In this document: positions 1-64,000 of the stretch, one piece after another
Position numbering within the stretch: position 1 is the stretch's first letter
Layout of the letters: each line of letters starts with the position of its first letter
NCBI GenBank assembly: GCA_037134695.1
Contig: JBAXLU010000001.1
Location: forward strand, 11,551 to 75,550
Direction: 5' to 3'
Length of the DNA: 64,000 nt
Origin: Candidatus Nomurabacteria bacterium
Lineage (GTDB): Bacteria > Patescibacteriota > Minisyncoccia > Phycocordibacterales > UBA5272
The notes under the pieces: generated by a model
What the model saw: the letters and a program-made list of their open reading frames with translations, nothing else
Databases searched by the model: none
What the model was told of the DNA's origin: nothing
Translations under genes and position numbers: made by a program

Positions 1-184
1 TTTTTCCTGTGTCCCTTCGTAGCATAATCGCGAAGTGGGATCTGTAACAATTTTTTCTGTTTTATAATTCTCGTACTAATCTCAATTTTATTCTAATCGA
101 ACCAACCCAGATACATTTTACCAGCTTCGGGTTATAATTTCTCTAACTCCTAATTTATCCCGCCAAGGCGGTGACTCCTAACTC

Positions 185-1144
185 CTAAATTATTTCCCTA
201 ATCCCTTCTTCTAATGTAACAATTGGATTCCACCCAAGAGCATTTTTTATTTTTGTATTATCACCGACAAATCTTCTGGGTTCTATTCTTGGTGCAATAT
301 GAATTATTTCTGCATTTGCATTATTTTTTTCTCTTATAATATTTGCCACCAAATTAGCAATATCAATAACTTTGCTTTCAATACCAGAGCAAACATTAAA
401 TACTTCGCCTCGCACCTTTTCCTTATCAATATTTTCTAAGATTTTTGTATTCGCTTTTACAACATCATAAACATGTATGAAGTCTCTGGTCTGCTCACCA
501 TCACCACAAATTGGCATCGGGCTATTATTTTTTGCTTCTTTTATAAATCTTCCTATGGCTGGCGCATAACTGCCACTGTCATGTTGATCAGGACCCCAGA
601 CATTTGAATATCTCACACAAGTTACATTTATTTTATATAAATCATTATAAAGTTTACCAAGTTGTTCGTCTATAAATTTGCTTAATCCATAAGGGTTTTC
701 TGGGTGAGTCGCATCATTTTCATTTTTTAAGCCATCTATACTTCCATAAACTGCTCCTGAACTTGTTAAGATAACATTATTACAGCCATTATTTCTTGCA
801 GATTCTAAAACATGTAAAGTTCCTTTGATATTAGTATCAAAAGCTTTTAATGGGTTATTTATACTGTTTGGTGAACTTATAAAAGCTGCCAGATGAATTA
901 CTCCGTAAGCATTATTAAAAATAGGGGATATTTTTTCATAATCCAAAATATCTATTTTATGAATATTATTTTTAATAAAATTATCATCAAAATACTTTAA
1001 TAAAATATCGTTCGATATTTTCTCACCAGTAAATTCATCCATCAAAAAATCAATCACATGCACTTCATAATTTTTCTCTAAAAGAGATTTAGCTAAATGT
1101 CTCCCAATAAATCCTGCACCACCAGTAACTATGATTTTTTGCAT
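185..1144 (-). CDS. NAD-dependent epimerase/dehydratase (UDP-sugar 4-epimerase-like, SDR fold)
   Basis: 319-aa ORF; N-terminal Rossmann motif VTGGAGFIGRHL; lies in a glycosyl-transfer cluster. Confidence 0.75.
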   Translation of the reverse strand: MQKIIVTGGAGFIGRHLAKSLLEKNYEVHVIDFLMDEFTGEKISNDILLKYFDDNFIKNNIHKIDILDYEKISPIFNNAYGVIHLAAFISSPNSINNPLKAFDTNIKGTLHVLESARNNGCNNVILTSSGAVYGSIDGLKNENDATHPENPYGLSKFIDEQLGKLYNDLYKINVTCVRYSNVWGPDQHDSGSYAPAIGRFIKEAKNNSPMPICGDGEQTRDFIHVYDVVKANTKILENIDKEKVRGEVFNVCSGIESKVIDIANLVANIIREKNNANAEIIHIAPRIEPRRFVGDNTKIKNALGWNPIVTLEEGIREII

Positions 1145-1147
1145 AGT

Positions 1148-2473
1148 TTAAATCCCACTTTTACTTAAAAGTACTTTAAAAGTTTTAAGAATTATTGCGA
1201 TGTCTAACATTAGATTACTGTGTTCAAGATAATACATATCATAAGCAAGCTTTGTTGACGTTTGTTTAATGTCTATACCAAACTTCGGTGCCTCATGTTG
1301 TTGTACTTGTGCCCAACCAGAAAGTCCAGGACGAACCATATGTCTTATATTATAAAATGGAATAGTTTTGTTATATTCCTCTACAAGATTTGGTGATTCA
1401 GGGCGGGGGCCAATTAGTGATACATCACCATGTATCACATTCCAAAGTTGTGGTAATTCATCTAGTCTTGTCTTTCTTAAGAAACCCCCAACTTTACTTA
1501 TTTTTTTTGTTTCATTTAATTCGTTAGCTTTTTTATCTTCCATTGATCTAAATTTATATATCGGAATTAATTTACCGTGTTTACCTACACGATTATGAAT
1601 AAAGAAAATATTTCCACCATCATTTATTTTTATAGCTAAAATTACAAATGGATAAACAATAAGAGAAACTATAAAAGCCGGAATAGATAAAATTAAATCA
1701 ATAAATCTTTTTGCGCTGTCATATCTTTGAGAATTACTAATATAACGGAATACCCATTCTTGATTTATCAAATTAAGAGGGACCATGTCAAAGACGTCCT
1801 CATAAACGTCTACTATATCTAGCACAGCTTGACCTTCCTGTATCTCATTATAAAGATCTCCGAAATATGGCTTGATTCTATCATCACGCATATCGACAAT
1901 TACTGAGTTTGGTTTTGTTGTTCGAAGTACCGTACCCAAGCTTTCCATATTATATGTATCAACATCAATTGTTGCTATTAAGGTAATCCCAGTGTGGGGG
2001 TTTCTTGTTAGTTCTTCGACAAGATTTTTAAAAGCATCACCACTACCAACTAATATACTTTTTTGTTTTTTATAACGTAGAACTATAGAAAATGCGAAAT
2101 TTCTCCAAATACTTATTAGAATAGAAGAAATTATTATGTACAGAAGAAGAATTGTTTTAGGTGCAATTCCGAGCGTTGGAAGTGAATAGAAAATAATGAC
2201 AGCGCCAAGAGCTGAAAGTATTTGACTTGTTAATATTCTCTTACTTAGCTCCCTTATAATCCTTAATGTCGGTTTATCATATAGTCCATAACTATAAAAT
2301 ATCGCGACGCTTACAGCAATTACAAGAGAAAAAGATGGAATAAAGCTAATAAAATCAAGGAAATTAGGTATTTCTCTAGTACGTAAAAAAAGTGCCCCGT
2401 ATAAAGATAAAAATAAAACGCTACAATCCACAATAAAAAGTAAAAGTCGTCCAGGTGTATGTCTTATTATCAT
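1148..2473 (-). CDS. polyprenyl-phosphate sugar phosphotransferase (bacterial sugar transferase, WbaP/EpsL-like)
   Basis: 441-aa ORF with N-terminal TM helices and a C-terminal bacterial sugar-transferase block (KFRSM...DELPQLWNV..GD.SLIGPRPE). Confidence 0.8.
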   Translation of the reverse strand: MIIRHTPGRLLLFIVDCSVLFLSLYGALFLRTREIPNFLDFISFIPSFSLVIAVSVAIFYSYGLYDKPTLRIIRELSKRILTSQILSALGAVIIFYSLPTLGIAPKTILLLYIIISSILISIWRNFAFSIVLRYKKQKSILVGSGDAFKNLVEELTRNPHTGITLIATIDVDTYNMESLGTVLRTTKPNSVIVDMRDDRIKPYFGDLYNEIQEGQAVLDIVDVYEDVFDMVPLNLINQEWVFRYISNSQRYDSAKRFIDLILSIPAFIVSLIVYPFVILAIKINDGGNIFFIHNRVGKHGKLIPIYKFRSMEDKKANELNETKKISKVGGFLRKTRLDELPQLWNVIHGDVSLIGPRPESPNLVEEYNKTIPFYNIRHMVRPGLSGWAQVQQHEAPKFGIDIKQTSTKLAYDMYYLEHSNLMLDIAIILKTFKVLLSKSGI

Positions 2474-2507
2474 ATATGTTAATATTACTTATATTACTAC
2501 TGTTAGC

Positions 2508-3611
2508 ATGAAAATACTATATCTCATAACAAAGTCGAATTGGGGAGGTGCACAAAGATATGTTTATGATTTGGCTGTAGCCTTTAAGTCTAAAGGATGT
2601 AATCCAATTGTGGCTTTTGGTGGACACGGACTTTTGGAAGAGAATTTAAATAAGGCTAATATTAAAACTGTATCTTTGAATAGTTTAATTCGTGATATAT
2701 CTTTAACAAAAGAAATTTTTGTAGTTAAAGAAATATATTCACTCATTAAAAAAGAGAAGCCAGATATTGTTCATCTTAATAGTTCTAAAGCGTCTGGCGT
2801 GGGGGCACTGATAGCTAGAATTTTAGGAGTTAAGAATATTATTGTAACCATTCACGGTGCACCATTTCGGGAAGATAGAAATATTATTTTAAAGAAAATT
2901 ATTTATTTTCTTACTTGGGTTACCTGTCTTTTGTCACATACAGTCATAACTGTCAGTAAACAAGATGAAGCTGATATAGGTACAATGTTTTTTATAAAGA
3001 AAAAATTAAAAACAATTTATCTTGGTCTCACTTATGACCCACCGCTAACTCGTATTACTCCAAAGTCTAAGGTCGTAAGAATAATTACTGTTGGGGATCT
3101 TACAAAAAATAAAGGCCATTTGTTTGCTTTACATGCTATTGAAAAATTAAGAGATAATAATGTTCCTTTTCATTACACAATTGTTGGAGAAGGGGAGGAA
3201 AGAAAAAGTTTAGAAGAATTTATTGCTTTTAAAAATTTAGGGGAATTTGTTGACCTGTTAGGCTATCAAGACGCTCGCTCTATTTTACATGAGTATGATT
3301 TATATTTACTTTCTTCTGTAAAAGAAGGATTGCCTTATATTTTACTTGAGGCTGGAAAGGCAATGCTTCCCGTAGTTGCCACAATAACAGGAGGTGTTCC
3401 TGAAATTATAAGACATGAAGAAACTGGTCTATTGGTTCAACCAAAAGATGTTGATTCTTTGACAAAAGAATTAAAGAGGCTTATTTCCGATAGGAAAATT
3501 GGCAAAAAGCTTGGACAGGGTTTACATGCTCATATTGTTCAGAATTTTTCACACAGTAAGATGTTGGTAGAAACTGCAAAGGTTTATGGCTTGATAAAAT
3601 CTAAAAAATAG
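2508..3611 (+). CDS. GT4-family glycosyltransferase
   Basis: 367-aa ORF; C-terminal EGLPYILLEAGKAMLPVVATITGGVPEII matches the GT-B/GT4 E-x7-E region. Confidence 0.8.
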   Translation: MKILYLITKSNWGGAQRYVYDLAVAFKSKGCNPIVAFGGHGLLEENLNKANIKTVSLNSLIRDISLTKEIFVVKEIYSLIKKEKPDIVHLNSSKASGVGALIARILGVKNIIVTIHGAPFREDRNIILKKIIYFLTWVTCLLSHTVITVSKQDEADIGTMFFIKKKLKTIYLGLTYDPPLTRITPKSKVVRIITVGDLTKNKGHLFALHAIEKLRDNNVPFHYTIVGEGEERKSLEEFIAFKNLGEFVDLLGYQDARSILHEYDLYLLSSVKEGLPYILLEAGKAMLPVVATITGGVPEIIRHEETGLLVQPKDVDSLTKELKRLISDRKIGKKLGQGLHAHIVQNFSHSKMLVETAKVYGLIKSKK

Positions 3612-4267
3612 TGTATAATTCCACAACTATGATGCAAATCACCACAGCGCCACGCGCACCAAAAGAAACAAAGAAAGATGGTTTTATTCCAGCTGTATAT
3701 TACGGCGCACAACAGGCCTCAACTCCTATTTTTATAGATTTTATTGAATTTAAGAAGGTTTTAGCAGACGCTGGTGAATCAAGTTCAATTACTCTTATTA
3801 CAGAGCATGGTAACGAAGTTGCTATGATTCAAGATGTTCAGCTTGATCCAGTAAAGGGTAACGCTGTGCATGCAGACTTTTACATTCTTAAAAAGGGACA
3901 AAAAGTACACGTTAAAACCCCAATTATTTTTGTTGGAGAGTCACAAGCTGTTAAAGAAGGTGGTGTGCTTGTAAAAGTAATGTATGAACTTTCTGTTGAA
4001 GGAGATCCAACTAAACTTCCTCATGAGTTCTCTGTAGATATTTCTGCTCTTGTTAATAAAGATAGTGTTATTCATGTAAAGGATTTGATTCTTCCAGCAG
4101 GTGTTGAGCTTTATCATGTAGATCCTCTAGATGCTGTTGTTTCTATTTCAGTTGCTCAGGAAGAAATTGCGATAGATGCTCCAGTTGCTGATTTATCAAC
4201 TATTGAAGTTGAAGCTAAAGGTAAGAAAGAAGGCGACGCGGAAGAAGGTGGAACAGACGCAGAATAA
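3611..4267 (+). CDS. rplY: 50S ribosomal protein L25 / general stress protein Ctc (long form)
   Basis: 218-aa ORF; N-terminus APRAPKETKKDGFIPAVYYG is typical L25/Ctc; acidic tail partly encoded by an ACGCAGAA/ACGCGGAAG repeat unit (4236-4275). Confidence 0.8.
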   Translation: MYNSTTMMQITTAPRAPKETKKDGFIPAVYYGAQQASTPIFIDFIEFKKVLADAGESSSITLITEHGNEVAMIQDVQLDPVKGNAVHADFYILKKGQKVHVKTPIIFVGESQAVKEGGVLVKVMYELSVEGDPTKLPHEFSVDISALVNKDSVIHVKDLILPAGVELYHVDPLDAVVSISVAQEEIAIDAPVADLSTIEVEAKGKKEGDAEEGGTDAE

Positions 4268-4293
4268 CGCGGAAAAATTCAAAAAAATACTAA

Positions 4294-4325
4294 AAGCGCG
4301 ACCTTCGGTCGCGTTTTTGTATTTT
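4294..4325 (+). terminator. intrinsic terminator after rplY
   Basis: hairpin GCGCGACC-TTCG-GGTCGCG followed by TTTTTGTATTTT. Confidence 0.55.
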
Positions 4326-4413
4326 AATTGAAAATTGGAAATCAAAAACCTGCCTCGCCGGCAAGGCGGGTTAAAAATTCCCCCGCCTCAAGCAGGGATG
4401 CTATACTATATGT

Positions 4414-5766
4414 ATGAGAAATCGTTTCGCTATTTTTGTTTTTGCTATTTTATTTGCACTTGTACCTATACAAGGAAATATACATGTTTTTGCTCAAACA
4501 CGAGCAGAGCTTGAAAATGATTTGGCAAATTTGGAAGCTCAAATAAAAGCCTTAACAAACAGTATTACGGAAACAAAACAACAAGGAGTATCACTTAAAA
4601 ATGATATTTCTGTTTTAGCTAAAAAAATTGAACAAAGTAAATTAAAAATAAAAGCTCAAGATGCAGCCATTGCAAGACTTACTCAAAATATTTCAGAAAA
4701 AGATAGGACATTGAATTCTCTTAATGACAAAATGGATAGAGAGAAGGACTCTCTTGCCCAGATTATGAGGAAGACAAGATATTTAGAACAATATTCTTTG
4801 CTTGATTTTGGTCTTCAGTCAGATAGTTTGTCTACTTTCTTTTCTGATGCAGATTCCTTCTCCACTCTTAATCGTGCTTTAACTAAAAGTTTTGAAGATA
4901 TTCGTAATACAGAAGATGAGATAAACCAAGTTAAAATTCAGCTTGAAGATTCAAAAGATGAAGAAACTCAAAAGAAATTAGCCCAACAAGCTGTAAAAAA
5001 ACAAGTTGAATTAAATCAAAAAGAAAAAAATAGTTTACTTACTATTACAAAAAATCAAGAAGCGCAATATAAAAAAGTTTTAGCTGATCGTGAAAAAGAA
5101 GCAGCCACAATACGAGGAAGATTATTCGAACTTCGTGACGCTGGAAGTATTTCTTTTGGACAAGCTTATGATTTTGCTCTAGTTGCTAGTAAATCAACAG
5201 GCGTTCGCCCGGCACTTATCCTTGCAATTCTAATGCAAGAGTCTTCTTTGGGTATTAATGTTGGGGCATGCTATCTTCGTGATTATTCTACTGGTGACGG
5301 TGTTGGTATAAAAACTGGTGATATAAAAAGACGTGTAATGCATCCAACTCGTGATGTTCCAGTGTTTACGTCATTCCTTGGTAAACTTGGACGTGACCCA
5401 CAACAAACACCGGTCTCTTGCTGGATACCAATGTACAGTAAAGGAAGTCCAAGTGGATGGGGTGGAGCAATGGGTCCGTCACAGTTTATTCCGTCCACAT
5501 GGCAGCTTTTTGAAAATAGAATTGAGACTATAACAGGAGCCTCTGTTGCTGATCCTTGGAAACCATATCATGCAATTACCGCCACTTCTCTTTATTTGGC
5601 TGATTTAGGTGCAGTTACAGGTAATGAAGTGTCTGAAAGAAATGCTGCATGTAAATATTATTCTGGGAGGTCTTGTTCATCCTCATCTGCCGGTGCTGGT
5701 TATGGAAATTCCGTTATGAAAAAACTTTATAGTATGCAGGCAGATATCGACAAGCTACAAAGATAG
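4414..5766 (+). CDS. secreted coiled-coil protein with C-terminal lytic-transglycosylase-like (SLT) domain
   Basis: 450-aa ORF; signal peptide MRNRFAIFVFAILFALVPIQG; long heptad-like region; C-terminal ILMQESS...GAMGPSQFIPSTW resembles SLT catalytic and substrate motifs. Confidence 0.55.
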   Translation: MRNRFAIFVFAILFALVPIQGNIHVFAQTRAELENDLANLEAQIKALTNSITETKQQGVSLKNDISVLAKKIEQSKLKIKAQDAAIARLTQNISEKDRTLNSLNDKMDREKDSLAQIMRKTRYLEQYSLLDFGLQSDSLSTFFSDADSFSTLNRALTKSFEDIRNTEDEINQVKIQLEDSKDEETQKKLAQQAVKKQVELNQKEKNSLLTITKNQEAQYKKVLADREKEAATIRGRLFELRDAGSISFGQAYDFALVASKSTGVRPALILAILMQESSLGINVGACYLRDYSTGDGVGIKTGDIKRRVMHPTRDVPVFTSFLGKLGRDPQQTPVSCWIPMYSKGSPSGWGGAMGPSQFIPSTWQLFENRIETITGASVADPWKPYHAITATSLYLADLGAVTGNEVSERNAACKYYSGRSCSSSSAGAGYGNSVMKKLYSMQADIDKLQR

Positions 5767-5879
5767 TCTATAAAGTTGAAAGTCTATAAAGTGGTTGCGA
5801 AATTCCTTTTAACCTTAAGGACTTTATATACTTTTGACTGGTTGCAGGATGCAACTAAATATGTTATTATAGGCCGACT

Positions 5880-6086
5880 ATGAAAGCAGATATTCACCCA
5901 ACATATTATACAAACGCTACAGCAACTTGTGCTTGTGGTGCCACTTATAGTGTTGGTTCAACACAAGAAAAAATAGAAGTTGAAATCTGTCAGGCTTGCC
6001 ATCCATTCTATACAGGACAGGATAAAGTACTTGACTCTACCGGCCGCGTTGATAAGTTTAAGAAGAGAATGGCTGCTAAAAAGTAG
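5880..6086 (+). CDS. rpmE: 50S ribosomal protein L31
   Basis: 68-aa ORF MKADIHPTYY...C..C....CHPFYTG, canonical L31. Confidence 0.9.
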   Translation: MKADIHPTYYTNATATCACGATYSVGSTQEKIEVEICQACHPFYTGQDKVLDSTGRVDKFKKRMAAKK

Positions 6087-6257
6087 TCCATCTACTTTGT
6101 TGTGGAGCCTCTTTCGCTCGTCATCGTACTATTAAGTACGTCTCCTCGCTCACTTCTCCACGCCTCGTATCTGAACCATTTTTAGCAGCCATTATGGCTT
6201 GCTTTTTGGTATACTACAAAGCATCTAACTTTCAACTTTACGAACTTTATAAACTTT

Positions 6258-7226
6258 ATGGACTTATCTGACTTCAAATTAAATCCTCGCACAACATATC
6301 TCGCACAAGAATACGAGAGACTTTTAAATGCAAAAGAAGAAGCCGAAACTTTACTCGCCGACGATTCAATGAAAGAATTAGCTGAATCAGAAATCGCTAC
6401 TCTTACTCCACAATTAGAATCACTTTGGAAACAAATGGAAGAGACGGCAGAAGTTGCAAAAGAAGTAGAGGCTGCACCCAAGGCAATGATATTAGAAATT
6501 CAGGGTGGGGCAGGGGGTGATGAATCATCACTCTTTGCGGCTGAGCTTGCTTTAATGTATCAAAATTATGCAGAACAGCGTGGTTGGGGATGGAATAAAT
6601 TAGATGAATCTGTATCGGACGTTGGTGGATACAAAGATGTATCTTTTGAAGTAAAAGGAAAAGGTTGTTATGAAGCGTTAAAATTTGAAACTGGAGTGCA
6701 TCGTGTTCAGCGTATTCCAGAAACAGAAAAGAATGGTCGTGTACACACTTCAACAGTTACAGTTTCTGTAATGCCAATTCGTGCTACAACAAAAGTAAAT
6801 ATTCCAGCTAGTGATTTGGAATTCGAAACATCTCGCTCAGGTGGTGCCGGCGGACAGAATGTTAACAAAGTTGAAACTGCTGTGCGTATTATTCACAAGC
6901 CGACAGGTATTGCTATTCGCTGTACGATTGAGCGTTCTCAGTTAAAAAATCGCGAGCGTGCACTAGAAATGCTTCAAGCAAAATTAGATCAGCTTGCCCA
7001 AGAAGAAGATGATAAGAAACATTCAGATGAGAAACGTTCTCAAGTAGGAACGGGGGATAGAAGTGAAAAGATTCGTACATATAATTTTCCACAAGATAGA
7101 ATTACCGATCACCGTATTCGTCAGTCATGGCACGGGCTTCCAAAGATAATGGAAGGTCAAATGGGTCCTATAGTTGAGGCACTACAGAATTTTACCGGTG
7201 AGTTCGGAACAGACGAGGAGGAATAA
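6258..7226 (+). CDS. prfA: peptide chain release factor 1
   Basis: 322-aa ORF with GGQ motif (SGGAGGQNVNK) and an RF1-type tripeptide region (RIPETEKNGRVHTS, PxT-like, not the SPF of RF2). Confidence 0.8.
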   Translation: MDLSDFKLNPRTTYLAQEYERLLNAKEEAETLLADDSMKELAESEIATLTPQLESLWKQMEETAEVAKEVEAAPKAMILEIQGGAGGDESSLFAAELALMYQNYAEQRGWGWNKLDESVSDVGGYKDVSFEVKGKGCYEALKFETGVHRVQRIPETEKNGRVHTSTVTVSVMPIRATTKVNIPASDLEFETSRSGGAGGQNVNKVETAVRIIHKPTGIAIRCTIERSQLKNRERALEMLQAKLDQLAQEEDDKKHSDEKRSQVGTGDRSEKIRTYNFPQDRITDHRIRQSWHGLPKIMEGQMGPIVEALQNFTGEFGTDEEE

Positions 7227-7276
7227 TGTAAAGCAAAATATGGTATTATTATATATATAAATAATAATTTTTAACC

Positions 7277-8026
7277 ATGTACTATATCATTCTTGTCGTC
7301 ATTGTTCTCCTCGGGCTTTCCCTCCGTGTTGTTAAAGAATATGATAGAGGGGTCATTTTCTTTTTAGGTAAATGTACTGGCGTGAGAGGTCCTGGACTTA
7401 TTATTCTTATTCCTATTTTTGAACAAATGACAAAGGTTGCACTTCGTACCATTACGATGAATATACCTTCTCAAAAAATTATTACACGCGATAATGTGTC
7501 TATAGATATTGCTGCAGTTGCTTATTATCATGTTGTTGATCCACAAAAGTCAGTTGTTGCAATTGAGAATGTGTATGATGCAGTAAATCAGATTAGTCAG
7601 ACAACAGTGAGAAATATTGTTGGACAATTTCAACTTGATCAACTTCTTTCACAAACAGTAGATATCAATCAACAAATTAAATCAGTCATCGATGCACACA
7701 CAGAACCATGGGGAGTAGAAGTGACGGCTGTTGAAATTAAAGACATTACATTACCTGATAATATGCAACGTGCGATGGCAAAGGAAGCAGAAGCAGAAAG
7801 AGAGAGACGAGCAAAGATAGTAGCAGCACAAGGGGAATTTGAGGCCGCGGTGAAGCTCGGAGAAGCGGCAGATATCATTTCTCTTCATCCTGTAGCACTT
7901 CAACTGCGCACACTACAAACTATGGCAGAAATTAGTGTAGAAAAGAATTCAACAATTATTTTCCCAGCACAGTTTATGACGACCGTTAATGAAGCAATTT
8001 CTATGATACGAGGAGATGTGAAGTAA
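7277..8026 (+). CDS. SPFH/band-7 (stomatin/prohibitin-like) membrane protein
   Basis: 249-aa ORF, N-terminal TM helix, SPFH core, C-terminal [22 protein letters not shown] coiled coil. Confidence 0.75.
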
Positions 8027-8033
8027 TAAAAAT

Positions 8034-8462
8034 ATGAATTATATTATAAGTATTTTACAATATTTTCGATTGATAATTATTGTATTATTGTTTTGCAGTC
8101 TTATAATCAGTTTTGTAACAAATATGTCTTTTCTCGTAAAGATAGGTTTATTGAGAAGTAAACTAAATGAATTATTTCCTGGAAAATTTGATTTTACTTA
8201 TTCTAATCTTTCATTTAGTGAAAGGTTCTTTAAGGAGATTAAGGATAATCCATCAAGTAAATTAAATAATAATTTTTTCTTTTGGAATAAAGTAGAAAGT
8301 TGGTATTTCCCTGGAGTTGATATGTCTAGTATTAATGATACTGAAGCACAAGAAAAATATATTAGTTTAAAAAATAGCTATAAACTTACAAAGTTCTTTC
8401 ATCTTTTATCAATAATTTTATTTATATTAAATTTTATCAGTATTTTATTTTTACTAAATTAG
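8034..8462 (+). CDS. hypothetical membrane protein
   Basis: 142-aa ORF with hydrophobic N- and C-termini; no recognisable motif. Confidence 0.3.
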   Translation: MNYIISILQYFRLIIIVLLFCSLIISFVTNMSFLVKIGLLRSKLNELFPGKFDFTYSNLSFSERFFKEIKDNPSSKLNNNFFFWNKVESWYFPGVDMSSINDTEAQEKYISLKNSYKLTKFFHLLSIILFILNFISILFLLN

Positions 8463-8660
8463 TTTTTTAAGTTTAAATACAACAGATTGTAATCACTTCC
8501 CAAATAAGTGAAAATGTGCTATATTAAACCCGATTCATCCAATCGGGCAAATCAGGATTTGGACACCTGAGCATAACTTTCGAGCATCACTGACGCGTAC
8601 AAAACCTTGTACTTATGAGAAAGAGGAATAGATTTATTTTGCGAATTAGTTATTTGTATT

Positions 8661-8696
8661 TACTAATAACTAATAACCAATAACTAAAAACTACCC
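8661..8696 (+). promoter_or_regulatory. conserved AACTAnTAACCAnTAACTA...AACTACCC leader motif upstream of rpsB
   Basis: TACTAATAACTAATAACCAATAACTAAAAACTACCC; near-identical motifs precede tsf, typA and the 22371 gene. Confidence 0.4.
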
Positions 8697-8742
8697 TAAT
8701 GTGGCACGAGTAAATGTTTTTTATTAGTTTACTTAATTAAAT

Positions 8743-9420
8743 ATGTCAAAAATAACAAAAGAAGCTTTAGCTTCTGCTGGTTTACAATACGGCTACTCAC
8801 GTACTCGTCGTCACCCATCAGTAAAGCCATTTATAGAAGGTAATCACAATGGTGTTGATTTTATTAACCTTGATTCAACAGCCCAGCAATTAAACGATGC
8901 TATTACTTTCCTTAAGTCTGTACAAGGCGCAGGTAAGACTATTCTTTTCGTTGGAGTAAAGCCAGAAATTCGCCAAATGATAAAAGAAGTTGCTCTATCA
9001 TTAAATGCTCCTTATGTAGCAGAAAGATTTATCGGTGGTACTCTTACTAATTTTCCACAAATCAAGAAGCGTATTGAAAAACTTCATGACCTATTGAAGA
9101 AAAAAGAAACAGGGGAGCTTGCTGTTTATACAAAGAAAGAACAGCTTTTGATTCAGCGTGATATCGATCGTTTGGACCGTGACTTCGGAGGTATTTCTTC
9201 ATTAACAAATATACCTGCAGCAATTGTAATGATTGACTCTCGCCATGAAGATATGTGTGTTAAGGAAGCTAAAATTCTCCACATTCCTGTGGTTGCGCTT
9301 TGTAATACTGACTGTACAATAGAAGGTATCGAATACCCAATACTCGGAAATGATGGATCAGTAAGTTCTGTTCGATTTGTTCTTGAATCAATCAAGAACG
9401 CTCTTCAAATAGAAGCGTAA
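8743..9420 (+). CDS. rpsB: 30S ribosomal protein S2
   Basis: 225-aa ORF, GLQYGYSRTRRHPSVKPFI...GVDFINLDST is canonical S2. Confidence 0.9.
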   Translation: MSKITKEALASAGLQYGYSRTRRHPSVKPFIEGNHNGVDFINLDSTAQQLNDAITFLKSVQGAGKTILFVGVKPEIRQMIKEVALSLNAPYVAERFIGGTLTNFPQIKKRIEKLHDLLKKKETGELAVYTKKEQLLIQRDIDRLDRDFGGISSLTNIPAAIVMIDSRHEDMCVKEAKILHIPVVALCNTDCTIEGIEYPILGNDGSVSSVRFVLESIKNALQIEA

Positions 9421-9445
9421 GCATCGCATTAGTATTGTATTTGCA

Positions 9446-9483
9446 TTTACTATCAACTATTAACCAGTAACTATCAACTACCC
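9446..9483 (+). promoter_or_regulatory. conserved leader motif upstream of tsf
   Basis: TTTACTATCAACTATTAACCAGTAACTATCAACTACCC ends 2 nt before the ATG; no GGAGG Shine-Dalgarno. Confidence 0.4.
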
Positions 9484-9485
9484 AT

Positions 9486-9953
9486 ATGGATACTATAAAA
9501 GAACTTCGTGAGGAAACAGGATTATCATTTGCACAAATTAAGAAAGCTCTTGATGAAGCAAATGGAGACAAAGAAAAGGCACGTGCTGTCCTTTCAGAAT
9601 ACTCTGCAGCTCAAGCAGAAAAGAAGGCTGACCGTGAAGTGGCAGCTGGCGTTGTCTCAGCTTATATTCATGGAAATGCTACAATTGGTGTTCTATTAGA
9701 GCTTGGTTGTGAAACTGACTTCGTTGCAAAGAATGAAGAGTTCGTAGCTCTTGCAAAAGATTTAGCTATGCATGTATGTGCTATGTCACCAACTTCAATT
9801 GATAATGAAGATGGTTTAGGAGAAGAAACAGCTTTACTTAAGCAAGCCTTCATTAAAGATCCTTCTATGACTGTAGAGCAAAAAATTCAAGCTGCCGTAC
9901 AAAAGTTTGGAGAGAACACAAAAGTGATTAAATTCACACGCTACGCCATCTAA
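9486..9953 (+). CDS. tsf: elongation factor Ts (short form)
   Basis: 155-aa ORF; N-terminal UBA-like TIKELREETGLSFAQIKKAL; gene order rpsB-tsf conserved. Confidence 0.8.
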   Translation: MDTIKELREETGLSFAQIKKALDEANGDKEKARAVLSEYSAAQAEKKADREVAAGVVSAYIHGNATIGVLLELGCETDFVAKNEEFVALAKDLAMHVCAMSPTSIDNEDGLGEETALLKQAFIKDPSMTVEQKIQAAVQKFGENTKVIKFTRYAI

Positions 9954-9969
9954 GGCTTAGCAAAAAACC

Positions 9970-10362
9970 ATGCTTATCTATATTTTATTTATAAGTGGAC
10001 TAGTATCAGCTCTTGGGGCTGTTTCTATTGTTCTACTTCAATTTTATAAGATTAAGAGTGGACAAATAGTCGTCGATGAAAGTTTTGATGGACCAAAGCA
10101 AGTATATGCAACTTTAATTGTTATACTTAGATATTTTTTGCGCCGCACAGTTTACTTTCGTAAATTTGTTATGCAATATGCACTACATATAATCGTTAGA
10201 GGTATGTTTTATTTAGATAAAGGTTTTTCAAAACTTTACGCTGTATCTCGCGATATGTTTGTAAAAAATGCAGTTAGAAACAGAGGCACTGTCCCACATT
10301 TTTGGAATCACTTGAAGGTTTATAAGCAGGAGATGGATAAGGAAAAAGAGAATAAAGACTAG
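9970..10362 (+). CDS. hypothetical protein
   Basis: 130-aa ORF, one N-terminal TM helix, no motif recognised. Confidence 0.3.
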   Translation: MLIYILFISGLVSALGAVSIVLLQFYKIKSGQIVVDESFDGPKQVYATLIVILRYFLRRTVYFRKFVMQYALHIIVRGMFYLDKGFSKLYAVSRDMFVKNAVRNRGTVPHFWNHLKVYKQEMDKEKENKD

Positions 10363-10489
10363 AATATATTATATAATATTTAGTCCAAAAAAGATGACAA
10401 ATAACCTATTTTATGATAGGATATTGTAACGTTATTCTAGATATTTGACTGTTGTCTTATATCTGTTATCTAACGTATTTTTCTTTTTT

Positions 10490-10565
10490 GCCGCTTTAGC
10501 TCAGTTGGTAGAGCAACGGTTTTGTAAACCGTAGGTCCTCAGTTCGAATCTGAGAAGCGGCTCCA
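10490..10565 (+). tRNA. tRNA-Thr (anticodon UGU), CCA encoded
   Basis: hand-folded cloverleaf: acceptor GCCGCTT/AAGCGGC, D-arm GCTC-AGTTGGTA-GAGC, anticodon arm ACGGT-TTTGTAA-ACCGT, T-arm CTCAG-TTCGAAT-CTGAG, then TCCA. Confidence 0.85.
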
Positions 10566-10604
10566 TAAATAATGGTGGTAGCCTTATTTATTGCCGATTC
10601 AACA

Positions 10605-10744
10605 AATCAGCCTGCGCTGATTTGTGGCAGATTCGAATGGGCGCAGTGATGTTTCGCTAGCAAGCGAAACCACGAGCGGCGGGCTGCGAGTCTTGTGAGC
10701 GACGGCGAACAAGAACTTGTAGCCGAATCTGAGAAGCGGCTCCA
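10605..10744 (+). repeat. tRNA-adjacent structured element, copy A (ends with a 21-nt exact copy of the tRNA-Thr 3' end)
   Basis: ~80% identical to 53211-53342; hairpin AATCAGC-CTGC-GCTGATT, conserved core GGCAGATTCGAATGGGC..CTAGCAAG..AAACCACGAGCGGCGGGCTGCGAGT, second hairpin TCTTGT..ACAAGA, then CTTGTAGCC + CGAATCTGAGAAGCGGCTCCA (= 10545-10565). Confidence 0.55.
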
Positions 10745-10752
10745 ATACAGAT

Positions 10753-11499
10753 ATGATTGATACTAAAAAATACATTTTTACATTCGCTATAACATCTGCG
10801 ATCTTTGCGACCGCATTTTTTACATCAACCTTTTTTTCCAATAAAAGAATCGAGAGTGTTAAGTCTATTCAAGATAATATTGCTATAGATATTCTTTCTA
10901 GTGAAACACAGTTCTCTCTTCTTGGAGAAGTTCCTTGTTCAAATGTGGGTGAGGGCAGTCTATCACCAGAACTATCTACTCTTGGAGATAAACTTTCTCG
11001 TACAGAGGCTGATCGTGGTACAAAAGATAAAGATGTTATTTATTTAAAAAAATATTATTCGCTTCTTCAGATAAAGGATTATCTATTGTCAAAAAAGTTA
11101 GCTAATAAATGTGGAGTTACAAAAAAACCAATTTTTATAATTTATTTTTATTCTAATCAAGGTGACTGTGTTGATTGTGAAAAGGAAGGTTATGTACTTA
11201 CTCGTTTAAGAGAGATACATCCAGATTTACGTATATATTCATTTGATTACAATTTGGATCTTACAGCAATAGATTCTATGAAAACTATATATCGCGTTAA
11301 GTCTTCGTTGCCGGCTCTTGTTATTGAAGACAAAACTTATGTTGGATTTAAAACCGTTGAAGAACTTGAAAAACTCCTCCCTGACACACTTAAAGTAGCA
11401 ACTACTACTCCTAAAAAGGTTACTGTAAAATATAATCCACCTAAGGTTATAGTAAGTGGTACCACTACAGTAGCGACTACAACAAAAGTTGTAAATTAA
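10753..11499 (+). CDS. hypothetical membrane-anchored protein with CxxC (thioredoxin-like?) motif
   Basis: 248-aa ORF; N-terminal TM; YFYSNQGDCVDCEKEGY; Thr-rich C-terminus. Confidence 0.4.
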   Translation: MIDTKKYIFTFAITSAIFATAFFTSTFFSNKRIESVKSIQDNIAIDILSSETQFSLLGEVPCSNVGEGSLSPELSTLGDKLSRTEADRGTKDKDVIYLKKYYSLLQIKDYLLSKKLANKCGVTKKPIFIIYFYSNQGDCVDCEKEGYVLTRLREIHPDLRIYSFDYNLDLTAIDSMKTIYRVKSSLPALVIEDKTYVGFKTVEELEKLLPDTLKVATTTPKKVTVKYNPPKVIVSGTTTVATTTKVVN

Positions 11500-11503
11500 T
11501 TTT

Positions 11504-12766
11504 ATGATATATTCCATATTATATGGGCTCATGTATCCATTTCTATTTTTATCAATATATTTTCAAGTACTACTTTTAACTTCATTTTTTGAGAATAAAA
11601 AAAAGATTAAAAAGGAGGAAAAACATGAGATAAAAAATTATCCAACAGTAACTATTGTTGTTCCGTGTTGGAATGAAGAAAAAACACTTGCGTCTACTCT
11701 TGATTCACTGCTTGCACTTGATTATCCAAAAGATAAACTTTCAGTAATTGTTGTTGATGATGGAAGTAAAGATAGAACTCTTGCTATCGCTGAGATATAT
11801 GCATACAACAACTCAGAACAGATAAGAGTACTTTCAAAAGAAAATGGTGGTAAACATACCGCTGTTAATCTTGCTTTAGAAAATTCAAAATCAGATTTAT
11901 TTGGCTGTTTAGATGCAGACTCTTCAGTTGAAGTTAATACACTTAAAATAATGGTGTCATATTTTGATGCTGATAAAAGTGTTATGTCTGTAACTCCGTG
12001 TATACACATTCGTAACCCACGTACACTTATTCAACGATTACAAGCTACGGAATATTTAATAAATATATTTGTGCGTAAGGCATATGGACAGCTTGATTCT
12101 ATATTAGTGGCTCCAGGATCATTTTCTATATTCCGTAAAGAAGTATTTGAGATAGTTGGTAATTATAGCAAAGCTCATAATACAGAAGATTTCGAAATTA
12201 CTTTACGTATGCATAAAGCACATTTGAAGGTTATGAATTCACATAAAGCACTCGTGTATACAGTTGGTCCCGCAACAGCAAAAGGATTTTTTTATCAACA
12301 TTTACGTTGGGCTAGGGGATTTCTTGAAAACTCTATTAATTATCGCGAGTTATTTTTTAAAAAAGAATATGGTAATTTCGGTATGTTTACATTGCCTGTA
12401 GCTTTTATTTTTATATTTTATGGTTTGTATGCCACCATTTTTGCTGTTTATAGTATCTCGTCACAATTAATTATTTCTATTAACAGATGGGTTACGGTTG
12501 GTTTTCATCCACAAATGCCAATATTTGATCTTTTTTATTTTAATACCACAGTAATGTCGTTTATAGTAATGGTTATGTTTTCTATGCTTCTGTTAGTTCT
12601 TTATATCGGTAATACTCTTTCAGATGACAAACAACAGTTTTATATTAACTTTCCTATTTTTTTTGTTTTATACCCCATATTCGCTCCATTATTTTTTGGA
12701 CGTGCAGTTTTTGACACTTTCTTTAAAAGAAGAAATGAATGGGTGCTTCAGGATACGAAGAAGTAG
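11504..12766 (+). CDS. GT2-family processive membrane glycosyltransferase (cellulose/chitin/PNAG-synthase-like)
   Basis: 420-aa ORF; GT-A DxD (VVDDGSKDRT; LDADS), QxxRW motif (QHLRWARG), multiple TM helices. Confidence 0.8.
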   Translation: MIYSILYGLMYPFLFLSIYFQVLLLTSFFENKKKIKKEEKHEIKNYPTVTIVVPCWNEEKTLASTLDSLLALDYPKDKLSVIVVDDGSKDRTLAIAEIYAYNNSEQIRVLSKENGGKHTAVNLALENSKSDLFGCLDADSSVEVNTLKIMVSYFDADKSVMSVTPCIHIRNPRTLIQRLQATEYLINIFVRKAYGQLDSILVAPGSFSIFRKEVFEIVGNYSKAHNTEDFEITLRMHKAHLKVMNSHKALVYTVGPATAKGFFYQHLRWARGFLENSINYRELFFKKEYGNFGMFTLPVAFIFIFYGLYATIFAVYSISSQLIISINRWVTVGFHPQMPIFDLFYFNTTVMSFIVMVMFSMLLLVLYIGNTLSDDKQQFYINFPIFFVLYPIFAPLFFGRAVFDTFFKRRNEWVLQDTKK

Positions 12767-12810
12767 TCTATAAAGTTCATAAAGTTGAAAGTTTATAAAG
12801 TGGGTCCGAT

Positions 12811-12853
12811 GCGAGCGACCCCCAAGTGGTCGCTCGCGTCGTATTTTGGTTTA
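12811..12853 (+). terminator. intrinsic terminator after the GT2 gene, embedded in an AT-motif palindromic element
   Basis: GCGAGCGACC-CCCAAGT-GGTCGCTCGC then GTCGTATTTTGGTTT; flanked by inverted TTTATAAAGTTGAAAGT-type motifs (12767-12895). Confidence 0.6.
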
Positions 12854-12890
12854 CTTTCAACTTTATGAACTTTAAAAACTTTCAACTAAG

Positions 12891-13754
12891 ATGGCCGTTC
12901 ATAAATTTCATTTTTATGATAAAATGAAATTTATGAACGGCCATCTCCACCCCATTACTCTCGCAGTTGCACGTATTTCCGACATCTTTTCCAAGATGGG
13001 TTTTGATACAGTTGATGGTCCAGAGCTAGAAGATGAATGGCACAATTTTGATGCACTAAACGTTCCAGCTGATCACCCAGCGAGAGATATGCAGGATACC
13101 TTCTTCATCAGAATGGGTACTGATGAAGCGCAGACTAACGCAGAACGGACGCAGAAGGTCGCAGAAGGAATACAAAGGACAGGCATTAATAAATTCGGTG
13201 AACCCATGGGCTATGTTCTTCGTACACATACTAGTAACATGCAGATCCGCACTATGGAAAAATATACAGCGGAAGGTAAAGAATTGCCTATTGCTATTTG
13301 TTGCCCGGGAAAAGTTTTTCGCAATGAAGCAACAGACGCAACCCACGAAGCACAATTTCATCAAATAGAAATGTTATATGTTGCAAAAGATGCATCACTA
13401 GCTATGATGATAGGTGTAATTGAAAAGTTTTTCTCAGAATTTTTTGGAACAGATTTAGTGATTAGACTTCGTTCAAGTTATTTTCCATTCGTTGAGCCGG
13501 GCAATGAAGTGGATATGCAATGTTTTAAGTGTAAAGGTAGTGGTTGTAATATTTGTAAACAAACTGGTTGGATAGAAATAGGTGGTGCTGGAATGGTGCA
13601 TCCAAAAGTATTAGAAGCAGGAGGAATTAATCCAGCTGATTATCGTGGTTTTGCTTTTGGTTGTGGTATAGACAGAATGGTAATGCTTAAATATGGAATT
13701 GAAGATGTTCGTCTTTTGTATAATGGAGATTTAAGAGTGGTCAATCAATTTTAA
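12891..13754 (+). CDS. pheS: phenylalanine--tRNA ligase alpha subunit
   Basis: 287-aa ORF; class II motifs (LRTHTS, FRNEATDATHEAQFHQIEM, GAGMVHPKVL, GFAFGCGIDRM); alternative start at 12927; carries an in-frame short-repeat insertion at 13127-13185. Confidence 0.85.
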   Translation: MAVHKFHFYDKMKFMNGHLHPITLAVARISDIFSKMGFDTVDGPELEDEWHNFDALNVPADHPARDMQDTFFIRMGTDEAQTNAERTQKVAEGIQRTGINKFGEPMGYVLRTHTSNMQIRTMEKYTAEGKELPIAICCPGKVFRNEATDATHEAQFHQIEMLYVAKDASLAMMIGVIEKFFSEFFGTDLVIRLRSSYFPFVEPGNEVDMQCFKCKGSGCNICKQTGWIEIGGAGMVHPKVLEAGGINPADYRGFAFGCGIDRMVMLKYGIEDVRLLYNGDLRVVNQF

Positions 13755-13756
13755 TT

Positions 13757-15721
13757 ATGAAATTTTCTAAAGCGTGGTTACAAGATTATATTGTCGAGAC
13801 ACTTCCAGAAGATGGTGTGATTTCAGAGGCTTTTAATAAAAAATCTTTTGAAGTTGAAGAAACGCGGACTATCGCGGAACAAACGCAGAATGACGCGGAA
13901 GGAATACAAACTGACGATTATAAGGATACGGTTTTTGATATTAAAGTTTTACCAAATAGAGCCCACGATGCATTAGGCCACAGGGGTATGGCCCGTGAAC
14001 TTTGTGCAGATTTTGGTTTTACATTTAAGGAAGATGAGAGAATAAATAAAAACGAATCTTTTTTTGACTCAACTATTCCGGCTCCAGCAGTTTCAATAGA
14101 AAATGGTGAAAAATGTACTCGTTTTATGGGAATAAGAATAGATGGTGTAATGGTCACAGAAAGCCCAAAATGGCTCAGAGAAAGGCTTGAATCTATAGGA
14201 CAGCGAAGTATTAACAATATTGTTGATATCACTAACTATGTGCAGTTTTCGCTCAATAAGCCTATGCATGCTTATGACACAAGGAGTATTAAGGGTATTT
14301 TGGGTGCGCGCGTAGCGCGCACTGGTGAGATGCTAGTTACTTTGGATGAAAAGTCACTTAATCTTGATACTCAAACTCTTGTAATTGTAGATGATGAAAA
14401 AGTTCTAGGGCTAGCTGGAATAAAAGGAGGAAAATTTAGTGGTATACAATCTGATACAACAAGTGTTATTTTAGAGAGTGCAAATTTCGAACCAACCCTT
14501 ATCCGCAAGACTTCACAGAAATATGATTTAAGAACAGATGCTTCAAAACGTTTTGAAAATGGAATTGCAAACTCTTTAATTGAAGAAGGTTTATATATGA
14601 CCGCAAATCTAATTAAAGAATTATGTGCTGATGCGAAGGTTTCACTTGTAACAGATATTTATCCAAAGGTAGATGAGATATTTTCATTATCTGTTTCACT
14701 TGATGAAATTAATGCAATATTAGGTACAAAATATTCTAGGGAAGAAGTAGAAGAAACATTTAAAAAACTTTTATTTAAATTTACGACAAAAGGAAATGTT
14801 TATACAGTTGAAGTTCCATCTGAAAGACTAGATATACGAATTAAAGAAGATGTCACAGAAGAAGTGGGACGTATTATTGGATATGACAAACTTATACCAA
14901 CTCTTCCTGTTTTAAATCGCGTAGGTCTTCCTCATAAGAGAATGTTTTATGAAAATAAAATAAGAGAAATTTTAGTGAGAAATGGTTTCTCTGAAGTCAT
15001 GACTTATACTTTTGGTGATCAGGGTGAGGTGGAACTTGTAAAAGGATTGGCTCTAGATAAAGAAAAACTTCGTGACAGTTTAGGTAATGGTATATTAAAT
15101 TCTCTATCATTAAATCTTTACAACGCACCACTTCTCGGTGAAAAAACAATTAAGATTTTTGAAATTGGGAATGTTTTTGGAAAAGATACAGAGACAAGAC
15201 ATTTATCTCTTGCAATTGATGACGGTGCGAAGAAAAGTAATTTCACAGATGGAGTCGATATGATATTAGTTGAAATTAAACGCACTTTAGAATTGCCATC
15301 ACTTGAATGTACAACAGTTTCAACTAAACCTTATGTTATTGAAATTGATTTTGATACAATGATTGCATCACTTCCGGAGCCTACAAATTATGAAGCGCCT
15401 ACATTCACGTCTTTACCTTTCGTTAATTACAAATCAGTCTCGTCTTATCCGTTTATTGCCCGTGATATTGCTATGTGGGTACCTGCTGTTACAACATGGG
15501 AGAGTATCAATAATCTTTGTGCTGAAGTACGGAATACTCTTGTTACTCGTGTTGATCTTTTTGATACTTTCACGAAAGAAATAGAGGGCATAAGAAAAAC
15601 TTCTTTCGCATTTCGCTTAGTTTTTCAAAGTTATGAAAAGACATTAACAGATGAAGAGGTGAATGAAATGATGGAAGCTTATTATAAAGTTTTTAAGGAA
15701 AAAGGTTACGAGATTCGCTAA
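13757..15721 (+). CDS. pheT: phenylalanine--tRNA ligase beta subunit (short form lacking N-terminal OB domain)
   Basis: 654-aa ORF directly after pheS; B3/B4 and B5 and C-terminal anticodon-binding-like regions recognisable; in-frame short-repeat insertion at 13866-13912. Confidence 0.8.
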   Translation: MKFSKAWLQDYIVETLPEDGVISEAFNKKSFEVEETRTIAEQTQNDAEGIQTDDYKDTVFDIKVLPNRAHDALGHRGMARELCADFGFTFKEDERINKNESFFDSTIPAPAVSIENGEKCTRFMGIRIDGVMVTESPKWLRERLESIGQRSINNIVDITNYVQFSLNKPMHAYDTRSIKGILGARVARTGEMLVTLDEKSLNLDTQTLVIVDDEKVLGLAGIKGGKFSGIQSDTTSVILESANFEPTLIRKTSQKYDLRTDASKRFENGIANSLIEEGLYMTANLIKELCADAKVSLVTDIYPKVDEIFSLSVSLDEINAILGTKYSREEVEETFKKLLFKFTTKGNVYTVEVPSERLDIRIKEDVTEEVGRIIGYDKLIPTLPVLNRVGLPHKRMFYENKIREILVRNGFSEVMTYTFGDQGEVELVKGLALDKEKLRDSLGNGILNSLSLNLYNAPLLGEKTIKIFEIGNVFGKDTETRHLSLAIDDGAKKSNFTDGVDMILVEIKRTLELPSLECTTVSTKPYVIEIDFDTMIASLPEPTNYEAPTFTSLPFVNYKSVSSYPFIARDIAMWVPAVTTWESINNLCAEVRNTLVTRVDLFDTFTKEIEGIRKTSFAFRLVFQSYEKTLTDEEVNEMMEAYYKVFKEKGYEIR

Positions 15722-15722
15722 T

Positions 15723-17006
15723 ATGAAATTAACAGATTATAAAAATATACACTGCATCGGAATTGGAGGCATTGGACTTTCAGCTCTTGCTAGATATTGT
15801 CATGCAAATGGCTCAAGTGTTAGTGGTTCGGATGGGGTAACATCTGATATTATTGAAAAATTAAAACAGGAGGGATTAGATATTTTTATTGGACAATCTG
15901 CCTCTAATATTAAAGATAATATTGATTTAGTTATTTATACTATTGCAATTAGTGATGATAATGCTGAATTAGTTGAAGCAAGAAATAGGGGAATAAAGTG
16001 TATGACATATCCTGAAGCTCTTGGACTTTTAACAAAAGAATATACAACTATTTCTGTGTGTGGAACTCACGGCAAGACAACTACAACTGCTATGACTTAT
16101 TACGCGCTAAAAGCATGTGGTATTAATCCAACAATTATTATTGGTAGTTTATTATCAGATGGTGGAACAAATTTTATTGCAGGGGATAGCAAGTATTTGG
16201 TTGTTGAATCTTGTGAATATCGAAGATCATTTCTTAATTTAAACCCTCGTCATATTATTGTTACAAATATTGATGCTGATCATTTGGATTATTATAAAGA
16301 CATTGAAGATATACACGAAGCTTTTCAATCATTTGCATATAAATTAGATGAAGAAGGTTTTTTGGTAACACATAGTAATGTTTCTTTAAATACAAAAGCA
16401 AAAAAAATAGACGCGGATTGTATTGATAGAAAAAGTATTGAGTTAAGTGTCTTAGGTGAACACAATCAATCAAATGCACAGTTAGTTTGTGCTCTTCTAG
16501 AAGAACTCGGATTAGATGAAGAAAAAATACGTGAAGGCTTGAAGAATTTTCCAGGCACATGGCGTAGATTAGAATACAAAGGTAAAACAGAAAATGGTGT
16601 TGTAGTTTATGATGACTATGGTCATCATCCGAATGAAATCAAAGCGACACTGGAAGCTATTAGAGAAAAGTATTCAAAAGAAGATTATAAACTTCATGTA
16701 TTTTTCCAGCCACATCTTCACTCTCGCACTAAAGCTTTCTTTGAAGAATTTGGTGATGTTTTAAAAGAAGCAGATTTTGTTTCCTTGATGCCAATTTATA
16801 AAGCAAGACTAGAGACTGATTTGTCAGTTTCTTCAGAAGATTTGAGAGATTCAATTATTAAAAAAGGAGGACATGCAGAAACTCTTGTTTCTGTAACTGA
16901 TTTACCTGAATCTGTTATGTCTATTGTCGATTCTAATACTATTGTACTTAACATTGGAGCAGGGGACGCATTTGCAGAACTTAATAAAATTCCTCTTAAA
17001 AAATAA
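15723..17006 (+). CDS. murC: UDP-N-acetylmuramate--L-alanine ligase (Mur ligase family)
   Basis: 427-aa ORF; N-terminal IHCIGIGGIGLSALA and P-loop VCGTHGKTTTTAM typical of MurC. Confidence 0.7.
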   Translation: MKLTDYKNIHCIGIGGIGLSALARYCHANGSSVSGSDGVTSDIIEKLKQEGLDIFIGQSASNIKDNIDLVIYTIAISDDNAELVEARNRGIKCMTYPEALGLLTKEYTTISVCGTHGKTTTTAMTYYALKACGINPTIIIGSLLSDGGTNFIAGDSKYLVVESCEYRRSFLNLNPRHIIVTNIDADHLDYYKDIEDIHEAFQSFAYKLDEEGFLVTHSNVSLNTKAKKIDADCIDRKSIELSVLGEHNQSNAQLVCALLEELGLDEEKIREGLKNFPGTWRRLEYKGKTENGVVVYDDYGHHPNEIKATLEAIREKYSKEDYKLHVFFQPHLHSRTKAFFEEFGDVLKEADFVSLMPIYKARLETDLSVSSEDLRDSIIKKGGHAETLVSVTDLPESVMSIVDSNTIVLNIGAGDAFAELNKIPLKK

Positions 17007-17008
17007 AT

Positions 17009-18463
17009 ATGAAAAAAGAAATTTATTTGCCATATTTTGAAAATAAGAAAGTAACAGTAATGGGACTTGGTTTACTTGGTCGTGGATTAGGAGATACAGA
17101 ATTTCTTGCAAAAAATGGAGCAGAGTTAATTGTTACAGATAAAAAAACAGAGGCAGAATTAATTAATTCTGTGTCGATACTTTCAAAATATGAAAATATA
17201 ATTTATCATCTCGGTGAGCATAAAGTAGAAGATTTTGAAAACAGAGATTTTATTTTAAAAGCAGCAGGAGTTGCATTAGATAATCAATACATTGCTAGCG
17301 CGCGTGAAAAAGACATTCCTATTTATATGTCAGCATCACTTCTTTCTGATATCGTGATGAAGAATTTACCGAATGTAAAAATAATCGGTGTTACAGGTAC
17401 TCGTGGTAAGAGTACAACTACACAGTTAATTGCCCATATTTTAAAATCTGCGGGCATGAAGGTTCATCTTGGTGGGAATATTCGTGGAGTGGCTAATCTT
17501 CCATTGTTAGATGAAATAGAAGATGGAGATTATTTGGTTTTGGAATTAGATTCGTGGCAGTTGCAAGGATTTGGAGATATGAAAATTAGTCCTCATATTG
17601 CAGTCTTTACATCTTTCTTGGACGATCACATGAATTATTATAAGAATGATAAGGAATTATATTTTAATGATAAGGCAAATATTTATCGTAATCAAAAAGA
17701 ATTGGATATTTTAATAGTTAGCCCTGAAGCAGAAGAAGAAATAAAAAAAAGAGATCCTAATCAAGAGATGGTTATCGCTGTTAATAGCCATATTGAAACT
17801 AGTTTAATTGGTGAACATAATCAGATAGCCGCTAAATTAGCTTATGAAGTAGCTTCTCAATGTGGATTAGACGATACGACTATTCGTGAAGCCATAGCTA
17901 GTTTTAAGGCGGTGGAGGGGAGATTGGAGGATATGGGGTTCTATAAAACAAATCTTATTAATTTGGATGAAATTCAAGGAAAAGACAATGTTTCGAGTGA
18001 GGTGTACAAATCGTACAGTGAACGAGAAACAGAAGTTTTTGACGAAGAAGTTCGCCAAATTAATAAGATTTGTAAAGGAATAAGAGTATTTAATGACAAC
18101 AATGGCACAACTGGAGATGCAACCATAAAAGCATTGGAATCAATCAAGACAACTTTTAACATAAAACCTATCTTAATCGTTGGTGGTAAGGATAAAGGTT
18201 TACCAATAGAGAATCTTGAAAAATCAATTAAAGAAAATACTAAAGCCGTAATTTATTTATCAGGTACCGGAACCGACAGATTGAATCTTCTAAAAGAATA
18301 TGAGTTTGAAAAATTATCTGATTGTGTAGACAAAGCTTTTGCTCTAGCAGATGAGGGGGATATTATTTTATTTTCTCCAGCATTTGCATCTTTTTCAAAG
18401 TATTTTAATAATGAATATGAAAAGAATGATGAGTTTGTGAGAGCGGTAGTGAAATATAAATAG
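17009..18463 (+). CDS. murD: UDP-N-acetylmuramoylalanine--D-glutamate ligase (Mur ligase family)
   Basis: 484-aa ORF; N-terminal Rossmann VTVMGLGLLGRGLG...VTD and P-loop IGVTGTRGKSTTT. Confidence 0.65.
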   Translation: MKKEIYLPYFENKKVTVMGLGLLGRGLGDTEFLAKNGAELIVTDKKTEAELINSVSILSKYENIIYHLGEHKVEDFENRDFILKAAGVALDNQYIASAREKDIPIYMSASLLSDIVMKNLPNVKIIGVTGTRGKSTTTQLIAHILKSAGMKVHLGGNIRGVANLPLLDEIEDGDYLVLELDSWQLQGFGDMKISPHIAVFTSFLDDHMNYYKNDKELYFNDKANIYRNQKELDILIVSPEAEEEIKKRDPNQEMVIAVNSHIETSLIGEHNQIAAKLAYEVASQCGLDDTTIREAIASFKAVEGRLEDMGFYKTNLINLDEIQGKDNVSSEVYKSYSERETEVFDEEVRQINKICKGIRVFNDNNGTTGDATIKALESIKTTFNIKPILIVGGKDKGLPIENLEKSIKENTKAVIYLSGTGTDRLNLLKEYEFEKLSDCVDKAFALADEGDIILFSPAFASFSKYFNNEYEKNDEFVRAVVKYK

Positions 18464-18503
18464 CTTAATTGACAAAACTATACCATAATATATACTTTGG
18501 TAT

Positions 18504-18779
18504 ATGAATACAACAATGTTAATAAAAACAAATAAAGAACTTAAGAATGAAGCCTCACGCATTGCGAAAGAAATGGGAGTGCCTTTAACCACCGTGGTAA
18601 ATGCTTTTCTTGCACAATTCGTACGTGATAAGAGATTAAGTATTTCTATCGAACCAATGCCAAACAAAGCAAAACTTGCGCTATGGGAATCAATTAGTAA
18701 GGAATCTGATAAGGACATGAAGAACACAAAGAGTTATACGAACGCTGACGAATTGATTGCAGATTTAAAATTGATATGA
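18504..18779 (+). CDS. DinJ/RelB-family antitoxin
   Basis: 91-aa ORF; ribbon-helix-helix-like N-terminus (KELKNEASRIAKEMGVPLTTVVNAFL); 4-nt overlap with the downstream toxin gene. Confidence 0.6.
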   Translation: MNTTMLIKTNKELKNEASRIAKEMGVPLTTVVNAFLAQFVRDKRLSISIEPMPNKAKLALWESISKESDKDMKNTKSYTNADELIADLKLI

Positions 18780-19033
18780 TCGTAATTCGCACGAAGCACT
18801 TTTCGAAGGCTGTAACAAAGTTGCCAGCTACCGTAAAACGCGCACTAGCGGAGAGACTTAAGCTTTTTATGGAGGATCCATTTAATCGACTACTTAACAA
18901 TCACGCACTCAACGGTAATATGCAGACTTATCGAAGTATTAATATTACAGGAGATTACCGCCTTATTTATGAATTGTATGACACAGACATGGCACGTTTA
19001 ATCGACATTGATACACATAGTAATTTGTATTAG
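18776..19033 (+). CDS. YafQ/RelE-family mRNA-interferase toxin
   Basis: 85-aa ORF; LNNHALNGNMQTYRSINITGDYRLIYELYDTDMARLIDIDTHSNLY resembles YafQ/RelE. Confidence 0.65.
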   Translation: MIVIRTKHFSKAVTKLPATVKRALAERLKLFMEDPFNRLLNNHALNGNMQTYRSINITGDYRLIYELYDTDMARLIDIDTHSNLY

Positions 19034-19074
19034 ATATAAAACTTTAATTAAAGTAACCGGTATACTGTTTAGAT

Positions 19075-19485
19075 ATGGAAAACATAACACAAAGCTCAGC
19101 GGAGACTAATTTAATAAAAGAAGAGTATAAGTTTCCTAAGTTTTTAAAATATTTTTATTCTATTACAACATTATCGTTATTGATTATTTCTGTATTTGGT
19201 TTCCTTTTTCCAGTTTTTATACTTCACTCCGAACTTTGTTGGATAGTTCCTTTTGAGTATCCATACATCTTGGTTTTTTCTTATTTGTTTTTGTGCTGTT
19301 CGTTTTTTATTTTATTTTATGGAATTTTTCAATCTATTAAAAATAAAAAAGCATCTATATTTTTTATTATTTTAGTTTTATTTTGTATACAGTTTATTTT
19401 AGTAACTTTTACAAATGCTTATTGCGAGAATTTAGTATGGTCTAATGCCACATATCCTCTACCACCATCTCCTGTAGCATGGTAA
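19075..19485 (+). CDS. hypothetical multi-pass membrane protein
   Basis: 136-aa ORF, three or four hydrophobic segments. Confidence 0.3.
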   Translation: MENITQSSAETNLIKEEYKFPKFLKYFYSITTLSLLIISVFGFLFPVFILHSELCWIVPFEYPYILVFSYLFLCCSFFILFYGIFQSIKNKKASIFFIILVLFCIQFILVTFTNAYCENLVWSNATYPLPPSPVAW

Positions 19486-19580
19486 TTATTTTTTTATTAA
19501 AAACACTTAAAAATCCTTATAAATTAAGGTGAAAATAGTCACTTTATTGTCGCATTTTATAGGACGGTTATGCGACGTGA

Positions 19581-21752
<2,172 letters not shown>

Positions 21753-21756
21753 AAAT

Positions 21757-21790
21757 AAAAATCACCGCATATGCGGTGATTTTTGTTTTT
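21757..21790. terminator. bidirectional terminator between gyrB and a hemerythrin gene
   Basis: perfect palindrome AAAATCACCGCAT|ATGCGGTGATTTT flanked by A/T runs; a near-copy sits at 22885-22921. Confidence 0.6.
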
Positions 21791-22214
21791 ACTTCAAGCC
21801 GTGCTCATTAAAAAATAGAGAGTACTTTTTATCCATTGAAAGAATATGTTCAAATAGCCAGTTTCCAGCAAATAAACCACTTTCTTTTAGTGTGTCTTTT
21901 AAATCATAATTTCTATTACTTACCTTAGAAATTAATTCAGCAGATTTTACTCTAAAGTGATCATGTGATTTTATATGATCTTCCATATGTGGAACATTGT
22001 ATTTTTCAAAATACTCTTCTTCTGTACCTAAATGATACTTCGCATAATCACCCAATCTATTGATGGCGAGTACCGCTTCTGCTTGTGTAAATTTTATTTT
22101 TCCTTCAGATAATTCTAATAAATTGTTACATAAATTAAAAAACTCTTTATGTTGATTGTCTATTATTTCAATTCCAACAGAGTATTCTTCTGTCCAAATA
22201 AGTTCTTCGTACAT
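21789..22214 (-). CDS. bacteriohemerythrin-like protein, paralog 1
   Basis: 141-aa ORF; WTEEYSVGIEIIDNQHKEFF plus downstream H..E, HF, H..D metal ligands; ~85% identical to 22921-23346. Confidence 0.7.
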   Translation of the reverse strand: MYEELIWTEEYSVGIEIIDNQHKEFFNLCNNLLELSEGKIKFTQAEAVLAINRLGDYAKYHLGTEEEYFEKYNVPHMEDHIKSHDHFRVKSAELISKVSNRNYDLKDTLKESGLFAGNWLFEHILSMDKKYSLFFNEHGLK

Positions 22215-22316
22215 TTTAAAAAGTATAAATTAATATGATTATCAGTATAGCACCGGGTTTAATTTATAAATAGGGCTCAGTTATTAGAGATTTGTTTAAA
22301 TATGAAAAATAAACTT

Positions 22317-22370
22317 TTTGTATTAAACTATAATCTATTAACCAGTAACTACTAACTGGTAACTATTCTC
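22317..22370 (+). promoter_or_regulatory. conserved leader motif upstream of the SLOG-like gene
   Basis: TTTGTATTAAACTATAATCTATTAACCAGTAACTACTAACTGGTAACTATTCTC directly before the ATG; same motif as the rpsB, tsf and typA leaders. Confidence 0.4.
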
Positions 22371-22880
22371 ATGAAATGGATCATTTTTACTGGGACTTGG
22401 AAAAATACAAATGAAGAAGTAGAGCATGATGTTCGCGAGTCTGTTCGTGAAGTTTTGTCACGTGGGGACGGCGTCATTACTGGAGGAGCACTTGGGGTAG
22501 ATTTATTTTGTATGGATGAAGTTTTGAAAATAAATCCAGAGTGTACACATCTGAGAGTTATCCTTCCTTCTAAATTAGATATTTATATAAAACATTTTTA
22601 TACAAGACTTGTTGACAATGTTATAACAAAAAAGCAATTTGAATTTTTGGAGACAACTCTAAAAAACATTCAAAGAGTAAATCCATCAGCAATTTTAGAA
22701 ATGCATTTTAAAACAATAGAACAGAATGAATACAATGAACGTGATGCTGAAGAAGTTAAATATGGTGATGCACTACACGCCTTCCAGGTAAATAATTCAT
22801 CCGGTACACAACATACCATAGACGCTGGGATCATAAAAGGAATACCAATTTCATTACATAAGAAATATACAATAAATTAG
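22371..22880 (+). CDS. SLOG-superfamily (DprA/LOG-like Rossmann) protein, function unknown
   Basis: 169-aa ORF; ITGGALGVDLFCMDEVL resembles the DprA G-x-A-x-G-(I/V)-D nucleotide-binding loop; no other domain. Confidence 0.4.
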   Translation: MKWIIFTGTWKNTNEEVEHDVRESVREVLSRGDGVITGGALGVDLFCMDEVLKINPECTHLRVILPSKLDIYIKHFYTRLVDNVITKKQFEFLETTLKNIQRVNPSAILEMHFKTIEQNEYNERDAEEVKYGDALHAFQVNNSSGTQHTIDAGIIKGIPISLHKKYTIN

Positions 22881-22884
22881 AAAA

Positions 22885-22921
22885 AATAAAAATCACCGCA
22901 TATACGGTGATTTTTATTTTT
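22885..22921. terminator. bidirectional terminator (near-copy of 21757-21790)
   Basis: AAAAATCACCG-CATATA-CGGTGATTTTTATTTTTT. Confidence 0.5.
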
Positions 22922-23346
22922 TACTTCAAACCTTGTTCATTAAAAAACGGAGAGTATTTTTTATCCATAGACATAATATGTTCAAATAGCCAGTTTCCAG
23001 CAAATAAACCACTTTCCTTGAGTGTATCTTTTAAATCGTAATCTTTATTACTTACTTTAGCAATTAATTCAGAAGATTTTATTTTAAAATGATTATGTGC
23101 TTTTATATGATCTTCCATATTTTGTACATTATATTTTTCAAAATATTCCTCTTCTGTTCCTAAATGATATTTTGCGTAATCACCTAATCTGTTAATAGCA
23201 AGGACAGCTTCTGCTTGTGTAAATTTTGTTTTTCCTTCAGCTAATTCTAATAAATTGTTACATAAATTAAAAAACTCTTTATGTTGATTATCTATTATTT
23301 CAATACCAACAGAATATTCTTCTGTCCAAATAAGTTCATCGTACAT
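22921..23346 (-). CDS. bacteriohemerythrin-like protein, paralog 2
   Basis: 141-aa ORF, same motifs as paralog 1; part of a ~520-bp direct duplication. Confidence 0.7.
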   Translation of the reverse strand: MYDELIWTEEYSVGIEIIDNQHKEFFNLCNNLLELAEGKTKFTQAEAVLAINRLGDYAKYHLGTEEEYFEKYNVQNMEDHIKAHNHFKIKSSELIAKVSNKDYDLKDTLKESGLFAGNWLFEHIMSMDKKYSPFFNEQGLK

Positions 23347-23497
23347 TTTTAAAAAGTATAAATTAATATGATAAATAGTATAGCATTGGTATTTGCTTAA
23401 AAATAATTTAGTGTATGTTATATGTAGTAATTAAAGTTAATTTGACTTTATTTTAAATTATTGTTAGATTAGAGTCCTTGTTTTAAGGAGATATAAG

Positions 23498-23620
23498 ATG
23501 CCACAAAATCAAACATCGGCAGCTGTAACGATTCCGGTTTATACACAACCACAGCAGCAGCCAGACCGTTACAGTCAGGAGCAACAACAGCAACAGCAAC
23601 AGCAACAACAGCAGATGTGA
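23498..23620 (+). CDS. possible 40-aa Gln-rich small protein
   Basis: strong SD (TAAGGAG, 7-nt spacer) before ATG; MPQNQTSAAVTIPVYTQPQQQPDRYSQEQQQQQQQQQQQM; followed by hairpin AACCCGCGACA-GTTAA-TGTCGCGGGTT + T-run (23653-23696); not in the ORF track (<60 aa). Confidence 0.3.
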   Translation: MPQNQTSAAVTIPVYTQPQQQPDRYSQEQQQQQQQQQQQM

Positions 23621-23708
23621 TCGCCTTCGGTCAATTGCATCGCAACCACAGGAACCCGCGACAGTTAATGTCGCGGGTTAATTATTTCTTGTTTTCCATA
23701 AGAAAGAG

Positions 23709-25469
23709 TTATTTTTTACCCTTAATTTCCTCTGATAATTTTATAATTAAATCCTCAATTTTCATTTCTCCAATTTTACCATCCACTCTGTGTTCAAGTG
23801 TGACTGTACCATTTGTAATTTCGGCATCTCCAATAACTGCCCAATATGGAGTCTTCATTTCACGAGTATTACGAATCTTCTTTCCAAGTCCTTCACGAGA
23901 ATTATCAATTTTTACACGAATGTCAGAATTTTGTAATTTTTCAAAAACAGTATTTGCATATTCAGCGTGTTTATCAGCAATCGGAAGAATTGTAATTTGA
24001 TTTGGTGAAAGCCAAAGAGGGAAGTTGCCTGCGAAGTGTTCTATCATTACACCCATAAATCTTTCTATTGATCCAGAAATGGCTCGGTGTATAACAACTG
24101 GTCTTTCTTTCTTACCTTCAGCATTTATGAAATTCAAATCAAATCTTTCTGGTAAATTGAAATCACATTGAATTGTAGCTAGTTGCCACTCACGACCAAT
24201 TGCATCTTTAAACATAAAGTCTAACTTTGGTCCATAAAAAGCAGCTTCACCTTCGACTCTTCTATAATTTAGTCCATTAGCTTTTGCTGCTTCTTCAAGT
24301 GAACTTTCAGCCAAATCCCAAACCTCATCTGTTCCAAGATATTTACTTTTATCAGTCCCCCGAACTGACCATGATACCCAATAGCCGTCCATCATTCCCA
24401 TCGTTGTATAAAATTCTTTTATAATACCAACAATAGTTGAAACTTCTTGTTTAACTTGGTCTTGTGTACAGAAAAGGTGACCATCGTCTTGTGTAATAGC
24501 ACGCACACGAAGTAATCCACCTAATTGGCCAGACTTTTCATCTCTATAAACTGTAGCTGGCTCGAAATATCGTACAGGCATATCACGATAAGAGAATTGA
24601 TTATCTGCAAAGATTTGCATATGATGTGGGCAATTCATTGGCTTCATAATAAATTTATCTTCTTTTCCTTGTACACGGAAAAGTTCATCACCAAATTTTG
24701 CCGCATGACCAGAGGTTACATATAGAGCTTCTTTTGCAATATGTGGAGTCCAAACACGTGAATAACCTTTCTTAGAATGTAGTGACCATAAATAATCTTC
24801 AATTTCTTTTCTAATTATCATTCCGTTTGGTTGCATGAGTGGAAGACCTGCACCAATAAGAGGGGACACAGTGAAAAGTTTTAATTGAGCACCGATAATT
24901 CTGTGATCTCTTTTCTTAGCTTCCTCTTGTTGTAAAATATAGGCATCCAATTCTTCTTTTGTTTCAAAAGCTAGACCATATATACGTGTGAGCATTGGCT
25001 TTGTTTCATCTCCTCGCCAATAAGCACCAGCCAAATGACTAAGTATAAAACAATTAGTAGGAATTTCTTTCGTATTTTCTACATGTGGACCTTCACATAA
25101 ATCATAAAAATCCTCTCCCGTATGATAAAGAGTCACGTCCTGGCCTTCTTTTTCAATACCATCGATTAATTCTAATTTGAATGGATTAACTGCAAAAAGT
25201 GTACGAGCTTGGTCTGTAGAAACAGTTTCAACTTTGAAGTCTAAATTACGTTTTAGAATTTCACGCATTGTATCTTCTACTTTTTTTAAATCATCTACCC
25301 CAATTTTTACCCCTGGAGCAAAGTCGAGGTCATAGTAAAAACCAGTATCAGTTACAGGACCAATTGTAGGTAAAGCATGAGGAAAATTATGTTTAATGGC
25401 CATTAAAAGCACATGGGCAAGTGAATGGCGAACTTTAAATAATTGGTTTGGAGCTTCTTTTTGTGACAT
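23709..25469 (-). CDS. thrS: threonine--tRNA ligase (lacking N-terminal TGS domain)
   Basis: 586-aa ORF; editing-domain HSLAHVL motif, class II catalytic core, C-terminal anticodon-binding domain. Confidence 0.85.
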   Translation of the reverse strand: MSQKEAPNQLFKVRHSLAHVLLMAIKHNFPHALPTIGPVTDTGFYYDLDFAPGVKIGVDDLKKVEDTMREILKRNLDFKVETVSTDQARTLFAVNPFKLELIDGIEKEGQDVTLYHTGEDFYDLCEGPHVENTKEIPTNCFILSHLAGAYWRGDETKPMLTRIYGLAFETKEELDAYILQQEEAKKRDHRIIGAQLKLFTVSPLIGAGLPLMQPNGMIIRKEIEDYLWSLHSKKGYSRVWTPHIAKEALYVTSGHAAKFGDELFRVQGKEDKFIMKPMNCPHHMQIFADNQFSYRDMPVRYFEPATVYRDEKSGQLGGLLRVRAITQDDGHLFCTQDQVKQEVSTIVGIIKEFYTTMGMMDGYWVSWSVRGTDKSKYLGTDEVWDLAESSLEEAAKANGLNYRRVEGEAAFYGPKLDFMFKDAIGREWQLATIQCDFNLPERFDLNFINAEGKKERPVVIHRAISGSIERFMGVMIEHFAGNFPLWLSPNQITILPIADKHAEYANTVFEKLQNSDIRVKIDNSREGLGKKIRNTREMKTPYWAVIGDAEITNGTVTLEHRVDGKIGEMKIEDLIIKLSEEIKGKK

Positions 25470-25748
25470 ATGTCTATTTATAGTATCAGAAAAATGAAAG
25501 AGTCGAAAGTTTTAATTAGTTAAAAGTCCATAAAGTAGAAAGTTTATAAAGTTGATACGGGTCCGTATTTCCTTTTAGCTTTAAAGACTTTATAGACTTT
25601 TTACTGGATGTGTACTCACGTCCGTCCTTGACTTAACCCCCAGGTTTTGTACTATAAAGTAACTTGCAGGGCTTGGTATAATAAGAACACGAAATTAAAA
25701 ATAAGCAAGTATGCTTTCGGATTTATTATTGCAAGCGCCTAATACATT

Positions 25749-26678
25749 ATGTCTCCTGCTTATACACAACAATCCTCAAATATAAGAACCACATGGATTA
25801 TGATGACAGTTTTTTTCTTACTAGTTATTGTTTTTGGTTTTGTCTTGTCATTAATGTATGGTAATCCTTCTATTCTATATTATGCTGTTTTCTTTAGTCT
25901 AATAATGAATGTCGGTTCTTATTGGTTTTCGGATAAATTAGTTTTGTCTATGGCGGGAGCTACAAAAATAGAATCTAAAGATCAATATCCTGAGCTTTGG
26001 AATAGTATAGAAAATCTTTGTATTACAGCAGGGCTCCCAATGCCAGTGCTATATATTATTGATGATCCAGCACCGAATGCTTTTGCCACAGGAAGAAACA
26101 AGGAACATTCTGTGATTGCTGTTACAACTGGAATATTGCCACTACTTACAAAATCAGAGCTTGAAGGGGTGCTTGCTCACGAACTTTCACATATTGGAAA
26201 CAGGGACATGTTAGTTAGTACTGTTGTTGTAGTATTTGCAGGTGTTATATCTTTGGTTGCAGATATGGCATTAAGGGCTTCATTCTTTGGTTCCGGAAGT
26301 GATGAGAAGAAAAATCCTATTTTTTTCATTTTAGGAATCGTTGCAATTATTTTAGCTCCTATCGCTGCAACTATTATTCGTTTAGCTATTTCTCGAGAAA
26401 GAGAATTTTTAGCTGACAGTACTTCCGTTTCTATTACTCACTATCCCGAAGGGCTATCTCTAGCTCTTCAGAAAATTAGTAATTTTCATCAACCAATGAA
26501 GATACAACGTGCAGCTATTGCTCATCTTTTTATCTCTGATCCAACAGGAGTAAATGATGAATCTGAACTTCGTAATGATGAAAAAATTTCTTTTGTGGCT
26601 AAACTTTTTATGACACACCCGCCAATCTCTGAGAGAATTAGTCGTTTAACAAAAACAACAACAAACACATTAGAATAG
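25749..26678 (+). CDS. htpX: M48-family zinc metalloprotease HtpX
   Basis: 309-aa ORF, TM helices, HELSHIGNRD (HExxH) and downstream E ligand. Confidence 0.8.
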   Translation: MSPAYTQQSSNIRTTWIMMTVFFLLVIVFGFVLSLMYGNPSILYYAVFFSLIMNVGSYWFSDKLVLSMAGATKIESKDQYPELWNSIENLCITAGLPMPVLYIIDDPAPNAFATGRNKEHSVIAVTTGILPLLTKSELEGVLAHELSHIGNRDMLVSTVVVVFAGVISLVADMALRASFFGSGSDEKKNPIFFILGIVAIILAPIAATIIRLAISREREFLADSTSVSITHYPEGLSLALQKISNFHQPMKIQRAAIAHLFISDPTGVNDESELRNDEKISFVAKLFMTHPPISERISRLTKTTTNTLE

Positions 26679-26697
26679 CTGTATAGCAACTATATCT

Positions 26698-27282
26698 TTG
26701 TTTTGTTATAATTTAATATATATGAAAAATAAAATAATTATAGGTGTTGTAGTGGTTGCTATTCTTTTTGGTTTTTGGATAATGTCTTCATATAATAGTA
26801 TGGTAAAGGCTAATCTTGCAGTTGATACACAATGGGCCCAAGTTGAAACTCAATATCAAAGACGTTTTGATCTTATTCCAAATTTAGTTGAATCAGTTAA
26901 GGGTATGATGACTCAAGAGAAGGATATTTTTATATCTATTGCAAAGGCGCGCCAAGGATATGCGGGGGCAAAGACAGTTGATGAAAAAGCAGCGGCTGCA
27001 GGTCAACTAGAAAGCTCACTTGGAAGACTTCTTATGATTGTAGAGAGTTATCCACAACTCGCGTCCGGTGAGACTGTAAAAAATCTTATGACTCAACTTG
27101 AGGGTACAGAGAATCGTGTTTCTGTAGAGAGAACACGCTTCAATGACACTGTTGGATTATTCAATACTCATCTTGTTACTTTCCCGTCTAATCTCGTTGC
27201 TTCAATGTTTGGTTTTCAGAAGCGTGCCTTCTTTAAGGCTGATGAAGCAGCTGCAAAAGCACCAGCAGTTAAGTTAAATTAG
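26698..27282 (+). CDS. lemA: LemA-family protein
   Basis: 194-aa ORF; N-terminal TM then YNSMVKANLAVDTQWAQVETQYQRRFDLIPNLVESVKG, typical LemA. Confidence 0.8.
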   Translation: MFCYNLIYMKNKIIIGVVVVAILFGFWIMSSYNSMVKANLAVDTQWAQVETQYQRRFDLIPNLVESVKGMMTQEKDIFISIAKARQGYAGAKTVDEKAAAAGQLESSLGRLLMIVESYPQLASGETVKNLMTQLEGTENRVSVERTRFNDTVGLFNTHLVTFPSNLVASMFGFQKRAFFKADEAAAKAPAVKLN

Positions 27283-27287
27283 TAAAT

Positions 27288-28175
27288 ATGAAAAAGATAG
27301 CTGTTACGTTCGCTGTATTATTTTCCACAGCTTTATTTTCTTATGCTTTTACTATTCCTGATAAACCTGTCGGGTATGTAAATGATTATGCAAATATTCT
27401 ATCTGTTGATGCGAAACAAAATTTAGAAAATGAATTAAAAAATTTTACAGCAAGTAGTAGTAATGAAATAGCAGTTGTAACTATTCCTGATTTAGGAGGA
27501 GATGCTGTAGAAAATTATGCATCAAAACTTTTTTCAAGTTGGAAAATAGGAGATGCAAAAAATGATAATGGTATCTTACTTTTAATTTCTCGTGATGACC
27601 ATAAGCTTCGTATAGAAGTTGGTTACGGTTTAGAGGGTGCACTTCCTGATATTACAGCAAAAGATATTATTGATAATAAGATTACTCCATCATTTAAACA
27701 GGGGAATTATGACGAGGGTATTATACAAGGTGTAAAGGCTATAGAGGAGGTAACAAGAGGTGAATATAAGGCAACAGGTAAAAAATCTAGTTCTTCAATA
27801 AATGGAAATATGATTGAGTTTATTATTGTCTTTATTATTATTGGTTTACAATTTCTTGCTTCAATTCTTGGTAGAAGTAAATCGTGGTGGGCAGGAGGTC
27901 TTATTGGTGGAATAGGCGGAGTAGCTATAACATTTTTTGGTATTTTGGGAATTACTTTAATCTGGGGTTCCATTCTGACTGTTATATTTATCTTATTTGG
28001 TCTTTTATTTGATTATTTTGTTTCTAATGCTTATAAAAATGCAGTAAGTGGTGGATCATCAATTCCTTGGTGGATTGGAGGAAACAGAGGAGGTGGCTCA
28101 TTTGGTGGAGGCTCATCATTTGGTGGGTTTAGTGGTGGTTCTTCAGGCGGGGGAGGAGCATCCGGTAGTTGGTAA
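27288..28175 (+). CDS. TPM-domain protein (YgcG-like) with C-terminal TM and Gly-rich tail
   Basis: 295-aa ORF; signal peptide; AVVTIPDLGGDAVENYASKLFSSWKIGD...ILLLISRDDHKLRIEVGYGLEG matches the TPM fold; lemA-TPM pairing is common. Confidence 0.75.
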   Translation: MKKIAVTFAVLFSTALFSYAFTIPDKPVGYVNDYANILSVDAKQNLENELKNFTASSSNEIAVVTIPDLGGDAVENYASKLFSSWKIGDAKNDNGILLLISRDDHKLRIEVGYGLEGALPDITAKDIIDNKITPSFKQGNYDEGIIQGVKAIEEVTRGEYKATGKKSSSSINGNMIEFIIVFIIIGLQFLASILGRSKSWWAGGLIGGIGGVAITFFGILGITLIWGSILTVIFILFGLLFDYFVSNAYKNAVSGGSSIPWWIGGNRGGGSFGGGSSFGGFSGGSSGGGGASGSW

Positions 28176-28410
28176 AAATGCTAGAAAAAATGTGTGTGGT
28201 ACAATATAGCGCGAGCCTACCGGCTCGCGCTTGGTTTATGTTAAATATTGGAGAGCTGGCAGAGCGGTCTAATGCATTACATTGCTCCCGATTTCTTAGA
28301 TTGCTCCCGACTTTTTAATTTGTAACCAAATTGTTAAAGTCGCAGTCCTGGTGAGGGTACTCAGTCTGTTGAAATCGCAGTCCAGAACAAAACAGGTTTT
28401 GTATTTATAT

Positions 28411-28503
28411 GGCGGAGGCGTCGGATAGTGGTTTATTCCACCACCTTGGAAAGGTGGCAACCGGGTAACTGGTTCGAGAGTTCAAATCTCTCCGCCTCCG
28501 CCA
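28411..28503 (+). tRNA. tRNA-Ser (anticodon GGA), type II with long variable arm
   Basis: acceptor GGCGGAG/CTCCGCC, anticodon arm CCACC-TTGGAAA-GGTGG, variable hairpin ACCGG-GTAA-CTGGT, T-arm GAGAG-TTCAAAT-CTCTC; a 2-3 nt irregularity between T-stem and acceptor, so exact ends uncertain. Confidence 0.6.
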
Positions 28504-28700
28504 TGTAAATAGTTAGTTGTTTTGTTTCGGCGATTAGTAAATCGAACCGAGAGGAAGAAAGGTGGTAAGGTGAAAGCCTTCACGGGTTCGAATTCCATAC
28601 CATCTACTTTACGCGGGAGAAAATTGTTGTATCGTATGTAAGCTATAGGAAGGTAACTTTTATCTGTATTTATTTGCTTCTTTGCCTCTAATAGCATAGT

Positions 28701-29423
28701 ATGAGGTATATGAAAAATTTTCAATCCAGAGATAATAAAAGTGGTGGTTACCGTGGAGAAAGAAGCGGAGGCAGAGATGAAGGTAGAAGTCGACCATCAT
28801 ATGGTGATAAAAGAGGGGGAGATAGAGGTGGTGACAGAGAAGCTACAATGTTTCAAGCTACTTGTAGTGAATGTAAAAAGAATTGTGATGTGCCTTTCCG
28901 TCCAGCAAGTGATAAGCCGGTATATTGTAGTTCTTGTTTCAGCGCTAAAAGAGAGCGTGAAGATAAGGAATATAAATCTGGATCTTTTAATCGTGAACCA
29001 AAAAGATTTTCAAATGATAGACCAACACCTACGACTTCATTTGTTCGTCCAGAAGTTAAATCAATTGGAGCTGATGACTCTACAAAGAAGCAATTAGCAG
29101 ATATTAGTTTCAAATTAGATAAACTTATAAATGTTATTGAAAAAATGACAGCAGTAAAGAATGAAACCCCAGTTCATGTTGTTGTTCCAGCTAAGGCACA
29201 GGTTAAAGTTGCACCAGTAGTAATTGCAAAAGCAAAAGTTGTTGCTCAACCACACGTTGTGAGCACTCTTCGCGGGGCAAAGAAAGTAGTATCTAAGGTT
29301 GTAGAGGTGAAGAAATCTGCACCTAAAGTTGCGGAAGTAAAGAAGGTTGTCGCAAAAAAGGTTGTGGCAAAGGCTGTGGTAAAGACAGTAGCTAAGAAAG
29401 TTGCTGTAAAGAAAACAAAGTAG
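28701..29423 (+). CDS. zinc-ribbon protein with Lys/Ala-rich histone-H1-like C-terminal tail
   Basis: 240-aa ORF; Arg/Gly-rich N-terminus, CSECKKNC...CSSC four-Cys ribbon, C-terminus AKAKVVAQ...VAKKVVAKAVVKTVAKKVAVKKTK. Confidence 0.5.
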   Translation: MRYMKNFQSRDNKSGGYRGERSGGRDEGRSRPSYGDKRGGDRGGDREATMFQATCSECKKNCDVPFRPASDKPVYCSSCFSAKREREDKEYKSGSFNREPKRFSNDRPTPTTSFVRPEVKSIGADDSTKKQLADISFKLDKLINVIEKMTAVKNETPVHVVVPAKAQVKVAPVVIAKAKVVAQPHVVSTLRGAKKVVSKVVEVKKSAPKVAEVKKVVAKKVVAKAVVKTVAKKVAVKKTK

Positions 29424-29505
29424 TCTTTAAAGTATATATTTATACAGAAAAATCCCAAGGTTAATCCTTGGGATTTTTCTATGTTAAATATGTTAATATT
29501 AAAAA

Positions 29506-29976
29506 ATGAAAATTGTAGTAATAGATAATCTTCGCTCGGTATATAATGTTGGGTCTATTTTTCGCACTGCAAATGCAGTAGGAATTGATAAGATTATACT
29601 TTGTGGCACAACACCAACACCGCTTGATAAATGGGGTGATAAAAGAAGCGACTTTGCAAAAGTGGCACTTGGTGCAGAAGATGTAGTGGCTTGGGAATAT
29701 GAATCTTCAATTACTGAAGCACTAAAAAAACTTAAAGAAGAAGGTTGTTACATAATTGCTATTGAGCAAGATGAAAAATCAGTGGATTATAAAACTATAG
29801 AACTAGGAAAGCAAAACAGTGTAGCTTTTGTTATTGGTTCAGAAGTTGACGGAATGTCAAAGGAAAATCTAGAAATTTGTGATGTCATAGCAGAAATCCC
29901 TATGCTTGGCACAAAAGAATCTTTGAATGTAACTATAGCATTTGGAATTGCAGTTTATCGTATACTAGGAGTATGA
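29506..29976 (+). CDS. SPOUT-superfamily RNA methyltransferase (TrmH/SpoU-like)
   Basis: 156-aa ORF; RSVYNVGSIFRTANAVGIDKIILCG and C-terminal LNVTIAFGIAVYRIL knot motifs. Confidence 0.7.
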   Translation: MKIVVIDNLRSVYNVGSIFRTANAVGIDKIILCGTTPTPLDKWGDKRSDFAKVALGAEDVVAWEYESSITEALKKLKEEGCYIIAIEQDEKSVDYKTIELGKQNSVAFVIGSEVDGMSKENLEICDVIAEIPMLGTKESLNVTIAFGIAVYRILGV

Positions 29977-30611
29977 AAATTACAAAATTTGGACATTGTT
30001 GTCTTTTGATAGAGGAAAAAGAAATTCGCATATTAACTGACCCAGGAAGTTGGAACGATACACCGGATGCCAAAAATATTGATGTTATTTTAATTAGTCA
30101 TGAACATGCAGATCATATTCATATTGAAAGTCTGAAGACAATATTAAAATCAAATGAAAAAGCTGTGATTTATACCCATGAGGGAGTGAAGAAATTATTA
30201 GATAAAGAAAATATTTCTTGTGTGCTTATTGGAGATGGAGAAGAAATAAATATTAAAGGGGTAAGCATTATCAGTTTCGGTACTGACCATGCTTGTATTC
30301 ATCATGATATTTCTATTGTGCAAAATACTGGTTTTTATATTGCGAATAAGTTCTTTTATCCAGGGGATTCATTTCATAATCCAAATAAAGATATTGAGAT
30401 ATTAGCACTTCCGGTGGTTGCACCATGGATGAAAATTGAAGAAGCTATTGAATATGCAAAAGCTATAAAACCAAAAATAGTTTTTCCTGTTCATGATGGA
30501 ATGCTAAGGGAAGATAGGAGATTGTTTACTAGAATGATTCCAAAAAATTTACTTGAGAAAGATGGGATGCAATTTGTTGATCTTAAGGAAGGGGTAATGA
30601 CGGAATTTTAA
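29973..30611 (+). CDS. metallo-beta-lactamase-fold hydrolase
   Basis: 212-aa ORF with HEHADHIH (HxHxDH) motif. Confidence 0.7.
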   Translation: MKITKFGHCCLLIEEKEIRILTDPGSWNDTPDAKNIDVILISHEHADHIHIESLKTILKSNEKAVIYTHEGVKKLLDKENISCVLIGDGEEINIKGVSIISFGTDHACIHHDISIVQNTGFYIANKFFYPGDSFHNPNKDIEILALPVVAPWMKIEEAIEYAKAIKPKIVFPVHDGMLREDRRLFTRMIPKNLLEKDGMQFVDLKEGVMTEF

Positions 30612-30616
30612 AATTT

Positions 30617-30952
30617 ATGTATAAAGGTACTATTGTTGCAGAAAGTTTAAAAGATATAGAAATTCTTAATAATATAAAGGTTATAAGTCTTAAGGAGACT
30701 GATGATGAAAATGTTGCTGACAGGTGGCATATTTATTCTGTGCTTGTAACAGATGAAGAAATAGACATTTTAGAAAAACAGCTTAAAGAATCTTGGTATA
30801 CACATTTTTGGAATGAGACTAAACTTATTATTTTATTTTCTAATAAAAAATTTATTTGTGATATAAATGATAAAACATCATGGCAACCAGCAGTTGATTT
30901 CGGCCTATCTATAGGTATTCCAAAAGAGCAATTGGATTTCTTGATGGACTAA
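30617..30952 (+). CDS. hypothetical protein
   Basis: 111-aa ORF, no motif recognised. Confidence 0.3.
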   Translation: MYKGTIVAESLKDIEILNNIKVISLKETDDENVADRWHIYSVLVTDEEIDILEKQLKESWYTHFWNETKLIILFSNKKFICDINDKTSWQPAVDFGLSIGIPKEQLDFLMD

Positions 30953-30953
30953 T

Positions 30954-31604
30954 ATGAAATTAAATCATCCATATTGTGATTATGTTTCCAAATTAAATGA
31001 CGAAAATGATGTTGATAAAATTTATCACGATAATCATTATGGTGTGAGAATAGAAGATGACAATGAATTATTTGGACGTTTGATTATGGAAATAAACCAA
31101 GCGGGACTTTCTTGGAGAACTATTTTAATGAAAGAGAGTGGGTTTAGAAAAGCTTATAATAATTTTAATATTAAAAAAGTTGCAAAATATAGTGAAAAAG
31201 ATTTTCTAAGGTTAATGAATGATGAAAAAATAATTCGTAATAAATTAAAAATAAATGCAGCAATATATAATGCACAAGAAATAATAAAAATTCAAAAAGA
31301 ATTTGGAAGTTTTAGAAAATGGTTGGATATAAAGGATAAGGAGATTCAGTCTAGTATTTGTGTCATTCCCACGAAGGTGGGAATCCAGTTTCGCACTCTT
31401 GCATTTAGAATACTGGATCCCCGCATTCGCGAGGATGACAATACAAAAGATAATAGAGATGAAATTAAAAACATGTGGTTAAAACTTTTTAAAAAACATT
31501 TTAAATTTGTTGGTGGAGAAATAGTTGGAGAGTTTTTATTAAGTCTTGATATATTATCTGGCAATCACGACAAGAATTGCATAGTGAAAAAGAAAAACAA
31601 ATAA
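30954..31604 (+). CDS. tag: DNA-3-methyladenine glycosylase I with in-frame palindromic-repeat insertion
   Basis: 216-aa ORF; HDNHYGVRIEDDNELFGRLIMEINQAGLSWRTIL and KFVGGEIVGEFL match Tag; ~25 extra residues (ICVIPTKVGIQFRTLAF...) encoded by palindromic repeat copy C1 at 31360-31389. Confidence 0.75.
   Translation: MKLNHPYCDYVSKLNDENDVDKIYHDNHYGVRIEDDNELFGRLIMEINQAGLSWRTILMKESGFRKAYNNFNIKKVAKYSEKDFLRLMNDEKIIRNKLKINAAIYNAQEIIKIQKEFGSFRKWLDIKDKEIQSSICVIPTKVGIQFRTLAFRILDPRIREDDNTKDNRDEIKNMWLKLFKKHFKFVGGEIVGEFLLSLDILSGNHDKNCIVKKKNK
31360..31389. repeat. GTGTCATTCCCnCGAAGGnGGGAATCCAGT palindromic repeat, copy C1 (inside tag)
   Basis: hairpin ATTCCCAC-GAAG-GTGGGAAT; related copies at 36602-36635, 62602-62635, 62986-63016 and 63022-63055. 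Confidence 0.6.
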
Positions 31605-31831
31605 AACTTTTAGCATAAAAATTGCAGCTTTTGACCTGTATTTTGTATCGCTAAAGGCTACAAGCTACAGGCTGCTAACTACCCCAGCACTTCAACCCAC
31701 CTATAGATTTTGTAAAGATTTTTCTAGAATCGGGCATATTTTTCAAGACCTTTTATGTCCCCAGTTTTGTGGTTGCAGATAAGGTGAAGTGGGGCAATAA
31801 TAAGGTACCGGGGGACACATATTTATTTTGG

Positions 31832-31893
31832 CTAACGAGGAGCTAAATAGAAAAGTAATCTTTTATATTTAGTCCGAGTGACGACATAAAAAG
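31832..31893. repeat. left copy of 62-bp inverted repeat bracketing the nrdDG-iscSU block
   Basis: CTAACGAGGAGCTAAATAGAAAAGTAATCTTTTATATTTAGTCCGAGTGACGACATAAAAAG; reverse complement of 37699-37760 with 2 mismatches. Confidence 0.7.
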
Positions 31894-32003
31894 TTTCAAC
31901 ATGACGTAGATTGCTATACGCCATTATGAACAAAGTAGTTTCCTAAAAAATAACTCGTCAGCTTGCTGCGAGGAAACTTTATTAACGTTATTCTTGTACA
32001 ATT

Positions 32004-34169
32004 ATGCTTAAAACAATTATTAAAAGAACAGGTGAAAGAAAGGCTTTCGAAAAAAATAAAATTACTAAGGCTCTTACAAAGGCAGGTCTTGCCACAAAAG
32101 AGTTTGATGAAAATGAAGCAAATATTCTTACTGATAAAGTAATTTCTTTTTTGGAAACAAAAGCAGAAGATGGAGTTATTTTAATTGAGCAAGTACAAGA
32201 TGAAGTTGAACATGTCCTCATGACATCTCGTTTTAAGGTTACAGCAAAAGCATATATTCTCTACCGAGAGCAACATGCTGAGATGCGATCTTTTGCGACG
32301 ATGTCATCTCTTGGTTTGGTTGATAATTATTTAGGTAAATTAGATTGGCAAGTGAAAGAAAATAGTAATATGGGTTATTCACTTCAAGGGTTGAATAATT
32401 ATATTTTTTCTGAAGTTAGTAAAACATATTGGTTAAATAAAATTTACCCACAGGAAATTCGTACATCATATGAAAATGGTGATCTTCATATTCATGATTT
32501 AGGTACACTCGCTATTTATTGTGTAGGTTGGGATTTGATGGATTTATTGAAAGAAGGATTCCGTGGGGTTCCGGATAAAGTTGAATCAGGTGCACCAAAA
32601 CATTTTCGTACTGCATTAGGTCAGATTGTTAACTTTATGTATACGATGCAAGGTGAGGCTGCGGGAGCTATCGCATTTTCAAATTTTGATACACTACTCG
32701 CACCGTTTATTCGTTATGATAAATTGACTCAAAAAGAAGTTAAGCAATCAATTCAAGAATTCGTATTTAATATGAATGTACCAACACGTGTTGGTTTCCA
32801 GACACCATTTTCAAATATTACTCTTGATTTAAACCCTTCAGTTAACTTTAAAGATATGCCAATAATTATTGGTGGCAAAGAGCAATCAGAAAAGTATGGA
32901 GAATTTCAAACAGAGATGGATATGTTAAATGAAGCTTTCTTTGAGGTTATGGGAGAAGGGGATAAAGCAGGAAGAGTGTTTTCATTCCCAATTCCAACAG
33001 TGAATATTACAAAAGATTTTAACTGGGAGAATCAAAAATTAAAAGGTCTTTGGGAAATTACTGCAAAATATGGTATTCCATATTTCAGTAATTTTGTTAA
33101 TTCAAGCATGAAGCCAGAAGATACACGCTCTATGTGTTGTCGTCTTCGTCTTGATCTAGAAGAGTTGGATCGTCGTGGTGGTGGTCTTTTTGGAGCAAAT
33201 GCTCTTACTGGTTCAGTTGGTGTTGTTACAATCAATCTTCCACGTATTGCTTATCTTTCTAAATTAAAGAATAAGGATTCATTAGAAAAAGCAAAAGCTG
33301 AATTTTATGAAAGATTAGATACACAAATGGATATCGCAAAGGAAAGTTTGGAAATAAAGAGAAAGTTGCTTGAGAAATTAACTGATGCCAACCTGTATCC
33401 TTATACAAAGTTTTATCTAAGAAATATTAAAAGTGGATTTGGTGAATATTGGAAAAATCATTTTTCAACAATTGGTCTTATTGGTATGAATGAAGTAACT
33501 ATGAATCTTTTTGGTGAAAATCTTGGTTCAGTAAATGGAAGAGCTTTTGGAGGTGAAGTACTTGACCATATGCGTCATCGATTAATTAATTATCAGCAAG
33601 AGACGGGTAATCTTTACAATCTAGAAGCAACACCAGCTGAAGGTGTGACTTACAGATTCGCTGCTCGTGATAGAAAGATGTATCCAGATATTATTGTTGC
33701 TAATGAAGCAGAGTCTAAAAAAGGAGCACAACCTTTCTATACAAACTCGTCACACTTGCCGGTTAATTTCTCAAATGACATTGTTGAAACACTTGATATT
33801 CAAGATGAGCTTCAAACCAAATATACAGGGGGAACCGTTATACATCTTTTCTTAGGTGAACGTGTTGCTGATTATCGCTCTGTACCAAATTTGGTTAAGA
33901 AAATTTGTGAAAATTATAAGTTACCATATTTCACCATTACCCCAACATTTTCTGTTTGTGGAAATCATGGTTATGTTACGGGTGAGCACTTTTCTTGCCC
34001 AACTTGTAGTTCAGCATGTGAAGTTTATTCACGTGTTGTTGGATACTTGCGACCAGTGAGTCAGTGGAATGATGCAAAGCAGGCAGAATTTGATTTACGA
34101 GAAATGTATATACCGGAATGTGCGCCAGCTAATGTCGAAGCACTCGGAGTAGCACAGACCGTAAGTTAA
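32004..34169 (+). CDS. nrdD: anaerobic ribonucleoside-triphosphate reductase (class III RNR)
   Basis: 721-aa ORF; N-terminal ATP-cone, C-terminal Zn ribbon CPTC..C and glycyl-radical motif SRVVGYLRP. Confidence 0.9.
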   Translation: MLKTIIKRTGERKAFEKNKITKALTKAGLATKEFDENEANILTDKVISFLETKAEDGVILIEQVQDEVEHVLMTSRFKVTAKAYILYREQHAEMRSFATMSSLGLVDNYLGKLDWQVKENSNMGYSLQGLNNYIFSEVSKTYWLNKIYPQEIRTSYENGDLHIHDLGTLAIYCVGWDLMDLLKEGFRGVPDKVESGAPKHFRTALGQIVNFMYTMQGEAAGAIAFSNFDTLLAPFIRYDKLTQKEVKQSIQEFVFNMNVPTRVGFQTPFSNITLDLNPSVNFKDMPIIIGGKEQSEKYGEFQTEMDMLNEAFFEVMGEGDKAGRVFSFPIPTVNITKDFNWENQKLKGLWEITAKYGIPYFSNFVNSSMKPEDTRSMCCRLRLDLEELDRRGGGLFGANALTGSVGVVTINLPRIAYLSKLKNKDSLEKAKAEFYERLDTQMDIAKESLEIKRKLLEKLTDANLYPYTKFYLRNIKSGFGEYWKNHFSTIGLIGMNEVTMNLFGENLGSVNGRAFGGEVLDHMRHRLINYQQETGNLYNLEATPAEGVTYRFAARDRKMYPDIIVANEAESKKGAQPFYTNSSHLPVNFSNDIVETLDIQDELQTKYTGGTVIHLFLGERVADYRSVPNLVKKICENYKLPYFTITPTFSVCGNHGYVTGEHFSCPTCSSACEVYSRVVGYLRPVSQWNDAKQAEFDLREMYIPECAPANVEALGVAQTVS

Positions 34170-34170
34170 G

Positions 34171-34860
34171 ATGCAATTCGGAGGATTTGAAAAGTTTACC
34201 CTAATAGACTATCCAACAAAGGTAGCATGTATGGTCTATACGATAGGCTGTAATTTTCGTTGCCCATATTGTCATAATCCAGAATTAGTTGATGAGACAG
34301 TTGAGACAAAAATTGATGAAAAAGAAATATTAGATTTCTTAAAAGGAAGAACCGGAATGTTAGATGGAATTGTTATAACAGGAGGGGAACCGACCATGCA
34401 TGGGGATGATTTACTTTCATTTATGCGTGAAGTAAAGAAACTTGGTTTTCTGGTCAAGCTTGATTCTAATGGTACAGATCCTGTAGTATTAAAGCGTGCA
34501 ATTGATGAAAAGTTAGTTGATTATATTGCAATGGATATTAAGTCTCCACTTTCTAAATATACAGAAACAGTCGGCCGACCTGTAAACGTCGATAACATAA
34601 AGAAAAGTATAGAAATAATTAAAGAAAGTGGTTTACCTTATGAATTTCGTACGACTATTGTAAAGTCGATGATCACATTTGAAGATATAGAACAAATTGG
34701 CAAAGAGATAAAAGGTGCCGAAAATTATTATCTTCAAAAATTTATTCCAACAAAAACAGTTAATCCACAATTTCTAAAAAAAGTTACTTACAGTGATGAA
34801 GAATTTGCTGCCTTAAAAAATATTATGGAAAAATATGTTTCCTTCTGTGGTATTAGATAA
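34171..34860 (+). CDS. nrdG: anaerobic RNR activating enzyme (radical SAM)
   Basis: 229-aa ORF with CNFRCPYCHN radical-SAM cluster motif and ITGGEPT glycine-rich region; adjacent to nrdD. Confidence 0.85.
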   Translation: MQFGGFEKFTLIDYPTKVACMVYTIGCNFRCPYCHNPELVDETVETKIDEKEILDFLKGRTGMLDGIVITGGEPTMHGDDLLSFMREVKKLGFLVKLDSNGTDPVVLKRAIDEKLVDYIAMDIKSPLSKYTETVGRPVNVDNIKKSIEIIKESGLPYEFRTTIVKSMITFEDIEQIGKEIKGAENYYLQKFIPTKTVNPQFLKKVTYSDEEFAALKNIMEKYVSFCGIR

Positions 34861-34865
34861 TATGT

Positions 34866-36056
34866 ATGAAAACTCCAATCAAAATTTACATGGATCACGC
34901 AGCTACGACACCCACACGAGCAGATGTGCTTAATGTGATGTTACCGTATTTTAATGAGGAATATGGAAATCCTTCTTCACTTTATTTTTCTGGTAGAAAA
35001 TCTAATTCTGTAATAGAAAAATCGCGACATAATATTGCAAATATTTTAGGTGTTGAAAAGGATGAGATAATTTTTACAGCGAGTGGAACTGAGTCAGATA
35101 ATATGGCTATTTTAGGAATAGCAAGAGCAAATCGTGAATATGGTAATCATATTTTAATTTCTGCAATTGAACACAAAGCGATTATTGAATCTGCTAAGCA
35201 GTTGGAAAAAGAAGGTTTTATTGTTGAATATATTCCAGTAGATAAGTTTGGAATGATTGATATACAAGATGTTATATCTCGCATTACAGATAAAACTATT
35301 TTAATTTCTGTAATGTATGCAAATAATGAAATCGGCACAATACAACCAATCAAGGAATTGGGGGATGCCATAAAAAGCTACAAGCTACAGGCTAATGGCT
35401 ACCTGCTGTTCCATACCGATGCCTGCCAAGCGGCTGGCTGTCTATCGCTTAACATAAATGATCTCGGGGTGGATATGATGACTCTTAATGGTTCAAAAAT
35501 TTATGGTCCAAAAGGTATTGGTATTTTGTATAAAAATAAAAATGTAAAAATAGAGCCGATTATTTCAGGTGGTGGACAAGAGCGGGGACTGCGAAGTGGA
35601 ACACAAAATCTTCCAGCTATTGTAGGATTTGATTTTGCACTCACGCATGTTGAAGAAAGAAGAGAAAAAGAATCTCAGAGGCTTACAGAAATTCGTGATT
35701 ATTTTATCAAAGGATTGAGTACCTCAATTCCAGATTTGGTTTTAAACGGTCACCGAATATCTCGATTGCCAAATAATATTCATATTTCTATACCTGCTGT
35801 AGAAGGGGAATCAATGCTTTTAATGTTAGATGAGATGGGAATACAGGCTTCTACTGGTTCAGCGTGTTCTGCGTCAGATTTGCAGGTCTCACATGTGCTT
35901 TTAGCCATTAAACAAGATGTGTCACTTATGCATGGAAGCTTAAGGTTTACTATAGGTGAAAAGACAAGCAAAGAGGATTGTGATTATGTTATTTCTTCAT
36001 TAATTGATATTGTAAATAAACTAAAAAAGATTTCTCCGATAAAAAACCATGAATAA
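34866..36056 (+). CDS. iscS: cysteine desulfurase (class V aminotransferase, IscS/NifS-like)
   Basis: 396-aa ORF; PLP-lysine region LNGSKIYGPKGIGILY, active-site Cys loop STGSACSA; a 31-nt repeat copy lies in frame at 35371-35401. Confidence 0.85.
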   Translation: MKTPIKIYMDHAATTPTRADVLNVMLPYFNEEYGNPSSLYFSGRKSNSVIEKSRHNIANILGVEKDEIIFTASGTESDNMAILGIARANREYGNHILISAIEHKAIIESAKQLEKEGFIVEYIPVDKFGMIDIQDVISRITDKTILISVMYANNEIGTIQPIKELGDAIKSYKLQANGYLLFHTDACQAAGCLSLNINDLGVDMMTLNGSKIYGPKGIGILYKNKNVKIEPIISGGGQERGLRSGTQNLPAIVGFDFALTHVEERREKESQRLTEIRDYFIKGLSTSIPDLVLNGHRISRLPNNIHISIPAVEGESMLLMLDEMGIQASTGSACSASDLQVSHVLLAIKQDVSLMHGSLRFTIGEKTSKEDCDYVISSLIDIVNKLKKISPIKNHE

Positions 36057-36486
36057 AATTACTCCTACAACATGTGATGTAACAGATTGGCTCTACAGTG
36101 ATATTGTAAAAGATCATTTTTTCAATCCGAGAAATATTTTACTTGATGATAAAGATTATGTAGCTGACGGTTGTGGGGTTGCTGGTAGCCCACTTTGTGG
36201 GGACATGATGGTTGTTTGGGTAAATGTGAATAAAGAAACAAATAAAATTACAGAATGTAAGTGGCGTACATTTGGTTGTGCTTCTGCTATTGCTTCCACT
36301 TCTATGATGTCAGTTATAGCAACAGAAAATGGTGGTATGACAATTGCTACTGCTAAACGTATGACACCAGAGTCAATCATAGATAGATTGGGTGGGCTTC
36401 CTGATAGGAAATATCACTGTTCTGTTTTGGGACATGAGGCTCTACGTAAAGCAGTTGAAGACTACGAAGGAACATTACATACTTGA
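36049..36486 (+). CDS. iscU: Fe-S cluster assembly scaffold (IscU/NifU N-terminal domain)
   Basis: 145-aa ORF with the three scaffold cysteines (GSPLCGDMM; FGCASAIASTSM; HCSVLGHEAL). Confidence 0.8.
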   Translation: MNKITPTTCDVTDWLYSDIVKDHFFNPRNILLDDKDYVADGCGVAGSPLCGDMMVVWVNVNKETNKITECKWRTFGCASAIASTSMMSVIATENGGMTIATAKRMTPESIIDRLGGLPDRKYHCSVLGHEALRKAVEDYEGTLHT

Positions 36487-36590
36487 CGACCTTCTTCGTT
36501 AAAGTGAATATTTTTTCGTCACTGTACTATTAAGTACACCTCCTCAAAAATCTTCACTTTGCCTCGAATCTCATTCAAGTCTGTAAGTTC
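36487..36590. repeat. 3'-UTR repeat family E, copy after iscU
   Basis: conserved CGTCACTGTACTATTAAGTACACCTCCTC and CCTCGAATCTCATTC blocks inside an AAAGTGAA/TTCACTTT inverted repeat; relatives at 6070-6192, 42617-42735, 47095-47215, 49032-49172, 60495-60625. Confidence 0.55.
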
Positions 36591-36649
36591 CGAAGACCCA
36601 GGTGTCATTCCCGCGAAGGCGGGAATCCAGTGTTGGCATTAAATAAATC

Positions 36650-37348
36650 ATGGAAAATAACATTACATACACAATAAAAGAAGTTAAAAAAGAAACAGAA
36701 AATGTTTTTACTTTAACCTTGGCTTATGACGGCGTAATAAAAACATTTAGAGCAGGACAATATATTACAGTATTTTTCCCAGAAACTGGTCACGTTGAGG
36801 GCAAGTCATATAGTATTTCAAATATTATTTCAGCCAACTCTTTTACTATTACAGTAAAAGGCATAGGAATATTTTCAAATAAAATAATTGAATTAAAGGC
36901 AGGGGATAAATTATCTGCATCTATGCCATATGGATATTTTTATACAGAATCCGAAACGAGTCCACTTGTTTTAATTGCAGGTGGTATTGGTGTTGCTCCT
37001 TTTAAAGCAATAATAGAAGAATCAGTGTTAAAGACTCCTAATCGTAAAATAATGCTTTTTTATTCAAACAAAATGGTTGATGATATTATTTTTAAAAATG
37101 AATTAGATGAATTGGTTGAAAAATATCCAAATACTTTAAATGTAAATTATTATATTACTCAAGAAAATGTAGAAGGTGTGATGAAAAATGGACGTATTCC
37201 GGTTGCAGATATAATTGAACAATCAAAAAATCTTTCTGACCCAGAATTCTTCCTTTGTGGATCCATTGCTTTCGTTCGTGACTATTGGCGAGGATTAAAA
37301 GATGGGGGTGTACCAGAGATTTCTATTTACACAGAGGCATTTTTTTAA
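36650..37348 (+). CDS. FAD/NAD(P)-binding oxidoreductase (ferredoxin-reductase-like)
   Basis: 232-aa ORF; FAD motifs RAGQYITVFF and GKSYSISN, NAD(P) motif IAGGIGVAPFKAI. Confidence 0.6.
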   Translation: MENNITYTIKEVKKETENVFTLTLAYDGVIKTFRAGQYITVFFPETGHVEGKSYSISNIISANSFTITVKGIGIFSNKIIELKAGDKLSASMPYGYFYTESETSPLVLIAGGIGVAPFKAIIEESVLKTPNRKIMLFYSNKMVDDIIFKNELDELVEKYPNTLNVNYYITQENVEGVMKNGRIPVADIIEQSKNLSDPEFFLCGSIAFVRDYWRGLKDGGVPEISIYTEAFF

Positions 37349-37468
37349 GCTCTCTTTTATGCTAGAATAATAAAGTGGGTGGAAACATCCGCACGCAAAT
37401 TTAAGTAACAAACATAGGAGATGCCTATGGTTAAATGAAACCATATGTGAATTACAAGTTTGCACTTA

Positions 37469-37503
37469 CCCCGAGCATGAGCTCGGGGTTTCCTTTTTTT
37501 TTA
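37469..37503 (+). terminator. intrinsic terminator after the flavoreductase gene
   Basis: CCCCGAGC-ATGA-GCTCGGGG followed by TTTCCTTTTTTTTT. Confidence 0.7.
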
Positions 37504-37698
37504 TTAATTGTATTGGAATATATACTTGTATTTAAACAAACCCCATCTTTCTTTTTAAAAAGCGCATCGGAGGGCGGGTAGCCGAGATAGAGTGCCTTTT
37601 CTAGCAAGAAAAGGACACGGCTTTTTAAAATGAAAGATAAAACAAGAAAAGAAATTTGAATAAAGGTTTCTCGTAGTAATCTACGAGGCATTTAAACC

Positions 37699-37760
37699 TT
37701 TTTATGTCGTCACTCGGACTAAATATAAAAGATTACTTTTCTATTTAGGTCCTCGCTAGA
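37699..37760. repeat. right (inverted) copy of the 62-bp repeat bracketing the nrdDG-iscSU block
   Basis: reverse complement matches 31832-31893 at 60/62 positions. Confidence 0.7.
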
Positions 37761-37784
37761 CAAAATAAAATAAAGTATTAATTT

Positions 37785-39800
37785 ATGTTAGAATATAGAA
37801 CTATGAAAACAATTCCTTATACAGCAAAATATTTTACTTGGGTGAAAATGACCCCTTCACTTATGAAGAAGCAGGCTGATCTTTATATTCTTAATAAGAA
37901 AAAAGTCTATGGAGATATAAAGAAAATTCTTCCTGAGAATAGAACATTTTTAAATACACTTTATGCGTTAGAAAGATGCGATGATTCTTTTGAAAGCTTT
38001 TTCAATAAGATGGGATTGCTCTCTGAGATTTCACCAAAAAAAGAAGTTCGTGATGCTGCACACGCTGTTGCAACAGAAATGTCACAGAAACTCGTCGATA
38101 TAGAATATGATAGAGATTTATTTATTGCACTCTGTGAATACTATGAAGGAAATTTTGAATATGAGAAGAAGAAACTTCGCAAGGAAGATATAAAACTTCT
38201 TGAAGAGACACTTCGTGAATATCGTCGCATGGGATTTGACTTGCCCGAGGCCGTGCAAAAGAAATTGAAAGTTTTAATGAAAAAAGTCGGTAAATTATCT
38301 ATTGCTTTCAGACAGAATATTAATGATTATCAAGATTATATTTTGTGTACAAAAGAAGAGCTTGCTGGATTATCCGAGAGATTTATTTCTACACTTCCAA
38401 AGCACCCTAATGGTAAATATATTGTTTCACTTCAATATCCTCACATTGGTCCTTTTATGTCAGAGGCCGAGAATAGAAAAAAGCGTGAAGAGTTAGCTCT
38501 TAAAAATTTGAAAAAGGGAGGAATGAAGAATCTTAAAATTATTGAGGAGTTAGTAAAACTTCGTCAAGAAATTGCACATATTTTAGGATATAAACATCAC
38601 GCTGATTTCAGACTTGAAACTCGTATGGTAAAGACGGCTAAAACGGCTGAGGATTTTCAAAATTCGCTTTTAAAAACTCTTGCCCCACTCGCCAAAAAAG
38701 AAAGTGTGGATATAAGTGCTCATGCTAAGACGCTTGGAATTAAGAAGGTTGAACATTATGATATTGGCTATGTTTCTACAAATTTAAAAAAGAAACTTTA
38801 TGACCTTGATCCAGAAACAGTGAGAAGCTATTTTCCACTTGAACATGTAAAGCGAGAACTATTTAATCTTTGTGAAAATTTATTTGGAATTGTGATTGCA
38901 GAGTATCATATGACGCTTTGGCATAAAGATGTGAAGATGTATCAAATAAATAATGGTGACGGCACACTTATTGGATATTTTTCAATGGATTTGTTTCCAC
39001 GAGAAGGGAAGTATAGTCACGCGGCGATGTTTGATGTAGTTGTTTCTCATGAACATGGCTATGGAACCGAAGAATATGTCGCACCATATTCTAGTATGGT
39101 TTGTAATTTCCCAGCACCAAATAAAAAAGTTCCATCATTGTTATCACTTGTTGAAGTAGAAACACTTTTCCATGAATTTGGTCACCTTCTTCATATGACT
39201 CTCACTCGCGCAAGACTAGAGTCACAAGCCGGTGCGAATGTCGCGTGGGATTTCGTTGAAGCACCATCTCAGATTATGGAAAACTGGGTATGGGATAAAG
39301 AGGTTATGGAAAAATTATCGAAGCATTATGAAACAGGGAAGCGTTTACCAACTGATATGATAGACAGAATTATAAAAGGAAAGATTTTTCAAAATGCTTA
39401 CTTTTACACACGACAGCTTATTCAAGGAAAACTAGATCTTGAACTACACACTGGAAAAGTAAAAGATGCACGCACAGCCTATCGTAAGATGAATAAAATG
39501 TATTTCAATATTGACCTTCCAGAAAAGGAAACATTATTCCCAGCAGGCTTTGGTCACTTAGTTGGATATGATGCAGGATATTATTCTTATCTTTGGGCAC
39601 TTGTTTATGCATGTGATGCATTCGAATCATTTAAGACAAAAGGAAATAAAAATGTAATGACAAATACTGAAGTCGGTATGAAGTGGCGTCGCGAAGTATT
39701 AGAAAAGGGGAGTAGTGAAGATGAAATGAAACTTGTTAAAAATTTCCTAGGACGTGTACCGAATCAGAAAGCATTTTTGAAGGAAATAGGGATAAAATAG
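37785..39800 (+). CDS. M3-family zinc oligopeptidase (thimet oligopeptidase / Dcp-like)
   Basis: 671-aa ORF with HEFGHLLH (HExxH) and downstream E ligand in an M3-like context. Confidence 0.75.
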   Translation: MLEYRTMKTIPYTAKYFTWVKMTPSLMKKQADLYILNKKKVYGDIKKILPENRTFLNTLYALERCDDSFESFFNKMGLLSEISPKKEVRDAAHAVATEMSQKLVDIEYDRDLFIALCEYYEGNFEYEKKKLRKEDIKLLEETLREYRRMGFDLPEAVQKKLKVLMKKVGKLSIAFRQNINDYQDYILCTKEELAGLSERFISTLPKHPNGKYIVSLQYPHIGPFMSEAENRKKREELALKNLKKGGMKNLKIIEELVKLRQEIAHILGYKHHADFRLETRMVKTAKTAEDFQNSLLKTLAPLAKKESVDISAHAKTLGIKKVEHYDIGYVSTNLKKKLYDLDPETVRSYFPLEHVKRELFNLCENLFGIVIAEYHMTLWHKDVKMYQINNGDGTLIGYFSMDLFPREGKYSHAAMFDVVVSHEHGYGTEEYVAPYSSMVCNFPAPNKKVPSLLSLVEVETLFHEFGHLLHMTLTRARLESQAGANVAWDFVEAPSQIMENWVWDKEVMEKLSKHYETGKRLPTDMIDRIIKGKIFQNAYFYTRQLIQGKLDLELHTGKVKDARTAYRKMNKMYFNIDLPEKETLFPAGFGHLVGYDAGYYSYLWALVYACDAFESFKTKGNKNVMTNTEVGMKWRREVLEKGSSEDEMKLVKNFLGRVPNQKAFLKEIGIK

Positions 39801-40110
39801 TTTATATAAAAAGTAAAATCCCTGCAGCGCGTTGCTACAGAGATAGTGATCAGCGTTTTTCAGCTGCTTATCGGTATAATGTGACTCACAAATACATTAT
39901 GACCGGTGTGACATGTTGTCACGAAGATATTCCGAGGACTTTCATCAACTCAAGAAACATCTTAAAAACTCAAACTCAAACCATAAAATCCAAATAAAGA
40001 ACTCACTCGATATCATTTGTCATAATTGCACAAACGACGACTAACTAAAACAAAAAGAAACTAACTATCTGTCTAACAACTAACTTTCCTAGAAACTAAG
40101 TCATCCGATT

Positions 40111-40572
40111 TCAGAAAGGACGAACCGAGATTCCCGAGCCACCCATATCTTTCGTCGTATAAACGAACCATGGACGCTCTCTTCCTGCTGGAACAATTGT
40201 AAATTCGTGTGTCACTGGCCGACTAGGCTTTGTGAGAAACAAATTCACCAGTATGTATTCCCGACCATCAGCCAATTTCTTGACGACGAGTTCGAGTTCA
40301 CATACAGCTGGCATTCCAGATTTTGCTAAACCTTCAATGGTTTTGCGATTACCGTAGACCTGTACGTTCACCGGATTCGACCTTGGCATGAGTTTATGTC
40401 CGTAGTGGGCATATTCACACCTCAGGAATTCCGAAACGCACCACCGAAAGTCCCACTCGCCAACGCGAGGCAGGGACAGAGAAATGACAATTGGCTTTTG
40501 GTATGGAAAACAATTGCTGGGATTGCGCCCAAGAATTGTTTCATAAACAGCCGGCTTATGTTGCTTGTCCAT
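40111..40572 (-). CDS. hypothetical protein with locally elevated GC
   Basis: 153-aa ORF; Cys/His/Trp-rich, no motif recognised; GC visibly higher (~45-48%) than its neighbours. Confidence 0.35.
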   Translation of the reverse strand: MDKQHKPAVYETILGRNPSNCFPYQKPIVISLSLPRVGEWDFRWCVSEFLRCEYAHYGHKLMPRSNPVNVQVYGNRKTIEGLAKSGMPAVCELELVVKKLADGREYILVNLFLTKPSRPVTHEFTIVPAGRERPWFVYTTKDMGGSGISVRPF

Positions 40573-40779
40573 TTTCTGGACCTTTCATTACAAAGAAGTT
40601 AACCCTCTTTACACCCGCAAAGAGGTATGACAATTATAGCATATTTAATGCTAAATGTCAATAGTAATTTCGTCCATACCCATAAAGCACTAGCGTATTT
40701 GGTAAAAATGTGTTATCATAGCTGACATTGGTAAAAGCGGTGCAACCGCAGGTTGCGTCGCTTTTACATTCATAATTAT

Positions 40780-40828
40780 CTGTATTTAAACTATTAACCA
40801 GTAGCTAGTAACTACCAACCATTCAACC
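40780..40828 (+). promoter_or_regulatory. conserved leader motif upstream of typA
   Basis: CTGTATTTAAACTATTAACCAGTAGCTAGTAACTACCAACCATTCAACC immediately before the ATG. Confidence 0.4.
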
Positions 40829-42616
40829 ATGCAACAAGAAATTCGTAACATCGCCATTATCGCTCACGTTGACCACGGCAAGACCACTCTTACAGATGGG
40901 CTTATGAAGCAGTGTGGTGTTGGTGTTGAAGGCCAAACAATGGACTCTAATCCAATGGAAAAAGAGCGCGGTATTACGATTACTGCGAAGAATACTTCTG
41001 TTCCATATAAAGGTGTAAAGATAAATATTTTGGATACTCCAGGTCACGCGGATTTCGGTTCTGAGGTTGAACGTGTTCTTCGCTCTATTGACTGTGTGTT
41101 GCTTGTCGTAGATGCCCAGGAAGGCCCTATGCCTCAGACACGTTTCGTATTAAAGAAGTCTCTTGAACTTGGTATTAAGCCAATTGTTGTTATAAATAAA
41201 ATTGATAAGCCAGCAGCTGACCCAAAGAAAGTTCACGATGAAGTTTTTGAATTATTTATGGAGCTCGGTGCTAACGATGAACAATTAGATTTTACAACCG
41301 TATATGCTATTGGTCGCCAAGGTATTGCAATGAGAAGTATGGATGATGAAAAGAAAGATTTAACACCATTACTTGATGTGATTCTTGAAAAAGTTCCAAA
41401 GGCAACAGGAAATATAAATAATCCATTTAAGGCGCAGGTGTTTAATCTCGCTTATGATAATTTCCTTGGACGTATGGCTGTAGCTAGAATTTATGATGGT
41501 ATAGCAAAAGTTGGTGAAGAAATTATTGTAAAGAAGGCAACTGGCGAAACAAGAAAAGGTAAAATTACAAAAATTTATACTTTTAATGGTATTGAAAGAG
41601 TGGATGCACAAACTGCTGAGGCGGGGGATATTGCTATGATCGCAGGATTTTCTGATATTTTTATTGGTGAAACTTTTATAAAAAATGCTGATCAGGAACC
41701 GATGGAGGCCATTCATATTGATGAGCCAACTATTGCTCTTCACTTCTTGGTTAATGATTCACCATTTGCTGGTAAGGAAGGAAAATTCGTAACAGGTCGT
41801 CAGATTCGTGATCGTCTTGAGAAAGAACTTGAAATAAACGTCGGTCTTCGTGTTGATTTTGATATGGATAAATATTTAGTTTATGGTCGTGGTGAACTTC
41901 ACATTGGTGTTTTGCTTGAGACAATGCGTCGTGAAGGTTATGAACTTCAAGTTTCACAGCCACAAGTTATTTTCCATGAAAAAGATGGAGTTAAGGAAGA
42001 GCCATATGAAGAACTTGTTATTGATGTACCAGTAGAATCATCTGGTATCGTTATGGAAAAGTTGGGACGCCGTAAAGCGATGATTACTGATATGTCAGAA
42101 AAGCATGGAGTGAATCGTATTAAGGCTGAGATTCCTACTCGTGGATTACTTGGATATCGTGGAGAGTTTGTTATTGATACAAAAGGTCTTGGTATTTTAT
42201 CAGCACGTTATTTAAAGTTTGCCTCATACGCTGGAGAAATTACTCGTCGCCTTGTTGGTTCTATGACTTCAATGGCGAATGGTAAGTCACTAGCTTTCTC
42301 TCTTTGGAATCTTCAAGATAGAGGAGTTATTTATATTCTACCTAACACTGAAGTTTATGAAGGTATGGTTATTGGTAATACTTCAAAAGGTGAAGAGATG
42401 ATGGTGAATCCAACAAAAGGCAAACAACTTTCAAACATGCGTTCTTCTGGTACTGATGAAGCCGTAACTCTTGTTCCAGCTTGGGAAATTACAATTGAAC
42501 GTGGTCTTGAAATTATGAATGCTGATGAATATTTGGAAGTTACACCAAAGTCAGTACGTTTGAGAAAGCAGCTTCTTACCGAGTCCGACCGCGCCAAAGC
42601 TGGAAGAAAGTCATAA
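40829..42616 (+). CDS. typA: translational GTPase TypA/BipA
   Basis: 595-aa ORF; G1 AHVDHGKTTL, G3 DTPGHADF, G4 NKID, EF-G-like domains. Confidence 0.9.
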   Translation: MQQEIRNIAIIAHVDHGKTTLTDGLMKQCGVGVEGQTMDSNPMEKERGITITAKNTSVPYKGVKINILDTPGHADFGSEVERVLRSIDCVLLVVDAQEGPMPQTRFVLKKSLELGIKPIVVINKIDKPAADPKKVHDEVFELFMELGANDEQLDFTTVYAIGRQGIAMRSMDDEKKDLTPLLDVILEKVPKATGNINNPFKAQVFNLAYDNFLGRMAVARIYDGIAKVGEEIIVKKATGETRKGKITKIYTFNGIERVDAQTAEAGDIAMIAGFSDIFIGETFIKNADQEPMEAIHIDEPTIALHFLVNDSPFAGKEGKFVTGRQIRDRLEKELEINVGLRVDFDMDKYLVYGRGELHIGVLLETMRREGYELQVSQPQVIFHEKDGVKEEPYEELVIDVPVESSGIVMEKLGRRKAMITDMSEKHGVNRIKAEIPTRGLLGYRGEFVIDTKGLGILSARYLKFASYAGEITRRLVGSMTSMANGKSLAFSLWNLQDRGVIYILPNTEVYEGMVIGNTSKGEEMMVNPTKGKQLSNMRSSGTDEAVTLVPAWEITIERGLEIMNADEYLEVTPKSVRLRKQLLTESDRAKAGRKS

Positions 42617-42735
42617 ATTATCCATCTACTTTGTCGCTACGAAATTTTTCTTCGTCAACGTAGACCTACTACGTCTCCTAGAAAAATTCCTAAGCTTCGC
42701 GTAGCTGGAGCAATTTCTGACTTTCTTTATAGATA
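42617..42735. repeat. 3'-UTR repeat family E, copy after typA
   Basis: CCATCTACTTTGTCGCTACGAAATTTTTCTTCGTCAACGTAGACCTACTACGTCTCCTAG; its reverse complement is found at 47095-47215. Confidence 0.55.
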
Positions 42736-42766
42736 TTTTTTGAAAATTTTTTGTTATACTTATTAA

Positions 42767-43504
42767 ATGAACAATGGATTTGCAAATACTGGTCCTACAT
42801 CTACTGAATTAAGTCTAGGAAATAATGAAACTTCTCTAGAAAAAAAACAACAAAAGTGGGATGAGAAAATGGCTGAAATGGTGAAACCAGACACATATGG
42901 ATATGTTTTAGATGAAGGAATAAGAGAGACTGTTGTTGCACTGCAATTACTAGGATTTAATACAACTCAATCAGATCAAGGTAATTATGGTAATTCACCA
43001 TGGGTAGAAGTTAAAGGAGTAACACCGGAATATTTTTATAAAGGAGAGAAAGAATTAAGAGTTAGTACTATGTTGCAATTAGGGATTTCACCTGATGAAG
43101 TTGATGAACGTTCTCAATTTTTCAATAAAGAAAAACAGGTTGATCTTGAAGAAGGCGTAAGAAAAAAACTTATGAATGATAATGCTCCATACACTGAGGA
43201 GTATAAAAAGTGGAGAGAAGAAACTCTTATACTTGCTGAGAGGTTAGAAAAAATCATTAAAGAATTTTATTTATCACCACAAAAATCTACAGAACCCTCT
43301 AATCTACATGTTTATGTGCAGTTTCCTTACCGTACTCATAATCATCCTCCATATATACAAGATACTCCGTTTCTTAAAGTAAAAACAAGTTCAAATGAAA
43401 ATCTTTCTGAAGAAGAAAGAAAACAGCTAGTAGCACAAGCTAAAAATGAAATGATACAATTTACGGAATTCCTAAAGGATAGGTATTTTACTGATAATAT
43501 TTAA
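42767..43504 (+). CDS. hypothetical protein
   Basis: 245-aa ORF, hydrophilic, no motif recognised. Confidence 0.3.
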   Translation: MNNGFANTGPTSTELSLGNNETSLEKKQQKWDEKMAEMVKPDTYGYVLDEGIRETVVALQLLGFNTTQSDQGNYGNSPWVEVKGVTPEYFYKGEKELRVSTMLQLGISPDEVDERSQFFNKEKQVDLEEGVRKKLMNDNAPYTEEYKKWREETLILAERLEKIIKEFYLSPQKSTEPSNLHVYVQFPYRTHNHPPYIQDTPFLKVKTSSNENLSEEERKQLVAQAKNEMIQFTEFLKDRYFTDNI

Positions 43505-43559
43505 AATATTATGAAATTGCTGTAAATATAGACAAATTAAAATATGTTAAACTTAAGTC

Positions 43560-44702
43560 ATGCTTCCGAAATCCTTAGAAGGTGATGAAAATAGACAAGA
43601 GGAAATTCCTCCTGAATCTTTTTCTCAATTACTTGCTTTTATAAATAATCTTGAGGTAATTTGTAGACCTCCACCAGAGGTTATTTTTGAAGAAGTTTAT
43701 AATTTAGTTAATAGCGTAATGCCTTATGATCTTAATGCTGCTGAAAAATATGAGAATAGTGTTCTTTTGGAAAGTGGTTTAGATGGATATAACCAAACTA
43801 GAAAAGTATCTTTAACAAACTATTTTAAACTTAATCGCTATGATGAATCTAAGGCAGTGTGCAAACATCAAGCCCTTTTAGTTTCAGTTTTAATTGAAAA
43901 ACTTGTTGAAAATCAAATACTCCCCAACGGGACAAGGGTCACTCGTGGTAGTAATATTGCTTATCTAAAAGAAGATGCCGATGGTCACGCTTGGACTGAT
44001 ATTTTCTTACCAAGGAATGTTGGTGAAAAAGAAAGAGTTTTTATTATTGATGTGGCTCAACATATTGTTGGTGAATTAGTAAATCTTAAAACAGGAAGTT
44101 ATATTAATGGTAAACAATGTAATTTGGGTGGGGAAAATGATGTTTGGTCAGATTCTAAGTTATGGCCGTATCAAAGATTTAATGATGGCGCATCCCCAAA
44201 ACACTTACAAGGAGCATATAGTTTAGTGCTTGAAAATAGACAGCCAGATTTTTTAAAAACAGAACAGCAAAGACATCTCATAACAAGAAATACGAGTGTT
44301 GATAAAGGATATGAATGGGCAGGAGTTGGTGATGCAGCCGTTGTTGTTGATTGGAATAAATATTACACTTCTGGATATAGTGAACTTGAAAAAAGACTTA
44401 CTTTTTCAATATATAAAAGAGTAAAAGAAGGTGATATCGTTATTAAAAAATATTTCTATAATGACTCTTCAGCGGAATCTCCAGAAATTAAAATACAAAC
44501 TGCTCAATCTTTTTCTGCTTTATATTTTTTTATAAATGAATTAGGCACTATACGTGGGAGTCGCCTTACCTATACACCAGAACAGCTTATAGATTTGATA
44601 GACAGGGTTAGAATTGGGAAATTACATTTAGATGTTATAACTTCATCTTTTGGAATACGTGATAAAGTTGAAGAATTACTTGGACAATTTGTAAAACCTT
44701 AA
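43560..44702 (+). CDS. hypothetical protein with transglutaminase-like Cys-His-Asp core
   Basis: 380-aa ORF; AVCKHQALLVSVL ... DGHAWTDIF resembles the papain/transglutaminase-like catalytic arrangement. Confidence 0.4.
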   Translation: MLPKSLEGDENRQEEIPPESFSQLLAFINNLEVICRPPPEVIFEEVYNLVNSVMPYDLNAAEKYENSVLLESGLDGYNQTRKVSLTNYFKLNRYDESKAVCKHQALLVSVLIEKLVENQILPNGTRVTRGSNIAYLKEDADGHAWTDIFLPRNVGEKERVFIIDVAQHIVGELVNLKTGSYINGKQCNLGGENDVWSDSKLWPYQRFNDGASPKHLQGAYSLVLENRQPDFLKTEQQRHLITRNTSVDKGYEWAGVGDAAVVVDWNKYYTSGYSELEKRLTFSIYKRVKEGDIVIKKYFYNDSSAESPEIKIQTAQSFSALYFFINELGTIRGSRLTYTPEQLIDLIDRVRIGKLHLDVITSSFGIRDKVEELLGQFVKP

Positions 44703-44731
44703 TTTAAGAAATAATAGGTTATACTATCTTA

Positions 44732-45238
44732 ATGTATAAACACAAATTAACTAGTAAAGAAAAAAGGGGAGCTATTTATTTTTTACTAGTAATAGGTTTA
44801 TGTTTCATATCTTTATATGGATACAAATGTGTTTCTACAAAAGTTTGTCGGCCATCATTTTTAGAAAATATAGTTCGTAGAAATGTAGAGATTACTTTTT
44901 CGGGCGGAAAAATAAATGCAGTGGTTGCCGACACAAAAGAATCTCGTGAAGAGGGGCTTTCTGGAAAAATTAGTTTAGATGATGGAAAGGGGATGCTTTT
45001 TGATTTTGGTATTCCTGGAAAGTTTGGTTTTTGGATGAAAGACATGCTTTTCCCAATTGATATTATTTGGATTAATAGTAATGGCATTATTGTTGATATT
45101 GTGGAGAATGCATCACCAGAAGATTATCCTACGACTTATATAAATAAAGCGCCAGCGTCTTATGTTCTTGAAATTGGTGCAAATAAAGCAAGAGAATACG
45201 GTTTATTTTTAGGTAGTAAAGTAAATATTGGGAAATAA
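44732..45238 (+). CDS. DUF192-family protein
   Basis: 168-aa ORF; N-terminal TM; GLSGKISLDDGKGMLFDFG...FWMKDMLFPIDIIWINSNGIIVDI matches DUF192. Confidence 0.6.
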   Translation: MYKHKLTSKEKRGAIYFLLVIGLCFISLYGYKCVSTKVCRPSFLENIVRRNVEITFSGGKINAVVADTKESREEGLSGKISLDDGKGMLFDFGIPGKFGFWMKDMLFPIDIIWINSNGIIVDIVENASPEDYPTTYINKAPASYVLEIGANKAREYGLFLGSKVNIGK

Positions 45239-45384
45239 TCTAAACTGGATAATCTGTAAAAGAAAATGCCACCCGTTAGGGTGGCATTCTCATGTGTTCT
45301 TCATCTATAAGCCGAGTTCTGTATTTGTATAGACATTTATCTTGTCTCTACATTGCTGTAAAGATCTAGCGACACTCTCCCAAC

Positions 45385-45515
45385 GCTCCGCATTGGGCGC
45401 AGAAGTACGCAGACTTAACGCTGACTGACGCAGAAGAATGCAATTTGTATTTTTCTGCGACCTTCTGCGTTCGTTCAGCGATGTTCTGCGCTTAATGCGA
45501 AGCATTAAGAGCACG
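45385..45515. repeat. imperfect ~110-bp palindrome built from ACGCAGAAG/ACGCGGAAG units (family D)
   Basis: left arm GCGCAGAAGTACGCAGACTTAACGCTGACTGACGCAGAAGAATGC, right arm is its near reverse complement; same units occur in frame in rplY, pheS, pheT and gyrB; ORFs 45305-45592(-) and 45438-45698(+) here are probably not genes. Confidence 0.6.
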
Positions 45516-45762
45516 GTCTTGCACACACGTATGTATTTAGCCGTTTCAGCCGGACTAAACCGGATCGTTTCTGTTCGCAACACAATGGTCACCCATGATG
45601 GGAATTACCCACTACGCTTGTTATGTAAACATAACTATGTGCTCGGACTTTCCTCACGATATTACTATCGCGCGTCTACCCAACAAAGAACTTTATAACG
45701 ATACTACATTTTTACTAGTATGTCAAAGTTTTTATTTAGTATATGTTATAATATATATTAAT

Positions 45763-47037
45763 ATGATTTTCAAGAACTCAGTATTGCTCGCCATATTTTC
45801 AATGCTTTCGGTATTGCTTGGTATTGTTCGCGACAGACTTTTATCTACCCACGTTGGCGTTGGTCCAATTCTCGATATTTACAATGCATCCTTTAGACTT
45901 CCTGATTTTCTTTATGCAATGTCTTTAGCTTTTGTAACAGCAGGAACTGTTGTTCCTTTTTTAACTATTGAAAATAAATCAGGAAATGTTATTGATTCAC
46001 GTCACAGACTTTCATCCATCTCACTTTTCTTTGCAGGGGTCGCATCGCTTGTTGGTTTATTTATAGTGGTGACAATACCATTTTATGCACATTTAATCGT
46101 CCCTGGATTTACAGCGGAACAGACTGTAACATTTATTAATGTTACAAGAATATTAATGATACAACCGATTTTGCTCGGTATCACATCTTTGATTTCATGT
46201 TTCGCACAAATGAAGAATCACTTTGTTCTTTACGGTATTGCGCCACTTGGTTATTCTCTCGGAATCATCGGTGGCATTATTTATCTTTATCCTATTTATG
46301 GAGTGCACGGATTAATTTATGGAGTAATTATTGGCGCTATTATTTCTTTTTGTATTCAGTTGTATTCATTACGAGGAACAAAATTTATTGAAGTACTTCC
46401 ATATTTTTCTTTCAAACATATTAAAGAACTTTTCAGACTTTCATTTCCACGTACTGGTGTAAATGTTTTGACACAATTAAGAACTATTTTCTTCACAGCT
46501 TTTGCAACGACATTAGGACCGGGAGCTCTTTCTAGTTATTTATTTGCACAAAGAATTACTGATGCTGTGACACAAATTATTCAACAAAGTATTACAACCG
46601 CAAGTTTGCCAGTTCTCTCAAAAGAGTTTGTGGAAAATAGAATACATGAATATAGACGTGTTGTGAAGCAGTATGTTATTATTCTCGGTGCTATTGGATT
46701 TTTTGCATCGGTTACAATTTATTCTTTGCAAGATATTTTTATCACAATTTTATATGGGAATACTCCCGCACATGATTTGATTGCTTTCTTTTTGGTTGGA
46801 TTTTTGATTGCATTACCACTTCAGATGATGATTGGCTATTATTCTATTTCACTTTATTCTGCCAAAGACACAAAAAGTGTTTTTTATTCAAACTTTATTT
46901 CTACATTAGTTGCAGTTTTTGCTTGTTATTCAACACAACAATTAGGTAATATAAGTCTGGTTTATGGAGTCATTGCCATGACCGTTTCTAATTTTGTAGT
47001 TATTTCTCTTTTGTATACCAAGAAAAGACTACTTTAA
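45763..47037 (+). CDS. murJ: lipid II flippase MurJ (MOP superfamily)
   Basis: N-terminus from 45763 (MIFKNSVLLAIFSMLSVLLGIVRDRLLSTHVGVGPILDIYNASFRLPDFL) matches MurJ; multi-pass membrane protein; the ORF-track start 45595 is probably a 5' over-extension into the repeat region. Confidence 0.7.
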   Translation: MIFKNSVLLAIFSMLSVLLGIVRDRLLSTHVGVGPILDIYNASFRLPDFLYAMSLAFVTAGTVVPFLTIENKSGNVIDSRHRLSSISLFFAGVASLVGLFIVVTIPFYAHLIVPGFTAEQTVTFINVTRILMIQPILLGITSLISCFAQMKNHFVLYGIAPLGYSLGIIGGIIYLYPIYGVHGLIYGVIIGAIISFCIQLYSLRGTKFIEVLPYFSFKHIKELFRLSFPRTGVNVLTQLRTIFFTAFATTLGPGALSSYLFAQRITDAVTQIIQQSITTASLPVLSKEFVENRIHEYRRVVKQYVIILGAIGFFASVTIYSLQDIFITILYGNTPAHDLIAFFLVGFLIALPLQMMIGYYSISLYSAKDTKSVFYSNFISTLVAVFACYSTQQLGNISLVYGVIAMTVSNFVVISLLYTKKRLL

Positions 47038-47094
47038 AAAAGAAGCCCATATAAAGAATTTTCCTTTATAATTTCTCTGTTTTCGTGTAGTATG

Positions 47095-47215
47095 TATTGT
47101 ATTAGAAACGTAGTTGTTTGGATGTAATACGCGAAGCACGGAGTTTTTGGAAGAAGACGTAGTAGACCTACGGCGACTGACAAAAACTCCGTGCGACAAA
47201 GTAGGACGCCAAACA
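47095..47215. repeat. 3'-UTR repeat family E, inverted copy upstream of lepA
   Basis: GAAGAAGACGTAGTAGACCTACGGCGACTGACAAAAACTCC is the reverse complement of the core in the 42617 and 60495 copies. Confidence 0.5.
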
Positions 47216-47229
47216 GGTACGTTTACCTT

Positions 47230-49032
47230 ATGGAGATTAGAAACTTTTCAATCATTGCGCATATCGATCACGGAAAATCTACCCTAGCGGATAGGTTACT
47301 TGAAGTTACCTCAACTGTAGACAAGCGTCACATGAAAGAGCAAGTTTTAGACTCAATGGAACTTGAACGTGAGCGTGGTATTACAATTAAAATGACACCC
47401 GTTCGTATGAATTGGAAAGGGCATGACGGCAAGGATTATATTTTGAACTTGATCGACACTCCAGGACATATTGATTTTTCCTATGAAGTATCACGTGCTC
47501 TTCAAGCTGTTGAAGGAACTTTACTTTTGGTTGATTCGACACAGGGCATACAAGCACAAACTCTTACAACTCTTGAGATGGCGAGAAATTCTGGATTAAC
47601 AATTATTCCAGTTATCACAAAAATAGATAGTCCAATTGCGAGACCGGACGACGTGAAAGAAGAAATAATGGAATTACTTAATTGTGAGGAATCTGAGATT
47701 TTAGCGGTATCTGGAAAAACAGGTGAAGGTGTAAAAGAATTGATTGAAGAAATCATTAAAAAAGTACCAGCTCCAAAAAGTGAATTCGTTGACGCTAATG
47801 GTAAAGAAACTCGTGCACTTATTTTTGACTTTGAATATAGTAATCACATGGGTGTTATTTTGTATGTGCGAGTACTTGATGGAAACATAAAAGCAGGCGA
47901 CACACTTTTATTTATTCAATCAAAAGCAAAATTTATTATTCGTGAAGTTGGTACATTTTCTCCAGAGAAGCGTGAGACTGGAGTTGTACAAGCAGGTGAG
48001 ATTGGTTATATAGTCACTGGAATTAAAGAGCCAGGTATCGCTCGTGTTGGAGATACTGTTACAACATTTTCAAAACCGCTTCCTGCTTTTCCTGGTTATG
48101 CTGAACCGGTACCAATTGTTTTTGCATCTATTTATCCTGAGTCACAAGATGAATTTAATGATTTAAGATCTTCACTTTCAAAATTAAAATTATCTGACTC
48201 ATCTCTTACTTTTGAAGAAGAATCTTCCGGCGCGCTTGGTCGTGGTTTTAGATGTGGCTTTCTTGGAATGCTTCACTTGGAAATTATTACAGAGAGACTA
48301 AGACGCGAATTTGATCAAGAGCTTGTAGTGACTACACCATCTATTACTTATGAAGTGACATTAAAAAATGGTGAGGTAGAAATGGTTTATACGCCTATAC
48401 ATTTTCCTGATCATGGTATGTATACATCAGTTCGTGAACCATGGATTATTTTGACCATTATCACCCCACATGATTATGTAAGCCCACTTATGCAACTCTT
48501 TCCACCACATGAGGCTACAGTGTCAGATTTAGCCGATTGGGGGCATGATAGAGTCAAGATAACCTTAAATATGCCTCTTCGTGAGCTTATGCGAAATTTC
48601 TTTAATGAAGTAAAATCTGCCTCAAGTGGCTATGCTTCTTTGGTTTATGAAAAAGGGGAAATGCGACCAGCTGATGTTACAAGATTAGACGTTTATGTAG
48701 CAGAAGAAAGAGTGGCTGCTTTTTCTCGTGTGATACCAGAATACAGAGCGCGTGAGGAAAGTGAGGAAGTTGTAGAGAAACTTGAAAAGATTTTACCAAC
48801 AGAAATGTTCCGTGTAAAAATACAAGCTTACGTTCATGGAAAAATTGTTTCTTCTCGTTCTATTGCGCCAATGAAAAAAGATGTGACTGGGTATATGTAT
48901 GGAGGAGATATTACTCGAAAGATGAAATTACGTGAAAAGCAAAAAAGAGGGAAGGATAGAATGGAGAGAGAGGGGAAGGTACACATATCTCATGATACAT
49001 TCCTCTCCATGATGAAACCAGGAGAGAAGTAG
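47230..49032 (+). CDS. lepA: elongation factor 4
   Basis: ORF 47191-49032; conserved start MEIRNFSIIAHIDHGKSTL at 47230; DTPGH, NKID, LepA-specific C-terminal domain. Confidence 0.9.
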   Translation: MEIRNFSIIAHIDHGKSTLADRLLEVTSTVDKRHMKEQVLDSMELERERGITIKMTPVRMNWKGHDGKDYILNLIDTPGHIDFSYEVSRALQAVEGTLLLVDSTQGIQAQTLTTLEMARNSGLTIIPVITKIDSPIARPDDVKEEIMELLNCEESEILAVSGKTGEGVKELIEEIIKKVPAPKSEFVDANGKETRALIFDFEYSNHMGVILYVRVLDGNIKAGDTLLFIQSKAKFIIREVGTFSPEKRETGVVQAGEIGYIVTGIKEPGIARVGDTVTTFSKPLPAFPGYAEPVPIVFASIYPESQDEFNDLRSSLSKLKLSDSSLTFEEESSGALGRGFRCGFLGMLHLEIITERLRREFDQELVVTTPSITYEVTLKNGEVEMVYTPIHFPDHGMYTSVREPWIILTIITPHDYVSPLMQLFPPHEATVSDLADWGHDRVKITLNMPLRELMRNFFNEVKSASSGYASLVYEKGEMRPADVTRLDVYVAEERVAAFSRVIPEYRAREESEEVVEKLEKILPTEMFRVKIQAYVHGKIVSSRSIAPMKKDVTGYMYGGDITRKMKLREKQKRGKDRMEREGKVHISHDTFLSMMKPGEK

Positions 49033-49172
49033 TTCCAAAAATGCTTCATCTACTTTGTTACGGGTCCCTGCTCGCTCGTCAATGTACTATTAAGTACTTC
49101 TTCTTTCAAAATTAACTTCGTCCAAGACGTGAACCTACTGGTTCAGCCTCGTATCTAAAGCATTTTTGGAAC
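49032..49172. repeat. 3'-UTR repeat family E, copy after lepA, bounded by 15-bp inverted repeats
   Basis: GTTCCAAAAATGCTT...CATCTACTTTGTT...CTCGCTCGTCAATGTACTATTAAGTAC...CCTCGTATCTAAAGCATTTTTGGAAC. Confidence 0.6.
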
Positions 49173-49283
49173 TACTTAAGTTCGAGATCTGAATAATATT
49201 AAAGCTATTATTATTCACCTAATATCTGAATCATTTTTAGTCCGATGGTAAGCCTAAAATATTTAGTGATATACTTTTAATAT

Positions 49284-49874
49284 ATGAAAACAATAAAGAC
49301 ATTAACACTGGTTTCTGTTCTTGTATTTGGAATGACTACCTCAGCTTTCGCATCATGGTGGAATCCATTTAGTTGGGGTTGGTTTAAAAAGAATTCTCCA
49401 AAAGTGCAAGTTGTTTAAACTGAAGTGGTAAGTTCAACTGAAAAAGTTAGTAATGATTTAACGACAGGAAATGCAACAGAAGAAATGAAGGGGTGGAAGA
49501 CTTATACAAATTCTCAGTATGGATTTGAGATTAAATTACCTTCTAGATGGGTAAATGTTCAAGATAAAGAGATTGTCGTTAATGATAAACATAAATATAT
49601 TAATTTTAATCTTAAAACAAAATCAGGAGGAATCGGTGCTGTTTTTTCAATAGACGTGTTTGCGGAGCAAGAGTGGGATAAATCAGTGAAAGAAGATCCT
49701 CTGTTTGGAGTGATAAAGATTGCAGAAAAAAATGGATATGTATTTGGATATACCAAAGGTCAAGACGATGGGGGTTATTTAGGCTTCCCAGAAGTTATAC
49801 CCAATGAAGCCTACAAGGGGCCTTATTATGATGTTAGTAATTTAATTATTCCAACATTTAAATTTATTAAATAA
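49284..49874 (+). pseudogene. secreted-protein gene interrupted by a single in-frame TAA (or sequencing error)
   Basis: 49284-49415 encodes a signal peptide MKTIKTLTLVSVLVFGMTTSAFA...; TAA at 49416-49418; the same frame continues as the annotated 49425-49874 ORF (GTG start). Confidence 0.4.
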
Positions 49875-49878
49875 AAAT

Positions 49879-50280
49879 ATGGTGTATTATGGACGAATTC
49901 CTTTTAGAAGACCAAAAAGCATTTCGACAGGACAGCTTGTTTTGTTGATGACAGCTTTTCCTTTTATTCTTGCTGTTTTATTTGTAGTCGCACGTGCTCT
50001 TACAAAATATGTAGTATGTCCAGCATTAATCAACACCAGTTCTCTTTGTGGAGGGTATTACAATGTAGGAATGTTACTGATTATATTTTTTACTTTTCTT
50101 ATAATTTCCTTCCTTATTTTTATAATTATAGTTGTAAAGAGATTTTCTAGTAGAAATAATCTTAAAAATCTTTCTCAATTTCAAGAGTCAAAAAATAAGA
50201 TTTTACAAATGGTAAAAGATTCTAATCCAAATATTACTGATGAAGAATTAGATAGAATAATGAAACAAGCAGGTGTTTAA
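49879..50280 (+). CDS. hypothetical membrane protein
   Basis: 133-aa ORF with two hydrophobic segments. Confidence 0.3.
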   Translation: MVYYGRIPFRRPKSISTGQLVLLMTAFPFILAVLFVVARALTKYVVCPALINTSSLCGGYYNVGMLLIIFFTFLIISFLIFIIIVVKRFSSRNNLKNLSQFQESKNKILQMVKDSNPNITDEELDRIMKQAGV

Positions 50281-50521
50281 AAATGCAGAACTAACGCGGA
50301 ATAATACAAAAAATAAAGGGTGACTCCTACGAAGCCACCCTGTATTTTCCATAAACTAGTAACCAATAACTATTTAATTAAGGCGATTAGTGAAAAACCA
50401 ACCATACCAACAATAGCTAGTATTGAAATTATGGCCCAGATCTTATGAAGAAGTTTTCTATTTTTTGATGTGAAAAGCATATATGTTTTTTTTGATATGT
50501 TAGAATAATACTAACAATAAT

Positions 50522-50914
50522 ATGAAAGAATATCAACAGAAGTATATATTGCGCACAGTCATCTATTCTAGAGTGACTATGGTTATTCTTTTTATTGTAT
50601 TGATTTTATTCATTAGGACTATAGTGGAATTAAATGACAAGAGGATAAGTGCTTCTAATTTAAGAGAGGAATCAAGTATTGATCGTAAGGATTTAGAGGG
50701 GAAAGTTACTAAAGCCACAGAAAAAGAAGATTCAATAAAAACAGATCGTGGTTTTGAAACATATGTACGTACAACTTACCCCATAGTCGGAAATGGGGAG
50801 GGTGTTGTAGTTATTTATGATGTACCGACTAGTCCAGTAACTCCAGTGCGTGAGGATATGACAGTTTGGGAGAGATTGCTAGTTTTGTGGCACCGTCTTG
50901 TGCCAACTAAGTAA
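50522..50914 (+). CDS. hypothetical protein
   Basis: 130-aa ORF with N-terminal TM helix. Confidence 0.3.
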   Translation: MKEYQQKYILRTVIYSRVTMVILFIVLILFIRTIVELNDKRISASNLREESSIDRKDLEGKVTKATEKEDSIKTDRGFETYVRTTYPIVGNGEGVVVIYDVPTSPVTPVREDMTVWERLLVLWHRLVPTK

Positions 50915-50937
50915 GACCTACAAAATTAGAAAATTTC

Positions 50938-51312
50938 TTTGTGCGGGATAGGAGACGTTATACTATCGAAAACAAAATGATTACATTTTGTTTTAGAAAC
51001 CCACGGTTTCTAACGTTCATGAGCACACTCACTGTTTCCCGACCCATTCCCAGTTCGATTTTCACGTAAAGTGGTTTAGACCACTTTACTCTATCCCACA
51101 CAAAAAAACTCACTTTGTCCTTGTTTTGTTGTGCGGGATAGGAGACGCTTCGCTATCGAACACAAAATGATTACATTTTGTTTTAGAAACCCACGGTTTC
51201 TAACGTTCGTGATTACACTCACTGTTTTCCTCCACGGGAAACTCACGTTTCCCGACCCCTTCCTAGTTCGATTCTCCTATCCCGCACGTTCAAATAAGCT
51301 AAAGCTTTTTTG
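50938..51312. repeat. two tandem ~185-bp units each beginning with a copy of the tRNA-Gly 3' end
   Basis: TGTGCGGGATAGGAGA at 50941, 51131 and inside the tRNA at 51311; units share AACAAAATGATTACATTTTGTTTTAGAAACCCACGGTTTCTAACGTT; unit 2 ends in a 20-bp perfect inverted repeat with the tRNA 3' end (51268-51287 vs 51312-51331). Confidence 0.6.
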
Positions 51313-51383
51313 TGCGGGATAGGAGAATCGAACTCCTGTCTCAACCTTGGGAAGGTCGCATTCTACCACTAAACCAATCCCGC
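51313..51383 (-). tRNA. tRNA-Gly (anticodon CCC), no CCA encoded
   Basis: minus-strand cloverleaf GCGGGAT-TG-GTTT-AGTGGTA-GAAT-G-CGACC-TTCCCAA-GGTTG-AGAC-AGGAG-TTCGATT-CTCCT-ATCCCGC-A. Confidence 0.8.
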
Positions 51384-51473
51384 ATTTAATTTGTATCTTA
51401 TAGGATATCATATTTTAATTAAATTTCATTTTAATTTGCGGAAAGTTAGCATGCTAAGGTATAATACATTTCT

Positions 51474-51740
51474 ATGGATACAAATAACACAAACACAACG
51501 GGGGCTAAGGTAGATATTTATAGTACAAACTCATGTCATTTTTGTCATATGGCAAAGGAATGGCTTACAGAGAAAAATATTCCATATAATGATTTTAATG
51601 TTGGAATGGATCAAGTGAAAAGAAAAGAAATGGTAGAGATAACAGGTCAGCTAGGTGTACCAGTTATAAAAATTGGAGATGATGTAATGATTGGATTTAA
51701 TCCAGAGAAGATGGCGAGTTTATTAGGGATTGCAGTTTAA
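51474..51740 (+). CDS. glutaredoxin-like small redox protein
   Basis: 88-aa ORF; CHFC active-site-like motif after a beta strand (VDIYSTNSCHFCHMAKEWL), glutaredoxin/NrdH-like length and GVPVIKIGD motif. Confidence 0.6.
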   Translation: MDTNNTNTTGAKVDIYSTNSCHFCHMAKEWLTEKNIPYNDFNVGMDQVKRKEMVEITGQLGVPVIKIGDDVMIGFNPEKMASLLGIAV

Positions 51741-51841
51741 GATAAGTATAGAATACAAAAAGCAACATCATATGATGTTGCTTTTTGTATTCTGTTGATA
51801 TGTATATATACTTAATCCTAAGATATGGTATATATACATAT

Positions 51842-52477
51842 ATGGGAAAACCAAAAATAAAAGAAGATATTTTATATAAATTAAAATTACTGAGAGAGTC
51901 AGGTAAATCTATTGCGGAAATAGTTAATGAATTAGGTTTGGGTAAGGGAACAGTTGGCAAATATTGTAGAGATATAAAATTAAATAAAAAAGCAAAACAA
52001 GTTTTAGAGACAAAAAGGTATCCATCAAGAAGAGTTTCATTAGAACAAAAATTAGAATCTAGAGAACATGCATCTAAAATTATTAAATCGTTAAACGATA
52101 GAGATATGTTTCTTATTTTTAGTGCTTTATATTGGGGCGAGGGAACCAAGAGTGAGCTTAATATAATCAATGGTGACCATAGATTAATAGATTTTTTCGT
52201 TAAAGGTCTAATATCTTTAGGGATTGAAAAGAAACGTATTAAAATCTCTATTCGTTTTTATTCAGGTCAGAATAAAAAAGAGCTTATTTCATTTTGGTTA
52301 AAATTACTTGCTTTAGATGAGTCAAATATAGTAGGCTTTGAAAAGGTGGAAGGAAATGGGAAAACAAATAAACTAATACATGGCATGTGTAGGGTAAGAG
52401 TACAAAAAAGTTCTTATTATCACAAACTAGTTACTAGTGCTATAGAAATAATATCCTCCGGTAGTTCAAATGGATAG
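51842..52477 (+). CDS. hypothetical HTH-domain protein (possibly mobile-element related)
   Basis: likely start MGKPKIKE at 51842 (ORF track starts 51785); N-terminal HTH (SGKSIAEIVNELGLGKGTVGKY); 3' end overlaps a tRNA-like structure; sits between tRNA-Gly repeats and a putative tRNA-Arg. Confidence 0.35.
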   Translation: MGKPKIKEDILYKLKLLRESGKSIAEIVNELGLGKGTVGKYCRDIKLNKKAKQVLETKRYPSRRVSLEQKLESREHASKIIKSLNDRDMFLIFSALYWGEGTKSELNIINGDHRLIDFFVKGLISLGIEKKRIKISIRFYSGQNKKELISFWLKLLALDESNIVGFEKVEGNGKTNKLIHGMCRVRVQKSSYYHKLVTSAIEIISSGSSNG

Positions 52478-52525
52478 AACAGAAGCGTCCTAAGCTTTTA
52501 ATGTGGGTTCAATTCCTGCCCGGGG
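52453..52525 (+). tRNA. putative tRNA-Arg (anticodon CCU), low quality
   Basis: acceptor CCTCCGG/CCGGGGG (one G-U), D-arm GTTC-AAATGGATA-GAAC, anticodon arm GAAGC-GTCCTAA-GCTTT, T-arm GTGGG-TTCAATT-CCTGC (two G-U); G32 is atypical. Confidence 0.4.
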
Positions 52526-52550
52526 GACAATGTGGTGATATACTAAATAT

Positions 52551-52889
52551 ATGAAAGTATCAGATTTAACCAATCAAGAAAAATTAGAGGAGATTTTTGA
52601 AATGACGAAAGAGAATCATGATGTTCTTATTGGCATAAGACGCCAGCAGTATGTCGCTAATGCTTTTCGTTTATTAACATGGGTAGTTGTCTTTGCTTCT
52701 TTGGGCGGTGCTTATTATTATGTAAAACCAGTAGTGGACAGTTTCAATCAAAATAAATCAAAGATTGATGACACTATAAAACAATTCAATGATTTGCGTT
52801 CTCAGTTACCAGAAACTAAATTACTTGATCAAGTATTACAGGGCATAAAAAAAGCTACTGGTAATACAGCGACTACTACGAATCAATAA
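52551..52889 (+). CDS. hypothetical membrane protein
   Basis: 112-aa ORF, one TM helix. Confidence 0.3.
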   Translation: MKVSDLTNQEKLEEIFEMTKENHDVLIGIRRQQYVANAFRLLTWVVVFASLGGAYYYVKPVVDSFNQNKSKIDDTIKQFNDLRSQLPETKLLDQVLQGIKKATGNTATTTNQ

Positions 52890-53084
52890 AATATATCTTT
52901 TGTTTTAGCTGTTTTTATGATAGGATATTAAGACCTTTTAAATAGTTAAGAGGGAAGAGTTTAGAGAAATAAAGTAGATAAAACATGCTGGGATAGCTCA
53001 GTTGGCAAAAGAATTATTTGACATTTGCCGGCAAATGCTAAATTGGCATAAAGATAAAAACGTTTAGTGAGAAAAAGAATATTT

Positions 53085-53157
53085 GCTGGGATAGCTCAGT
53101 TGGTAGAGCATTTGCCTGAAGAGCAAGGGGTCGGCAGTTCGAGCCTGCCTCCCAGCA
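53085..53157 (+). tRNA. tRNA-Phe (anticodon GAA)
   Basis: GCTGGGA-TA-GCTC-AGTTGGTA-GAGC-A-TTTGC-CTGAAGA-GCAAG-GGGTC-GGCAG-TTCGAGC-CTGCC-TCCCAGC-A. Confidence 0.85.
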
Positions 53158-53164
53158 CAAAAAA

Positions 53165-53199
53165 CAAAAACGAAGTCACATGACTTCGTTTTTGTATTT
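53165..53199 (+). terminator. intrinsic terminator after tRNA-Phe
   Basis: AAAAACGAAGTC-ACAT-GACTTCGTTTTT then GTATTTT. Confidence 0.7.
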
Positions 53200-53210
53200 T
53201 GTGCTGGGAG

Positions 53211-53342
53211 AGTACGACGCCTGCGCGTCGTACGTGTAGGTTCGAATGGGCCTAAGTGTGCTTTCACTAGCAAGAAAAACCACGAGCGGCGGGCTGCGAG
53301 TTCGTCGAGTGGCGACGAGATGAAACTTGTAGCCGAGCCTGA
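53211..53342 (+). repeat. tRNA-adjacent structured element, copy B
   Basis: hairpin GTACGACGC-CTGC-GCGTCGTAC, core GTAGGTTCGAATGGGCC..CTAGCAAG..AAACCACGAGCGGCGGGCTGCGAGT, hairpin TCGTCG-AGTGG-CGACGA, then AACTTGTAGCCGAGCCTGA; ~80% identical to copy A with compensatory changes in both hairpins. Confidence 0.55.
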
Positions 53343-53471
53343 TTAGTATTGTTTCGACTTTTCTTCACCTTTTCCTATTTTTGTGGTATTGTAATAATGC
53401 GTACAGTTCAATAGAGTAAATAGTCTTAAAATGACTTAATTTATCAGTCGTTTTCAGCATAGATATTCTAT

Positions 53472-53750
53472 GTGGGATACATGACTGATAGCTTTGACTA
53501 TTGGACTGTACGCATCCACTGGGGTGCCTATTTTGTTTTTATACTAAAAATTAAATTCATGAAAATTAAAATTGAGAGTATTGTTGAGGATTTAGATTAT
53601 GGCTTTAAAAGAGCCTTAGAGGAATCGGTCATTGAGATTTTACCATCTATTTCAGTTGACCGAAATATTTTATTTAAAGCTTTTATTAGATCTGTTGGTC
53701 GTAAGTTTAATACATGGGAAGAAGTTAGAGATGATTATATTCAAAAATAA
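53472..53750 (+). CDS. hypothetical protein
   Basis: 92-aa ORF, no motif. Confidence 0.3.
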   Translation: MGYMTDSFDYWTVRIHWGAYFVFILKIKFMKIKIESIVEDLDYGFKRALEESVIEILPSISVDRNILFKAFIRSVGRKFNTWEEVRDDYIQK

Positions 53751-53976
53751 TTTTTAATTTTATGCTTACACTAGGACTTATATTAATCGTATTATTTTTT
53801 ATAATAGTAACGATTACAAATATTTTTAAAATAGAACCGGTTGATGTTATTTCAGGTATTACAGTTTTAATATTTGTGCTATTGGTTATTTTTGGGTTTT
53901 TTATCTTTACTCAACTTTAAAATATGGAAACATCAAATAACTTGGTGATAAAATTTACAATAAATAAATTGAAAAC

Positions 53977-54771
53977 ATGAAAAAATTTTGTAATCAATGC
54001 GGTTCTGATATAGAACATGAAAGTAAGTTCTGTTCCTCTTGTGGTATTAAGGTTAAGAAGGTTGAAGAAGAGATATCTGTAGAAAGAGTAGTAGAGAAAA
54101 CTAATAGACACTTTAAAGATATTGGTGGATGGTTATGGCTACCCATTATTGGACTTTGGGCTTATCTTATTATCAGTTTTATAGATTTGTTCATTGCTCT
54201 AAAATCTTTGGATCCTTTTGATTTTATTTTTACATTAGTAAATTTGTGTGCATTAGCCTATTTACTTTTGCTTGTAAAAAATAGAGATCATAGATTCCCG
54301 AAGTATTTTATTTATTATAGCGTTGCATCTATTTTGATCAATGCACTTGCTGTATTGATCATCTACAATACTGGAGGTTCTTCAAAAATTGAGACATGGT
54401 ATTTTCAGACAACCGATATTTATCGGGAGCTTACTAGAAGTGTTATTTTTGGGGTTATTTGGACTTGGTATTTTAGTGCATCTGAGAGAGTGAGTTTAAC
54501 ATTTGTTAATGGTTCTGATGGAAAATTTTCAAAAATACCTAAGTTATATTTTTTTTGTAAAAATTGTAATGTTCACTATTTCTCTGAAAAGGAGGTATGT
54601 CCAGAGTGTAATAATATCTCTAATAGAGATTTTGAATCGAAAAATACATCAAATAAAGAATATGAAAAAGAAATAGAAAACTCTATTTCTTTTGCTAATG
54701 GATCCATTATGGATATTATGTTTTTTAGTTTTATTATTTTTTTGATCGCTGCTATTATTTTTAGATTTTAA
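53977..54771 (+). CDS. membrane protein with N- and C-terminal zinc ribbons
   Basis: 264-aa ORF; CNQCGS...CSSCG at N-terminus, CKNCN...CPECN near C-terminus, four or five TM helices. Confidence 0.4.
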   Translation: MKKFCNQCGSDIEHESKFCSSCGIKVKKVEEEISVERVVEKTNRHFKDIGGWLWLPIIGLWAYLIISFIDLFIALKSLDPFDFIFTLVNLCALAYLLLLVKNRDHRFPKYFIYYSVASILINALAVLIIYNTGGSSKIETWYFQTTDIYRELTRSVIFGVIWTWYFSASERVSLTFVNGSDGKFSKIPKLYFFCKNCNVHYFSEKEVCPECNNISNRDFESKNTSNKEYEKEIENSISFANGSIMDIMFFSFIIFLIAAIIFRF

Positions 54772-54787
54772 TAAATACTAGTTAATA

Positions 54788-55330
54788 ATGTTTATCCACC
54801 ACAGTATGGAAAATAAAATTGAACCAAGTCTTGAAAATATATCAGGATATATAAAATACACTATTCAAATAAGAGAGAAATTAACTGATAATTATTTGAA
54901 GGAAATGAATCAAATCTTTCAGTATATTCAGTCTTTGATGGGTACTCTTGGAATTATAGCGGGGTTTGGGTTTACAGCTTTTCAGTTCATTGAAAGTAAA
55001 TGTTTATTTTTTATAGGTGAATTTTTAGTTGTTGGTTCAATAGTATTTTTGATATATAAACTAAAAATATATGTAGCAGGACAACCAATGAATACAGAAC
55101 AGCAAATAAATAATTATTCAGAAGAAGCAAGAAAAGTTAAGGGGGCAATTTTAAACAATGATGAATTAGAGCTTAAAAATTTTGTGGATGGATTTAGTAA
55201 AAAAGTAAATGATGTTTCTATTATATTACCACTTAAGATGGCGAAGATAATAAATGAATCTTTGGAAAAGGCATTTTTATGTAGTGTTTTTGGAATTATT
55301 TTAATTTTTCTTTCATTTTGGCATTTTTAA
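54788..55330 (+). CDS. hypothetical membrane protein
   Basis: 180-aa ORF, hydrophobic segments. Confidence 0.3.
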   Translation: MFIHHSMENKIEPSLENISGYIKYTIQIREKLTDNYLKEMNQIFQYIQSLMGTLGIIAGFGFTAFQFIESKCLFFIGEFLVVGSIVFLIYKLKIYVAGQPMNTEQQINNYSEEARKVKGAILNNDELELKNFVDGFSKKVNDVSIILPLKMAKIINESLEKAFLCSVFGIILIFLSFWHF

Positions 55331-55351
55331 AAAAAGGATTAAACTCATTTT

Positions 55352-56101
55352 ATGACCCTAAAAAATCTTAAAAATAAATTTCTCTCAAAACTATCAACCT
55401 ACAACAGTAGGAATATAGTATTTAGAATATTTCTTATTATTTTTAGTATTGCTTTATTAAGTATTTTTCTTAATTTCCAAAATAAGAGAAATGAAGATTT
55501 ATATAAAAATTATATAAAAATTGCTGAACAGCAAATATCTGATGGTAAAAATAAGGAAGCTATTGAAACTCTTAACGGTGCTATAAAATTAAAACCAAAA
55601 GAACAAGTGGGTTATGTCATGAGAGCTTTTTCTCTTGGGCATGAAGGAAGATACAATGAAGCATTACAAGATACTGATTCAGCAGTTTCTATTAATGGTA
55701 TTAAGTCTGCAGAGTTTTATAATTTGAGAGGTATTTTATTAAGAAATGATAAAAGGCTAGAAGAATCTTTAGATTCATACAGTAAGGCATACGAATTAGA
55801 ACCTTTGAATAGAGATATTGTACATAGTTATTTAGGAGGATTGATTTATTTTGATAAAGACAAAGATGCTTATCCTGTAATTATGAATTATATAAATAAT
55901 ACTAATAAAGATGATTATTGGAATGATGTAGATATATGGGTAGATAAAGCTACTATTGAATTAGCTATAAAAAAGTGTAGTGATGCTGGAGCTAGTGCAT
56001 GGCATGTGCTTATGAGATCTGAGGAAGGTAGTGATACTAACAAAGTGGCAGGGGCAATAATGAAGCTATCTTTAGAAAAAAGTAATTGTTCAGATAAATA
56101 A
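55352..56101 (+). CDS. TPR-repeat protein with N-terminal TM anchor
   Basis: 249-aa ORF with TPR-like 34-residue repeats. Confidence 0.5.
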   Translation: MTLKNLKNKFLSKLSTYNSRNIVFRIFLIIFSIALLSIFLNFQNKRNEDLYKNYIKIAEQQISDGKNKEAIETLNGAIKLKPKEQVGYVMRAFSLGHEGRYNEALQDTDSAVSINGIKSAEFYNLRGILLRNDKRLEESLDSYSKAYELEPLNRDIVHSYLGGLIYFDKDKDAYPVIMNYINNTNKDDYWNDVDIWVDKATIELAIKKCSDAGASAWHVLMRSEEGSDTNKVAGAIMKLSLEKSNCSDK

Positions 56102-56141
56102 TTTGAAATGGTTTAGAGTTTTCTATCGAATACACAAATAC

Positions 56142-56176
56142 AAAAAACCAGTCGTAAGACTGGTTTTTTGTATTTC
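56142..56176 (+). terminator. intrinsic terminator after the TPR gene
   Basis: AACCAGTC-GTAA-GACTGGTT followed by TTTTGTATTT. Confidence 0.7.
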
Positions 56177-56303
56177 CGTATTATATAAGTCAGAAATTAT
56201 TTTAGATACAAGGCACGGAGAAACATTTTTAGGAGACGTACGAGGGAGTACGTTGAGTAAAAATGAGAGGCTCCGTAACGCAGTAGATGAAACAATTTAT
56301 GAC

Positions 56304-56861
56304 TTATATACTTTTAACTTTAAGTTTGGTTTGTCTCGCCTTATCAACTTTCGGTAATCTGATAATGAGTAATCCATGCTTTTCAACAGCTTCAGCTTCT
56401 TCAATTTCAACTTCATGTGGAAGTAAAATTGAACGAGTGAAACTTCCCCAGTAGAGCTCTTTGTAGAAATAGTCATCATGAGTAACTTGGGTGTTTCCAT
56501 CACGACGTCCTTTGATAGTAACCATATCACGAGTGATAGATAGGTGAAGGTCTTCTGGTTTTACACCTGCAACCATAGCCTCGATAATTATCTCTGTATT
56601 AGTTTGGTAGACATCAACAGATAGTTCTCCTTCTTCCATATCAGCTTCTTCTTCATCGTCATAAGTTATATGGGTAGCTGTCTTTGGTATAGACATAGCA
56701 CTGCTTTTAGCTTTGGCAGGGACATGTTTTATTGGAAGCTCTTCCTCTTCTCCACCCTCTTGTTCAAATGGCATGATTGGTTCATCCTCATCGTCAACAC
56801 TAATTGAACCTGCAAGTCTTTCAAAAAATGATTTTTTTTCTTTAAGCATAATAATTACCAA
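56304..56861 (-). CDS. Hsp20/alpha-crystallin small heat-shock protein
   Basis: 185-aa ORF; acidic N-terminal extension; alpha-crystallin domain; C-terminal LLIIRLPKV. Confidence 0.75.
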   Translation of the reverse strand: MVIIMLKEKKSFFERLAGSISVDDEDEPIMPFEQEGGEEEELPIKHVPAKAKSSAMSIPKTATHITYDDEEEADMEEGELSVDVYQTNTEIIIEAMVAGVKPEDLHLSITRDMVTIKGRRDGNTQVTHDDYFYKELYWGSFTRSILLPHEVEIEEAEAVEKHGLLIIRLPKVDKARQTKLKVKSI

Positions 56862-56995
56862 GTTAGATGTGTATGAATATAGTATACAACTAGTAATGTT
56901 AATAAATATGAAAAGTTATACACAGTACGACGAGCGAAGGCGAGGAAGTCACTGAGCATAGCAATGTGAAGTGTCGGGCAGATGTTTAGAAATAA

Positions 56996-57133
56996 TCGAA
57001 AGTTCATCAAGTTTGAAGTCGAAAGTTTATAAAGTTAGTAAAGTTGAAAGTCATACAAAATACATTGGCGACACCTTCGGTGTCGCCAATGTATTTACTT
57101 TATGAACTTTAAAACTTTATAAACTTTCAACTA
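56996..57133. repeat. AT-motif palindromic element (family B) around a bidirectional terminator
   Basis: GAAAGTTTATAAAGTTAGTAAAGTTGAAAGT ... ATTGGCGACACC-TTCG-GTGTCGCCAAT ... ACTTTATGAACTTTAAAACTTTATAAACTTTCAAC. Confidence 0.55.
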
Positions 57134-57136
57134 GAT

Positions 57137-59272
57137 CTACCATTTAGTTACAATCAATAAATCATCCTCCTCCGTCTTTACATACTTCCATAATTCTTCA
57201 GAAATGAAAGGCATGAATGGGTGAATAACTATAAGTTGTTCACGAAGCAATTTTAATAATAAAGCTTGAGCACTGGCCTTATCTTTATCCTCTAATATTC
57301 TAGTCTTTCTTGTTTCTATAATGTCATCACAAAAGACTTTCCAGAAATAGTCATATATTTTCTCTGATGCAATATGCAATTTAAAGTCCTCAATATCTTT
57401 TGTTATGGCATCTTTTTTCTCACACCATGCATCATACACTGCTTGGTCCTCATCATTTAATTCCGCACCGCCTTCATAGTCAGTAGTCCTTTCAAGTACG
57501 AATCGTGATGCATTCCAAATTTTATTTGCAAACTTTTTATAAGCCTCAACTTTTTTTGGATCAAGATTCATATCAACTCCAGGAGCATTGTTTACAATTA
57601 ATCCCATGCGAAGAGCGTCCGTCCCATATTGATTTGATATATCAAGAGGGGAAATAACATTCCCTTTACTCTTACTCATTTTCTTTCCTTTTGCATCACG
57701 CACTAGCCCGTGAAGATAAACATGACTAAATGGAGTTTTGCCAGTTACATATATTCCAAGCATCATCATACGCACAACCCAGAATAGTAGTATGTCGAAA
57801 CCCGTCTCCATAACTTGCGTCGGATAATATTTTTCAAAATCCCCAGGCTTGGTATTTTGTAATGTCGCAAATGGCCACTGACCAGATGAGAACCATGTAT
57901 CGAATGAATCAGGGTCTTGCATTAGCTCGCCATTACATTTTTCACACACAGTTAATTTATTATCTAGGTCTACATATCCAGCATCACAGTTGTGACACAG
58001 TTTTGCAGGAATTGGTATCCCCCAGACAATTTGTCTTGAAATATTCCAGTCTTGAATATTTTCCATCCAATGATAAAAGATTTTTTCATGTTGCTCAGTT
58101 AAGATTTTTGTCTCACCATTTTTCACGGCTTCGATTGCTTTTTCAGCCAACGGTTTCATTTTTATAAACCACTGTGGTTTAACTTGTGGTTCAAGTTCGC
58201 GTTCACATTTATAACAAACAGAAACATCGTGAGAGTATTCATTATCTATTTTTACAAGTAATCCTTTTGCATCTAATTTCTCTACAATTTTCTCGCGCGC
58301 ATCTTTTATACTCATTCCAGAGAATTCTCCTGCGATAGGTAGCAACTTTCCTCTCTCGTCGATTATTTGTTCAAAATCTAAATCATATTTTTTTGCGATA
58401 TCGAAGTCAACTCCCGAATGCCACGGAGTAATAGTCATCGCACCGCTACCAAATTCTGGATCACTTGCCTCATCTTTGATAATTGTTGCTTCTATTGGTC
58501 CATTGATCCACTCAACCGTTAATTTGTCACCGTGTTTGTATTCCTTATAACGCTCATCATCCGGATGCATTACAACATACTTGTCTCCGAACTTTGTTTC
58601 AGGACGAACAGTTCCAATAGTAAAAGGTCCATATTTAAAATAATAGAATGGGTCTTTTCTTGTTACGTGTTCAGTTTCCAAATTAGAAAGTGAAGTTTGA
58701 TGTTTTGTACACCAATTAACTATTCTTTTTCCACGATAAAGAAGTTTGTCATCGTCTAGTTTCTTAAAAGTATTGTAAACAGTTTTTATTATTCCATCGT
58801 CTAGTGTAAAGACTTCACGTGACCAATCACAACTAGCACCTAGCTGGCGGATTTGTCCTTCCATAAATGATTTATTAAAAAGAGTAAAGTCCATAATCTC
58901 TTTATATAAATCTTCACGCTTCATATCAAATCGTGAGCGTCCTTCTTTCTCTAATTTTTTTTCATAAACAGTCTGTGTCTCAAATCCAGCATGGTCAGCA
59001 CCAGGAAGCCATAGTGTGCGCTTGCCATTCATACGATTGAAACGAATCAAAATATCTTCTACTGTTACGAAAAGTGCATGCCCTGCGTGTAGTGAGCCGT
59101 TAGCATTAGGAGGCGGCATTATTATGGTGTAAGTTTCTTTTCTCTCACCTTTTAAATTGTCAGGATTAAAGTATCCTCCTTTTTCCCACATTTCATATAA
59201 AGAAGGCTCAACCATTTTTGCATCAAATGGTTTCATTAATTGTTCTAAGTTTTTTTCGGGTGATTGCTTCAT
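57137..59272 (-). CDS. valS: valine--tRNA ligase (short form without C-terminal coiled coil)
   Basis: 711-aa ORF; HIGH-region PPPNANGSLHAGHAL, KMSKSKGNVISPLD and GTDALR tRNA-contact motif favour ValRS over IleRS or LeuRS. Confidence 0.7.
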   Translation of the reverse strand: MKQSPEKNLEQLMKPFDAKMVEPSLYEMWEKGGYFNPDNLKGERKETYTIIMPPPNANGSLHAGHALFVTVEDILIRFNRMNGKRTLWLPGADHAGFETQTVYEKKLEKEGRSRFDMKREDLYKEIMDFTLFNKSFMEGQIRQLGASCDWSREVFTLDDGIIKTVYNTFKKLDDDKLLYRGKRIVNWCTKHQTSLSNLETEHVTRKDPFYYFKYGPFTIGTVRPETKFGDKYVVMHPDDERYKEYKHGDKLTVEWINGPIEATIIKDEASDPEFGSGAMTITPWHSGVDFDIAKKYDLDFEQIIDERGKLLPIAGEFSGMSIKDAREKIVEKLDAKGLLVKIDNEYSHDVSVCYKCERELEPQVKPQWFIKMKPLAEKAIEAVKNGETKILTEQHEKIFYHWMENIQDWNISRQIVWGIPIPAKLCHNCDAGYVDLDNKLTVCEKCNGELMQDPDSFDTWFSSGQWPFATLQNTKPGDFEKYYPTQVMETGFDILLFWVVRMMMLGIYVTGKTPFSHVYLHGLVRDAKGKKMSKSKGNVISPLDISNQYGTDALRMGLIVNNAPGVDMNLDPKKVEAYKKFANKIWNASRFVLERTTDYEGGAELNDEDQAVYDAWCEKKDAITKDIEDFKLHIASEKIYDYFWKVFCDDIIETRKTRILEDKDKASAQALLLKLLREQLIVIHPFMPFISEELWKYVKTEEDDLLIVTKW

Positions 59273-59330
59273 ATATATAGTATGTGATAATCTTATACTT
59301 TCTTATTTATATAGTAATCCTACCACAAAC

Positions 59331-59828
59331 ATGTTCAAAAAACAGTCTAAAGTTCTAAAACAAGGCTCAAAGACCTTGGCACAAAAAATTAGTAAAATTT
59401 CTCCAAATAAAAAACAGCTTCCAGATCATCATTTCAAGATTGTTAAGGTTAAGCGTGGATTAGATGGAATGGGATTATTTGCTGGAGAAGATATTAAAAA
59501 AGGGGAGATGATAATTGAATATATTGGTAATATCATAACCACAAAAGAGGCTAATGATATGACAGAGAATCAGTATCTTTTTGAAATAAATACGAGAAAG
59601 ACAATTGATGGATCACCAAAATGGAATATCGCACGTTATTGTAACCATGCATGTGGAGATGATGCAAATGCCGAGAGTGATATAAAGAAGGGAAGAGTTT
59701 TTGTAATCGCTACTAAAGAAATAAAAAAAGGAGAAGAAATTGTTTATGATTATGGAGAAGAATTTGTTAAAGAACACATCGCACCGAGTGGATGTAGATG
59801 TAGAGCAATTAAACATCATTATGTTTAA
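59331..59828 (+). CDS. SET-domain protein (putative protein-lysine methyltransferase)
   Basis: likely start MFKKQSK at 59331 (ORF-track start 59157 overlaps valS); GMGLFAGEDIKKGEMIIEYIG, ARYCNHACGDDANAE (NHxC), EEIVYDYG, Cys-rich post-SET GCRCRAIKHH. Confidence 0.6.
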   Translation: MFKKQSKVLKQGSKTLAQKISKISPNKKQLPDHHFKIVKVKRGLDGMGLFAGEDIKKGEMIIEYIGNIITTKEANDMTENQYLFEINTRKTIDGSPKWNIARYCNHACGDDANAESDIKKGRVFVIATKEIKKGEEIVYDYGEEFVKEHIAPSGCRCRAIKHHYV

Positions 59829-59898
59829 TTGCAGACAGTAGATTTTAGAAATCACCGCTGAGTGGGATAAATTAGATTTTAGATTAGATACAAATACA

Positions 59899-59936
59899 AC
59901 AAGAGTGGCACCTACGGTGCCACTCTTGTTGTATTT
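59899..59936 (+). terminator. intrinsic terminator after the SET gene
   Basis: ACAAGAGTGGCACC-TAC-GGTGCCACTCTTGT then TGTATTT. Confidence 0.7.
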
Positions 59937-60185
59937 AAAGTCTTTTTTAGTGTTTAATCTAACATCTAAAATCTAATGTCTAAAGTCTGTTCTTGCCAAT
60001 GCTTCGCATTTGCATTTAGTAGAAAAATAAAAATTTTAAAATAAAAAAGTTATCCACAAGTAAAAAATATTTTTTGCTTGTATGTATATGTATGAGTGTC
60101 ATACTTAGTGTATCGAGAGTAATGATCGCGGTCGTGATCAAAAAAATTACAAGTACTCTCTGATTTGTATAATAAAAATATTTTT

Positions 60186-60287
60186 ATGGCAGCAAAAAAG
60201 AAAGCGGTAAAGAAGGTAGCCAAGAAGGCAGTAAAGAAGGCAGCCCCAAAGAAGAAAGCCGCAAAGAAGTCAGCAAAGCGCGCATAG
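60186..60287 (+). CDS. possible 33-aa Lys/Ala-rich basic protein (histone-H1-like)
   Basis: MAAKKKAVKKVAKKAVKKAAPKKKAAKKSAKRA; followed by terminator AAAGCATCCA-CTCCCA-TGGATGCTTT + T9 (60308-60348); not in ORF track (<60 aa). Confidence 0.4.
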   Translation: MAAKKKAVKKVAKKAVKKAAPKKKAAKKSAKRA

Positions 60288-60643
60288 TCGCATTTGTGAA
60301 CTTAGAGAAAGCATCCACTCCCATGGATGCTTTTTCTTTTTTTTTATTCCAAAACTATTTCATTTACTGCGTTAGGAAAAGTTTTTACTCCTGGTTGTAC
60401 GTCTTGTACATCTTAGTCGTAAAAACTTTCTCTGCCTTGTATCTAAAACAGTTTTGGAACAAAAATATTGATTAAAAAACTATTCCATCCCAGCCAGAGG
60501 CTGGTCAGCCTCTGGCTGATACTTTTTGTCGTTACGAAATTTTTGTCAGTCAATGTAGGTCTACTACATCTCCATCTAAAAATTTCTAGACTCCTCGTAT
60601 CTGAAACAATTTTTTGCCAAAGAGGCTTCTTCACCAAAGATGA

Positions 60644-61249
60644 CTACCTCTCTATTTTTTCTATTATAGTATTTAGATCTTCGTCCTTTTCAAAATCTAA
60701 ATTTTCTCTTTCTACTATTATTAATTTAACAGAAGGTGATGCAAGATTAATAATTTCTTCATATTTTTTCTGCAATGGCGCAATCTGTGACTCATAAAAT
60801 CCTTCAGCTTTATCAAAATCTCTGTCATCAATTTCTAAAAATTTCTTAGTTCCTTCTTCTGTGTTTTTTAAATAAATTATAATATCTGGCCAAATGTTGT
60901 TTTTACGGTCTATTCTGGTTAAATCATTTATAACTTCTTTATCGTCTCCATCAAGCAACATGTCGACATACATTTGATAGTCTATCCAAAAAGTATCAAG
61001 CACAGAGCCTTTGCCTTGTTTTTTTAAATCTAAAGCATTTAAAAAATTATTAAGTTGTTTATTTCTAAACCATATAGTTCGACGTAAACCATTTGTATTA
61101 TTTTTTATATCTTCTTTGATAAAAGTTGGGAAGTCACCATTTTCTCCCTCAAGAAGAGTTTCATAGTTTAATTTTTTAGCGAGTTTCTTAACAAGAAAAC
61201 TTTTCCCACTTCTTTGTGCACCTATTATGGCTATAATTTTTGGTTCCAT
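60644..61249 (-). CDS. P-loop kinase, deoxynucleoside-kinase-like
   Basis: 201-aa ORF; Walker A IIGAQRSGKSFL; lid-like DRKNNIWPD; overall dNK/dCK-like layout. Confidence 0.45.
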   Translation of the reverse strand: MEPKIIAIIGAQRSGKSFLVKKLAKKLNYETLLEGENGDFPTFIKEDIKNNTNGLRRTIWFRNKQLNNFLNALDLKKQGKGSVLDTFWIDYQMYVDMLLDGDDKEVINDLTRIDRKNNIWPDIIIYLKNTEEGTKKFLEIDDRDFDKAEGFYESQIAPLQKKYEEIINLASPSVKLIIVERENLDFEKDEDLNTIIEKIER

Positions 61250-61251
61250 GT

Positions 61252-62208
61252 TTATTTCTTCTCTCTTAATTCTTTACTTAATGATTTCAAATCAAAGAGG
61301 CCATTTAAATCTCTTACAACATAATCAGGTAAATACATACTTAAACGCTCTTGTTCTATTTGTCCACGAGCAATAGCTATAGTTTTTACTCCCTCTACTT
61401 TTTGGGCGTCTTTAATATCACTTGGTAAATCTCCAATCATAATAGTTCTCCCTTGGTCTCCTTCATCAGCAATTAACTGTATCATTTTTGTTTTACCGTG
61501 AGATTCTGCATGTATATTTTTTTCATCAAAATATTCAGTAAGGCCGTATTTAATTAGATTCTCTTTTACTTGTTCTGGTGAACTAGCAGAGACTATATGT
61601 AATTTTAGTTTTGGATTATCTATTTTTGCTGCTCTTAATCTATCTAATACTTCTTTAACTTCTGGATAAAAATTTGCCTGAGTATGATGTTCTTTATCTA
61701 TCTTTGCTTGAAGATCCCTAAAGTCTTTTTTGAAAGTTTCTTCTCCTTTGTGTTCCATGGCCAAACCTAGTTTTTTATTATGATCTGGTATTATACCGAA
61801 TCTCTTGTAATAATCTTGGTAAGGTGCTTGATATGCATTGGCTATTTCTTCAATTGTCTGCGGTACAGAGACTCCTTTCTCGGCTTCTTTTTCGATAGTC
61901 AGTTTGACTGCCGTATATATAGAATGAGTGGTGTCATACAGAACACCATCAAAATCAAAGATTATATTATCGAAAAGAGTAGTTATTGGTCCTTCAGGAG
62001 ATTCTCCTTTAATAAAAGAATCTATTCTTTCTTTATAAAGCTTTGCATCATTTAAATCTACGGGTTGAATAGTTCCGTGTATTCCACCCTGTCCTTCCAT
62101 TATAGAAAGTAGATATTTAAAATCTTCACGGTCTTCTAAATCTTGTTCTGTTAATTTTGCCACTTCAGGAGTTGGCATTTGTGGTGCTCCAGGTTGTTTC
62201 ATTTGCAT
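61252..62208 (-). CDS. HAD-superfamily hydrolase with N-terminal extension
   Basis: 318-aa ORF; motif I IIFDFDGVLYDT, motif IV MIGDLPSDIKDA. Confidence 0.65.
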   Translation of the reverse strand: MQMKQPGAPQMPTPEVAKLTEQDLEDREDFKYLLSIMEGQGGIHGTIQPVDLNDAKLYKERIDSFIKGESPEGPITTLFDNIIFDFDGVLYDTTHSIYTAVKLTIEKEAEKGVSVPQTIEEIANAYQAPYQDYYKRFGIIPDHNKKLGLAMEHKGEETFKKDFRDLQAKIDKEHHTQANFYPEVKEVLDRLRAAKIDNPKLKLHIVSASSPEQVKENLIKYGLTEYFDEKNIHAESHGKTKMIQLIADEGDQGRTIMIGDLPSDIKDAQKVEGVKTIAIARGQIEQERLSMYLPDYVVRDLNGLFDLKSLSKELREKK

Positions 62209-62317
62209 AATGTGAGTATATCAATCATTTGTTTTTAATAGAAACAGGGGATAGAAGCAATTGACATTATACCCCTAGGGGGTATAATGGATACATTAAT
62301 AAATTAAATGCAATCCA

Positions 62318-62575
62318 ATGATGTATTATTATAACGATTTCACACCTTATCATATGTTTGGTTTTGGTTCTATAGTTATGGTTTTATTTTGGTGTTTCTG
62401 TTTATGGGCTTTATTTTCATTTTTTAGACATGGAAAATGTGCGGGTGGACATTGCGGGCGACATAATTCTATGGATAGTAAGCAAGGAGATGCAATAAAT
62501 TTTCTTAAAGAACGTTATGCAAGAGGAGAAATTACAAAAGCAGAGTTTACTTCAATGAAGAAAGATCTGGAATAG
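62318..62575 (+). CDS. SHOCT-domain small membrane protein
   Basis: 85-aa ORF; TM helix then C-terminal KERYARGEITKAEFTSMKKDLE typical of SHOCT. Confidence 0.5.
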   Translation: MMYYYNDFTPYHMFGFGSIVMVLFWCFCLWALFSFFRHGKCAGGHCGRHNSMDSKQGDAINFLKERYARGEITKAEFTSMKKDLE

Positions 62576-62703
62576 ACATTAGATTTCAGATTACACAACT
62601 ACAACACTGGATTCCAACTTTCGTTGGAATGACACGTATCTTCTGGAAACTTAATTTTTTTACTCCTAACCTCTAACTCCTAACCCCTAACTAATTTAAA
62701 AAC

Positions 62704-62967
62704 ATGAAACCATTAAATACAAAATTACTCCGTCGACTTAAAATTATAGAAGGCCAAGTGCGTGGATTACAAGAAATGGTGACTAATGATGTTTATTGCA
62801 TTGATATCATTACTCAAACCTCAGCTGTTAAACAAGCACTTTCTGGTGTAGAAGATGCTCTTATGGAAAGTCATTTAGGAACTTGCCTTGTTCATCAAAT
62901 TAAAAAAGGAAAAGAAAGTAAGGCAGTAGAGGAAATGTTGAAAGTCTACAGATTGAAAAGACGATAA
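62704..62967 (+). CDS. csoR: CsoR/RcnR-family metal-sensing transcriptional repressor
   Basis: 87-aa ORF; LLRRLKIIEGQVRGLQEMV, conserved C (YCID) and H/C (HLGTCLVHQ) ligand positions. Confidence 0.7.
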   Translation: MKPLNTKLLRRLKIIEGQVRGLQEMVTNDVYCIDIITQTSAVKQALSGVEDALMESHLGTCLVHQIKKGKESKAVEEMLKVYRLKRR

Positions 62968-63125
62968 TAATTGTTTTAGTATTTTGTGTCATTCCAAACT
63001 TGATTTGGGATCCAGGTTTAAGACACTGGATTCCCATTTTCATGGGAATGACAATACGGGAGAAGAATTACATTAAGTGTTGTATTAAATAAAAACTATA
63101 AAATATAAAAATTAATTTTAAATAT

Positions 63126-63686
63126 ATGACAAAAATTTCAATTTATTTAGCAAGTGCTTTAATTATAATCACAGGAATTATGGGTATTGCTGTCGGTTAT
63201 ATTCTTACACCATCATATTCTTTAAATATGTATGACAAAAATGTTATGGATTTAGGTCGTGCTGATAAATGGATAGATTTAAGATATGTAAATGCCATGA
63301 TATCTCATCATAGAGGAGCAATGTTGCTTGCAGAACAAGCACAAAAAAGTGAGCGTGTAGAAGTGCAGAATCTTGCAAAAGATATATTAAAAAATGAACC
63401 AGCTGCAATTGCTGAATTATACGCTTCCAAAAAAGCTTGGTATAACGATACAAAAAATGTTGCTGATCCAATAGGACCGAAGCTTGGTGTTTATGATGAA
63501 AAACTTGACCTTCGTTTTCTAAATGCATTAATTGCTCATCATCAAAATGGAATTATTATGACTAAAGATATTAGAACAAAATCTAGTCGATTAGAAGTTT
63601 TGAATAATGCAGATGCAGTGGAGGCATTTCTTAATGGGGGTATAAATATGTTATCTGAATGGAGAAAGAATTGGTATAACATTTAA
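63126..63686 (+). CDS. DUF305-family (ferritin-like, copper-associated) protein
   Basis: 186-aa ORF; TM anchor then duplicated FLN(A)MISHHRGAMLLAEQ / FLNALIAHHQNGIIMTKD halves. Confidence 0.6.
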   Translation: MTKISIYLASALIIITGIMGIAVGYILTPSYSLNMYDKNVMDLGRADKWIDLRYVNAMISHHRGAMLLAEQAQKSERVEVQNLAKDILKNEPAAIAELYASKKAWYNDTKNVADPIGPKLGVYDEKLDLRFLNALIAHHQNGIIMTKDIRTKSSRLEVLNNADAVEAFLNGGINMLSEWRKNWYNI

Positions 63687-63690
63687 AAAC

Positions 63691-64000
63691 ATGACTACAA
63701 AAACTTTTACTGTTAACGGAATGCACTGTGCGAGCTGTTCCGCGATTATTACAAAAAAACTTTCTAAATTAGACGGTGTTGATAATATATCTGTTAATTT
63801 TGCAACTGAAAAGGCAAATGTTAGTTTTGATTCTGGAAAAGTAAATTTAGAGACAATGAATAATGAAATAGGTAAGCTTGGTTATAATTTATCTTCCTCT
63901 TATGAAATGATGGATCCTAATATGAAAATGGAAGGTATGGATCATAGTGAACATTTAGGATTATTAGTATCTAAAGATACAAAAGAAAGAGAATTAGAAG
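63691..64000 (+). CDS. copA: copper-translocating P-type ATPase, N-terminal HMA domain (partial, runs off window)
   Basis: MTTKTFTVNGMHCASCSAIITKKLSKLDGV heavy-metal-associated GMxCxxC domain; downstream of csoR. Confidence 0.7.
   Translation, partial: MTTKTFTVNGMHCASCSAIITKKLSKLDGVDNISVNFATEKANVSFDSGKVNLETMNNEIGKLGYNLSSSYEMMDPNMKMEGMDHSEHLGLLVSKDTKERELE

What the first reader, a model, noticed from the sequence alone, without database searches (positions are those of the whole stretch)
6070..6192. Family of 100-140-nt elements placed immediately after stop codons of translation genes (rpmE, iscU, typA, lepA and others)
Seen directly: six copies in 64 kb, at 6070-6192, 36487-36590, 42617-42735, 47095-47215 (inverted), 49032-49172 and 60495-60625. 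They share blocks CATCTACTTTGT, CTCGCTCGTCA-N-GTACTATTAAGTAC (or the variant GTAG(A/G)(C/T)CTACTAC) and CCTCGTATCTGAA. Individual copies are closed by terminal inverted repeats that differ in sequence between copies but preserve pairing. The rpmE copy has ATGGCTGCTAAAAA/TTTTTAGCAGCCAT, whose left arm is the last codons of rpmE. The lepA copy has GTTCCAAAAATGCTT/AAGCATTTTTGGAAC. A conserved interior inside covarying outer stems suggests a structured 3'-UTR RNA, or alternatively a MITE-like element with target-derived ends. Their strong association with highly expressed translation genes is notable.
Basis: seen in the sequence. Interest (0 to 1): 0.6.

Follow-up and report, generated by a model that had tools for sequence, protein, structure and literature searches.

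The report
Mobile palindromic repeats abutting stop codons
The six look-alike sequences are real copies (nine in all) of a roughly 115-130 bp mobile hairpin-forming DNA repeat. It settles right at the stop codons of all kinds of genes, and occasionally in frame inside genes, in tiny-genome Patescibacteria and some other bacteria. It resembles known REP/RPE-type selfish repeats but has an unusually strict polarity.

Summary
A covariance model finds nine copies in the window, and more than 90 non-redundant copies in other genomes and metagenomes.

The element is a rod-like imperfect palindrome. Its bubbles are conserved and its stems vary with strong covariation. No Rfam family matches.

It is mobile. 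Relatives with about 90% DNA identity have empty sites after iscU, after hsp20 and between murJ and lepA. One window copy is a 129-nt in-frame insert in murD that is absent from orthologues 86-88% identical. In-frame inserts also occur in purB and trpA elsewhere.

There is no special link to translation genes. Copies also follow hsp20, sodA, secY, rpoC, gyrA, gyrB and tkt.

The polarity is striking:
- 53 of 53 copies at ORF 3' ends are in sense orientation, with a TAA or TAG stop at or inside the outer stem.
- All in-ORF and 5'-leader copies are antisense.

The right arm often carries an inverted copy of the gene's native last codons.

An mRNA-structure role is not supported. Sense-strand stems show no G·U excess, and the complementary strand folds better in 89 of 89 copies.

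Best reading: a REP/RPE-like structure-defined mobile element. Its mobilising enzyme is unknown.

The parts
6069..6192 (+). Copy 1, after rpmE (L31). The outer stem includes the last five codons and the TAG stop of rpmE. A small terminator-like hairpin (AGCAGCCAT-T-ATGGCTTGCT followed by TTTTT) follows and shares the right arm.
   Evidence: (103.6 bits); an orthologous copy lies after rpmE in L042
17948..18073 (-). Copy 2, antisense and in frame inside murD (ORF 17009-18463). It is a 126-nt palindrome with 19-bp perfect arms (ACAAATCTTATTAATTTGG / CCAAATTAATAAGATTTGT). It is flanked by AAA on both sides and adds 43 aa (residues ~312-354) between the central and C-terminal Mur ligase domains.
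   Evidence: gap against PDB 3lk7; orthologues P0003/4/5 lack it; DNA alignment with empty site L013
36476..36586 (+). Copy 3, at the 3' end of iscU (NifU_N). It replaces about the last 8 native codons and supplies the TGA stop (36484-36486). A copy of a second repeat family follows at 36584-36635. Together they split an ancestral iscU/next-gene overlap.
   Evidence: 89.6 bits; empty in L121 and L123
42604..42727 (+). Copy 4, after typA/bipA. The native end GRKS-TAA forms the left arm (AAGAAAGTCATAAATT). The right arm AATTTCTGACTTTCTT is its inverted copy.
   Evidence: 83 bits; orthologous copy in L121; empty in L123, L124, L126, which have the same C-terminus
47106..47224 (-). Copy 5, antisense, in the murJ-lepA spacer. 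Its 5' end lies 17 nt before the lepA ATG (47230).
   Evidence: 68 bits; window 47113-47229 is absent from L121; the spacers in L123, L124 and L126 are too short to hold it
49027..49177 (+). Copy 6, after lepA. The outer stem AAGTAGTTCCAAAAATGCTT includes the last codon and the TAG stop. The right half carries an extra ~30-nt insertion that is also seen in L008.
   Evidence: 36.5 bits; empty in L121, L123, L124, L126, which share the PGEK* end
49209..49238 (+). Isolated right-end fragment (CACCTAATATCTGAATCATTTTT) just downstream of copy 6.
   Evidence: (family D4)
56182..56310 (-). Copy 7, directly after the TAA stop of the minus-strand hsp20 gene (56304-56861) and upstream of its terminator (56136-56175). 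The right arm CTTATATA is the inverted copy of the native last codons.
   Evidence: 79.7 bits; empty in L121, L124, L126, which share the KSI* end
60341..60465 (+). Copy 8, in a convergent spacer just after a terminator-like hairpin (60308-60345).
   Evidence: (66.4 bits)
60505..60616 (+). Copy 9, in tandem with copy 8. Its left outer arm is replaced by an unrelated hairpin (60495-60514). It lies 28 nt from the stop of the minus-strand dNK-like gene.
   Evidence: (55.7 bits)

Best explanation
This is a family of non-coding, mobile, imperfect-palindrome DNA repeats of the REP/RPE kind. They are MITE-like only in the broad sense.

Architecture (shown). Each copy is about 115-130 bp and reads, from 5' to 3':
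- variable outer arms;
- an A4 tract;
- CATCTAC;
- a TTYGTTG bubble;
- two variable helices;
- a CGTCA-tagged apical hairpin, CGTAC-N6-GTACG;
- a YCTCC bubble;
- the returning helices;
- CCTCG;
- GTATCTG;
- a T4 tract;
- variable outer arms.

Behaviour (shown):
- Copies are gained and lost between genomes that are about 90% identical.
- Copies sit with their 5' end against a gene boundary. They are in sense orientation at the TAA/TAG stop of ORFs and after tRNAs. They are divergent when next to gene starts.
- Some copies are tolerated in frame inside genes, in the orientation whose mRNA strand is purine-rich and encodes hydrophilic loops.
- The right arm commonly contains an inverted copy of the native sequence on the left, that is, the last codons plus the stop.

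Mechanism (inferred):
- The unit that moves is defined by the hairpin itself, not by fixed termini. It is probably a single-stranded DNA stem-loop recognised through its conserved bubbles and apical hairpin by a trans-acting enzyme not encoded in this window.
- After joining of the 5' end to the target, or after later breaks, fold-back priming or template switching copies the upstream flank. This extends the palindrome outward and can add layers that are carried to the next site.
- Any effect on the host mRNA, such as 3' stabilisation or termination, would be secondary and is untested.
For: - Repeat family and structure. R1 finds nine copies in the window and 82 in 81 metagenome loci. In the MAFFT seed alignment 76% of cells are paired against 29-43% in slid controls, and 28/37 pairs change on both sides. 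In the larger alignment the figures are 82% against 28-47%, and 35/37 pairs.
- Mobility, murD. The insert is absent from orthologues 86-88% identical and has clean boundaries.
- Mobility, purB. The insert is absent from an 87%-identical orthologue.
- Mobility, other sites. The iscU, murJ-lepA, lepA 3' and hsp20 sites are empty in L121 and in more distant relatives. The converse case is an element in L004 where the window is empty. L121 has a private copy.
- Polarity at ORF ends. Copies abutting stops are sense 51-53 and antisense 0.
- Polarity at tRNAs. The 5' end faces the tRNA in 7/7 adjacent copies.
- Polarity inside ORFs. 3/3 copies are antisense.
- Stop codon choice. TAA/TAG in 51/53. In high-GC loci it is 18/19 although TGA makes up about 42% of background stops, P about 4e-4.
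- Target-derived arms. Native C-termini are retained at typA, lepA and hsp20, and their inverted copies lie in the right arm. The rpmE and ychF arms are also coding sequence.
- Not tuned for the mRNA strand. G·U 131 against A·C 164. The complementary strand is more stable in 89/89 copies.
- Precedent. REP families lie less than 20 bp from ORF 3' ends, donate stop codons and occur in frame inside genes. RPE-4/-6 are CGTC-tagged REPs (PMC3733652).
Against: - No transposase, RAYT, recombinase or reverse transcriptase was found among about 50 window ORFs scanned.
- No donor copy nearly identical to a recent insertion lies in the window.
- No consistent target-site duplication exists; only AAA/AAA at murD.
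- Strict sense orientation at stop codons, a conserved U·G pair (58/79) and bubbles conserved from 34% to about 60% GC genomes across phyla would also fit a selected function.
- The fold-back model is inference only. It does not by itself explain why the joining point is the stop codon.
- The larger alignment is fitted to the model, and the metagenome copies were ascertained with a pattern in the apical hairpin. Conservation there is therefore overstated.
Confidence: 0.7

Rival explanations
1. The element is a selected cis-acting RNA module of 3' UTRs: a large terminator, a 3'-end stabiliser or a protein-binding platform. It happens to spread by recombination. The sense RNA hairpin starting at the stop codon is the functional entity.
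For: - 53/53 stop-abutting copies are in sense orientation, with the hairpin base at or over the stop codon.
- A4 and T4 tracts flank the stem as in bidirectional intrinsic terminators.
- A U·G pair and the bubbles are conserved across phyla.
- Orthologous copies are retained after rpmE (window and L042) and after typA (window and L121).
- Copies lie between the stop and the pre-existing terminator, so they are transcribed.
Against: - There is no G·U excess on the sense strand: 131 against 164 A·C, and 73 against 164 without the one fixed pair.
- The sense RNA is the weaker folder in 89/89 copies, -31.8 against -44.4 kcal/mol.
- Presence or absence differs between close relatives at the same genes, which already have ordinary terminators.
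- Copies occur inside ORFs and in 5' leaders in the opposite orientation.
- There is no Rfam match.
Confidence: 0.25
2. The elements are attC-like, structure-specific recombination sites. A single-stranded bottom-strand hairpin would be recognised by a tyrosine recombinase, marking places where gene cassettes are exchanged.
For: - It is an imperfect palindrome of attC-like size, with conserved unpaired features and variable covarying stems.
- It lies directly 3' of ORFs in a fixed orientation.
- The strand complementary to the ORF folds better.
- In the window, 1.97 kb and 1.35 kb of extra genes lie right after the typA and lepA copies, relative to L121.
Against: - There are no RYYYAAC / GTTRRRY cores at the ends (inspection).
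- The preceding genes are syntenic housekeeping genes, not cassettes.
- In-frame copies occur inside murD, purB and trpA.
- No integrase was found in the window ORFs scanned.
- The 1.97-kb insert is bounded by GTTATACT repeats, not by elements.
Confidence: 0.07
3. It is a classical MITE. That is, an internally deleted insertion sequence with fixed terminal inverted repeats, moved by the transposase of a parent IS and leaving fixed-length direct target duplications.
For: - The size, copy number, palindromic shape and filled/empty polymorphism fit.
- AAA flanks the murD insert on both sides.
Against: - The ends are the most variable part and the centre is the most conserved.
- The outer arms are partly copied from the target in inverted orientation.
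- No common direct duplication is seen at typA, lepA, hsp20 or rpmE.
- No parent IS or transposase was found in the window or in the loci examined.
- Random-orientation insertion would not give 53:0.
Confidence: 0.08

Closest known systems
CGTC-tagged REP repeats (Di Nocera, De Gregorio & Rocco 2013, PMC3733652), which include Rickettsia RPE-4/RPE-6
   Same: - A conserved unpaired CGTC(A) motif lies 5' of a short hairpin.
- Copies lie within about 20 nt of ORF 3' ends and can donate stop codons.
- Some copies sit in frame inside genes.
- No dedicated transposase is known.
- The family occurs in Alphaproteobacteria and in scattered other phyla.
   Different: - Here the tagged hairpin is shorter: a 5-6 bp stem and a 6-nt loop, against 8-9 bp and 4-5 nt.
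- The tail is YCTCC, not CCA.
- The hairpin is single, not a head-to-head dimer.
- It forms the apex of a 115-130 bp rod with further conserved bubbles.
- Strict polarity and inverted target capture are not described for REPs.
Rickettsia palindromic elements (RPE-1 and relatives; my recollection of Ogata et al. 2000/2002)
   Same: - They are 100-150 bp palindromic repeats in a reduced genome.
- They are inserted in frame in essential protein genes, where they add hydrophilic loops.
- They also occur in non-coding DNA.
- Their mobilising mechanism is unknown.
   Different: - The host phyla differ.
- Sequence relationship was not tested.
- Most copies here are at stop codons with fixed orientation rather than inside ORFs.
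- Copies here show recent turnover between close relatives.
ERIC/IRU, Correia/NEMIS and similar transcribed bacterial MITEs (review PMC2229807; my knowledge)
   Same: - They are roughly 100-170 bp imperfect palindromes in transcribed intergenic DNA.
- They fold as long hairpins.
- They can alter the stability of the flanking mRNA.
   Different: - Those families occur in both orientations.
- They have conserved termini.
- Correia elements have TA target duplications.
- None is reported to copy the upstream flank in inverted form.
Integron attC sites
   Same: - They are structure-defined imperfect palindromes directly 3' of ORFs in one orientation.
- The strand complementary to the ORF is the better-folding (active) strand.
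   Different: - There are no R''/R' core sites here.
- There are no cassette arrays and no integrase here.
- The element inserts inside genes.

Membership tests
CGTC-tagged REP superfamily (PMC3733652) | Unpaired CGTC motif at one end of the hairpin | tested here: met
   CGTCA lies 2 nt 5' of the apical hairpin and is unpaired in the model. It is present in 4 of the 9 window copies; the others read CAGTCA (2), CGTTCA, ACTCA and CTCCTG. Metagenome copies were selected with this motif, so their conservation is not independent.
CGTC-tagged REP superfamily (PMC3733652) | Stem of 8-9 bp beginning with A/T pairs, loop of 4-5 nt, and a 3-nt CCA-like tail | tested here: not met
   The stem is CGTAC/GTACG (5 bp; 6 with a closing pair). 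The loop is 6 nt. The following motif is YCTCC (criteria, Table 1).
CGTC-tagged REP superfamily (PMC3733652) | Location close to ORF 3' ends, stop-codon donation, and intragenic in-frame units | tested here: met
   (iscU stop supplied by the element)
Rickettsia palindromic elements | 100-150 bp palindromic repeat found in frame within protein-coding genes | tested here: met
   murD, purB, trpA
Rickettsia palindromic elements | Sequence similarity to the RPE-1 to RPE-8 consensus sequences | not tested
Classical MITE | Conserved terminal inverted repeats matching a parent IS | tested here: not met
   The outer arms differ between copies and are partly target-derived. No transposase was found among the window ORFs. 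A genome-wide search was not possible.
Classical MITE | Direct target-site duplication of fixed length | tested here: inconclusive
   AAA/AAA at murD and a possible CATTA(C/A)AT at iscU. None at typA, lepA, hsp20 or rpmE.
Integron attC | R'' (RYYYAAC) and R' (GTTRRRY) core sites at the two ends | tested here: not met
   Inspection of the ends of about 90 copies. The criteria are from my own knowledge.
Integron attC | Cassette array with a neighbouring integron integrase | tested here: not met
   The flanking genes are syntenic housekeeping genes. No integrase domain appears in the Pfam scans of the window.
Any described RNA family (Rfam 15) | Match to a covariance model at or near the gathering score | tested here: not met
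   Only tRNAs and RNase P were found in the window, and nothing overlapped any copy at E<=1.
Intrinsic terminator | GC-rich hairpin immediately followed by a free U-tract that ends transcripts | not testable with these tools
   A T4-5 tract follows the stem, but it pairs with the upstream A tract. The hsp20 and rpmE copies are followed by separate canonical terminators. 3'-end mapping would be needed.

The most novel reading that the evidence does not exclude
The family represents a so-far undescribed way of moving DNA. A hairpin whose boundaries are set by base pairing, not by fixed ends, is joined by its 5' end at the boundaries of transcription units, typically exactly after a TAA/TAG stop codon. 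It then extends itself by fold-back synthesis and captures an inverted copy of the gene's last codons. It would be driven by an unidentified enzyme shared by Patescibacteria and some Proteobacteria. It would remodel the C-termini, operon junctions and surface loops of essential proteins in minimal genomes.
Probability: 0.2. Interest if true: 0.85.

Novelty: new variant of a known kind. Interest (0 to 1): 0.6.

Why it matters
- **Unexpected turnover in a minimal genome.** Patescibacteria (CPR) genomes are regarded as minimal and streamlined. Yet this 64-kb window carries nine copies of one repeat family and several further families. At least four insertions have occurred since divergence from a relative with about 90% DNA identity.
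- **Effects on essential genes.** Insertions rewrite the iscU C-terminus, split an overlapping gene pair, and add 36-43-residue loops to MurD, PurB and TrpA.
- **An unexplained rule.** The polarity (5' end against a gene boundary, sense at TAA/TAG stops, 53:0) and the inverted capture of the upstream flank are not explained by any transposition mechanism I know. The family could therefore lead to the long-missing mobilisation mechanism of CGTC-type REP and RPE-like repeats.
- **Practical consequences.** Such repeats cause mis-annotated protein lengths and can break metagenome assemblies. They also provide strain-level markers.

Tried and rejected
- **Rfam.** I ran gathering and E-value modes on low-GC and high-GC copies. 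Nothing matched.
- **RNAalifold on raw MAFFT alignments.** It recovered only the apical hairpin because the variable stems were out of register. I replaced it with a hand-drawn structure that was checked against controls.
- **Stop codons as the cause of orientation.** I tested whether stop codons in the sense strand explain why in-ORF copies are antisense. They do not. The sense strand has an open frame in 61/89 copies and the antisense strand in 40/89. The purine-rich strand encoding hydrophilic peptides is my replacement explanation, and it is an inference.
- **Paralogous 141-aa ORFs (21789-22214, 22921-23346).** I suspected IS200-like TnpA. They are hemerythrins.
- **Window-specific ORFs next to the typA and lepA copies.** There are no Pfam or NCBIfam hits that suggest an enzyme.
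- **attC cores.** I looked for them by eye and found none.
- **Phage carriage.** There is no exact match to the core pattern in IMG/VR.
- **Replication-linked orientation.** GC skew is positive on the + strand throughout, except in the last 8 kb where it is about zero. The minus-strand hsp20 copy follows its gene, not the replichore. This rests on one local case plus opposite-oriented pairs in L005, L018 and L036.
- **Literature.** I searched for a prior description in Patescibacteria and found nothing in the held library.
Full report

Yes.

The shared blocks are far more frequent than in dinucleotide-preserving shuffles:
- GTACTATTAAGTAC occurs 3 times against 0.01 expected.
- CCTCGTATCTGAA with up to 2 mismatches occurs 6 times against 0.88 expected.
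- CATCTACTTTGT occurs 3 times exactly.

Each copy folds into one long hairpin, with z-scores of -2.6 to -7.5. The quoted arms of the rpmE and lepA copies are exact. The left arm of the rpmE copy is indeed the last five codons plus the stop of ribosomal protein L31.

**2. How many copies, and what shape?**

I made a 14-sequence MAFFT alignment of window copies and copies from other genomes. On it I drew a rod-like structure by hand.
- 76% of cells are paired, against 29-43% when partners are slid by 1-3 columns.
- 28 of 37 pairs change on both sides.
- 0 of 500 shuffles reach the observed values.

The covariance model built from this alignment (R1) finds nine copies in the window.
- 17956-18065(-);
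- 56190-56302(-);
- 60348-60458(+).

These score 36-104 bits. Ordinary terminator hairpins score below 20. The strand is unambiguous, for example 79.7 against 19 bits.

On 79 distinct metagenome copies, 82% of cells pair against 28-47% in slid controls, and 35/37 pairs covary. That alignment is fitted to the model, so it leans towards the structure.

The consensus anatomy, from 5' to 3', is:
- variable outer arms;
- an A4 tract;
- 5-6 variable nt;
- CATCTAC;
- a TTYGTTG bubble with a conserved U·G pair;
- two variable helices;
- CGTCA;
- an apical hairpin CGTAC-N6-GTACG with a hypervariable loop;
- YCTCC;
- the returning helices;
- CCTCG;
- GTATCTG;
- 5-6 nt;
- a T4 tract;
- the outer arms.

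No Rfam family matches any copy.

**3. Where does the window come from, and how wide is the family?**

The window is from a Candidatus Nomurabacteria MAG; its LepA is 100% identical to P0121.

An exact-pattern scan of one genome per species found the element in several groups:
- other Nomurabacteria, with at least 6 copies in UBA11704;
- unnamed MAGs;
- a contig labelled Saccharibacteria.

A looser pattern pulled 107 metagenome stretches, of which 80 were returned as loci. R1 finds 82 hits in them, nearly all full-length, with element GC from 0.32 to 0.70.

Names attached to neighbouring proteins place some loci in other taxa:
- Kaiserbacteria-like Paceibacteria (L060);
- Parcubacteria (L029);
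- a 'Deltaproteobacteria' MAG (L052, L055);
- a Dongiaceae (Alphaproteobacteria) MAG (L014).

No copy was found in IMG/VR. The family therefore crosses phyla. The pattern used fixes the apical hairpin, so conservation there is partly by ascertainment.

**4. It is mobile.**

*(a) murD.* The copy at 17948-18073 lies inside the murD ORF, on the opposite strand and in frame.
- Against Streptococcus MurD (PDB 3lk7), 45 query residues face 2.
- Among close orthologues, P0003, P0004 and P0005 (81-88% identical) are 441-443 aa and lack exactly this segment. P0001, P0002 and P0006 have it.
- The DNA alignment with the empty site (L013) shows a 129-nt insertion. It consists of a 126-nt palindrome with 19-bp perfect arms, flanked by AAA on both sides.

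*(b) A close relative, L121* (LepA 99% aa, DNA 82-94% identical across the aligned blocks).
- It shares the typA copy.
- It is empty after iscU, between murJ and lepA, after lepA and after hsp20.
- It has a private copy after a 130-aa ORF.
- More distant relatives (L123, L124, L126) are empty at all these sites, so the window copies are insertions.

*(c) The converse case.* L004 has a copy after an ORF where the syntenic window site (10362-10489) has none.

*(d) Other genomes.* The element splits the Lyase_1 domain of PurB. That insert is absent from an 87%-identical orthologue. It also splits the TrpA domain.

**5. There is no special tie to translation genes.**

In the window the adjacent genes are rpmE, iscU, typA, lepA, hsp20, murD (internal), murJ/lepA (spacer) and a convergent spacer.

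Elsewhere the upstream genes include superoxide dismutase, YchF, a DUF5671 protein, RpoC, transketolase, SecY, a Mur ligase, a T4SS coupling protein, GyrB and GyrA. In a genome this small, most genes are housekeeping genes.

**6. The position and polarity are nevertheless extraordinary.**

I used a simple ORF caller requiring at least 100 codons.
- *ORF 3' ends.* 51-53 non-redundant copies have a co-oriented ORF whose stop codon starts between -18 and +8 nt of model position 1. No copy abuts a stop in the opposite orientation.
- *Stop and palindrome.* In half of these copies the stop lies inside the palindrome. In most of the rest the palindrome starts within a few nt of it.
- *Gene-linked orientation.* Orientation follows the gene, not the replichore. 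The hsp20 copy and pairs in L005, L018 and L036 flip with their genes.
- *Stop codon choice.* The stop is TAA or TAG in 51/53 copies. In high-GC loci it is 18/19, although TGA is about 42% of background stops (P about 4e-4).
- *tRNA genes.* Copies next to tRNA genes also turn their 5' end to the gene. Two lie 8-9 nt after a tRNA 3' end. Five are divergent and lie 8-12 nt from a tRNA 5' end.
- *Gene starts.* The murJ-lepA copy and the L001 copy are divergent, 17 and 14 nt from a start codon.
- *Inside ORFs.* All three verified in-ORF copies are antisense.

**7. Target-derived arms are real.**

At three sites the empty alleles show that the C-terminus and stop are native:
- typA ends in GRKS-TAA;
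- lepA ends in PGEK-TAG or TAA;
- hsp20 ends in KSI-TAA.

In each case the element begins right after the stop. The right end of the insert contains the reverse complement of those last codons: 10/11 nt at typA, 6/6 at lepA and 7/7 at hsp20.

The rpmE arm (14/14) and the L010 ychF arm (12 nt) are also coding sequence, but I have no empty-site control for them.

At iscU the insertion lies inside the gene end. It replaces about 8 codons, donates a TGA and separates two formerly overlapping genes.

In most copies the palindrome extends 5-11 nt beyond the conserved part, with copy-specific sequence.

The hsp20 copy carries an inner arm (GTCATAAATT...AATTTCTGAC) identical to the typA-derived arm, and an outer hsp20-derived arm. 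This suggests that arms accrete in layers and are carried along. The interiors of these two copies differ. The orthologous typA copies of the window and L121 differ only in the apical hairpin. Exchange between copies must therefore also occur.

**8. Which molecule folds?**

If the mRNA hairpin were the selected object, G·U pairs should outnumber A·C mismatches on the sense strand. They do not.
- G·U is 131, of which 58 are at the single conserved pair. A·C is 164 (37 against 49 in the smaller set).
- The complement of the sense strand is the better folder in 89 of 89 copies. The means are -44.4 against -31.8 kcal/mol with RNA parameters and -20.2 against -16.4 with DNA parameters (examples).
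- The bubbles are pyrimidine-rich on the sense strand and purine-rich on the other. On the purine-rich strand G·A and G·T(U) contacts are possible.

This asymmetry is a property of the shared consensus, so it is not 89 independent events. Even so, it argues against an element tuned for the 3'-UTR transcript. It is compatible with a folded bottom-strand DNA, or an antisense RNA, being what is recognised.

It also offers a simple reason for in-ORF copies being antisense. The purine-rich strand encodes charged, hydrophilic loops, for example DEIQGKDNVSSEVYKSYSERETEVFDEE and RRGEGDDGGVLESTLTEEQGPRNEAD. Stop-codon content does not explain it. The sense strand has an open frame in 61/89 copies and the antisense strand in 40/89.

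**9. Mechanism: what is shown and what is inferred.**

*Shown:*
- copy-number dynamics;
- structure-preserving evolution;
- polarity;
- stop-codon adjacency with a TAA/TAG preference;
- inverted copies of the upstream flank;
- tolerance inside genes.

*Inferred:*
- The mobile unit is the whole stem-loop, with boundaries set by pairing.
- It is recognised through its conserved bubbles and apical hairpin by a trans-acting enzyme. No candidate was found among about 50 window ORFs scanned with Pfam or NCBIfam.
- The palindrome grows outward by fold-back priming or intramolecular template switching, as is known for quasi-palindromes. The only viable direction is the one that keeps the coding flank.

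Why the joining point is the stop codon, or more generally the edge of a transcription unit, remains unexplained. I could not separate these possibilities:
- stalling of DNA synthesis at terminators and promoters;
- microhomology with A-rich gene ends;
- selection against the convergent orientation.

**10. Comparison with known systems.**

The behaviour matches what Di Nocera et al. (PMC3733652) describe for REP families:
- copies lie less than 20 bp from ORF 3' ends;
- copies donate stop codons;
- intragenic in-frame units occur;
- CGTC-tagged REPs, which include Rickettsia RPE-4/-6, lack a dedicated transposase.

The element has the CGTC(A) tag. It fails the stem, loop and tail definitions of those families. 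It is also a single tagged hairpin at the apex of a 115-130 bp rod.

It behaves like RPEs in decorating essential proteins; sequence kinship was not tested. It is not a classical MITE, because its ends are variable, its centre is conserved and it has no fixed target duplication. It is not an attC site, because it has no core sites, no cassettes and no integrase.

I found no description of such repeats in Patescibacteria in the held literature.

**11. Verdict.**

The finding is real, and its second interpretation is essentially right. It is a new variant of the REP/RPE kind of palindromic mobile repeat. Two features deserve follow-up: a near-absolute polarity at TAA/TAG stop codons, and inverted capture of the upstream flank. 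The claimed link to translation genes and the 3'-UTR RNA reading are not supported.

Noticed in passing
window 31360-31410, 36584-36635, 62602-62653, 63022-63053: This is a second hairpin repeat family, GTGTCATTCCCGCGAAGGCGGGAATCCAGTG. One copy lies inside the 3-methyladenine glycosylase ORF (30954-31604). That ORF is 216 aa against 176-179 aa in relatives, and the Pfam match stops at residue 125. The repeat's translation (ICHPDENQDPVS...) appears as an in-frame insert in the MurD of other genomes (P0002, P0008, P0091).
   Followed up: partly
window 31822-31899 and 37692-37769: A 78-nt inverted repeat pair, 94% complementary, brackets a 5.8-kb block (nrdD, nrdG, iscS, iscU and a ferredoxin-reductase-like gene). 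Related ~160-nt sequences occur in L005 (6304-6465) and L007 (6331-6491).
   Followed up: no
window 4229-4287, 13121-13179, 13855-13913, 21440-21477, and complementary 45453-45496: A CGCAGAA-rich repeat occurs at the ends or starts of protein genes: the L25 C-terminus, the pheS and pheT starts, and the gyrB end. A complementary copy lies inside the RNase P RNA gene (45292-45691). That gene is 400 nt against a 367-position model and scores only just above the gathering score.
   Followed up: no
window 10645-10732 and 53255-53342: An 88-nt GC-rich repeat, 76% identical, lies just downstream of tRNA-Thr and tRNA-Phe. Related sequence is found in L012 and L121. No Rfam hit reaches the gathering score.
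   Followed up: no
MurD orthologues P0009, P0010, P0013, P0090 (alignment A5); PurB P0243 (alignment A7): Different, unrelated short inserts occupy exactly the same protein positions as the element does in MurD and PurB. One example is KKAKTTMGSVSGSPDSQGE. These may be insertion hot spots, or permissive loops used by several repeat families.
   Followed up: no
window 42748-44720 and 49031-50376: These are window-specific DNA relative to L121. The first carries two ORFs (245 and 380 aa) without any Pfam or NCBIfam hit and is bounded by GTTATACT repeats. The second holds ORFs of 149 and 133 aa. Both lie immediately downstream of element copies.
   Followed up: partly
window 5805, 6228, 12853, 25571, 57022; and 8662, 9449, 22327, 40783, 50348: Two short motifs recur upstream of genes: AACTTTATAAACTTT-like and ACTATTAACCAGTAACTA-like. 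They may be promoter or operator elements.
   Followed up: no
window 42660-42675 versus L121 7600-7616: The orthologous typA copies are nearly identical except for the apical hairpin, GTAGACCTACTAC against GTACCATTAAGTAC. This suggests localised exchange or conversion between copies.
   Followed up: partly
L016 647-717 and L030 442-512: There are weak twister-sister-like matches at 25-26 bits, below the gathering score of 34. They lie inside the ORF upstream of the element in two soil contigs and are probably chance.
   Followed up: no
window 18504-19033: A RelB-like antitoxin and a YafQ/RelE-like toxin pair lies directly downstream of murD.
   Followed up: no

What the first reader, a model, noticed from the sequence alone, without database searches (positions are those of the whole stretch)
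8661..9483. A conserved ~45-nt leader lacking Shine-Dalgarno precedes rpsB, tsf, typA and the SLOG gene
(T)GTATTT..ACTAT-AACTATTAACCAGTAACTA-NN-AACTACC occurs at 8661-8696, 9446-9483, 22317-22370 and 40780-40828. The ATG follows 2-45 nt later. None of the four has a GGAGG-type ribosome-binding site. The small Q-rich ORF at 23498, by contrast, has a perfect TAAGGAG. Degenerate CTCCTAACTCCTAA variants occur at 150-200 and 62648-62700. This may be a shared promoter-plus-leader cassette for highly expressed genes, or a translational-control or autoregulatory site for S2 or Ts. Its presence in front of the SLOG gene suggests the cassette can move.
Basis: seen in the sequence. Interest (0 to 1): 0.5.

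Follow-up and report, generated by a model that had tools for sequence, protein, structure and literature searches.

The report
Heptamer-repeat leaders before start codons
The shared "leader" is real: it is a run of 7-base tandem repeats (TAACTAn) of a kind already reported, but never explained, in front of start codons in other bacteria, and here it sits in a candidate-phyla bacterium whose genes almost all lack ribosome-binding sites.

Summary
All four sites consist of TGTATT(T) followed by 5-6 tandem heptads, nnAAC(T/C)A. A fifth copy lies at 50341-50378.

The motif is not a promoter and not an S2/Ts operator. It belongs to a lineage-wide class of intergenic heptamer arrays with a CTA core every 7 nt:
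- The arrays are strongly enriched in this Paceibacteria-like CPR clade and almost absent at other periods.
- The G-poor strand abuts start codons. The complementary TAG-type arm follows stop codons.
- Many arrays come as inverted pairs around an intrinsic terminator, and TGTATTT is the terminator's U-tract.
- The window's four sites are solo, G-poor arrays with no start codon and no predicted structure.

Lack of SD is genome-wide here: 5% of genes have an SD-like motif, and many look leaderless. In rpsB the array is an insertion inside a separate, conserved, covarying leader RNA, which is the better S2-operator candidate.

The closest precedent is the TAACTGA repeats of Beggiatoaceae, Cyanobacteria and Bacteroidetes (MacGregor 2015), together with heptameric SSRs of Xanthomonas and Nostoc. 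Function is unproven in all of these.

My best guess is that the arrays act as SD-independent, unstructured ribosome landing pads that arise by slippage and fold-back next to terminators. I class this as a new member of a known, poorly understood kind.

The parts
8655..8696 (+). TGTATTT plus 5 heptads (TTACTAA TAACTAA TAACCAA TAACTAA AAACTAC). It is inserted in an internal loop of the conserved rpsB leader RNA, 46 nt before the ATG at 8743.
   Evidence: Shown to be an insertion relative to 12 relatives that lack it. The same insertion point carries other repeat flavours in L001, L003, L004, L018, L021 and L024.
9436..9483 (+). TGTATTT GCATTT plus 5 heptads. It fills most of the 65-nt rpsB-tsf spacer and ends 2 nt before the tsf ATG. 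Solo array with no 5' partner arm.
   Evidence: Predicted unstructured: MFE -5.9 kcal/mol, z +0.8, empty centroid. 14 of 37 clade members have a strong period-7 tsf leader, against 0 at control lags.
22319..22370 (+). TGTATT plus 6 heptads, abutting the ATG at 22371 (169-aa ORF, weak DprA/SLOG-like similarity). Solo array.
   Evidence: (z -1.1). Stop codons in all six frames and no start codon.
40781..40828 (+). TGTATTT plus 5-6 heptads, abutting the typA ATG at 40829. It is the last 48 nt of a roughly 120-nt 5' UTR that begins with a hairpin.
   Evidence: (MFE -2.4, z +1.0). Relatives L187 (ACTA-type) and L184 (CCCTAAA-type) also carry arrays here; L185 and L189 have none.
50341..50378 (+). 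Fifth copy: TGTATTTTCCATAAACTAGTAACCAATAACTA, just after a hairpin. On the minus strand it is a TAG-type arm directly after the stop of a 36-aa ORF (50370-50480).
6226..6257 (+). ACTTT-type array (AACTTTATG x3.6) that makes up essentially the whole leader of the release-factor gene (ATG 6258), downstream of a TGGTATACT -10 box at 6206-6214.
62660..62695 (+). ACTCCTA-type array x4.4, ending 8 nt before the CsoR-like ORF at 62704.
31637..31677 (+). TGTATTTTGTAT plus a GCTA-type array (GCTAAAG GCTACAA GCTACAG GCTGCTA) at the start of the long untranslated region before nrdD.
12764..12890 (+). Paired module. The 5' arm (..AAAGT repeats) starts at the stop codon TAG. Then comes a GC hairpin plus GTCGTATTTTGG (terminator-like), then the 3' arm (ACTTT repeats) before pheS.
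   Evidence: I3; MFE -59.4 kcal/mol, z -11.2. Orthologous modules in L001, L003, L005, L018 and L033 have entirely different but still complementary repeat units.
56995..57142 (-). Paired module, upstream of the hsp20 promoter: 5' arm, then AAATACATTGGCGACACC..GGTGTCGCCAATGTATTT terminator, then 3' arm.
   Evidence: MFE -59.8 kcal/mol, z -11.1.
25490..25615 (-). Paired ACTTT-type module upstream of the thrS promoter.
   Evidence: I22; z -3.3.
5764..5845 (+). Paired ACTTT-type module between the upstream gene's stop codon and the L31 (rpmE) promoter.
   Evidence: z -2.4.
59826..59990 (+). Paired TCTAA-type module: TTAGATT arm from the stop codon, then AAATACAACAAGAGTGGCACC..GGTGCCACTCTTGTTGTATTT terminator, then AATCTAA x4.7 arm.
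   Evidence: (I17).
142..200 (-). TTAGGAG-type repeats on both sides of a GC hairpin, at the 3' end of the epimerase gene (185-1144, minus strand).
8497..8722 (+). Context rather than part of the repeat class: the promoter (8497-8525) and the conserved structured rpsB leader RNA that hosts the first array.
   Evidence: No Rfam match.

Best explanation
**Identity.** The four sites, plus a fifth at 50341-50378, are tandem heptanucleotide-repeat arrays. Each has 5-6 units of TAACTAn/TAACCAn. They belong to a class that pervades the intergenic DNA of this CPR (Paceibacteria/Nomurabacteria-like) clade. The class has a CTA core every 7 nt with a variable 4-nt spacer.

**Proposed function (inferred).** The arrays are transcribed as the last 30-45 nt before the start codon. 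There they give a stretch that is G-poor (about 6% G), free of AUG/GUG/UUG, rich in stop codons and without predicted structure. In an organism that does not use Shine-Dalgarno pairing and translates many mRNAs leaderless, I infer that such a stretch works as an SD-independent landing or standby site for the ribosome, at internal cistrons and on leadered mRNAs.

**Proposed origin (inferred).** The arrays arise and turn over by replication slippage. Fold-back (quasi-palindrome) templating next to intrinsic terminators also contributes.
- The full form is [TAG-type arm]-AAATACA-[GC hairpin]-TGTATTT-[CTA-type arm].
- The window's cassette, TGTATTT plus array, is the 3' half of such a module standing alone.

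**Shown:** periodicity, enrichment, polarity, low predicted structure, insertion polymorphism, and the absence of SD across the clade.

**Inferred:** transcription of the arrays, any effect on translation, and the mutational mechanism.
For: **Periodicity**
- Period-7 arrays: 36 at lag 7 against 0 at lags 4-6, 8 and 10.
- 172 in-phase triplet arrays at period 7, against 5-43 at other periods. The outgroup has 1.
- 90 of 103 arrays are intergenic although 84% of the DNA is coding.

**Sequence core and length**
- CTA occurs in 59 of 90 consensus units, against 21 expected.
- Copy number plateaus at 4-5 units and then drops: 3:32, 4:20, 5:19, 6:1.

**Polarity**
- Within 25 nt upstream of starts: C-type 28, G-type 5.
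- Within 25 nt downstream of stops: G-type 16, C-type 7.

**Properties of array leaders compared with other leaders**
- G content: 6% against 15%.
- Start codons per 45 nt: 0.7 against 1.9.
- Mean MFE: -4.0 against -8.0 kcal/mol.
- The window's tsf and typA leaders fold no better than shuffles.

**Genome context**
- The clade lacks SD: 5% of genes have an SD-like motif against 9.8% background. G is 9-11% at positions -12 to -1. 28% of genes have a -10 box 5-16 nt before the ATG.
- For the release-factor gene, the array is the whole predicted 5' UTR after a TGnTATACT box.

**Persistence and turnover**
- An array persists before tsf in many relatives, mostly with the ACTA flavour.
- Arrays precede typA in 3 of 5 lineages.
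- Orthologous pheS modules keep complementary arms while the repeat unit changes completely.
- TGTATTT is the U-tract side of plain terminators in the window.

**Precedent**
- TAACTGA repeats end about 1 nt before SD-less start codons, including those of ribosomal-protein genes (PMC4679880).
- Xanthomonas and Nostoc heptamers show the same strand polarity and include inverted pairs (PMC4692102).
Against: - There are no expression, 5'-end or ribosome data, so function is inferred from position and composition only.
- Arrays are dispensable at the same loci:
  - 12 relatives have none in the rpsB leader.
  - Many have none before tsf; those short spacers are simply AT-rich.
  - L185 and L189 have none before typA.
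- Adjacency to the ATG may partly reflect compact genomes in which a module fills the whole spacer.
- For paired modules, the G-first/C-second order is an intrinsic property of the palindrome and reads the same on both strands. It does not by itself prove selection at the mRNA level.
- The array at 8661-8696 is 46 nt from the rpsB ATG and lies inside a structured RNA, so it cannot be acting as a ribosome-binding region there.
- A conserved CTA core and a 7-nt register are not required of a merely unstructured spacer.
Confidence: 0.5

Rival explanations
1. Neutral or near-neutral mutational by-product. Heptamers are the unit most prone to polymerase slippage. Fold-back templating at terminator hairpins keeps the two arms complementary. 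The orientation bias only reflects purifying selection: G-containing, start-codon-containing arms are harmful just upstream of a start, while G-poor arms are tolerated. On this view the arrays have no positive function.
For: - Presence/absence polymorphism at every locus examined.
- Wholesale turnover of the repeat unit between relatives.
- An array sits inside a coding gene at 35371-35407.
- TAACTA-type arrays occur in contigs of 14-68% GC, and only 10 of 45 with a nearby ORF lie within 25 nt of its start.
- Over-representation of heptameric SSRs across bacteria has been attributed to slippage (PMC4692102, citing Mrazek 2007).
Against: - The CTA core is 2.8-fold over the within-unit shuffle expectation.
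- There is a sharp cap at about 5 units instead of geometric decay.
- The ACTA flavour persists before tsf across relatives with 79-96% S2 identity.
- The same 14-mer is shared by three loci in one genome.
- Arrays make up, by my rough sum of the array and module spans, on the order of a tenth of the intergenic DNA in a streamlined genome.
Confidence: 0.22
2. Binding sites with a 7-nt register for a trans-acting single-strand nucleic-acid-binding protein. Candidates are a cold-shock protein (footprint of about 7 nt), ribosomal protein S1, or a HutP/TRAP-like oligomer that reads UAG/CUA triplets spaced by 4 nt. Such sites would define a post-transcriptional regulon.
For: - A conserved triplet (CTA, or TAG on the other arm) with a variable 4-nt spacer is the signature of triplet-reading oligomeric RNA-binding proteins.
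- Arrays have 4-5 units, with a cap.
- The same flavour occurs at several loci in one genome and across genomes at different loci.
- MacGregor 2015 proposed S1, Csp and CsrA as candidates for TAACTGA repeats (PMC4679880).
- The Nostoc recF/recO study inferred an unidentified partner for its heptamer repeats (bioRxiv 10.1101/2022.06.06.494920).
Against: - No candidate protein was identified. No HutP- or TRAP-type domain appeared among the window proteins scanned.
- Many flavours lack CTA (31 of 90 units).
- 8-9-nt ACTTT-type arrays occupy the same positions.
- The downstream genes have no common function beyond a sampling bias towards translation genes.
Confidence: 0.15
3. Structural arms of terminator-centred hairpins. 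On this view the arrays matter as half of a long stem that does one of three things: it is cut by RNase III to separate cistrons; it brings the upstream stop codon next to the downstream start for termination-reinitiation; or it places stop codons in all frames on both strands ahead of a bidirectional terminator.
For: - Six paired modules in the window have strong predicted stems. The pheS module is -59.4 kcal/mol and the hsp20 module -59.8, both with z about -11.
- The 5' arm begins at the stop codon and the 3' arm ends near the start.
- Arms co-vary across orthologous modules.
- Stops in all three frames occur on 64% of G-rich strands (28% in shuffles). Stops in all six frames occur in 33% of arrays (7% in shuffles).
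Against: - The finding's own four sites have no detectable 5' partner and are predicted unstructured.
- About half of the start-adjacent arrays in relatives are also solo.
- Arm complementarity can be kept by fold-back templating without selection.
- The thrS and hsp20 modules lie upstream of promoters rather than between a stop and a start.
Confidence: 0.08
4. One reading: a mobile promoter-plus-leader cassette for highly expressed genes, or an autoregulatory operator for S2 or EF-Ts.
For: - The cassette is shared by rpsB, tsf and typA.
- A weak 9/12 promoter-like match overlaps the typA copy.
- Arrays are insertion polymorphisms.
Against: - No consistent -35/-10 lies in the cassette, and real promoters lie upstream.
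- The repeat sequence is not conserved at rpsB or tsf across relatives.
- A separate covarying RNA is the conserved element at rpsB.
- Arrays also precede non-translation genes.
- I saw no obvious target-site duplication at the rpsB-leader insertion, and the cassette copies share no homologous upstream flank.
Confidence: 0.05

Closest known systems
TAACTGA intergenic direct repeats of marine Beggiatoaceae, also found in Cyanobacteria and some Bacteroidetes (MacGregor 2015, PMC4679880)
   Same: - Tandem heptamers of 2-6 copies in 'forward' orientation, ending within a few nt of start codons.
- The downstream genes mostly lack an SD.
- Some downstream genes encode ribosomal proteins.
- The forward strand is full of stop codons.
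- A few copies lie inside ORFs.
- The unit differs from this window's TAACTAn by one base, and TAACTGG occurs at 22354-22360.
   Different: - Here the host is a CPR bacterium in which SD is absent genome-wide.
- The unit is not fixed: the core is CTA with a variable spacer, and ACTTT-type 8-9-mers occupy the same positions.
- Many arrays are paired with an inverted arm around a terminator; only one inverted repeat was reported in BOGUAY.
- In both cases function is unproven.
Heptameric intergenic SSRs of Xanthomonas (GGGAATC) and Nostoc (GGGGAYT), and the STRR heptanucleotides of Calothrix (Rehm et al. 2015, PMC4692102, citing Mazel 1990 and Mrazek 2007)
   Same: - Period 7 and a strong intergenic bias.
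- The same polarity: the G-rich strand is downstream of ORFs on the coding strand, and upstream of ORFs on the non-coding strand.
- Convergent inverted pairs able to form stem-loops.
- The same loci are occupied in related genomes, with extensive length and sequence variation.
   Different: - Those units are G-rich and form G-quadruplexes. Here the units are AT-rich with a single C or G, so G4 or i-motif structures are not plausible.
- Those genomes use SD.
Contiguous heptamer repeats upstream of recF and recO in Nostoc PCC 7120 (bioRxiv 10.1101/2022.06.06.494920)
   Same: Three to four contiguous heptamers close to or overlapping start codons, suggested to affect translation, with an unidentified binding partner.
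   Different: Different units (TTCAAAA and others). Reporter deletions exist there; there are no experiments here.
Unstructured, G-poor translational enhancers: TMV omega leader, T7 gene 10 epsilon (UUAACUUUA), CA-repeat enhancers (from my own knowledge, not checked against a paper here)
   Same: They work alike in principle. G-poor, repeat-containing leaders lacking secondary structure promote initiation without, or in addition to, SD pairing. The window's ACTTT-type units (CAACTTTA, AAACTTTA) contain the AACUUUA core of epsilon.
   Different: Those are single viral leaders shown to work by experiment. This is a genome-wide repeat class with a 7-nt register and no data.
HutP and TRAP binding sites (UAG or GAG triplets at fixed spacing) (from my own knowledge)
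   Same: The 5' arms read UAG-N4-UAG-N4-UAG, the spacing recognised by HutP, and they sit just upstream of a terminator hairpin.
   Different: No HutP or TRAP homologue was found in the window. The arrays next to start codons carry CUA, not UAG. Many arrays have other cores.
Hairpin-forming intergenic repeat elements (Correia/nemis, ERIC, REP/BIME, RUP) (from my own knowledge)
   Same: Insertion polymorphisms in intergenic and leader regions. They are co-transcribed, fold into long hairpins, and some are RNase III substrates.
   Different: Those are copies of a defined consensus element with terminal inverted repeats and target duplications. Here the arms are internally tandem-repetitive, differ in sequence between loci, and I saw no target duplication at the one filled-versus-empty site I compared.

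Membership tests
Heptamer direct repeats upstream of start codons (TAACTGA type, MacGregor 2015) | Tandem 7-nt unit, at least 2-6 contiguous copies | tested here: met
   TRF reports period 7 with 4.6-5.7 copies at three sites. Lag-7 autocorrelation confirms it.
Heptamer direct repeats upstream of start codons (TAACTGA type, MacGregor 2015) | Unit sequence TAACTGA | tested here: inconclusive
   The units are TAACTAA, TAACCAA, TAACTAT and TAACCAG, each 1-2 changes away from TAACTGA. TAACTGG occurs once, at 22354-22360. Clade-wide, only the CTA core is shared.
Heptamer direct repeats upstream of start codons (TAACTGA type, MacGregor 2015) | Forward orientation, ending within a few nt of a start codon | tested here: met
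   The arrays end 0-2 nt before the ATG at tsf, ORF 22371 and typA. The rpsB copy is 46 nt away. In the clade, C-type outnumbers G-type 28 to 5 within 25 nt of starts.
Heptamer direct repeats upstream of start codons (TAACTGA type, MacGregor 2015) | No Shine-Dalgarno between repeat and start | tested here: met
   This is also true of nearly all other genes here.
Heptameric intergenic SSR / STRR class (Mazel 1990; Mrazek 2007; Rehm 2015) | Period-7 repeats over-represented relative to other periods and confined to non-coding DNA | tested here: met
   90 of 103 arrays are intergenic against 16% non-coding DNA.
Heptameric intergenic SSR / STRR class (Mazel 1990; Mrazek 2007; Rehm 2015) | G-rich strand downstream of ORFs on the coding strand, and upstream of ORFs on the non-coding strand | tested here: met
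Sigma-70-type promoter | -35 and -10 hexamers at 16-18 nt spacing, present at all copies | tested here: not met
   On the + strand there is none at tsf or ORF 22371, and only a 9/12 match at typA. Counts are not above shuffles.
Ribosomal-protein autoregulatory leader (S2 operator) | Sequence or structure conserved across relatives, with covariation | tested here: not met
   The array sequence is not conserved, and it is absent from 12 relatives. The neighbouring element at 8531-8722 does meet this feature.
Rfam families (any) | Covariance-model match | tested here: not met
   No match at gathering thresholds in the window. Only chance-level hits at E <= 10 in 8440-9500.
Intrinsic terminator | GC-rich stem-loop followed by a U-tract | tested here: not met
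   The four sites keep the TGTATTT tract but have no convincing stem before it. The paired modules at pheS, hsp20 and 59826-59990 do have one.
MITE / REP-like mobile hairpin element | Defined consensus with terminal inverted repeats and target-site duplication, present in many near-identical copies | tested here: not met
   The upstream flanks of the five copies do not align. I saw no obvious duplication at the rpsB-leader insertion site when filled and empty forms were compared. The repeat units differ between loci.
HutP/TRAP-type triplet-repeat RNA-binding site | Cognate oligomeric RNA-binding protein encoded in the genome | not testable with these tools
   Only 64 kb of the genome is available. 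None of the roughly 45 window proteins scanned against Pfam hit such a family.
SD-independent translational enhancer (omega / epsilon-like) | Raises translation of the downstream ORF | not testable with these tools
   Only proxies are available: low G, no start codons, low predicted structure.

The most novel reading that the evidence does not exclude
In this CPR clade a 7-nt-register signal has taken over the role of the Shine-Dalgarno sequence.

CUA-heptad arrays of 4-5 units would be read by a ribosome-associated single-strand-binding protein, such as S1 or a Csp, or by the ribosome itself.

Together with UAG-heptad arms, they would form terminator-centred hairpins. These hairpins would place the upstream stop codon beside the downstream start codon, so that terminating ribosomes reinitiate across long spacers.

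The recurrence of TAACTA/TAACTGA-type arrays before SD-less genes in Beggiatoaceae, Cyanobacteria, Bacteroidetes and CPR would then reflect one widespread, undescribed initiation mechanism.
Probability: 0.12. Interest if true: 0.8.

Novelty: new member of a known kind. Interest (0 to 1): 0.45.

Why it matters
How bacteria that lack Shine-Dalgarno pairing choose start codons on leadered and polycistronic mRNAs is still open. Heptamer arrays abutting SD-less start codons have now been seen in four distant phyla without any experimental explanation.

This clade offers a clean comparative system:
- dozens of genomes with orthologous loci that do or do not carry arrays;
- a CTA core;
- a cap at 4-5 units;
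- a clear link to terminator hairpins.

If the arrays promote or regulate initiation, that would define a new class of translation signal. If they are slippage debris, they show how mutational processes shape the intergenic DNA of streamlined genomes.

Separately, the analysis uncovers a conserved, covarying rpsB leader RNA that is not in Rfam.

Tried and rejected
- **Rfam.** Gathering thresholds on the window and E <= 10 on 8440-9500 gave nothing relevant.
- **Exact-protein look-up of S2.** Not on record.
- **16S rRNA.** I looked for it in the fetched loci, to read the anti-SD sequence, and found none.
- **Promoter idea.** I tried TTGTAT as a -35 box and TGTATTT as an extended -10. The spacing is inconsistent between copies, and the scan tool finds no shared promoter. 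I also looked for a -10 box 6-7 nt upstream of GTATTT, which would make it a transcription start. This fails where TGTATTT follows the rpsB stop codon by 3-6 nt (L005, L013, L014).
- **Pairing with rRNA.** I considered the 3' tail, the h44/h45 linker and the h17 'epsilon' site from memory. None gives a conserved complement, and the lineage's 16S was not available.
- **5' partner arms for the four sites.** None found. The RNAduplex control was inflated because other upstream regions themselves contain TAG-type arms, so z-scores there are conservative.
- **'Hypervariable relative to coding'.** Dropped. The window and its closest relative, L001, are only about 85-87% identical in coding DNA.
- **All-six-frame stop 'insulator'.** Enriched (33% against 4-7%) but far from universal, so I kept it only as a sub-hypothesis.
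- **Literature.**
  - Searches for SD usage in CPR returned nothing specific.
  - A search for the epsilon sequence returned only unrelated sequence listings.
Full report

Yes. The four sites read as follows:
- rpsB, 8655-8696: TGTATTT-ACTAATAACTAATAACCAATAACTAAAAACTACC.
- tsf, 9436-9483: TGTATTTGCATTT-ACTATCAACTATTAACCAGTAACTATCAACTACC.
- ORF 22371, 22319-22370: TGTATT-AAACTATAATCTATTAACCAGTAACTACTAACTGGTAACTA.
- typA, 40781-40828: TGTATTT-AAACTATTAACCAGTAGCTAGTAACTACCAACCATTCAACC.

The 14-mer TTAACCAGTARCTA is exact at three of them. A search allowing two mismatches adds the rpsB site and a fifth site at 50359-50372: 5 matches against 1.5 expected.

An alignment of the five shows that similarity starts at TGTATT(T) and covers the repeats. 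The sequence upstream of TGTATTT is unrelated.

The cassette is internally periodic. It is a run of 5-6 tandem heptads, nnAAC(T/C)A, and Tandem Repeats Finder reports period 7 at three sites.

The ATGs are at 8743, 9486, 22371 and 40829. Three arrays therefore run up to the start codon, and the rpsB copy stops 46 nt short.

**2. The organism and its translation signals**

A scan with the S2 protein found 43 related loci, all MAGs labelled Paceibacterota, Nomurabacteria, Parcubacteria and similar. This places the organism in the Candidate Phyla Radiation.

I called 594 genes across the window and the closer relatives.
- Only 5% have an SD-like tetramer at -20 to -4, below the 9.8% background.
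- G falls to 9-11% at -12 to -1.
- 28% carry a -10-like box 5-16 nt before the ATG, against 4% background. This suggests leaderless or near-leaderless mRNAs.

'No GGAGG' is therefore true of the four genes but does not set them apart.

**3. The motif is one flavour of a lineage-wide repeat class**

The window holds other short-period, G-poor tandem arrays in the same kind of place:
- AACTTT-type 8-9-mers before the release-factor gene (6226-6257) and before pheS.
- ACTCCTA x4.4 before a CsoR-like ORF (62662-62692).
- AATCTAA x4.7 at 59956-59988.
- GCTA-type at 31646-31677.

Statistics over the 725 kb of window plus relatives:
- In-phase triplet arrays of at least 4 copies number 172 at period 7, against 5-43 at any other period from 4 to 12. 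The 305 kb of Erysipelotrichaceae and other outgroup loci have one.
- A strict autocorrelation test gives 36 arrays at lag 7 and none at lags 4, 5, 6, 8 or 10.
- At a relaxed threshold, 90 of 103 arrays are intergenic although 84% of the DNA is coding.
- The spacer varies between arrays, but CTA is present in 59 of 90 consensus units against 21 expected.
- Copy number plateaus at 4-5 and then collapses: 3:32, 4:20, 5:19, 6:1.

**4. Anatomy: paired modules and solo arrays**

*Paired modules.* In the window, the ACTTT-type and TCTAA-type arrays come as inverted pairs. A purine-containing arm starts at the stop codon of the upstream gene. It is followed by AAATACA, a GC-rich stem-loop and TGTATTT, which together look like a bidirectional intrinsic terminator. 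The complementary G-poor arm comes last.
- Examples: 12764-12890 (pheS), 56995-57142 minus strand (hsp20), 25490-25615 minus strand (thrS), 5764-5845 (L31) and 59826-59990.
- The pheS and hsp20 modules fold at -59.4 and -59.8 kcal/mol, with z about -11.
- TGTATTT is the U-tract side of the window's plain terminators as well, which appear as paired AAATACA/TGTATTT. It is mostly intergenic.

*Solo arrays.* The finding's own cassette, TGTATTT plus an ACTA-type array, is the 3' half of such a module standing alone.
- No 5' partner is detectable.
- The tsf and typA leaders fold no better than shuffled sequence: z +0.8 and +1.0, with empty centroids.

*Polarity across the clade.*
- Within 25 nt upstream of starts, the sense strand is C-type in 28 arrays and G-type in 5.
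- Within 25 nt downstream of stops, it is G-type in 16 and C-type in 7.
- For paired modules this order is the same on either strand, so it is a property of the palindrome. For solo arrays it is a genuine bias relative to the gene.

**5. Evolution**

*rpsB.* The array is not the conserved element.
- A highly conserved RNA with its own promoter precedes rpsB in 36 relatives. The promoter is TTCCCA-17-TATATT with TG, at 8497-8525.
- Two invariant blocks, GGACACCTGAGC and GTGGCACGA, lie 66-71 nt apart in the basic form, and the second block lies 38-43 nt before the ATG.
- A long-range helix, UCGGGC/GGCACGA, covaries (GGG:CAC, AAA:UUU, GGA:UUC). A hairpin also covaries.
- Rfam has no match.
- Heptad modules are insertions at two places. 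One is inside the RNA, just before UGUGGCACGAG, in the window and in L001, L003, L004, L018, L021 and L024. The other is between GUGGCACGAG and the ATG, in about 20 loci. Twelve loci have neither.
- At the shared internal site the flavour differs between genomes: ACTA-type in the window, GCTA-type in L001 and L018.

*tsf.* 14 of 37 clade members have a strong period-7 leader, against none at control lags. More have weaker ACTA-rich leaders. The rest have short AT-rich spacers.

*typA.* The window and L187 have ACTA-type arrays, L184 has a CCCTAAA-type array, and L185 and L189 have none. All five sit behind a comparable promoter and 5' hairpin.

*pheS.* Six lineages keep a module whose two arms remain complementary while the unit changes completely: AAAGTTCAT, AGTTTCC, TAGTAAG, TAGGGnn, TTAGAnn.

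This pattern fits slippage plus arm-to-arm (fold-back) templating. Selection on pairing fits it equally well.

**6. What is known**

Three sources describe the same phenomenon elsewhere.
- **MacGregor 2015 (PMC4679880).**
[quoted passage not shown] They also occur in Cyanobacteria and a few Bacteroidetes.
  - Most are in forward orientation, and the largest class ends 1 nt before a start codon.
  - About 90% have no SD, and some precede ribosomal-protein genes.
  - S1, Csp and CsrA were proposed as readers. No function was shown.
- **Rehm et al. 2015 (PMC4692102).**
  - Heptameric SSRs are over-represented in bacteria and strongly so in intergenic DNA of Xanthomonas and Nostoc.
  - They occur as convergent inverted pairs and occupy the same loci in related genomes, with extensive sequence and length variation.
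  - The G-rich strand lies downstream of ORFs on the coding strand, or upstream of ORFs on the non-coding strand. This is the polarity seen here.
  - The paper relays the idea that 7 nt matches the DNA segment held by the polymerase and so favours slippage.
- **A Nostoc preprint (10.1101/2022.06.06.494920).** It reports heptamer repeats near start codons and suggests effects on translation.

Several have an inverted TAGTTA arm just upstream, and 10 of 45 with a nearby ORF lie within 25 nt of its start.

**7. Mechanism**

Compared with other leaders of the clade:

| Property | Array leaders | Other leaders |
|---|---|---|
| G content | 6% | 15% |
| Start codons per 45 nt | 0.7 | 1.9 |
| Mean MFE of -45 to +20 (kcal/mol) | -4.0 | -8.0 |
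| Stop codons in all three sense frames | 56% | 26% |

The seven window arrays checked, including the four sites and the fifth copy, contain no ATG, GTG or TTG.

For the release-factor gene, the array is the whole predicted 5' UTR behind a TGGTATACT box.

I therefore favour, at about 0.5, the view that the G-poor arm serves as an unstructured, start-codon-free, SD-independent landing pad on leadered and internal cistrons, and that the arrays arise next to terminators by slippage and fold-back. These steps are inferred. Nothing here shows transcription of the arrays or any effect on translation.

Points against:
- Arrays are dispensable at every locus examined.
- The rpsB copy is too far from the ATG and sits inside a structured RNA.
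- The CTA core and the 7-nt register are not explained by 'unstructured' alone.

These points keep three rivals alive:
- a neutral slippage by-product filtered by purifying selection (0.22);
- a protein that reads a 7-nt register (0.15);
- a role only as hairpin arms, for processing, reinitiation or frame-independent stops ahead of terminators (0.08).

All-frame stops are enriched: 64% of G-rich strands against 28% in shuffles, and all six frames in 33% of arrays against 7%. They are not universal.

**8.

- The sequence observation is correct.
- The 'leader without SD' reading is right but not specific to these genes.
- The promoter reading is not supported.
- The S2/Ts operator reading is not supported for the repeat. 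It is better assigned to the conserved RNA at 8531-8722.
- 'Can move' is supported only in the sense of insertion polymorphism.

The finding is a new member, in a new phylum, of a known but unexplained class. I rate its interest as moderate.

Noticed in passing
window 8497-8722: A conserved structured RNA with its own extended -10 promoter lies upstream of rpsB. It is present in 36 relatives, has invariant blocks GGACACCUGAGC and GUGGCACGA, and has a covarying long-range helix (UCGGGC/GGCACGA) and a covarying hairpin. There is no Rfam match. It is a candidate S2 autoregulatory leader or riboswitch-like element specific to this CPR clade.
   Followed up: partly
window-wide, and L001-L043: The lineage is essentially free of SD: 5% of 594 genes have an SD-like motif, below background. 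About 28% of genes have a TGnTAnnnT-type -10 box 5-16 nt before the ATG, which suggests widespread leaderless mRNAs.
   Followed up: partly
window 12889-12946: A perfect 26-bp hairpin (-39.3 kcal/mol, z -14). Its 3' arm is the first 8 codons of pheS counted from the conserved start (ATG 12924, MKFMNGH...), so the start codon is buried in the stem. It is absent from L003. It could be a translational lock or a recent fold-back (quasi-palindrome) mutation.
   Followed up: partly
window 4235-4274, 13130-13175, 13856-13905, 21426-21470: In-frame acidic mini-insertions with shared DNA similarity (ACGCAGAAnGAyGCGGAAGGAATACAAA, encoding ..[12 protein letters not shown]..) occur in four unrelated essential genes: L25, pheS, pheT and gyrB. 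The pheS segment at 13102-13213 has no counterpart in L001 or L003. This is reminiscent of Rickettsia palindromic elements, which insert in frame.
   Followed up: partly
window 35371-35407: A GCTA-type heptad array (AGCTACA AGCTACA GGCTAAT GGCTACC TGCTG) lies inside the class-V aminotransferase (IscS/NifS-like) ORF. It closely resembles the array inserted in the rpsB leader of L001 and L018, and may be an in-frame insertion of about 21 nt.
   Followed up: no
window 23479-23620: A 40-aa glutamine-rich ORF (ATG 23498) has a textbook TAAGGAG 7 nt upstream, followed by a terminator-like hairpin. This is the only strong SD seen in the window, which is odd in an SD-less genome.
   Followed up: no
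window 21750-23346: ORF 22371 (weak DprA/SLOG-like similarity) is flanked by two near-identical units on the opposite strand. Each unit consists of a terminator and a hemerythrin gene with the same promoter. This suggests a duplication or an insertion.
   Followed up: no
window 50966-51334: Partial direct and inverted copies of the 3' end of tRNA-Gly (51312-51383), plus a 32-nt direct repeat (50966 and 51156). These may be scars of an integrative element.
   Followed up: no
window 45292-45691 (minus strand): The RNase P RNA scores just above threshold (104 bits against 100). It overlaps the called start of the MurJ ORF (45595), so the true MurJ start is probably further downstream.
   Followed up: no
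window 31680-32003: About 330 nt of untranslated sequence lies between a heptad array and nrdD, with no Rfam match. It may be an unrecognised regulatory leader.
   Followed up: no
L064-L143 (metagenome contigs): TAACTAnTAACYAnTAACTA arrays occur in more than 120 contigs of 14-68% GC. Arrays reach up to 9 units, and some alternate TAACTAT/TAACCAT exactly as in the window. Several have an inverted TAGTTA arm upstream. The same flavour therefore recurs across very different organisms.
   Followed up: partly
window 7277-8462: Two genes (SPFH/Band-7 and a hypothetical) lie immediately upstream of the rpsB promoter and have no counterpart at the syntenic position in L001.
   Followed up: no

What the first reader, a model, noticed from the sequence alone, without database searches (positions are those of the whole stretch)
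10490..10744. tRNA-Thr is followed by a ~140-nt conserved structured element that ends in an exact 21-nt copy of the tRNA 3' end
Seen directly: 40 nt after tRNA-Thr(UGU) lies an element (10605-10744) that is ~80% identical to a second element after tRNA-Phe (53211-53342). Both begin with a hairpin of completely different stem sequence but an identical CTGC loop and GC closing pairs. Copy A has AATCAGC-CTGC-GCTGATT; copy B has GTACGACGC-CTGC-GCGTCGTAC. Both share a core, ...GG(C/T)AG(A/G)TTCGAATGGGC...AGTG.TG.TTTC.CTAGCAAG..AAACCACGAGCGGCGGGCTGCGAGT. Both have a second hairpin with compensatory changes. In A it is TCTTGT..ACAAGA; in B it is TCGTCG..CGACGA. Both end with CTTGTAGCCGA(A/G)(T/C)CTGA. 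Copy A then continues into CGAATCTGAGAAGCGGCTCCA, identical to tRNA-Thr positions 10545-10565 (T-loop through CCA). Two covarying hairpins around a conserved core is the signature of a selected structure. That structure could be an RNA or a recombinase-bound DNA site. Duplication of the T-loop-to-CCA segment is the classic footprint of site-specific integration into a tRNA 3' end. Yet only ~160 bp separates the two copies and no integrase is nearby. Two readings fit. One is a small tRNA-linked non-coding RNA family co-transcribed with tRNAs. The other is terminal arm-type modules left by tRNA-targeting integrative elements. I cannot place the core in any RNA family I know (not SRP, RNase P or 6S; tmRNA rejected below).
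Basis: seen in the sequence. Interest (0 to 1): 0.75.

Follow-up and report, generated by a model that had tools for sequence, protein, structure and literature searches.

The report
tRNA-tail structured RNA insertion elements
The block after tRNA-Thr belongs to an apparently undescribed family of ~150-nt, strongly structured non-coding elements. They sit directly behind tRNA genes in Nomurabacteria-type (CPR) bacteria and build their outer stems from inverted and direct copies of the neighbouring tRNA's 3' end.

Summary
Elements A (10593-10744) and B (53201-53342) share a 24-nt exact core, and the 21-nt tRNA-Thr repeat is exact.

I found 13 copies in about 8 Nomurabacteria/Paceibacterota genomes. 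Each lies immediately 3' of a tRNA gene on the same strand (Thr, Phe, Ser x2, Arg, Gly). All fold alike:
- a variable hairpin, usually with a CUGC loop;
- a closing stem made from the cognate tRNA's T-loop/T-stem;
- a conserved three-way junction.

In the CM alignment 93.9% of pair cells are paired and 37 of 55 pairs show double changes. Two G.U pairs are invariant, and G.U outnumbers A.C 33 to 1, so the folded strand is the tRNA-sense strand.

New points:
- The left end is an inverted copy of the tRNA 3' end.
- The exact 21-mer is specific to the window's lineage; three close relatives carry TTCTGGC instead of AAGCGGC, which suggests gene conversion.
- More distant relatives have empty sites.
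- Other core families with the same arm logic follow tRNA-Gly in the window.

No Rfam family, phage, plasmid or recombinase match was found.

Best reading: an insertion-derived structured RNA that rides on tRNA transcription units. Its function and mobilising machinery are unknown.

The parts
10490..10565 (+). tRNA-Thr(UGU), the host gene of element A
   Evidence: ARAGORN; Rfam tRNA 74.4 bits.
10566..10592 (+). Spacer forming an AU-rich hairpin (AUAAAUAA..UUAUUUAU). Together with the tRNA 3' strand and the left arm it makes the longer hairpin 'H1'.
   Evidence: Fold of 10551-10600, -15.3 kcal/mol. No terminator-like site between the tRNA and the element.
10593..10599 (+). Left arm, acceptor part (GCCGATT). 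It is one mismatch away from the complement of the tRNA-Thr 3' acceptor strand.
   Evidence: Sequence. Helix 1 in A5 is only 76.5% paired across copies.
10604..10623 (+). Hairpin 1 (AAATCAGC-CTGC-GCTGATTT). The stem is hypervariable; the loop is CUGC in 11 of 13 copies.
   Evidence: 8 of 9 pairs have double changes and 98.3% of cells are paired. The hairpin is entirely replaced in the L020 ortholog.
10628..10634 (+). P2 5' strand (CAGATTC), complementary to the tRNA T-loop/T-stem 3' side
   Evidence: Pairs with 10725-10731. 94.2% paired, with compensatory changes that follow each cognate tRNA.
10635..10681 (+). Junction AAUGG, helix P3 with the conserved loop CUAGCAAG, and junction GGCG
   Evidence: Only 1 of 31 unpaired core columns varies among the four Thr orthologs.
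10682..10724 (+). Helix P4: GGCUGCGAGU/ACUUGUAGCC with two invariant G.U pairs, a variable extension and the conserved loop GAGNGGCGRCGA
   Evidence: pairs 95:129 and 97:127 are G.U in 13/13 copies; 11 of 17 pairs show double changes.
10724..10744 (+). Right arm: exact copy of tRNA-Thr positions 56-76. 10725-10731 is the P2 3' strand; the rest is the acceptor 3' strand plus CCA.
   Evidence: Relatives have TTCTGGC instead of AAGCGGC at this place.
53085..53158 (+). tRNA-Phe(GAA), the host gene of element B
53159..53200 (+). Palindromic spacer containing a bidirectional terminator-like hairpin. With the flanking tRNA 3' strand and left arm it forms a ~31-bp hairpin.
   Evidence: Terminator scan 53164-53195. 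Fold -45.8 kcal/mol.
53201..53342 (+). Element B. Left arm GTGCTGGGA; hairpin 1 at 53212-53233; P2 at 53237-53243 / 53335-53341; core between them. There is no acceptor 3' strand.
   Evidence: CM R1 125.9 bits, E about 5e-30. Orthologs in L033 and L034.
51128..51287 (-). Element G1, a second core family behind tRNA-Gly(CCC). It starts with the exact 23-nt reverse complement of the tRNA-Gly 3' end and ends with CTCCTATCCCGCAC.
50937..51101 (-). Element G2, a tandem second copy of the second family, with an inserted hairpin at the acceptor/T junction
51312..51383 (-). tRNA-Gly(CCC), the host gene of G1 and G2

Best explanation
Element A is one copy of a family of small (~150 nt, ~180 nt with spacer), non-coding, insertion-derived elements. 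They live directly behind tRNA genes in Ca. Nomurabacteria/Paceibacterota.

Each copy reads, on the tRNA strand:
1. A short palindromic spacer.
2. An inverted copy of the cognate tRNA's 3' end, interrupted at the acceptor/T boundary by a variable hairpin.
3. A conserved three-way-junction core.
4. A direct copy of the tRNA from T-loop position 56 onward.

The functional form is most likely an RNA made from the tRNA's own transcription unit, or by read-through of its terminator. The two tRNA-derived arms pair. The T-loop/T-stem part forms the obligatory closing stem P2. The acceptor part, when present, extends P2 into a tRNA-minihelix-like rod. Helices P3 and P4 and their invariant unpaired nucleotides are the active module, whose target is unknown.

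The arms are kept similar to the resident tRNA by gene conversion or palindrome correction. That process produced the perfect 21-nt repeat seen in this window. The same repeats would allow gain, loss, tandem duplication and exchange of copies by recombination.

Shown: the family, its anatomy, the covariation, the folded strand, the occupied and empty sites, selective constraint in the Thr orthologs, and the arm turnover.
Inferred: transcription and processing, the function of the core, and the way new copies arise.
For: Family and position. The 19-mer scan and CM R1 found 13 copies with E-values from 1e-25 to 1e-41, all immediately 3' of a tRNA on the same strand.

Structure.
- 93.9% of pair cells are paired, against 71.5% in shuffles and 39-44% in slid controls.
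- 37 of 55 pairs show double changes.
- The covariation score is 0.601 against 0.178, with 0 of 500 shuffles as high.

Strand.
- G.U outnumbers A.C 33 to 1 in hairpin 1 and P2-P4.
- Two G.U pairs are invariant in 13/13 copies.

Arms follow the tRNA.
- tRNAs with T-loop TTCGATT have AATCGAA or GATCGAA on the left; TTCGAAT tRNAs have ATTCGAA.
- L033 has CAGGCTCG, complementary to tRNA-Phe.

Constraint.
- Among the Thr orthologs, core identity is 0.87-0.97.
- Identity at 4-fold sites of rpsB+tsf is 0.61-0.76 for five of the six pairs. The L023/L025 pair is the exception: 0.89 at 4-fold sites against 0.92 for the core.
- Variable columns are 14/76 paired against 1/31 unpaired.

Occupied and empty sites.
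- L028, L029, L031 and L032 have tRNA-Thr followed directly by the same downstream gene.
- The flank after the L025 right arm is homologous to the flank after the L031 tRNA.

Gene conversion. The window right arm has AAGCGGC where L020, L023 and L025 have TTCTGGC: four clustered changes that create identity with the tRNA.

Co-transcription. No terminator lies between tRNA-Thr and A, and a promoter-like site conserved among the close relatives lies upstream of the tRNA.

Same architecture elsewhere.
- Different cores with the same arm logic sit behind tRNA-Gly in the window, tRNA-Phe in L036 and tRNA-Gly in L033/L034.
- Tandem arrays occur in L015, in L034 and at the window Gly locus.
Against: - There are no expression data.
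- B and several other copies lie behind a good intrinsic terminator and have no promoter-like site of their own.
- The acceptor-like stem is only 76.5% paired and is missing in B and L008, so functional tRNA mimicry is doubtful.
- No recombinase, RT or transposase is linked to any copy, so mobility is inferred from distribution only.
- Empty sites could be losses through the direct repeats rather than non-insertion.
- The Phe orthologs diverge about as fast as neutral sites (0.66-0.72). Their apparent compensatory changes may be swaps of whole modules between copies.
- The sample is about 8 related genomes.
Confidence: 0.55

Rival explanations
1. A host non-coding RNA family that is not mobile. 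Ancient local duplicates of tRNA 3' regions evolved into tRNA-like RNAs that act in tRNA biology. Candidate roles are a decoy or antidote for enzymes that recognise the acceptor/T minihelix of the cognate tRNA, or a processing or regulatory partner of that tRNA. Gains and losses reflect ordinary duplication and deletion.
For: - Strong constraint on the Thr orthologs, including nearly invariant unpaired nucleotides.
- The Thr and Phe copies are retained at the same loci across the whole clade with S2 identity of at least 91%.
- The arms track the cognate tRNA.
Against: - The same conserved core sits behind six different tRNAs, while the same tRNA (Gly-CCC, Phe) carries different core families in different lineages. 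That is hard to obtain by independent local duplication.
- Tandem and truncated copies exist.
- The acceptor stem is poorly kept.
- Sister lineages do without the element.
Confidence: 0.2
2. A DNA-level element. The top strand, when single-stranded, folds into a hairpin whose stem reproduces the double-stranded tRNA 3' end. This is an attB mimic, like integron attC sites or the CTX-phage attP(+) hairpin. A host or helper tyrosine recombinase would exchange one strand with the tRNA gene. Integration of such a circle gives exactly the observed order: tRNA 3' end, spacer, inverted copy, core, direct copy.
For: - The order direct-spacer-inverted-core-direct, and the tandem arrays, are what this model predicts.
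- The spacer palindromes are long and near-perfect, and they change coordinately on both arms between the window and L033.
- Structure is conserved while stem sequence varies, as in attC.
- The strand bias of G.T is compatible with one folded DNA strand.
Against: - No integron-type or other recombinase was found near any copy or in the window.
- Two invariant G.U(T) pairs and about 30 conserved unpaired nucleotides in a three-way junction are more typical of RNA.
- The model does not explain how both arms are re-written for a new tRNA.
- The constraint at fixed orthologous loci is unexplained by this model.
Confidence: 0.13
3. Decayed attL/attR arms (a CIME-like remnant) left by a larger tRNA-integrating island or prophage that was later deleted.
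For: The tRNA 3' end is duplicated. The outer copy sometimes carries a different tRNA allele, as a displaced original 3' end would: TTCTGGC at Thr and GTACCGCGCAC at Gly.
Against: - All 13 copies have the same ~150-nt size and none encloses genes.
- There were no real hits in IMG/VR, phage or plasmid collections.
- RNA-type covariation and selective constraint are seen.
- The inverted tRNA copy is not expected from integrase att sites.
Confidence: 0.05
4. A retroelement-like RNA. The left arm acts as a primer-binding site complementary to the tRNA 3' end (T-loop to 3' end, as in LTR elements). Copies would arise by tRNA-primed reverse transcription using an RT encoded elsewhere.
For: - The left arm is antisense to the last ~21-23 nt of the tRNA.
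- A retron-type RT gene lies 2.7 kb from the Thr element in the relative L023.
- The L003 copy ends in GCCA although its tRNA gene has no encoded CCA.
Against: - Complementarity and the direct repeats continue into the genomic trailer (for example ACAAAAA in L015), not into CCA, so the arms were copied from DNA or from a precursor.
- The window contains no RT.
- The L023 RT is retron-like and probably unrelated.
Confidence: 0.05

Closest known systems
tRNA-gene-targeting integrative elements and their miniature derivatives (CIMEs)
   Same: They sit at the 3' end of a tRNA gene and duplicate the T-loop-to-3'-end segment. They can accumulate in tandem. The outer repeat can preserve a different tRNA allele.
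   Different: This element is only ~150-180 nt and no integrase was found with any copy. It has an extra inverted copy of the tRNA end. Its conserved interior behaves like a folded RNA, with covariation and invariant G.U pairs, rather than like arm-type protein-binding sites.
Bacterial MITEs (e.g. Correia, RUP, BOX, ERIC)
   Same: Small, non-coding, multi-copy and bounded by inverted repeats. Their transcripts fold into long hairpins. Copies are present or absent between strains.
   Different: MITE terminal repeats are the same in all copies because a transposase reads them. Here the terminal repeats differ from copy to copy and equal the neighbouring tRNA, while the interior is the conserved part.
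Folded single-strand recombination sites (integron attC; CTX-phage attP(+))
   Same: Structure is conserved while stem sequence varies. A stem that imitates the target duplex would yield the observed direct-inverted-direct arrangement after strand exchange.
   Different: No cognate recombinase was found. The loop is a ~90-nt conserved three-way junction. The target is a tRNA gene rather than attI or dif.
tRNA-like non-coding RNAs (tmRNA tRNA-like domain, bacterial YrlA, mascRNA)
   Same: An acceptor-like stem stacked on a T-stem, with the rest of the tRNA body replaced. Such stems recruit tRNA-processing enzymes.
   Different: Here the T-loop itself is replaced by the insert and its bases are paired. 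The acceptor stem copies whichever tRNA lies upstream and is often decayed. There is no Rfam match to any of these families.
Guide-bearing mobile-element RNAs (TnpB reRNA/omega RNA, group I/II intron guide sequences, LTR primer-binding sites)
   Same: A conserved scaffold is joined to a ~20-nt segment identical or complementary to the flanking target.
   Different: The sense and antisense segments cover the same tRNA stretch and pair with each other. No TnpB, IscB, RT or intron core is present. The scaffold matches no known family.

Membership tests
tRNA (RF00005) / pseudo-tRNA | Cloverleaf with D-arm, anticodon arm and a 7-nt T-loop | tested here: not met
   ARAGORN and Rfam call only the upstream tRNA. 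The element has one hairpin in place of the D and anticodon arms, and ~90 nt inserted in the T-loop.
tmRNA (standard or permuted) | tRNA-like domain with an intact T-arm, a tag reading frame and pseudoknots | tested here: not met
   ARAGORN finds no tmRNA. Rfam gives nothing at E<=10 over A. The only related hit is a 21-bit sub-threshold tmRNA_permuted match that overlaps the tRNA-Gly 3' end in L015. The family is multi-copy.
Group I intron | P3-P9 catalytic core of at least ~200 nt, inserted within a gene and flanked by exons | tested here: not met
   No Intron_gpI hit at E<=10. The core is ~90 nt and the upstream tRNA is intact. The Patescibacteria tRNA introns reported in PMC13011429 lie in the anticodon loop.
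Tyrosine-integrase integrative element / CIME remnant | Direct repeats of the tRNA 3' end flanking element DNA | tested here: met
   A 21-nt exact repeat in the window; 6 to 24 nt in other copies.
Tyrosine-integrase integrative element / CIME remnant | An integrase gene, or related full-length elements carrying the same att arms | tested here: not met
   No recombinase domain in the 50 window ORFs scanned. All 13 copies are ~150 nt. No viral, phage or plasmid relatives were found.
MITE | Terminal inverted repeats shared by all copies, plus a fixed-length target-site duplication | tested here: not met
   The terminal repeats equal the local tRNA and differ between copies. Direct-repeat length varies.
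Integron attC / CTX-type folded ssDNA site | An imperfect hairpin recognised by a dedicated recombinase (IntI or XerCD) on one strand | tested here: inconclusive
   Strand-specific folding and variable stems are present. No recombinase was identified, and single-stranded or circular forms cannot be tested here.
OMEGA / TnpB-IscB guide RNA or IS200/IS605 PATE | An adjacent TnpB/IscB/TnpA gene or a known omega-RNA scaffold | tested here: not met
   No such protein in the window (Pfam calls above). No HEARO or IS605-orfB type Rfam hits.
Retron ncRNA | msr-msd RNA flanked by inverted repeats, lying immediately upstream of its RT gene | tested here: not met
   No RT next to any copy. The only RT seen (L023 4288-5178) is 2.7 kb away, on the other side of rpsB-tsf, and R1 does not hit beside it.
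Structured non-coding RNA (generic) | A conserved secondary structure supported by covariation on one strand | tested here: met
Structured non-coding RNA (generic) | A discrete transcript | not testable with these tools
   Only promoter and terminator patterns were available.

The most novel reading that the evidence does not exclude
These are a new class of protein-free, or protein-light, self-propagating RNA elements. A conserved ~90-nt three-way-junction RNA, possibly a ribozyme or the handle of an unknown RNP, uses an antisense and a sense copy of a tRNA's 3' end to attach itself behind that tRNA gene. It is then expressed, processed and stabilised through the tRNA pathway. Several interchangeable cores would share this tRNA-tail docking system in CPR bacteria.
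Probability: 0.2. Interest if true: 0.92.

Novelty: new variant of a known kind. Interest (0 to 1): 0.77.

Why it matters
CPR/Patescibacteria have tiny genomes with little room for junk. Yet in the sampled loci about 16 of 27 tRNA genes carry such a tail.

A structured RNA kept under constraint is unlikely to be passive debris, and here it borrows the identity of the neighbouring tRNA and comes in several core families. It could reveal one of three things:
- a new way for selfish elements to use tRNA genes without an integrase;
- a new RNA or RNP function tied to tRNA processing;
- a natural version of the 'tRNA scaffold' used in RNA engineering.

Practically, the covariance model gives annotators a way to label these regions. 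The arm turnover also explains odd partial tRNA duplications in CPR genomes, which could otherwise be misread as prophage att sites.

Tried and rejected
Database searches that found nothing relevant:
- Rfam at gathering threshold on the whole window, and at E<=10 or E<=1 on A, L015, L003 and window 50850-53450. Only tRNAs, RNase P (45292-45691) and hairpin noise appeared.
- ARAGORN for tmRNA: none.
- Three IMG/VR scans. The only hits were two chance matches in high-GC phage contigs.
- A metagenome scan with a three-motif pattern gave two chance hits in high-GC contigs, so the pattern was probably too strict.
- In the genome scan, 11 of 15 hits were chance matches in high-GC genomes.
- BLAST against phage and plasmid collections: no match.
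- An exact-protein look-up of the gene downstream of A was not on record.
- One P0122 look-up returned no DNA.
- Five literature searches found only the Patescibacteria tRNA group I intron paper. It concerns anticodon-loop introns and is not this element.

Ideas examined by eye and dropped:
- A C/D-box-like k-turn at GUGAUG/CGAG. Covariation instead supports an ordinary GUG/CAC helix (for example GGCA/UGCC in L015b).
- A hammerhead core. The would-be GAAA positions covary as base pairs.
- A tmRNA-like tag reading frame. Its end is not conserved between A and B.
- A kissing pair between the hairpin-1 loop CUGC and the GCAG of the core. It is plausible in most copies but has no covariation support; B, L008, L020 and L034 break it.
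- My first guess that ORF 51785-52477 is a LAGLIDADG endonuclease. Only weak HTH-type hits were found.
Full report
OBSERVATION. tRNA-Thr(UGU) is at 10490-10565 and tRNA-Phe(GAA) at 53085-53158. The 21-mer CGAATCTGAGAAGCGGCTCCA occurs exactly twice, at 10545 and 10724, and the identity stops at both edges. Elements A and B share the exact 24-mer AACCACGAGCGGCGGGCTGCGAGT, which has no further match in the window and none in 100 shuffles. Identity between A and B is 76% over the core and 69% when the first hairpin is included. Each RNA folds far better than its shuffles, with z = -5.5 for A and -3.3 for B.

A FAMILY, ALWAYS BEHIND A tRNA. A scan of one genome per GTDB species with a 19-mer of the core gave four true hits in three CPR genomes: Ca. 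Paceibacterota SO_2017_LW4_129 (two hits), Ca. Nomurabacteria nzgw481 and the uncultured bin Ja_bin-4026. The other eleven hits were chance matches in high-GC genomes. A covariance model built from seven copies (R1) then found further copies. One was a second copy in L003. Others were orthologs in close relatives of the window genome, fetched through the neighbouring rpsB gene and a 112-aa gene.

In all there are 13 distinct copies with E-values from 1e-25 to 1e-41. Every one lies immediately 3' of a tRNA gene on the same strand: Thr-UGU, Phe-GAA, Ser-UGA, Ser-GCU, Arg-GCG and Gly-CCC. The copy at the start of contig L003 is the one exception, because nothing upstream of it can be seen. The source is a Ca. 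Nomurabacteria MAG; its S2 protein is 100% identical to P0001.

ANATOMY. On the tRNA strand each copy reads as follows.
- (i) A short spacer that is itself a palindrome, often terminator-like.
- (ii) A left arm that is the reverse complement of the cognate tRNA's 3' end. In L006, for example, the tRNA ends GGTTCGATTCCTGCCGAGAGCAC and the element starts GTGCTCTCGG[hairpin]CAGGAATCGAA.
- (iii) Inside that arm, at the acceptor/T boundary, a 9-bp hairpin. Its stem is different in almost every copy, and its loop is CUGC in 11 of 13 copies.
- (iv) A conserved core.
- (v) A right arm that is a direct copy of the tRNA from T-loop position 56 onward.

tRNAs with T-loop TTCGATT have AATCGAA or GATCGAA on the left, and those with TTCGAAT have ATTCGAA. 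The left arm therefore follows the complement of the 3' side rather than copying the tRNA 5' half. Complementarity often continues into the trailer beyond the tRNA.

STRUCTURE. RNAalifold and the CM alignment agree on the fold.
- A closing stem P2 is made from the T-derived parts of the two arms.
- Behind P2 lies a three-way junction with P3 (loop CUAGCAAG) and P4 (GGCUGCGAGU/ACUUGUAGCC, a variable extension and the loop GAGNGGCGRCGA).
- P4 stacks directly on P2.
- When the acceptor parts pair they extend P2, with hairpin 1 as a side branch.

On 13 sequences, 93.9% of pair cells are standard pairs. Shuffled controls give 71.5% and slid controls 39-44%. Of 55 pairs, 37 have changes on both sides, and the covariation score is 0.601 against 0.178, with 0 of 500 shuffles as high. 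Hairpin 1, P2, P3 and P4 are 94-98% paired, but the acceptor-like helix is only 76.5% paired. G.U pairs outnumber A.C 33 to 1 in the conserved helices, and two G.U pairs in P4 are invariant in all 13 copies. The molecule that folds therefore has the tRNA-sense sequence, which favours RNA.

WHAT THE 21-nt REPEAT REALLY IS. The first 8 nt (CGAATCTG) form the 3' strand of P2, so they are a structural part of the element. The rest is acceptor strand plus CCA. In three relatives with S2 identity of 96, 92 and 91%, the orthologous element ends CGAATCTGAG-TTCTGGC-TCCA. Their tRNA-Thr is identical to that of the window (AAGCGGC). Four clustered differences that create perfect identity with the tRNA in the window lineage alone point to a short gene-conversion tract.

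TTCTGGC is the acceptor strand of the tRNA-Thr allele found in other relatives, L028 and L029. A similar 'foreign' right arm, GTACCGCGCAC, ends Gly-linked copies in L015, L033 and L034. At the Phe locus no ortholog has an acceptor 3' strand at all. The left arm there still complements the tRNA 3' end through a ~31-bp hairpin of -45.8 kcal/mol.

INSERTION POLYMORPHISM. In four more distant relatives (S2 identity 86-88%), tRNA-Thr is followed directly by the same downstream gene, which begins MID.KKY. R1 finds nothing there. The sequence that follows the right arm in L025 is homologous to the sequence that follows the tRNA in the empty L031. This fixes the extra segment as spacer, left arm, core and right arm, ending in GGCTCC.

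The Phe copy has the same distribution: it is present in the clade with S2 identity of at least 91%. In L036, tRNA-Phe instead carries an element with a different core. Whether the empty sites are ancestral or are deletions through the direct repeats cannot be decided here.

MORE THAN ONE CORE. Behind tRNA-Gly(CCC) on the minus strand of the window lie two tandem elements, G1 (51287-51128) and G2 (51101-50937). Each starts with the exact 23-nt reverse complement of the tRNA-Gly 3' end, or a slightly decayed version of it. Each ends with CTCCTATCCCGCAC, but the core between is unrelated to family 1.
- The L036 Phe element shares that second core.
- L033 and L034 carry a third, AT-rich core behind tRNA-Gly.
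- L015 has two tandem family-1 copies behind the same tRNA-Gly.

Overall, about 16 of 27 tRNA genes with enough downstream sequence carry some such tail. Arg-CCU never does.

SELECTION. Among the four Thr orthologs the core is 87-97% identical. In five of the six pairs, 4-fold degenerate sites of the adjacent rpsB and tsf genes are only 61-76% identical. In the sixth pair (L023/L025) the two values are 0.89 and 0.92. Variable columns are 14 of 76 paired positions, mostly compensatory, but only 1 of 31 unpaired positions. That pattern is purifying selection on a folded molecule at a fixed locus.

The Phe orthologs are only 66-72% identical, and they differ by whole modules that recur in copies from other genomes. 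The L034 P4 tip resembles that of L003a, and the L033 P4 base resembles that of L003b. This suggests exchange between copies. Hairpin 1 was replaced wholesale in L020.

CONTEXT. All window ORFs scanned are housekeeping or of unknown function (rpsB, tsf, pheST, thrS, mur genes, nrdD and others). No integrase, transposase or RT domain was seen above threshold. A promoter-like site conserved among the close relatives precedes tRNA-Thr, and no terminator separates it from A, so co-transcription is likely. B lies behind a bidirectional terminator without a promoter of its own. No Rfam family matches any element, and neither the phage nor the plasmid collection matches. The literature searches found nothing comparable.

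INTERPRETATION. The best-supported reading is a family of insertion-derived, tRNA-piggybacking structured RNAs. The T-derived stem is a required part of the fold. The acceptor-like stem and the perfect repeat are by-products of how the arms are made and homogenised. The core with its invariant unpaired bases is the functional part, and its target is unknown. I put this at 0.55.

A non-mobile host RNA acting in tRNA biology (0.2) explains the constraint. It does not explain the same core behind six tRNAs, or different cores behind one tRNA. A folded single-strand DNA site that imitates the tRNA attB (0.13) explains the direct-inverted-direct order and the tandem arrays very well. It lacks a recombinase, however, and it does not explain the RNA-like features. 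Decayed att arms of a larger element (0.05) and a tRNA-primed retroelement (0.05) are poorly supported.

How both arms come to match a new tRNA remains unexplained. Gene conversion, seen here for the right arm, together with correction within the palindrome, is a possible route but is only inferred.

VERDICT. The feature is real, reproducible and apparently undescribed. It is related in theme to tRNA-targeting insertions, MITEs and tRNA-like RNAs, but it fails the defining tests of each.

Noticed in passing
window 50937-51287 (-): Two tandem elements of a different core family lie behind tRNA-Gly(CCC). Each is bounded by an inverted and a direct copy of the tRNA-Gly 3' end. A related core follows tRNA-Phe in L036 (5510-5630).
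   Followed up: partly
window 52987-53005: A 19-nt copy of the tRNA-Phe 5' end (GCTGGGATAGCTCAGTTGG) lies 98 nt upstream of the intact gene. It is conserved, though decayed, in L033 and L034. L028 and L029 carry a similar 5'-side duplication of tRNA-Thr, with a ~45-nt insert in the D-loop that contains CTAGCAAG.
   Followed up: partly
window 28504-28625: The region downstream of tRNA-Ser(GGA) contains T-arm-like pieces (AAATCGAACC..., CACGGGTTCGAATTCC) and GGTGGTA...ATACCATC. This may be another pseudo-tRNA or tail element. R1 does not hit it.
   Followed up: no
window 51785-52528: A 230-aa ORF with only weak HTH-type similarity (TnsD and IS21 N-terminal regions, sub-threshold) overlaps the start of tRNA-Arg(CCU). 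Relatives (L033, L034, L036) lack the ORF and have this tRNA in the opposite orientation, which suggests a local rearrangement.
   Followed up: partly
L023 4288-5178 (-): A retron-type reverse transcriptase gene is inserted between prfA and rpsB in a close relative. The window has an SPFH/Band7 gene (7277-8026) and a 142-aa ORF at that place.
   Followed up: partly
L034 about 5830-5960: After the family-1 Phe element comes a second terminator palindrome. It is followed by another left arm (GTGCTGGGAGGCAGGCTCG, without hairpin 1) and then unrelated sequence. This is either a truncated or a different tail element.
   Followed up: no
L003 3864-3923 and 1-158: Contig L003 ends inside a left arm after tRNA-Arg(GCG) and begins inside another family-1 copy. 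The assembly probably broke at these repeats.
   Followed up: no
window 45292-45691 (-): Bacterial class A RNase P RNA (104 bits), just above the Rfam gathering score. It overlaps the start of the murJ-like ORF call at 45595.
   Followed up: no
L028/L029 versus window, tRNA-Thr: Closely related genomes carry tRNA-Thr(UGU) alleles whose whole acceptor stem differs: GCCAGAA/TTCTGGC against GCCGCTT/AAGCGGC. That is four compensated pairs, and it suggests allelic replacement by recombination rather than stepwise change.
   Followed up: partly
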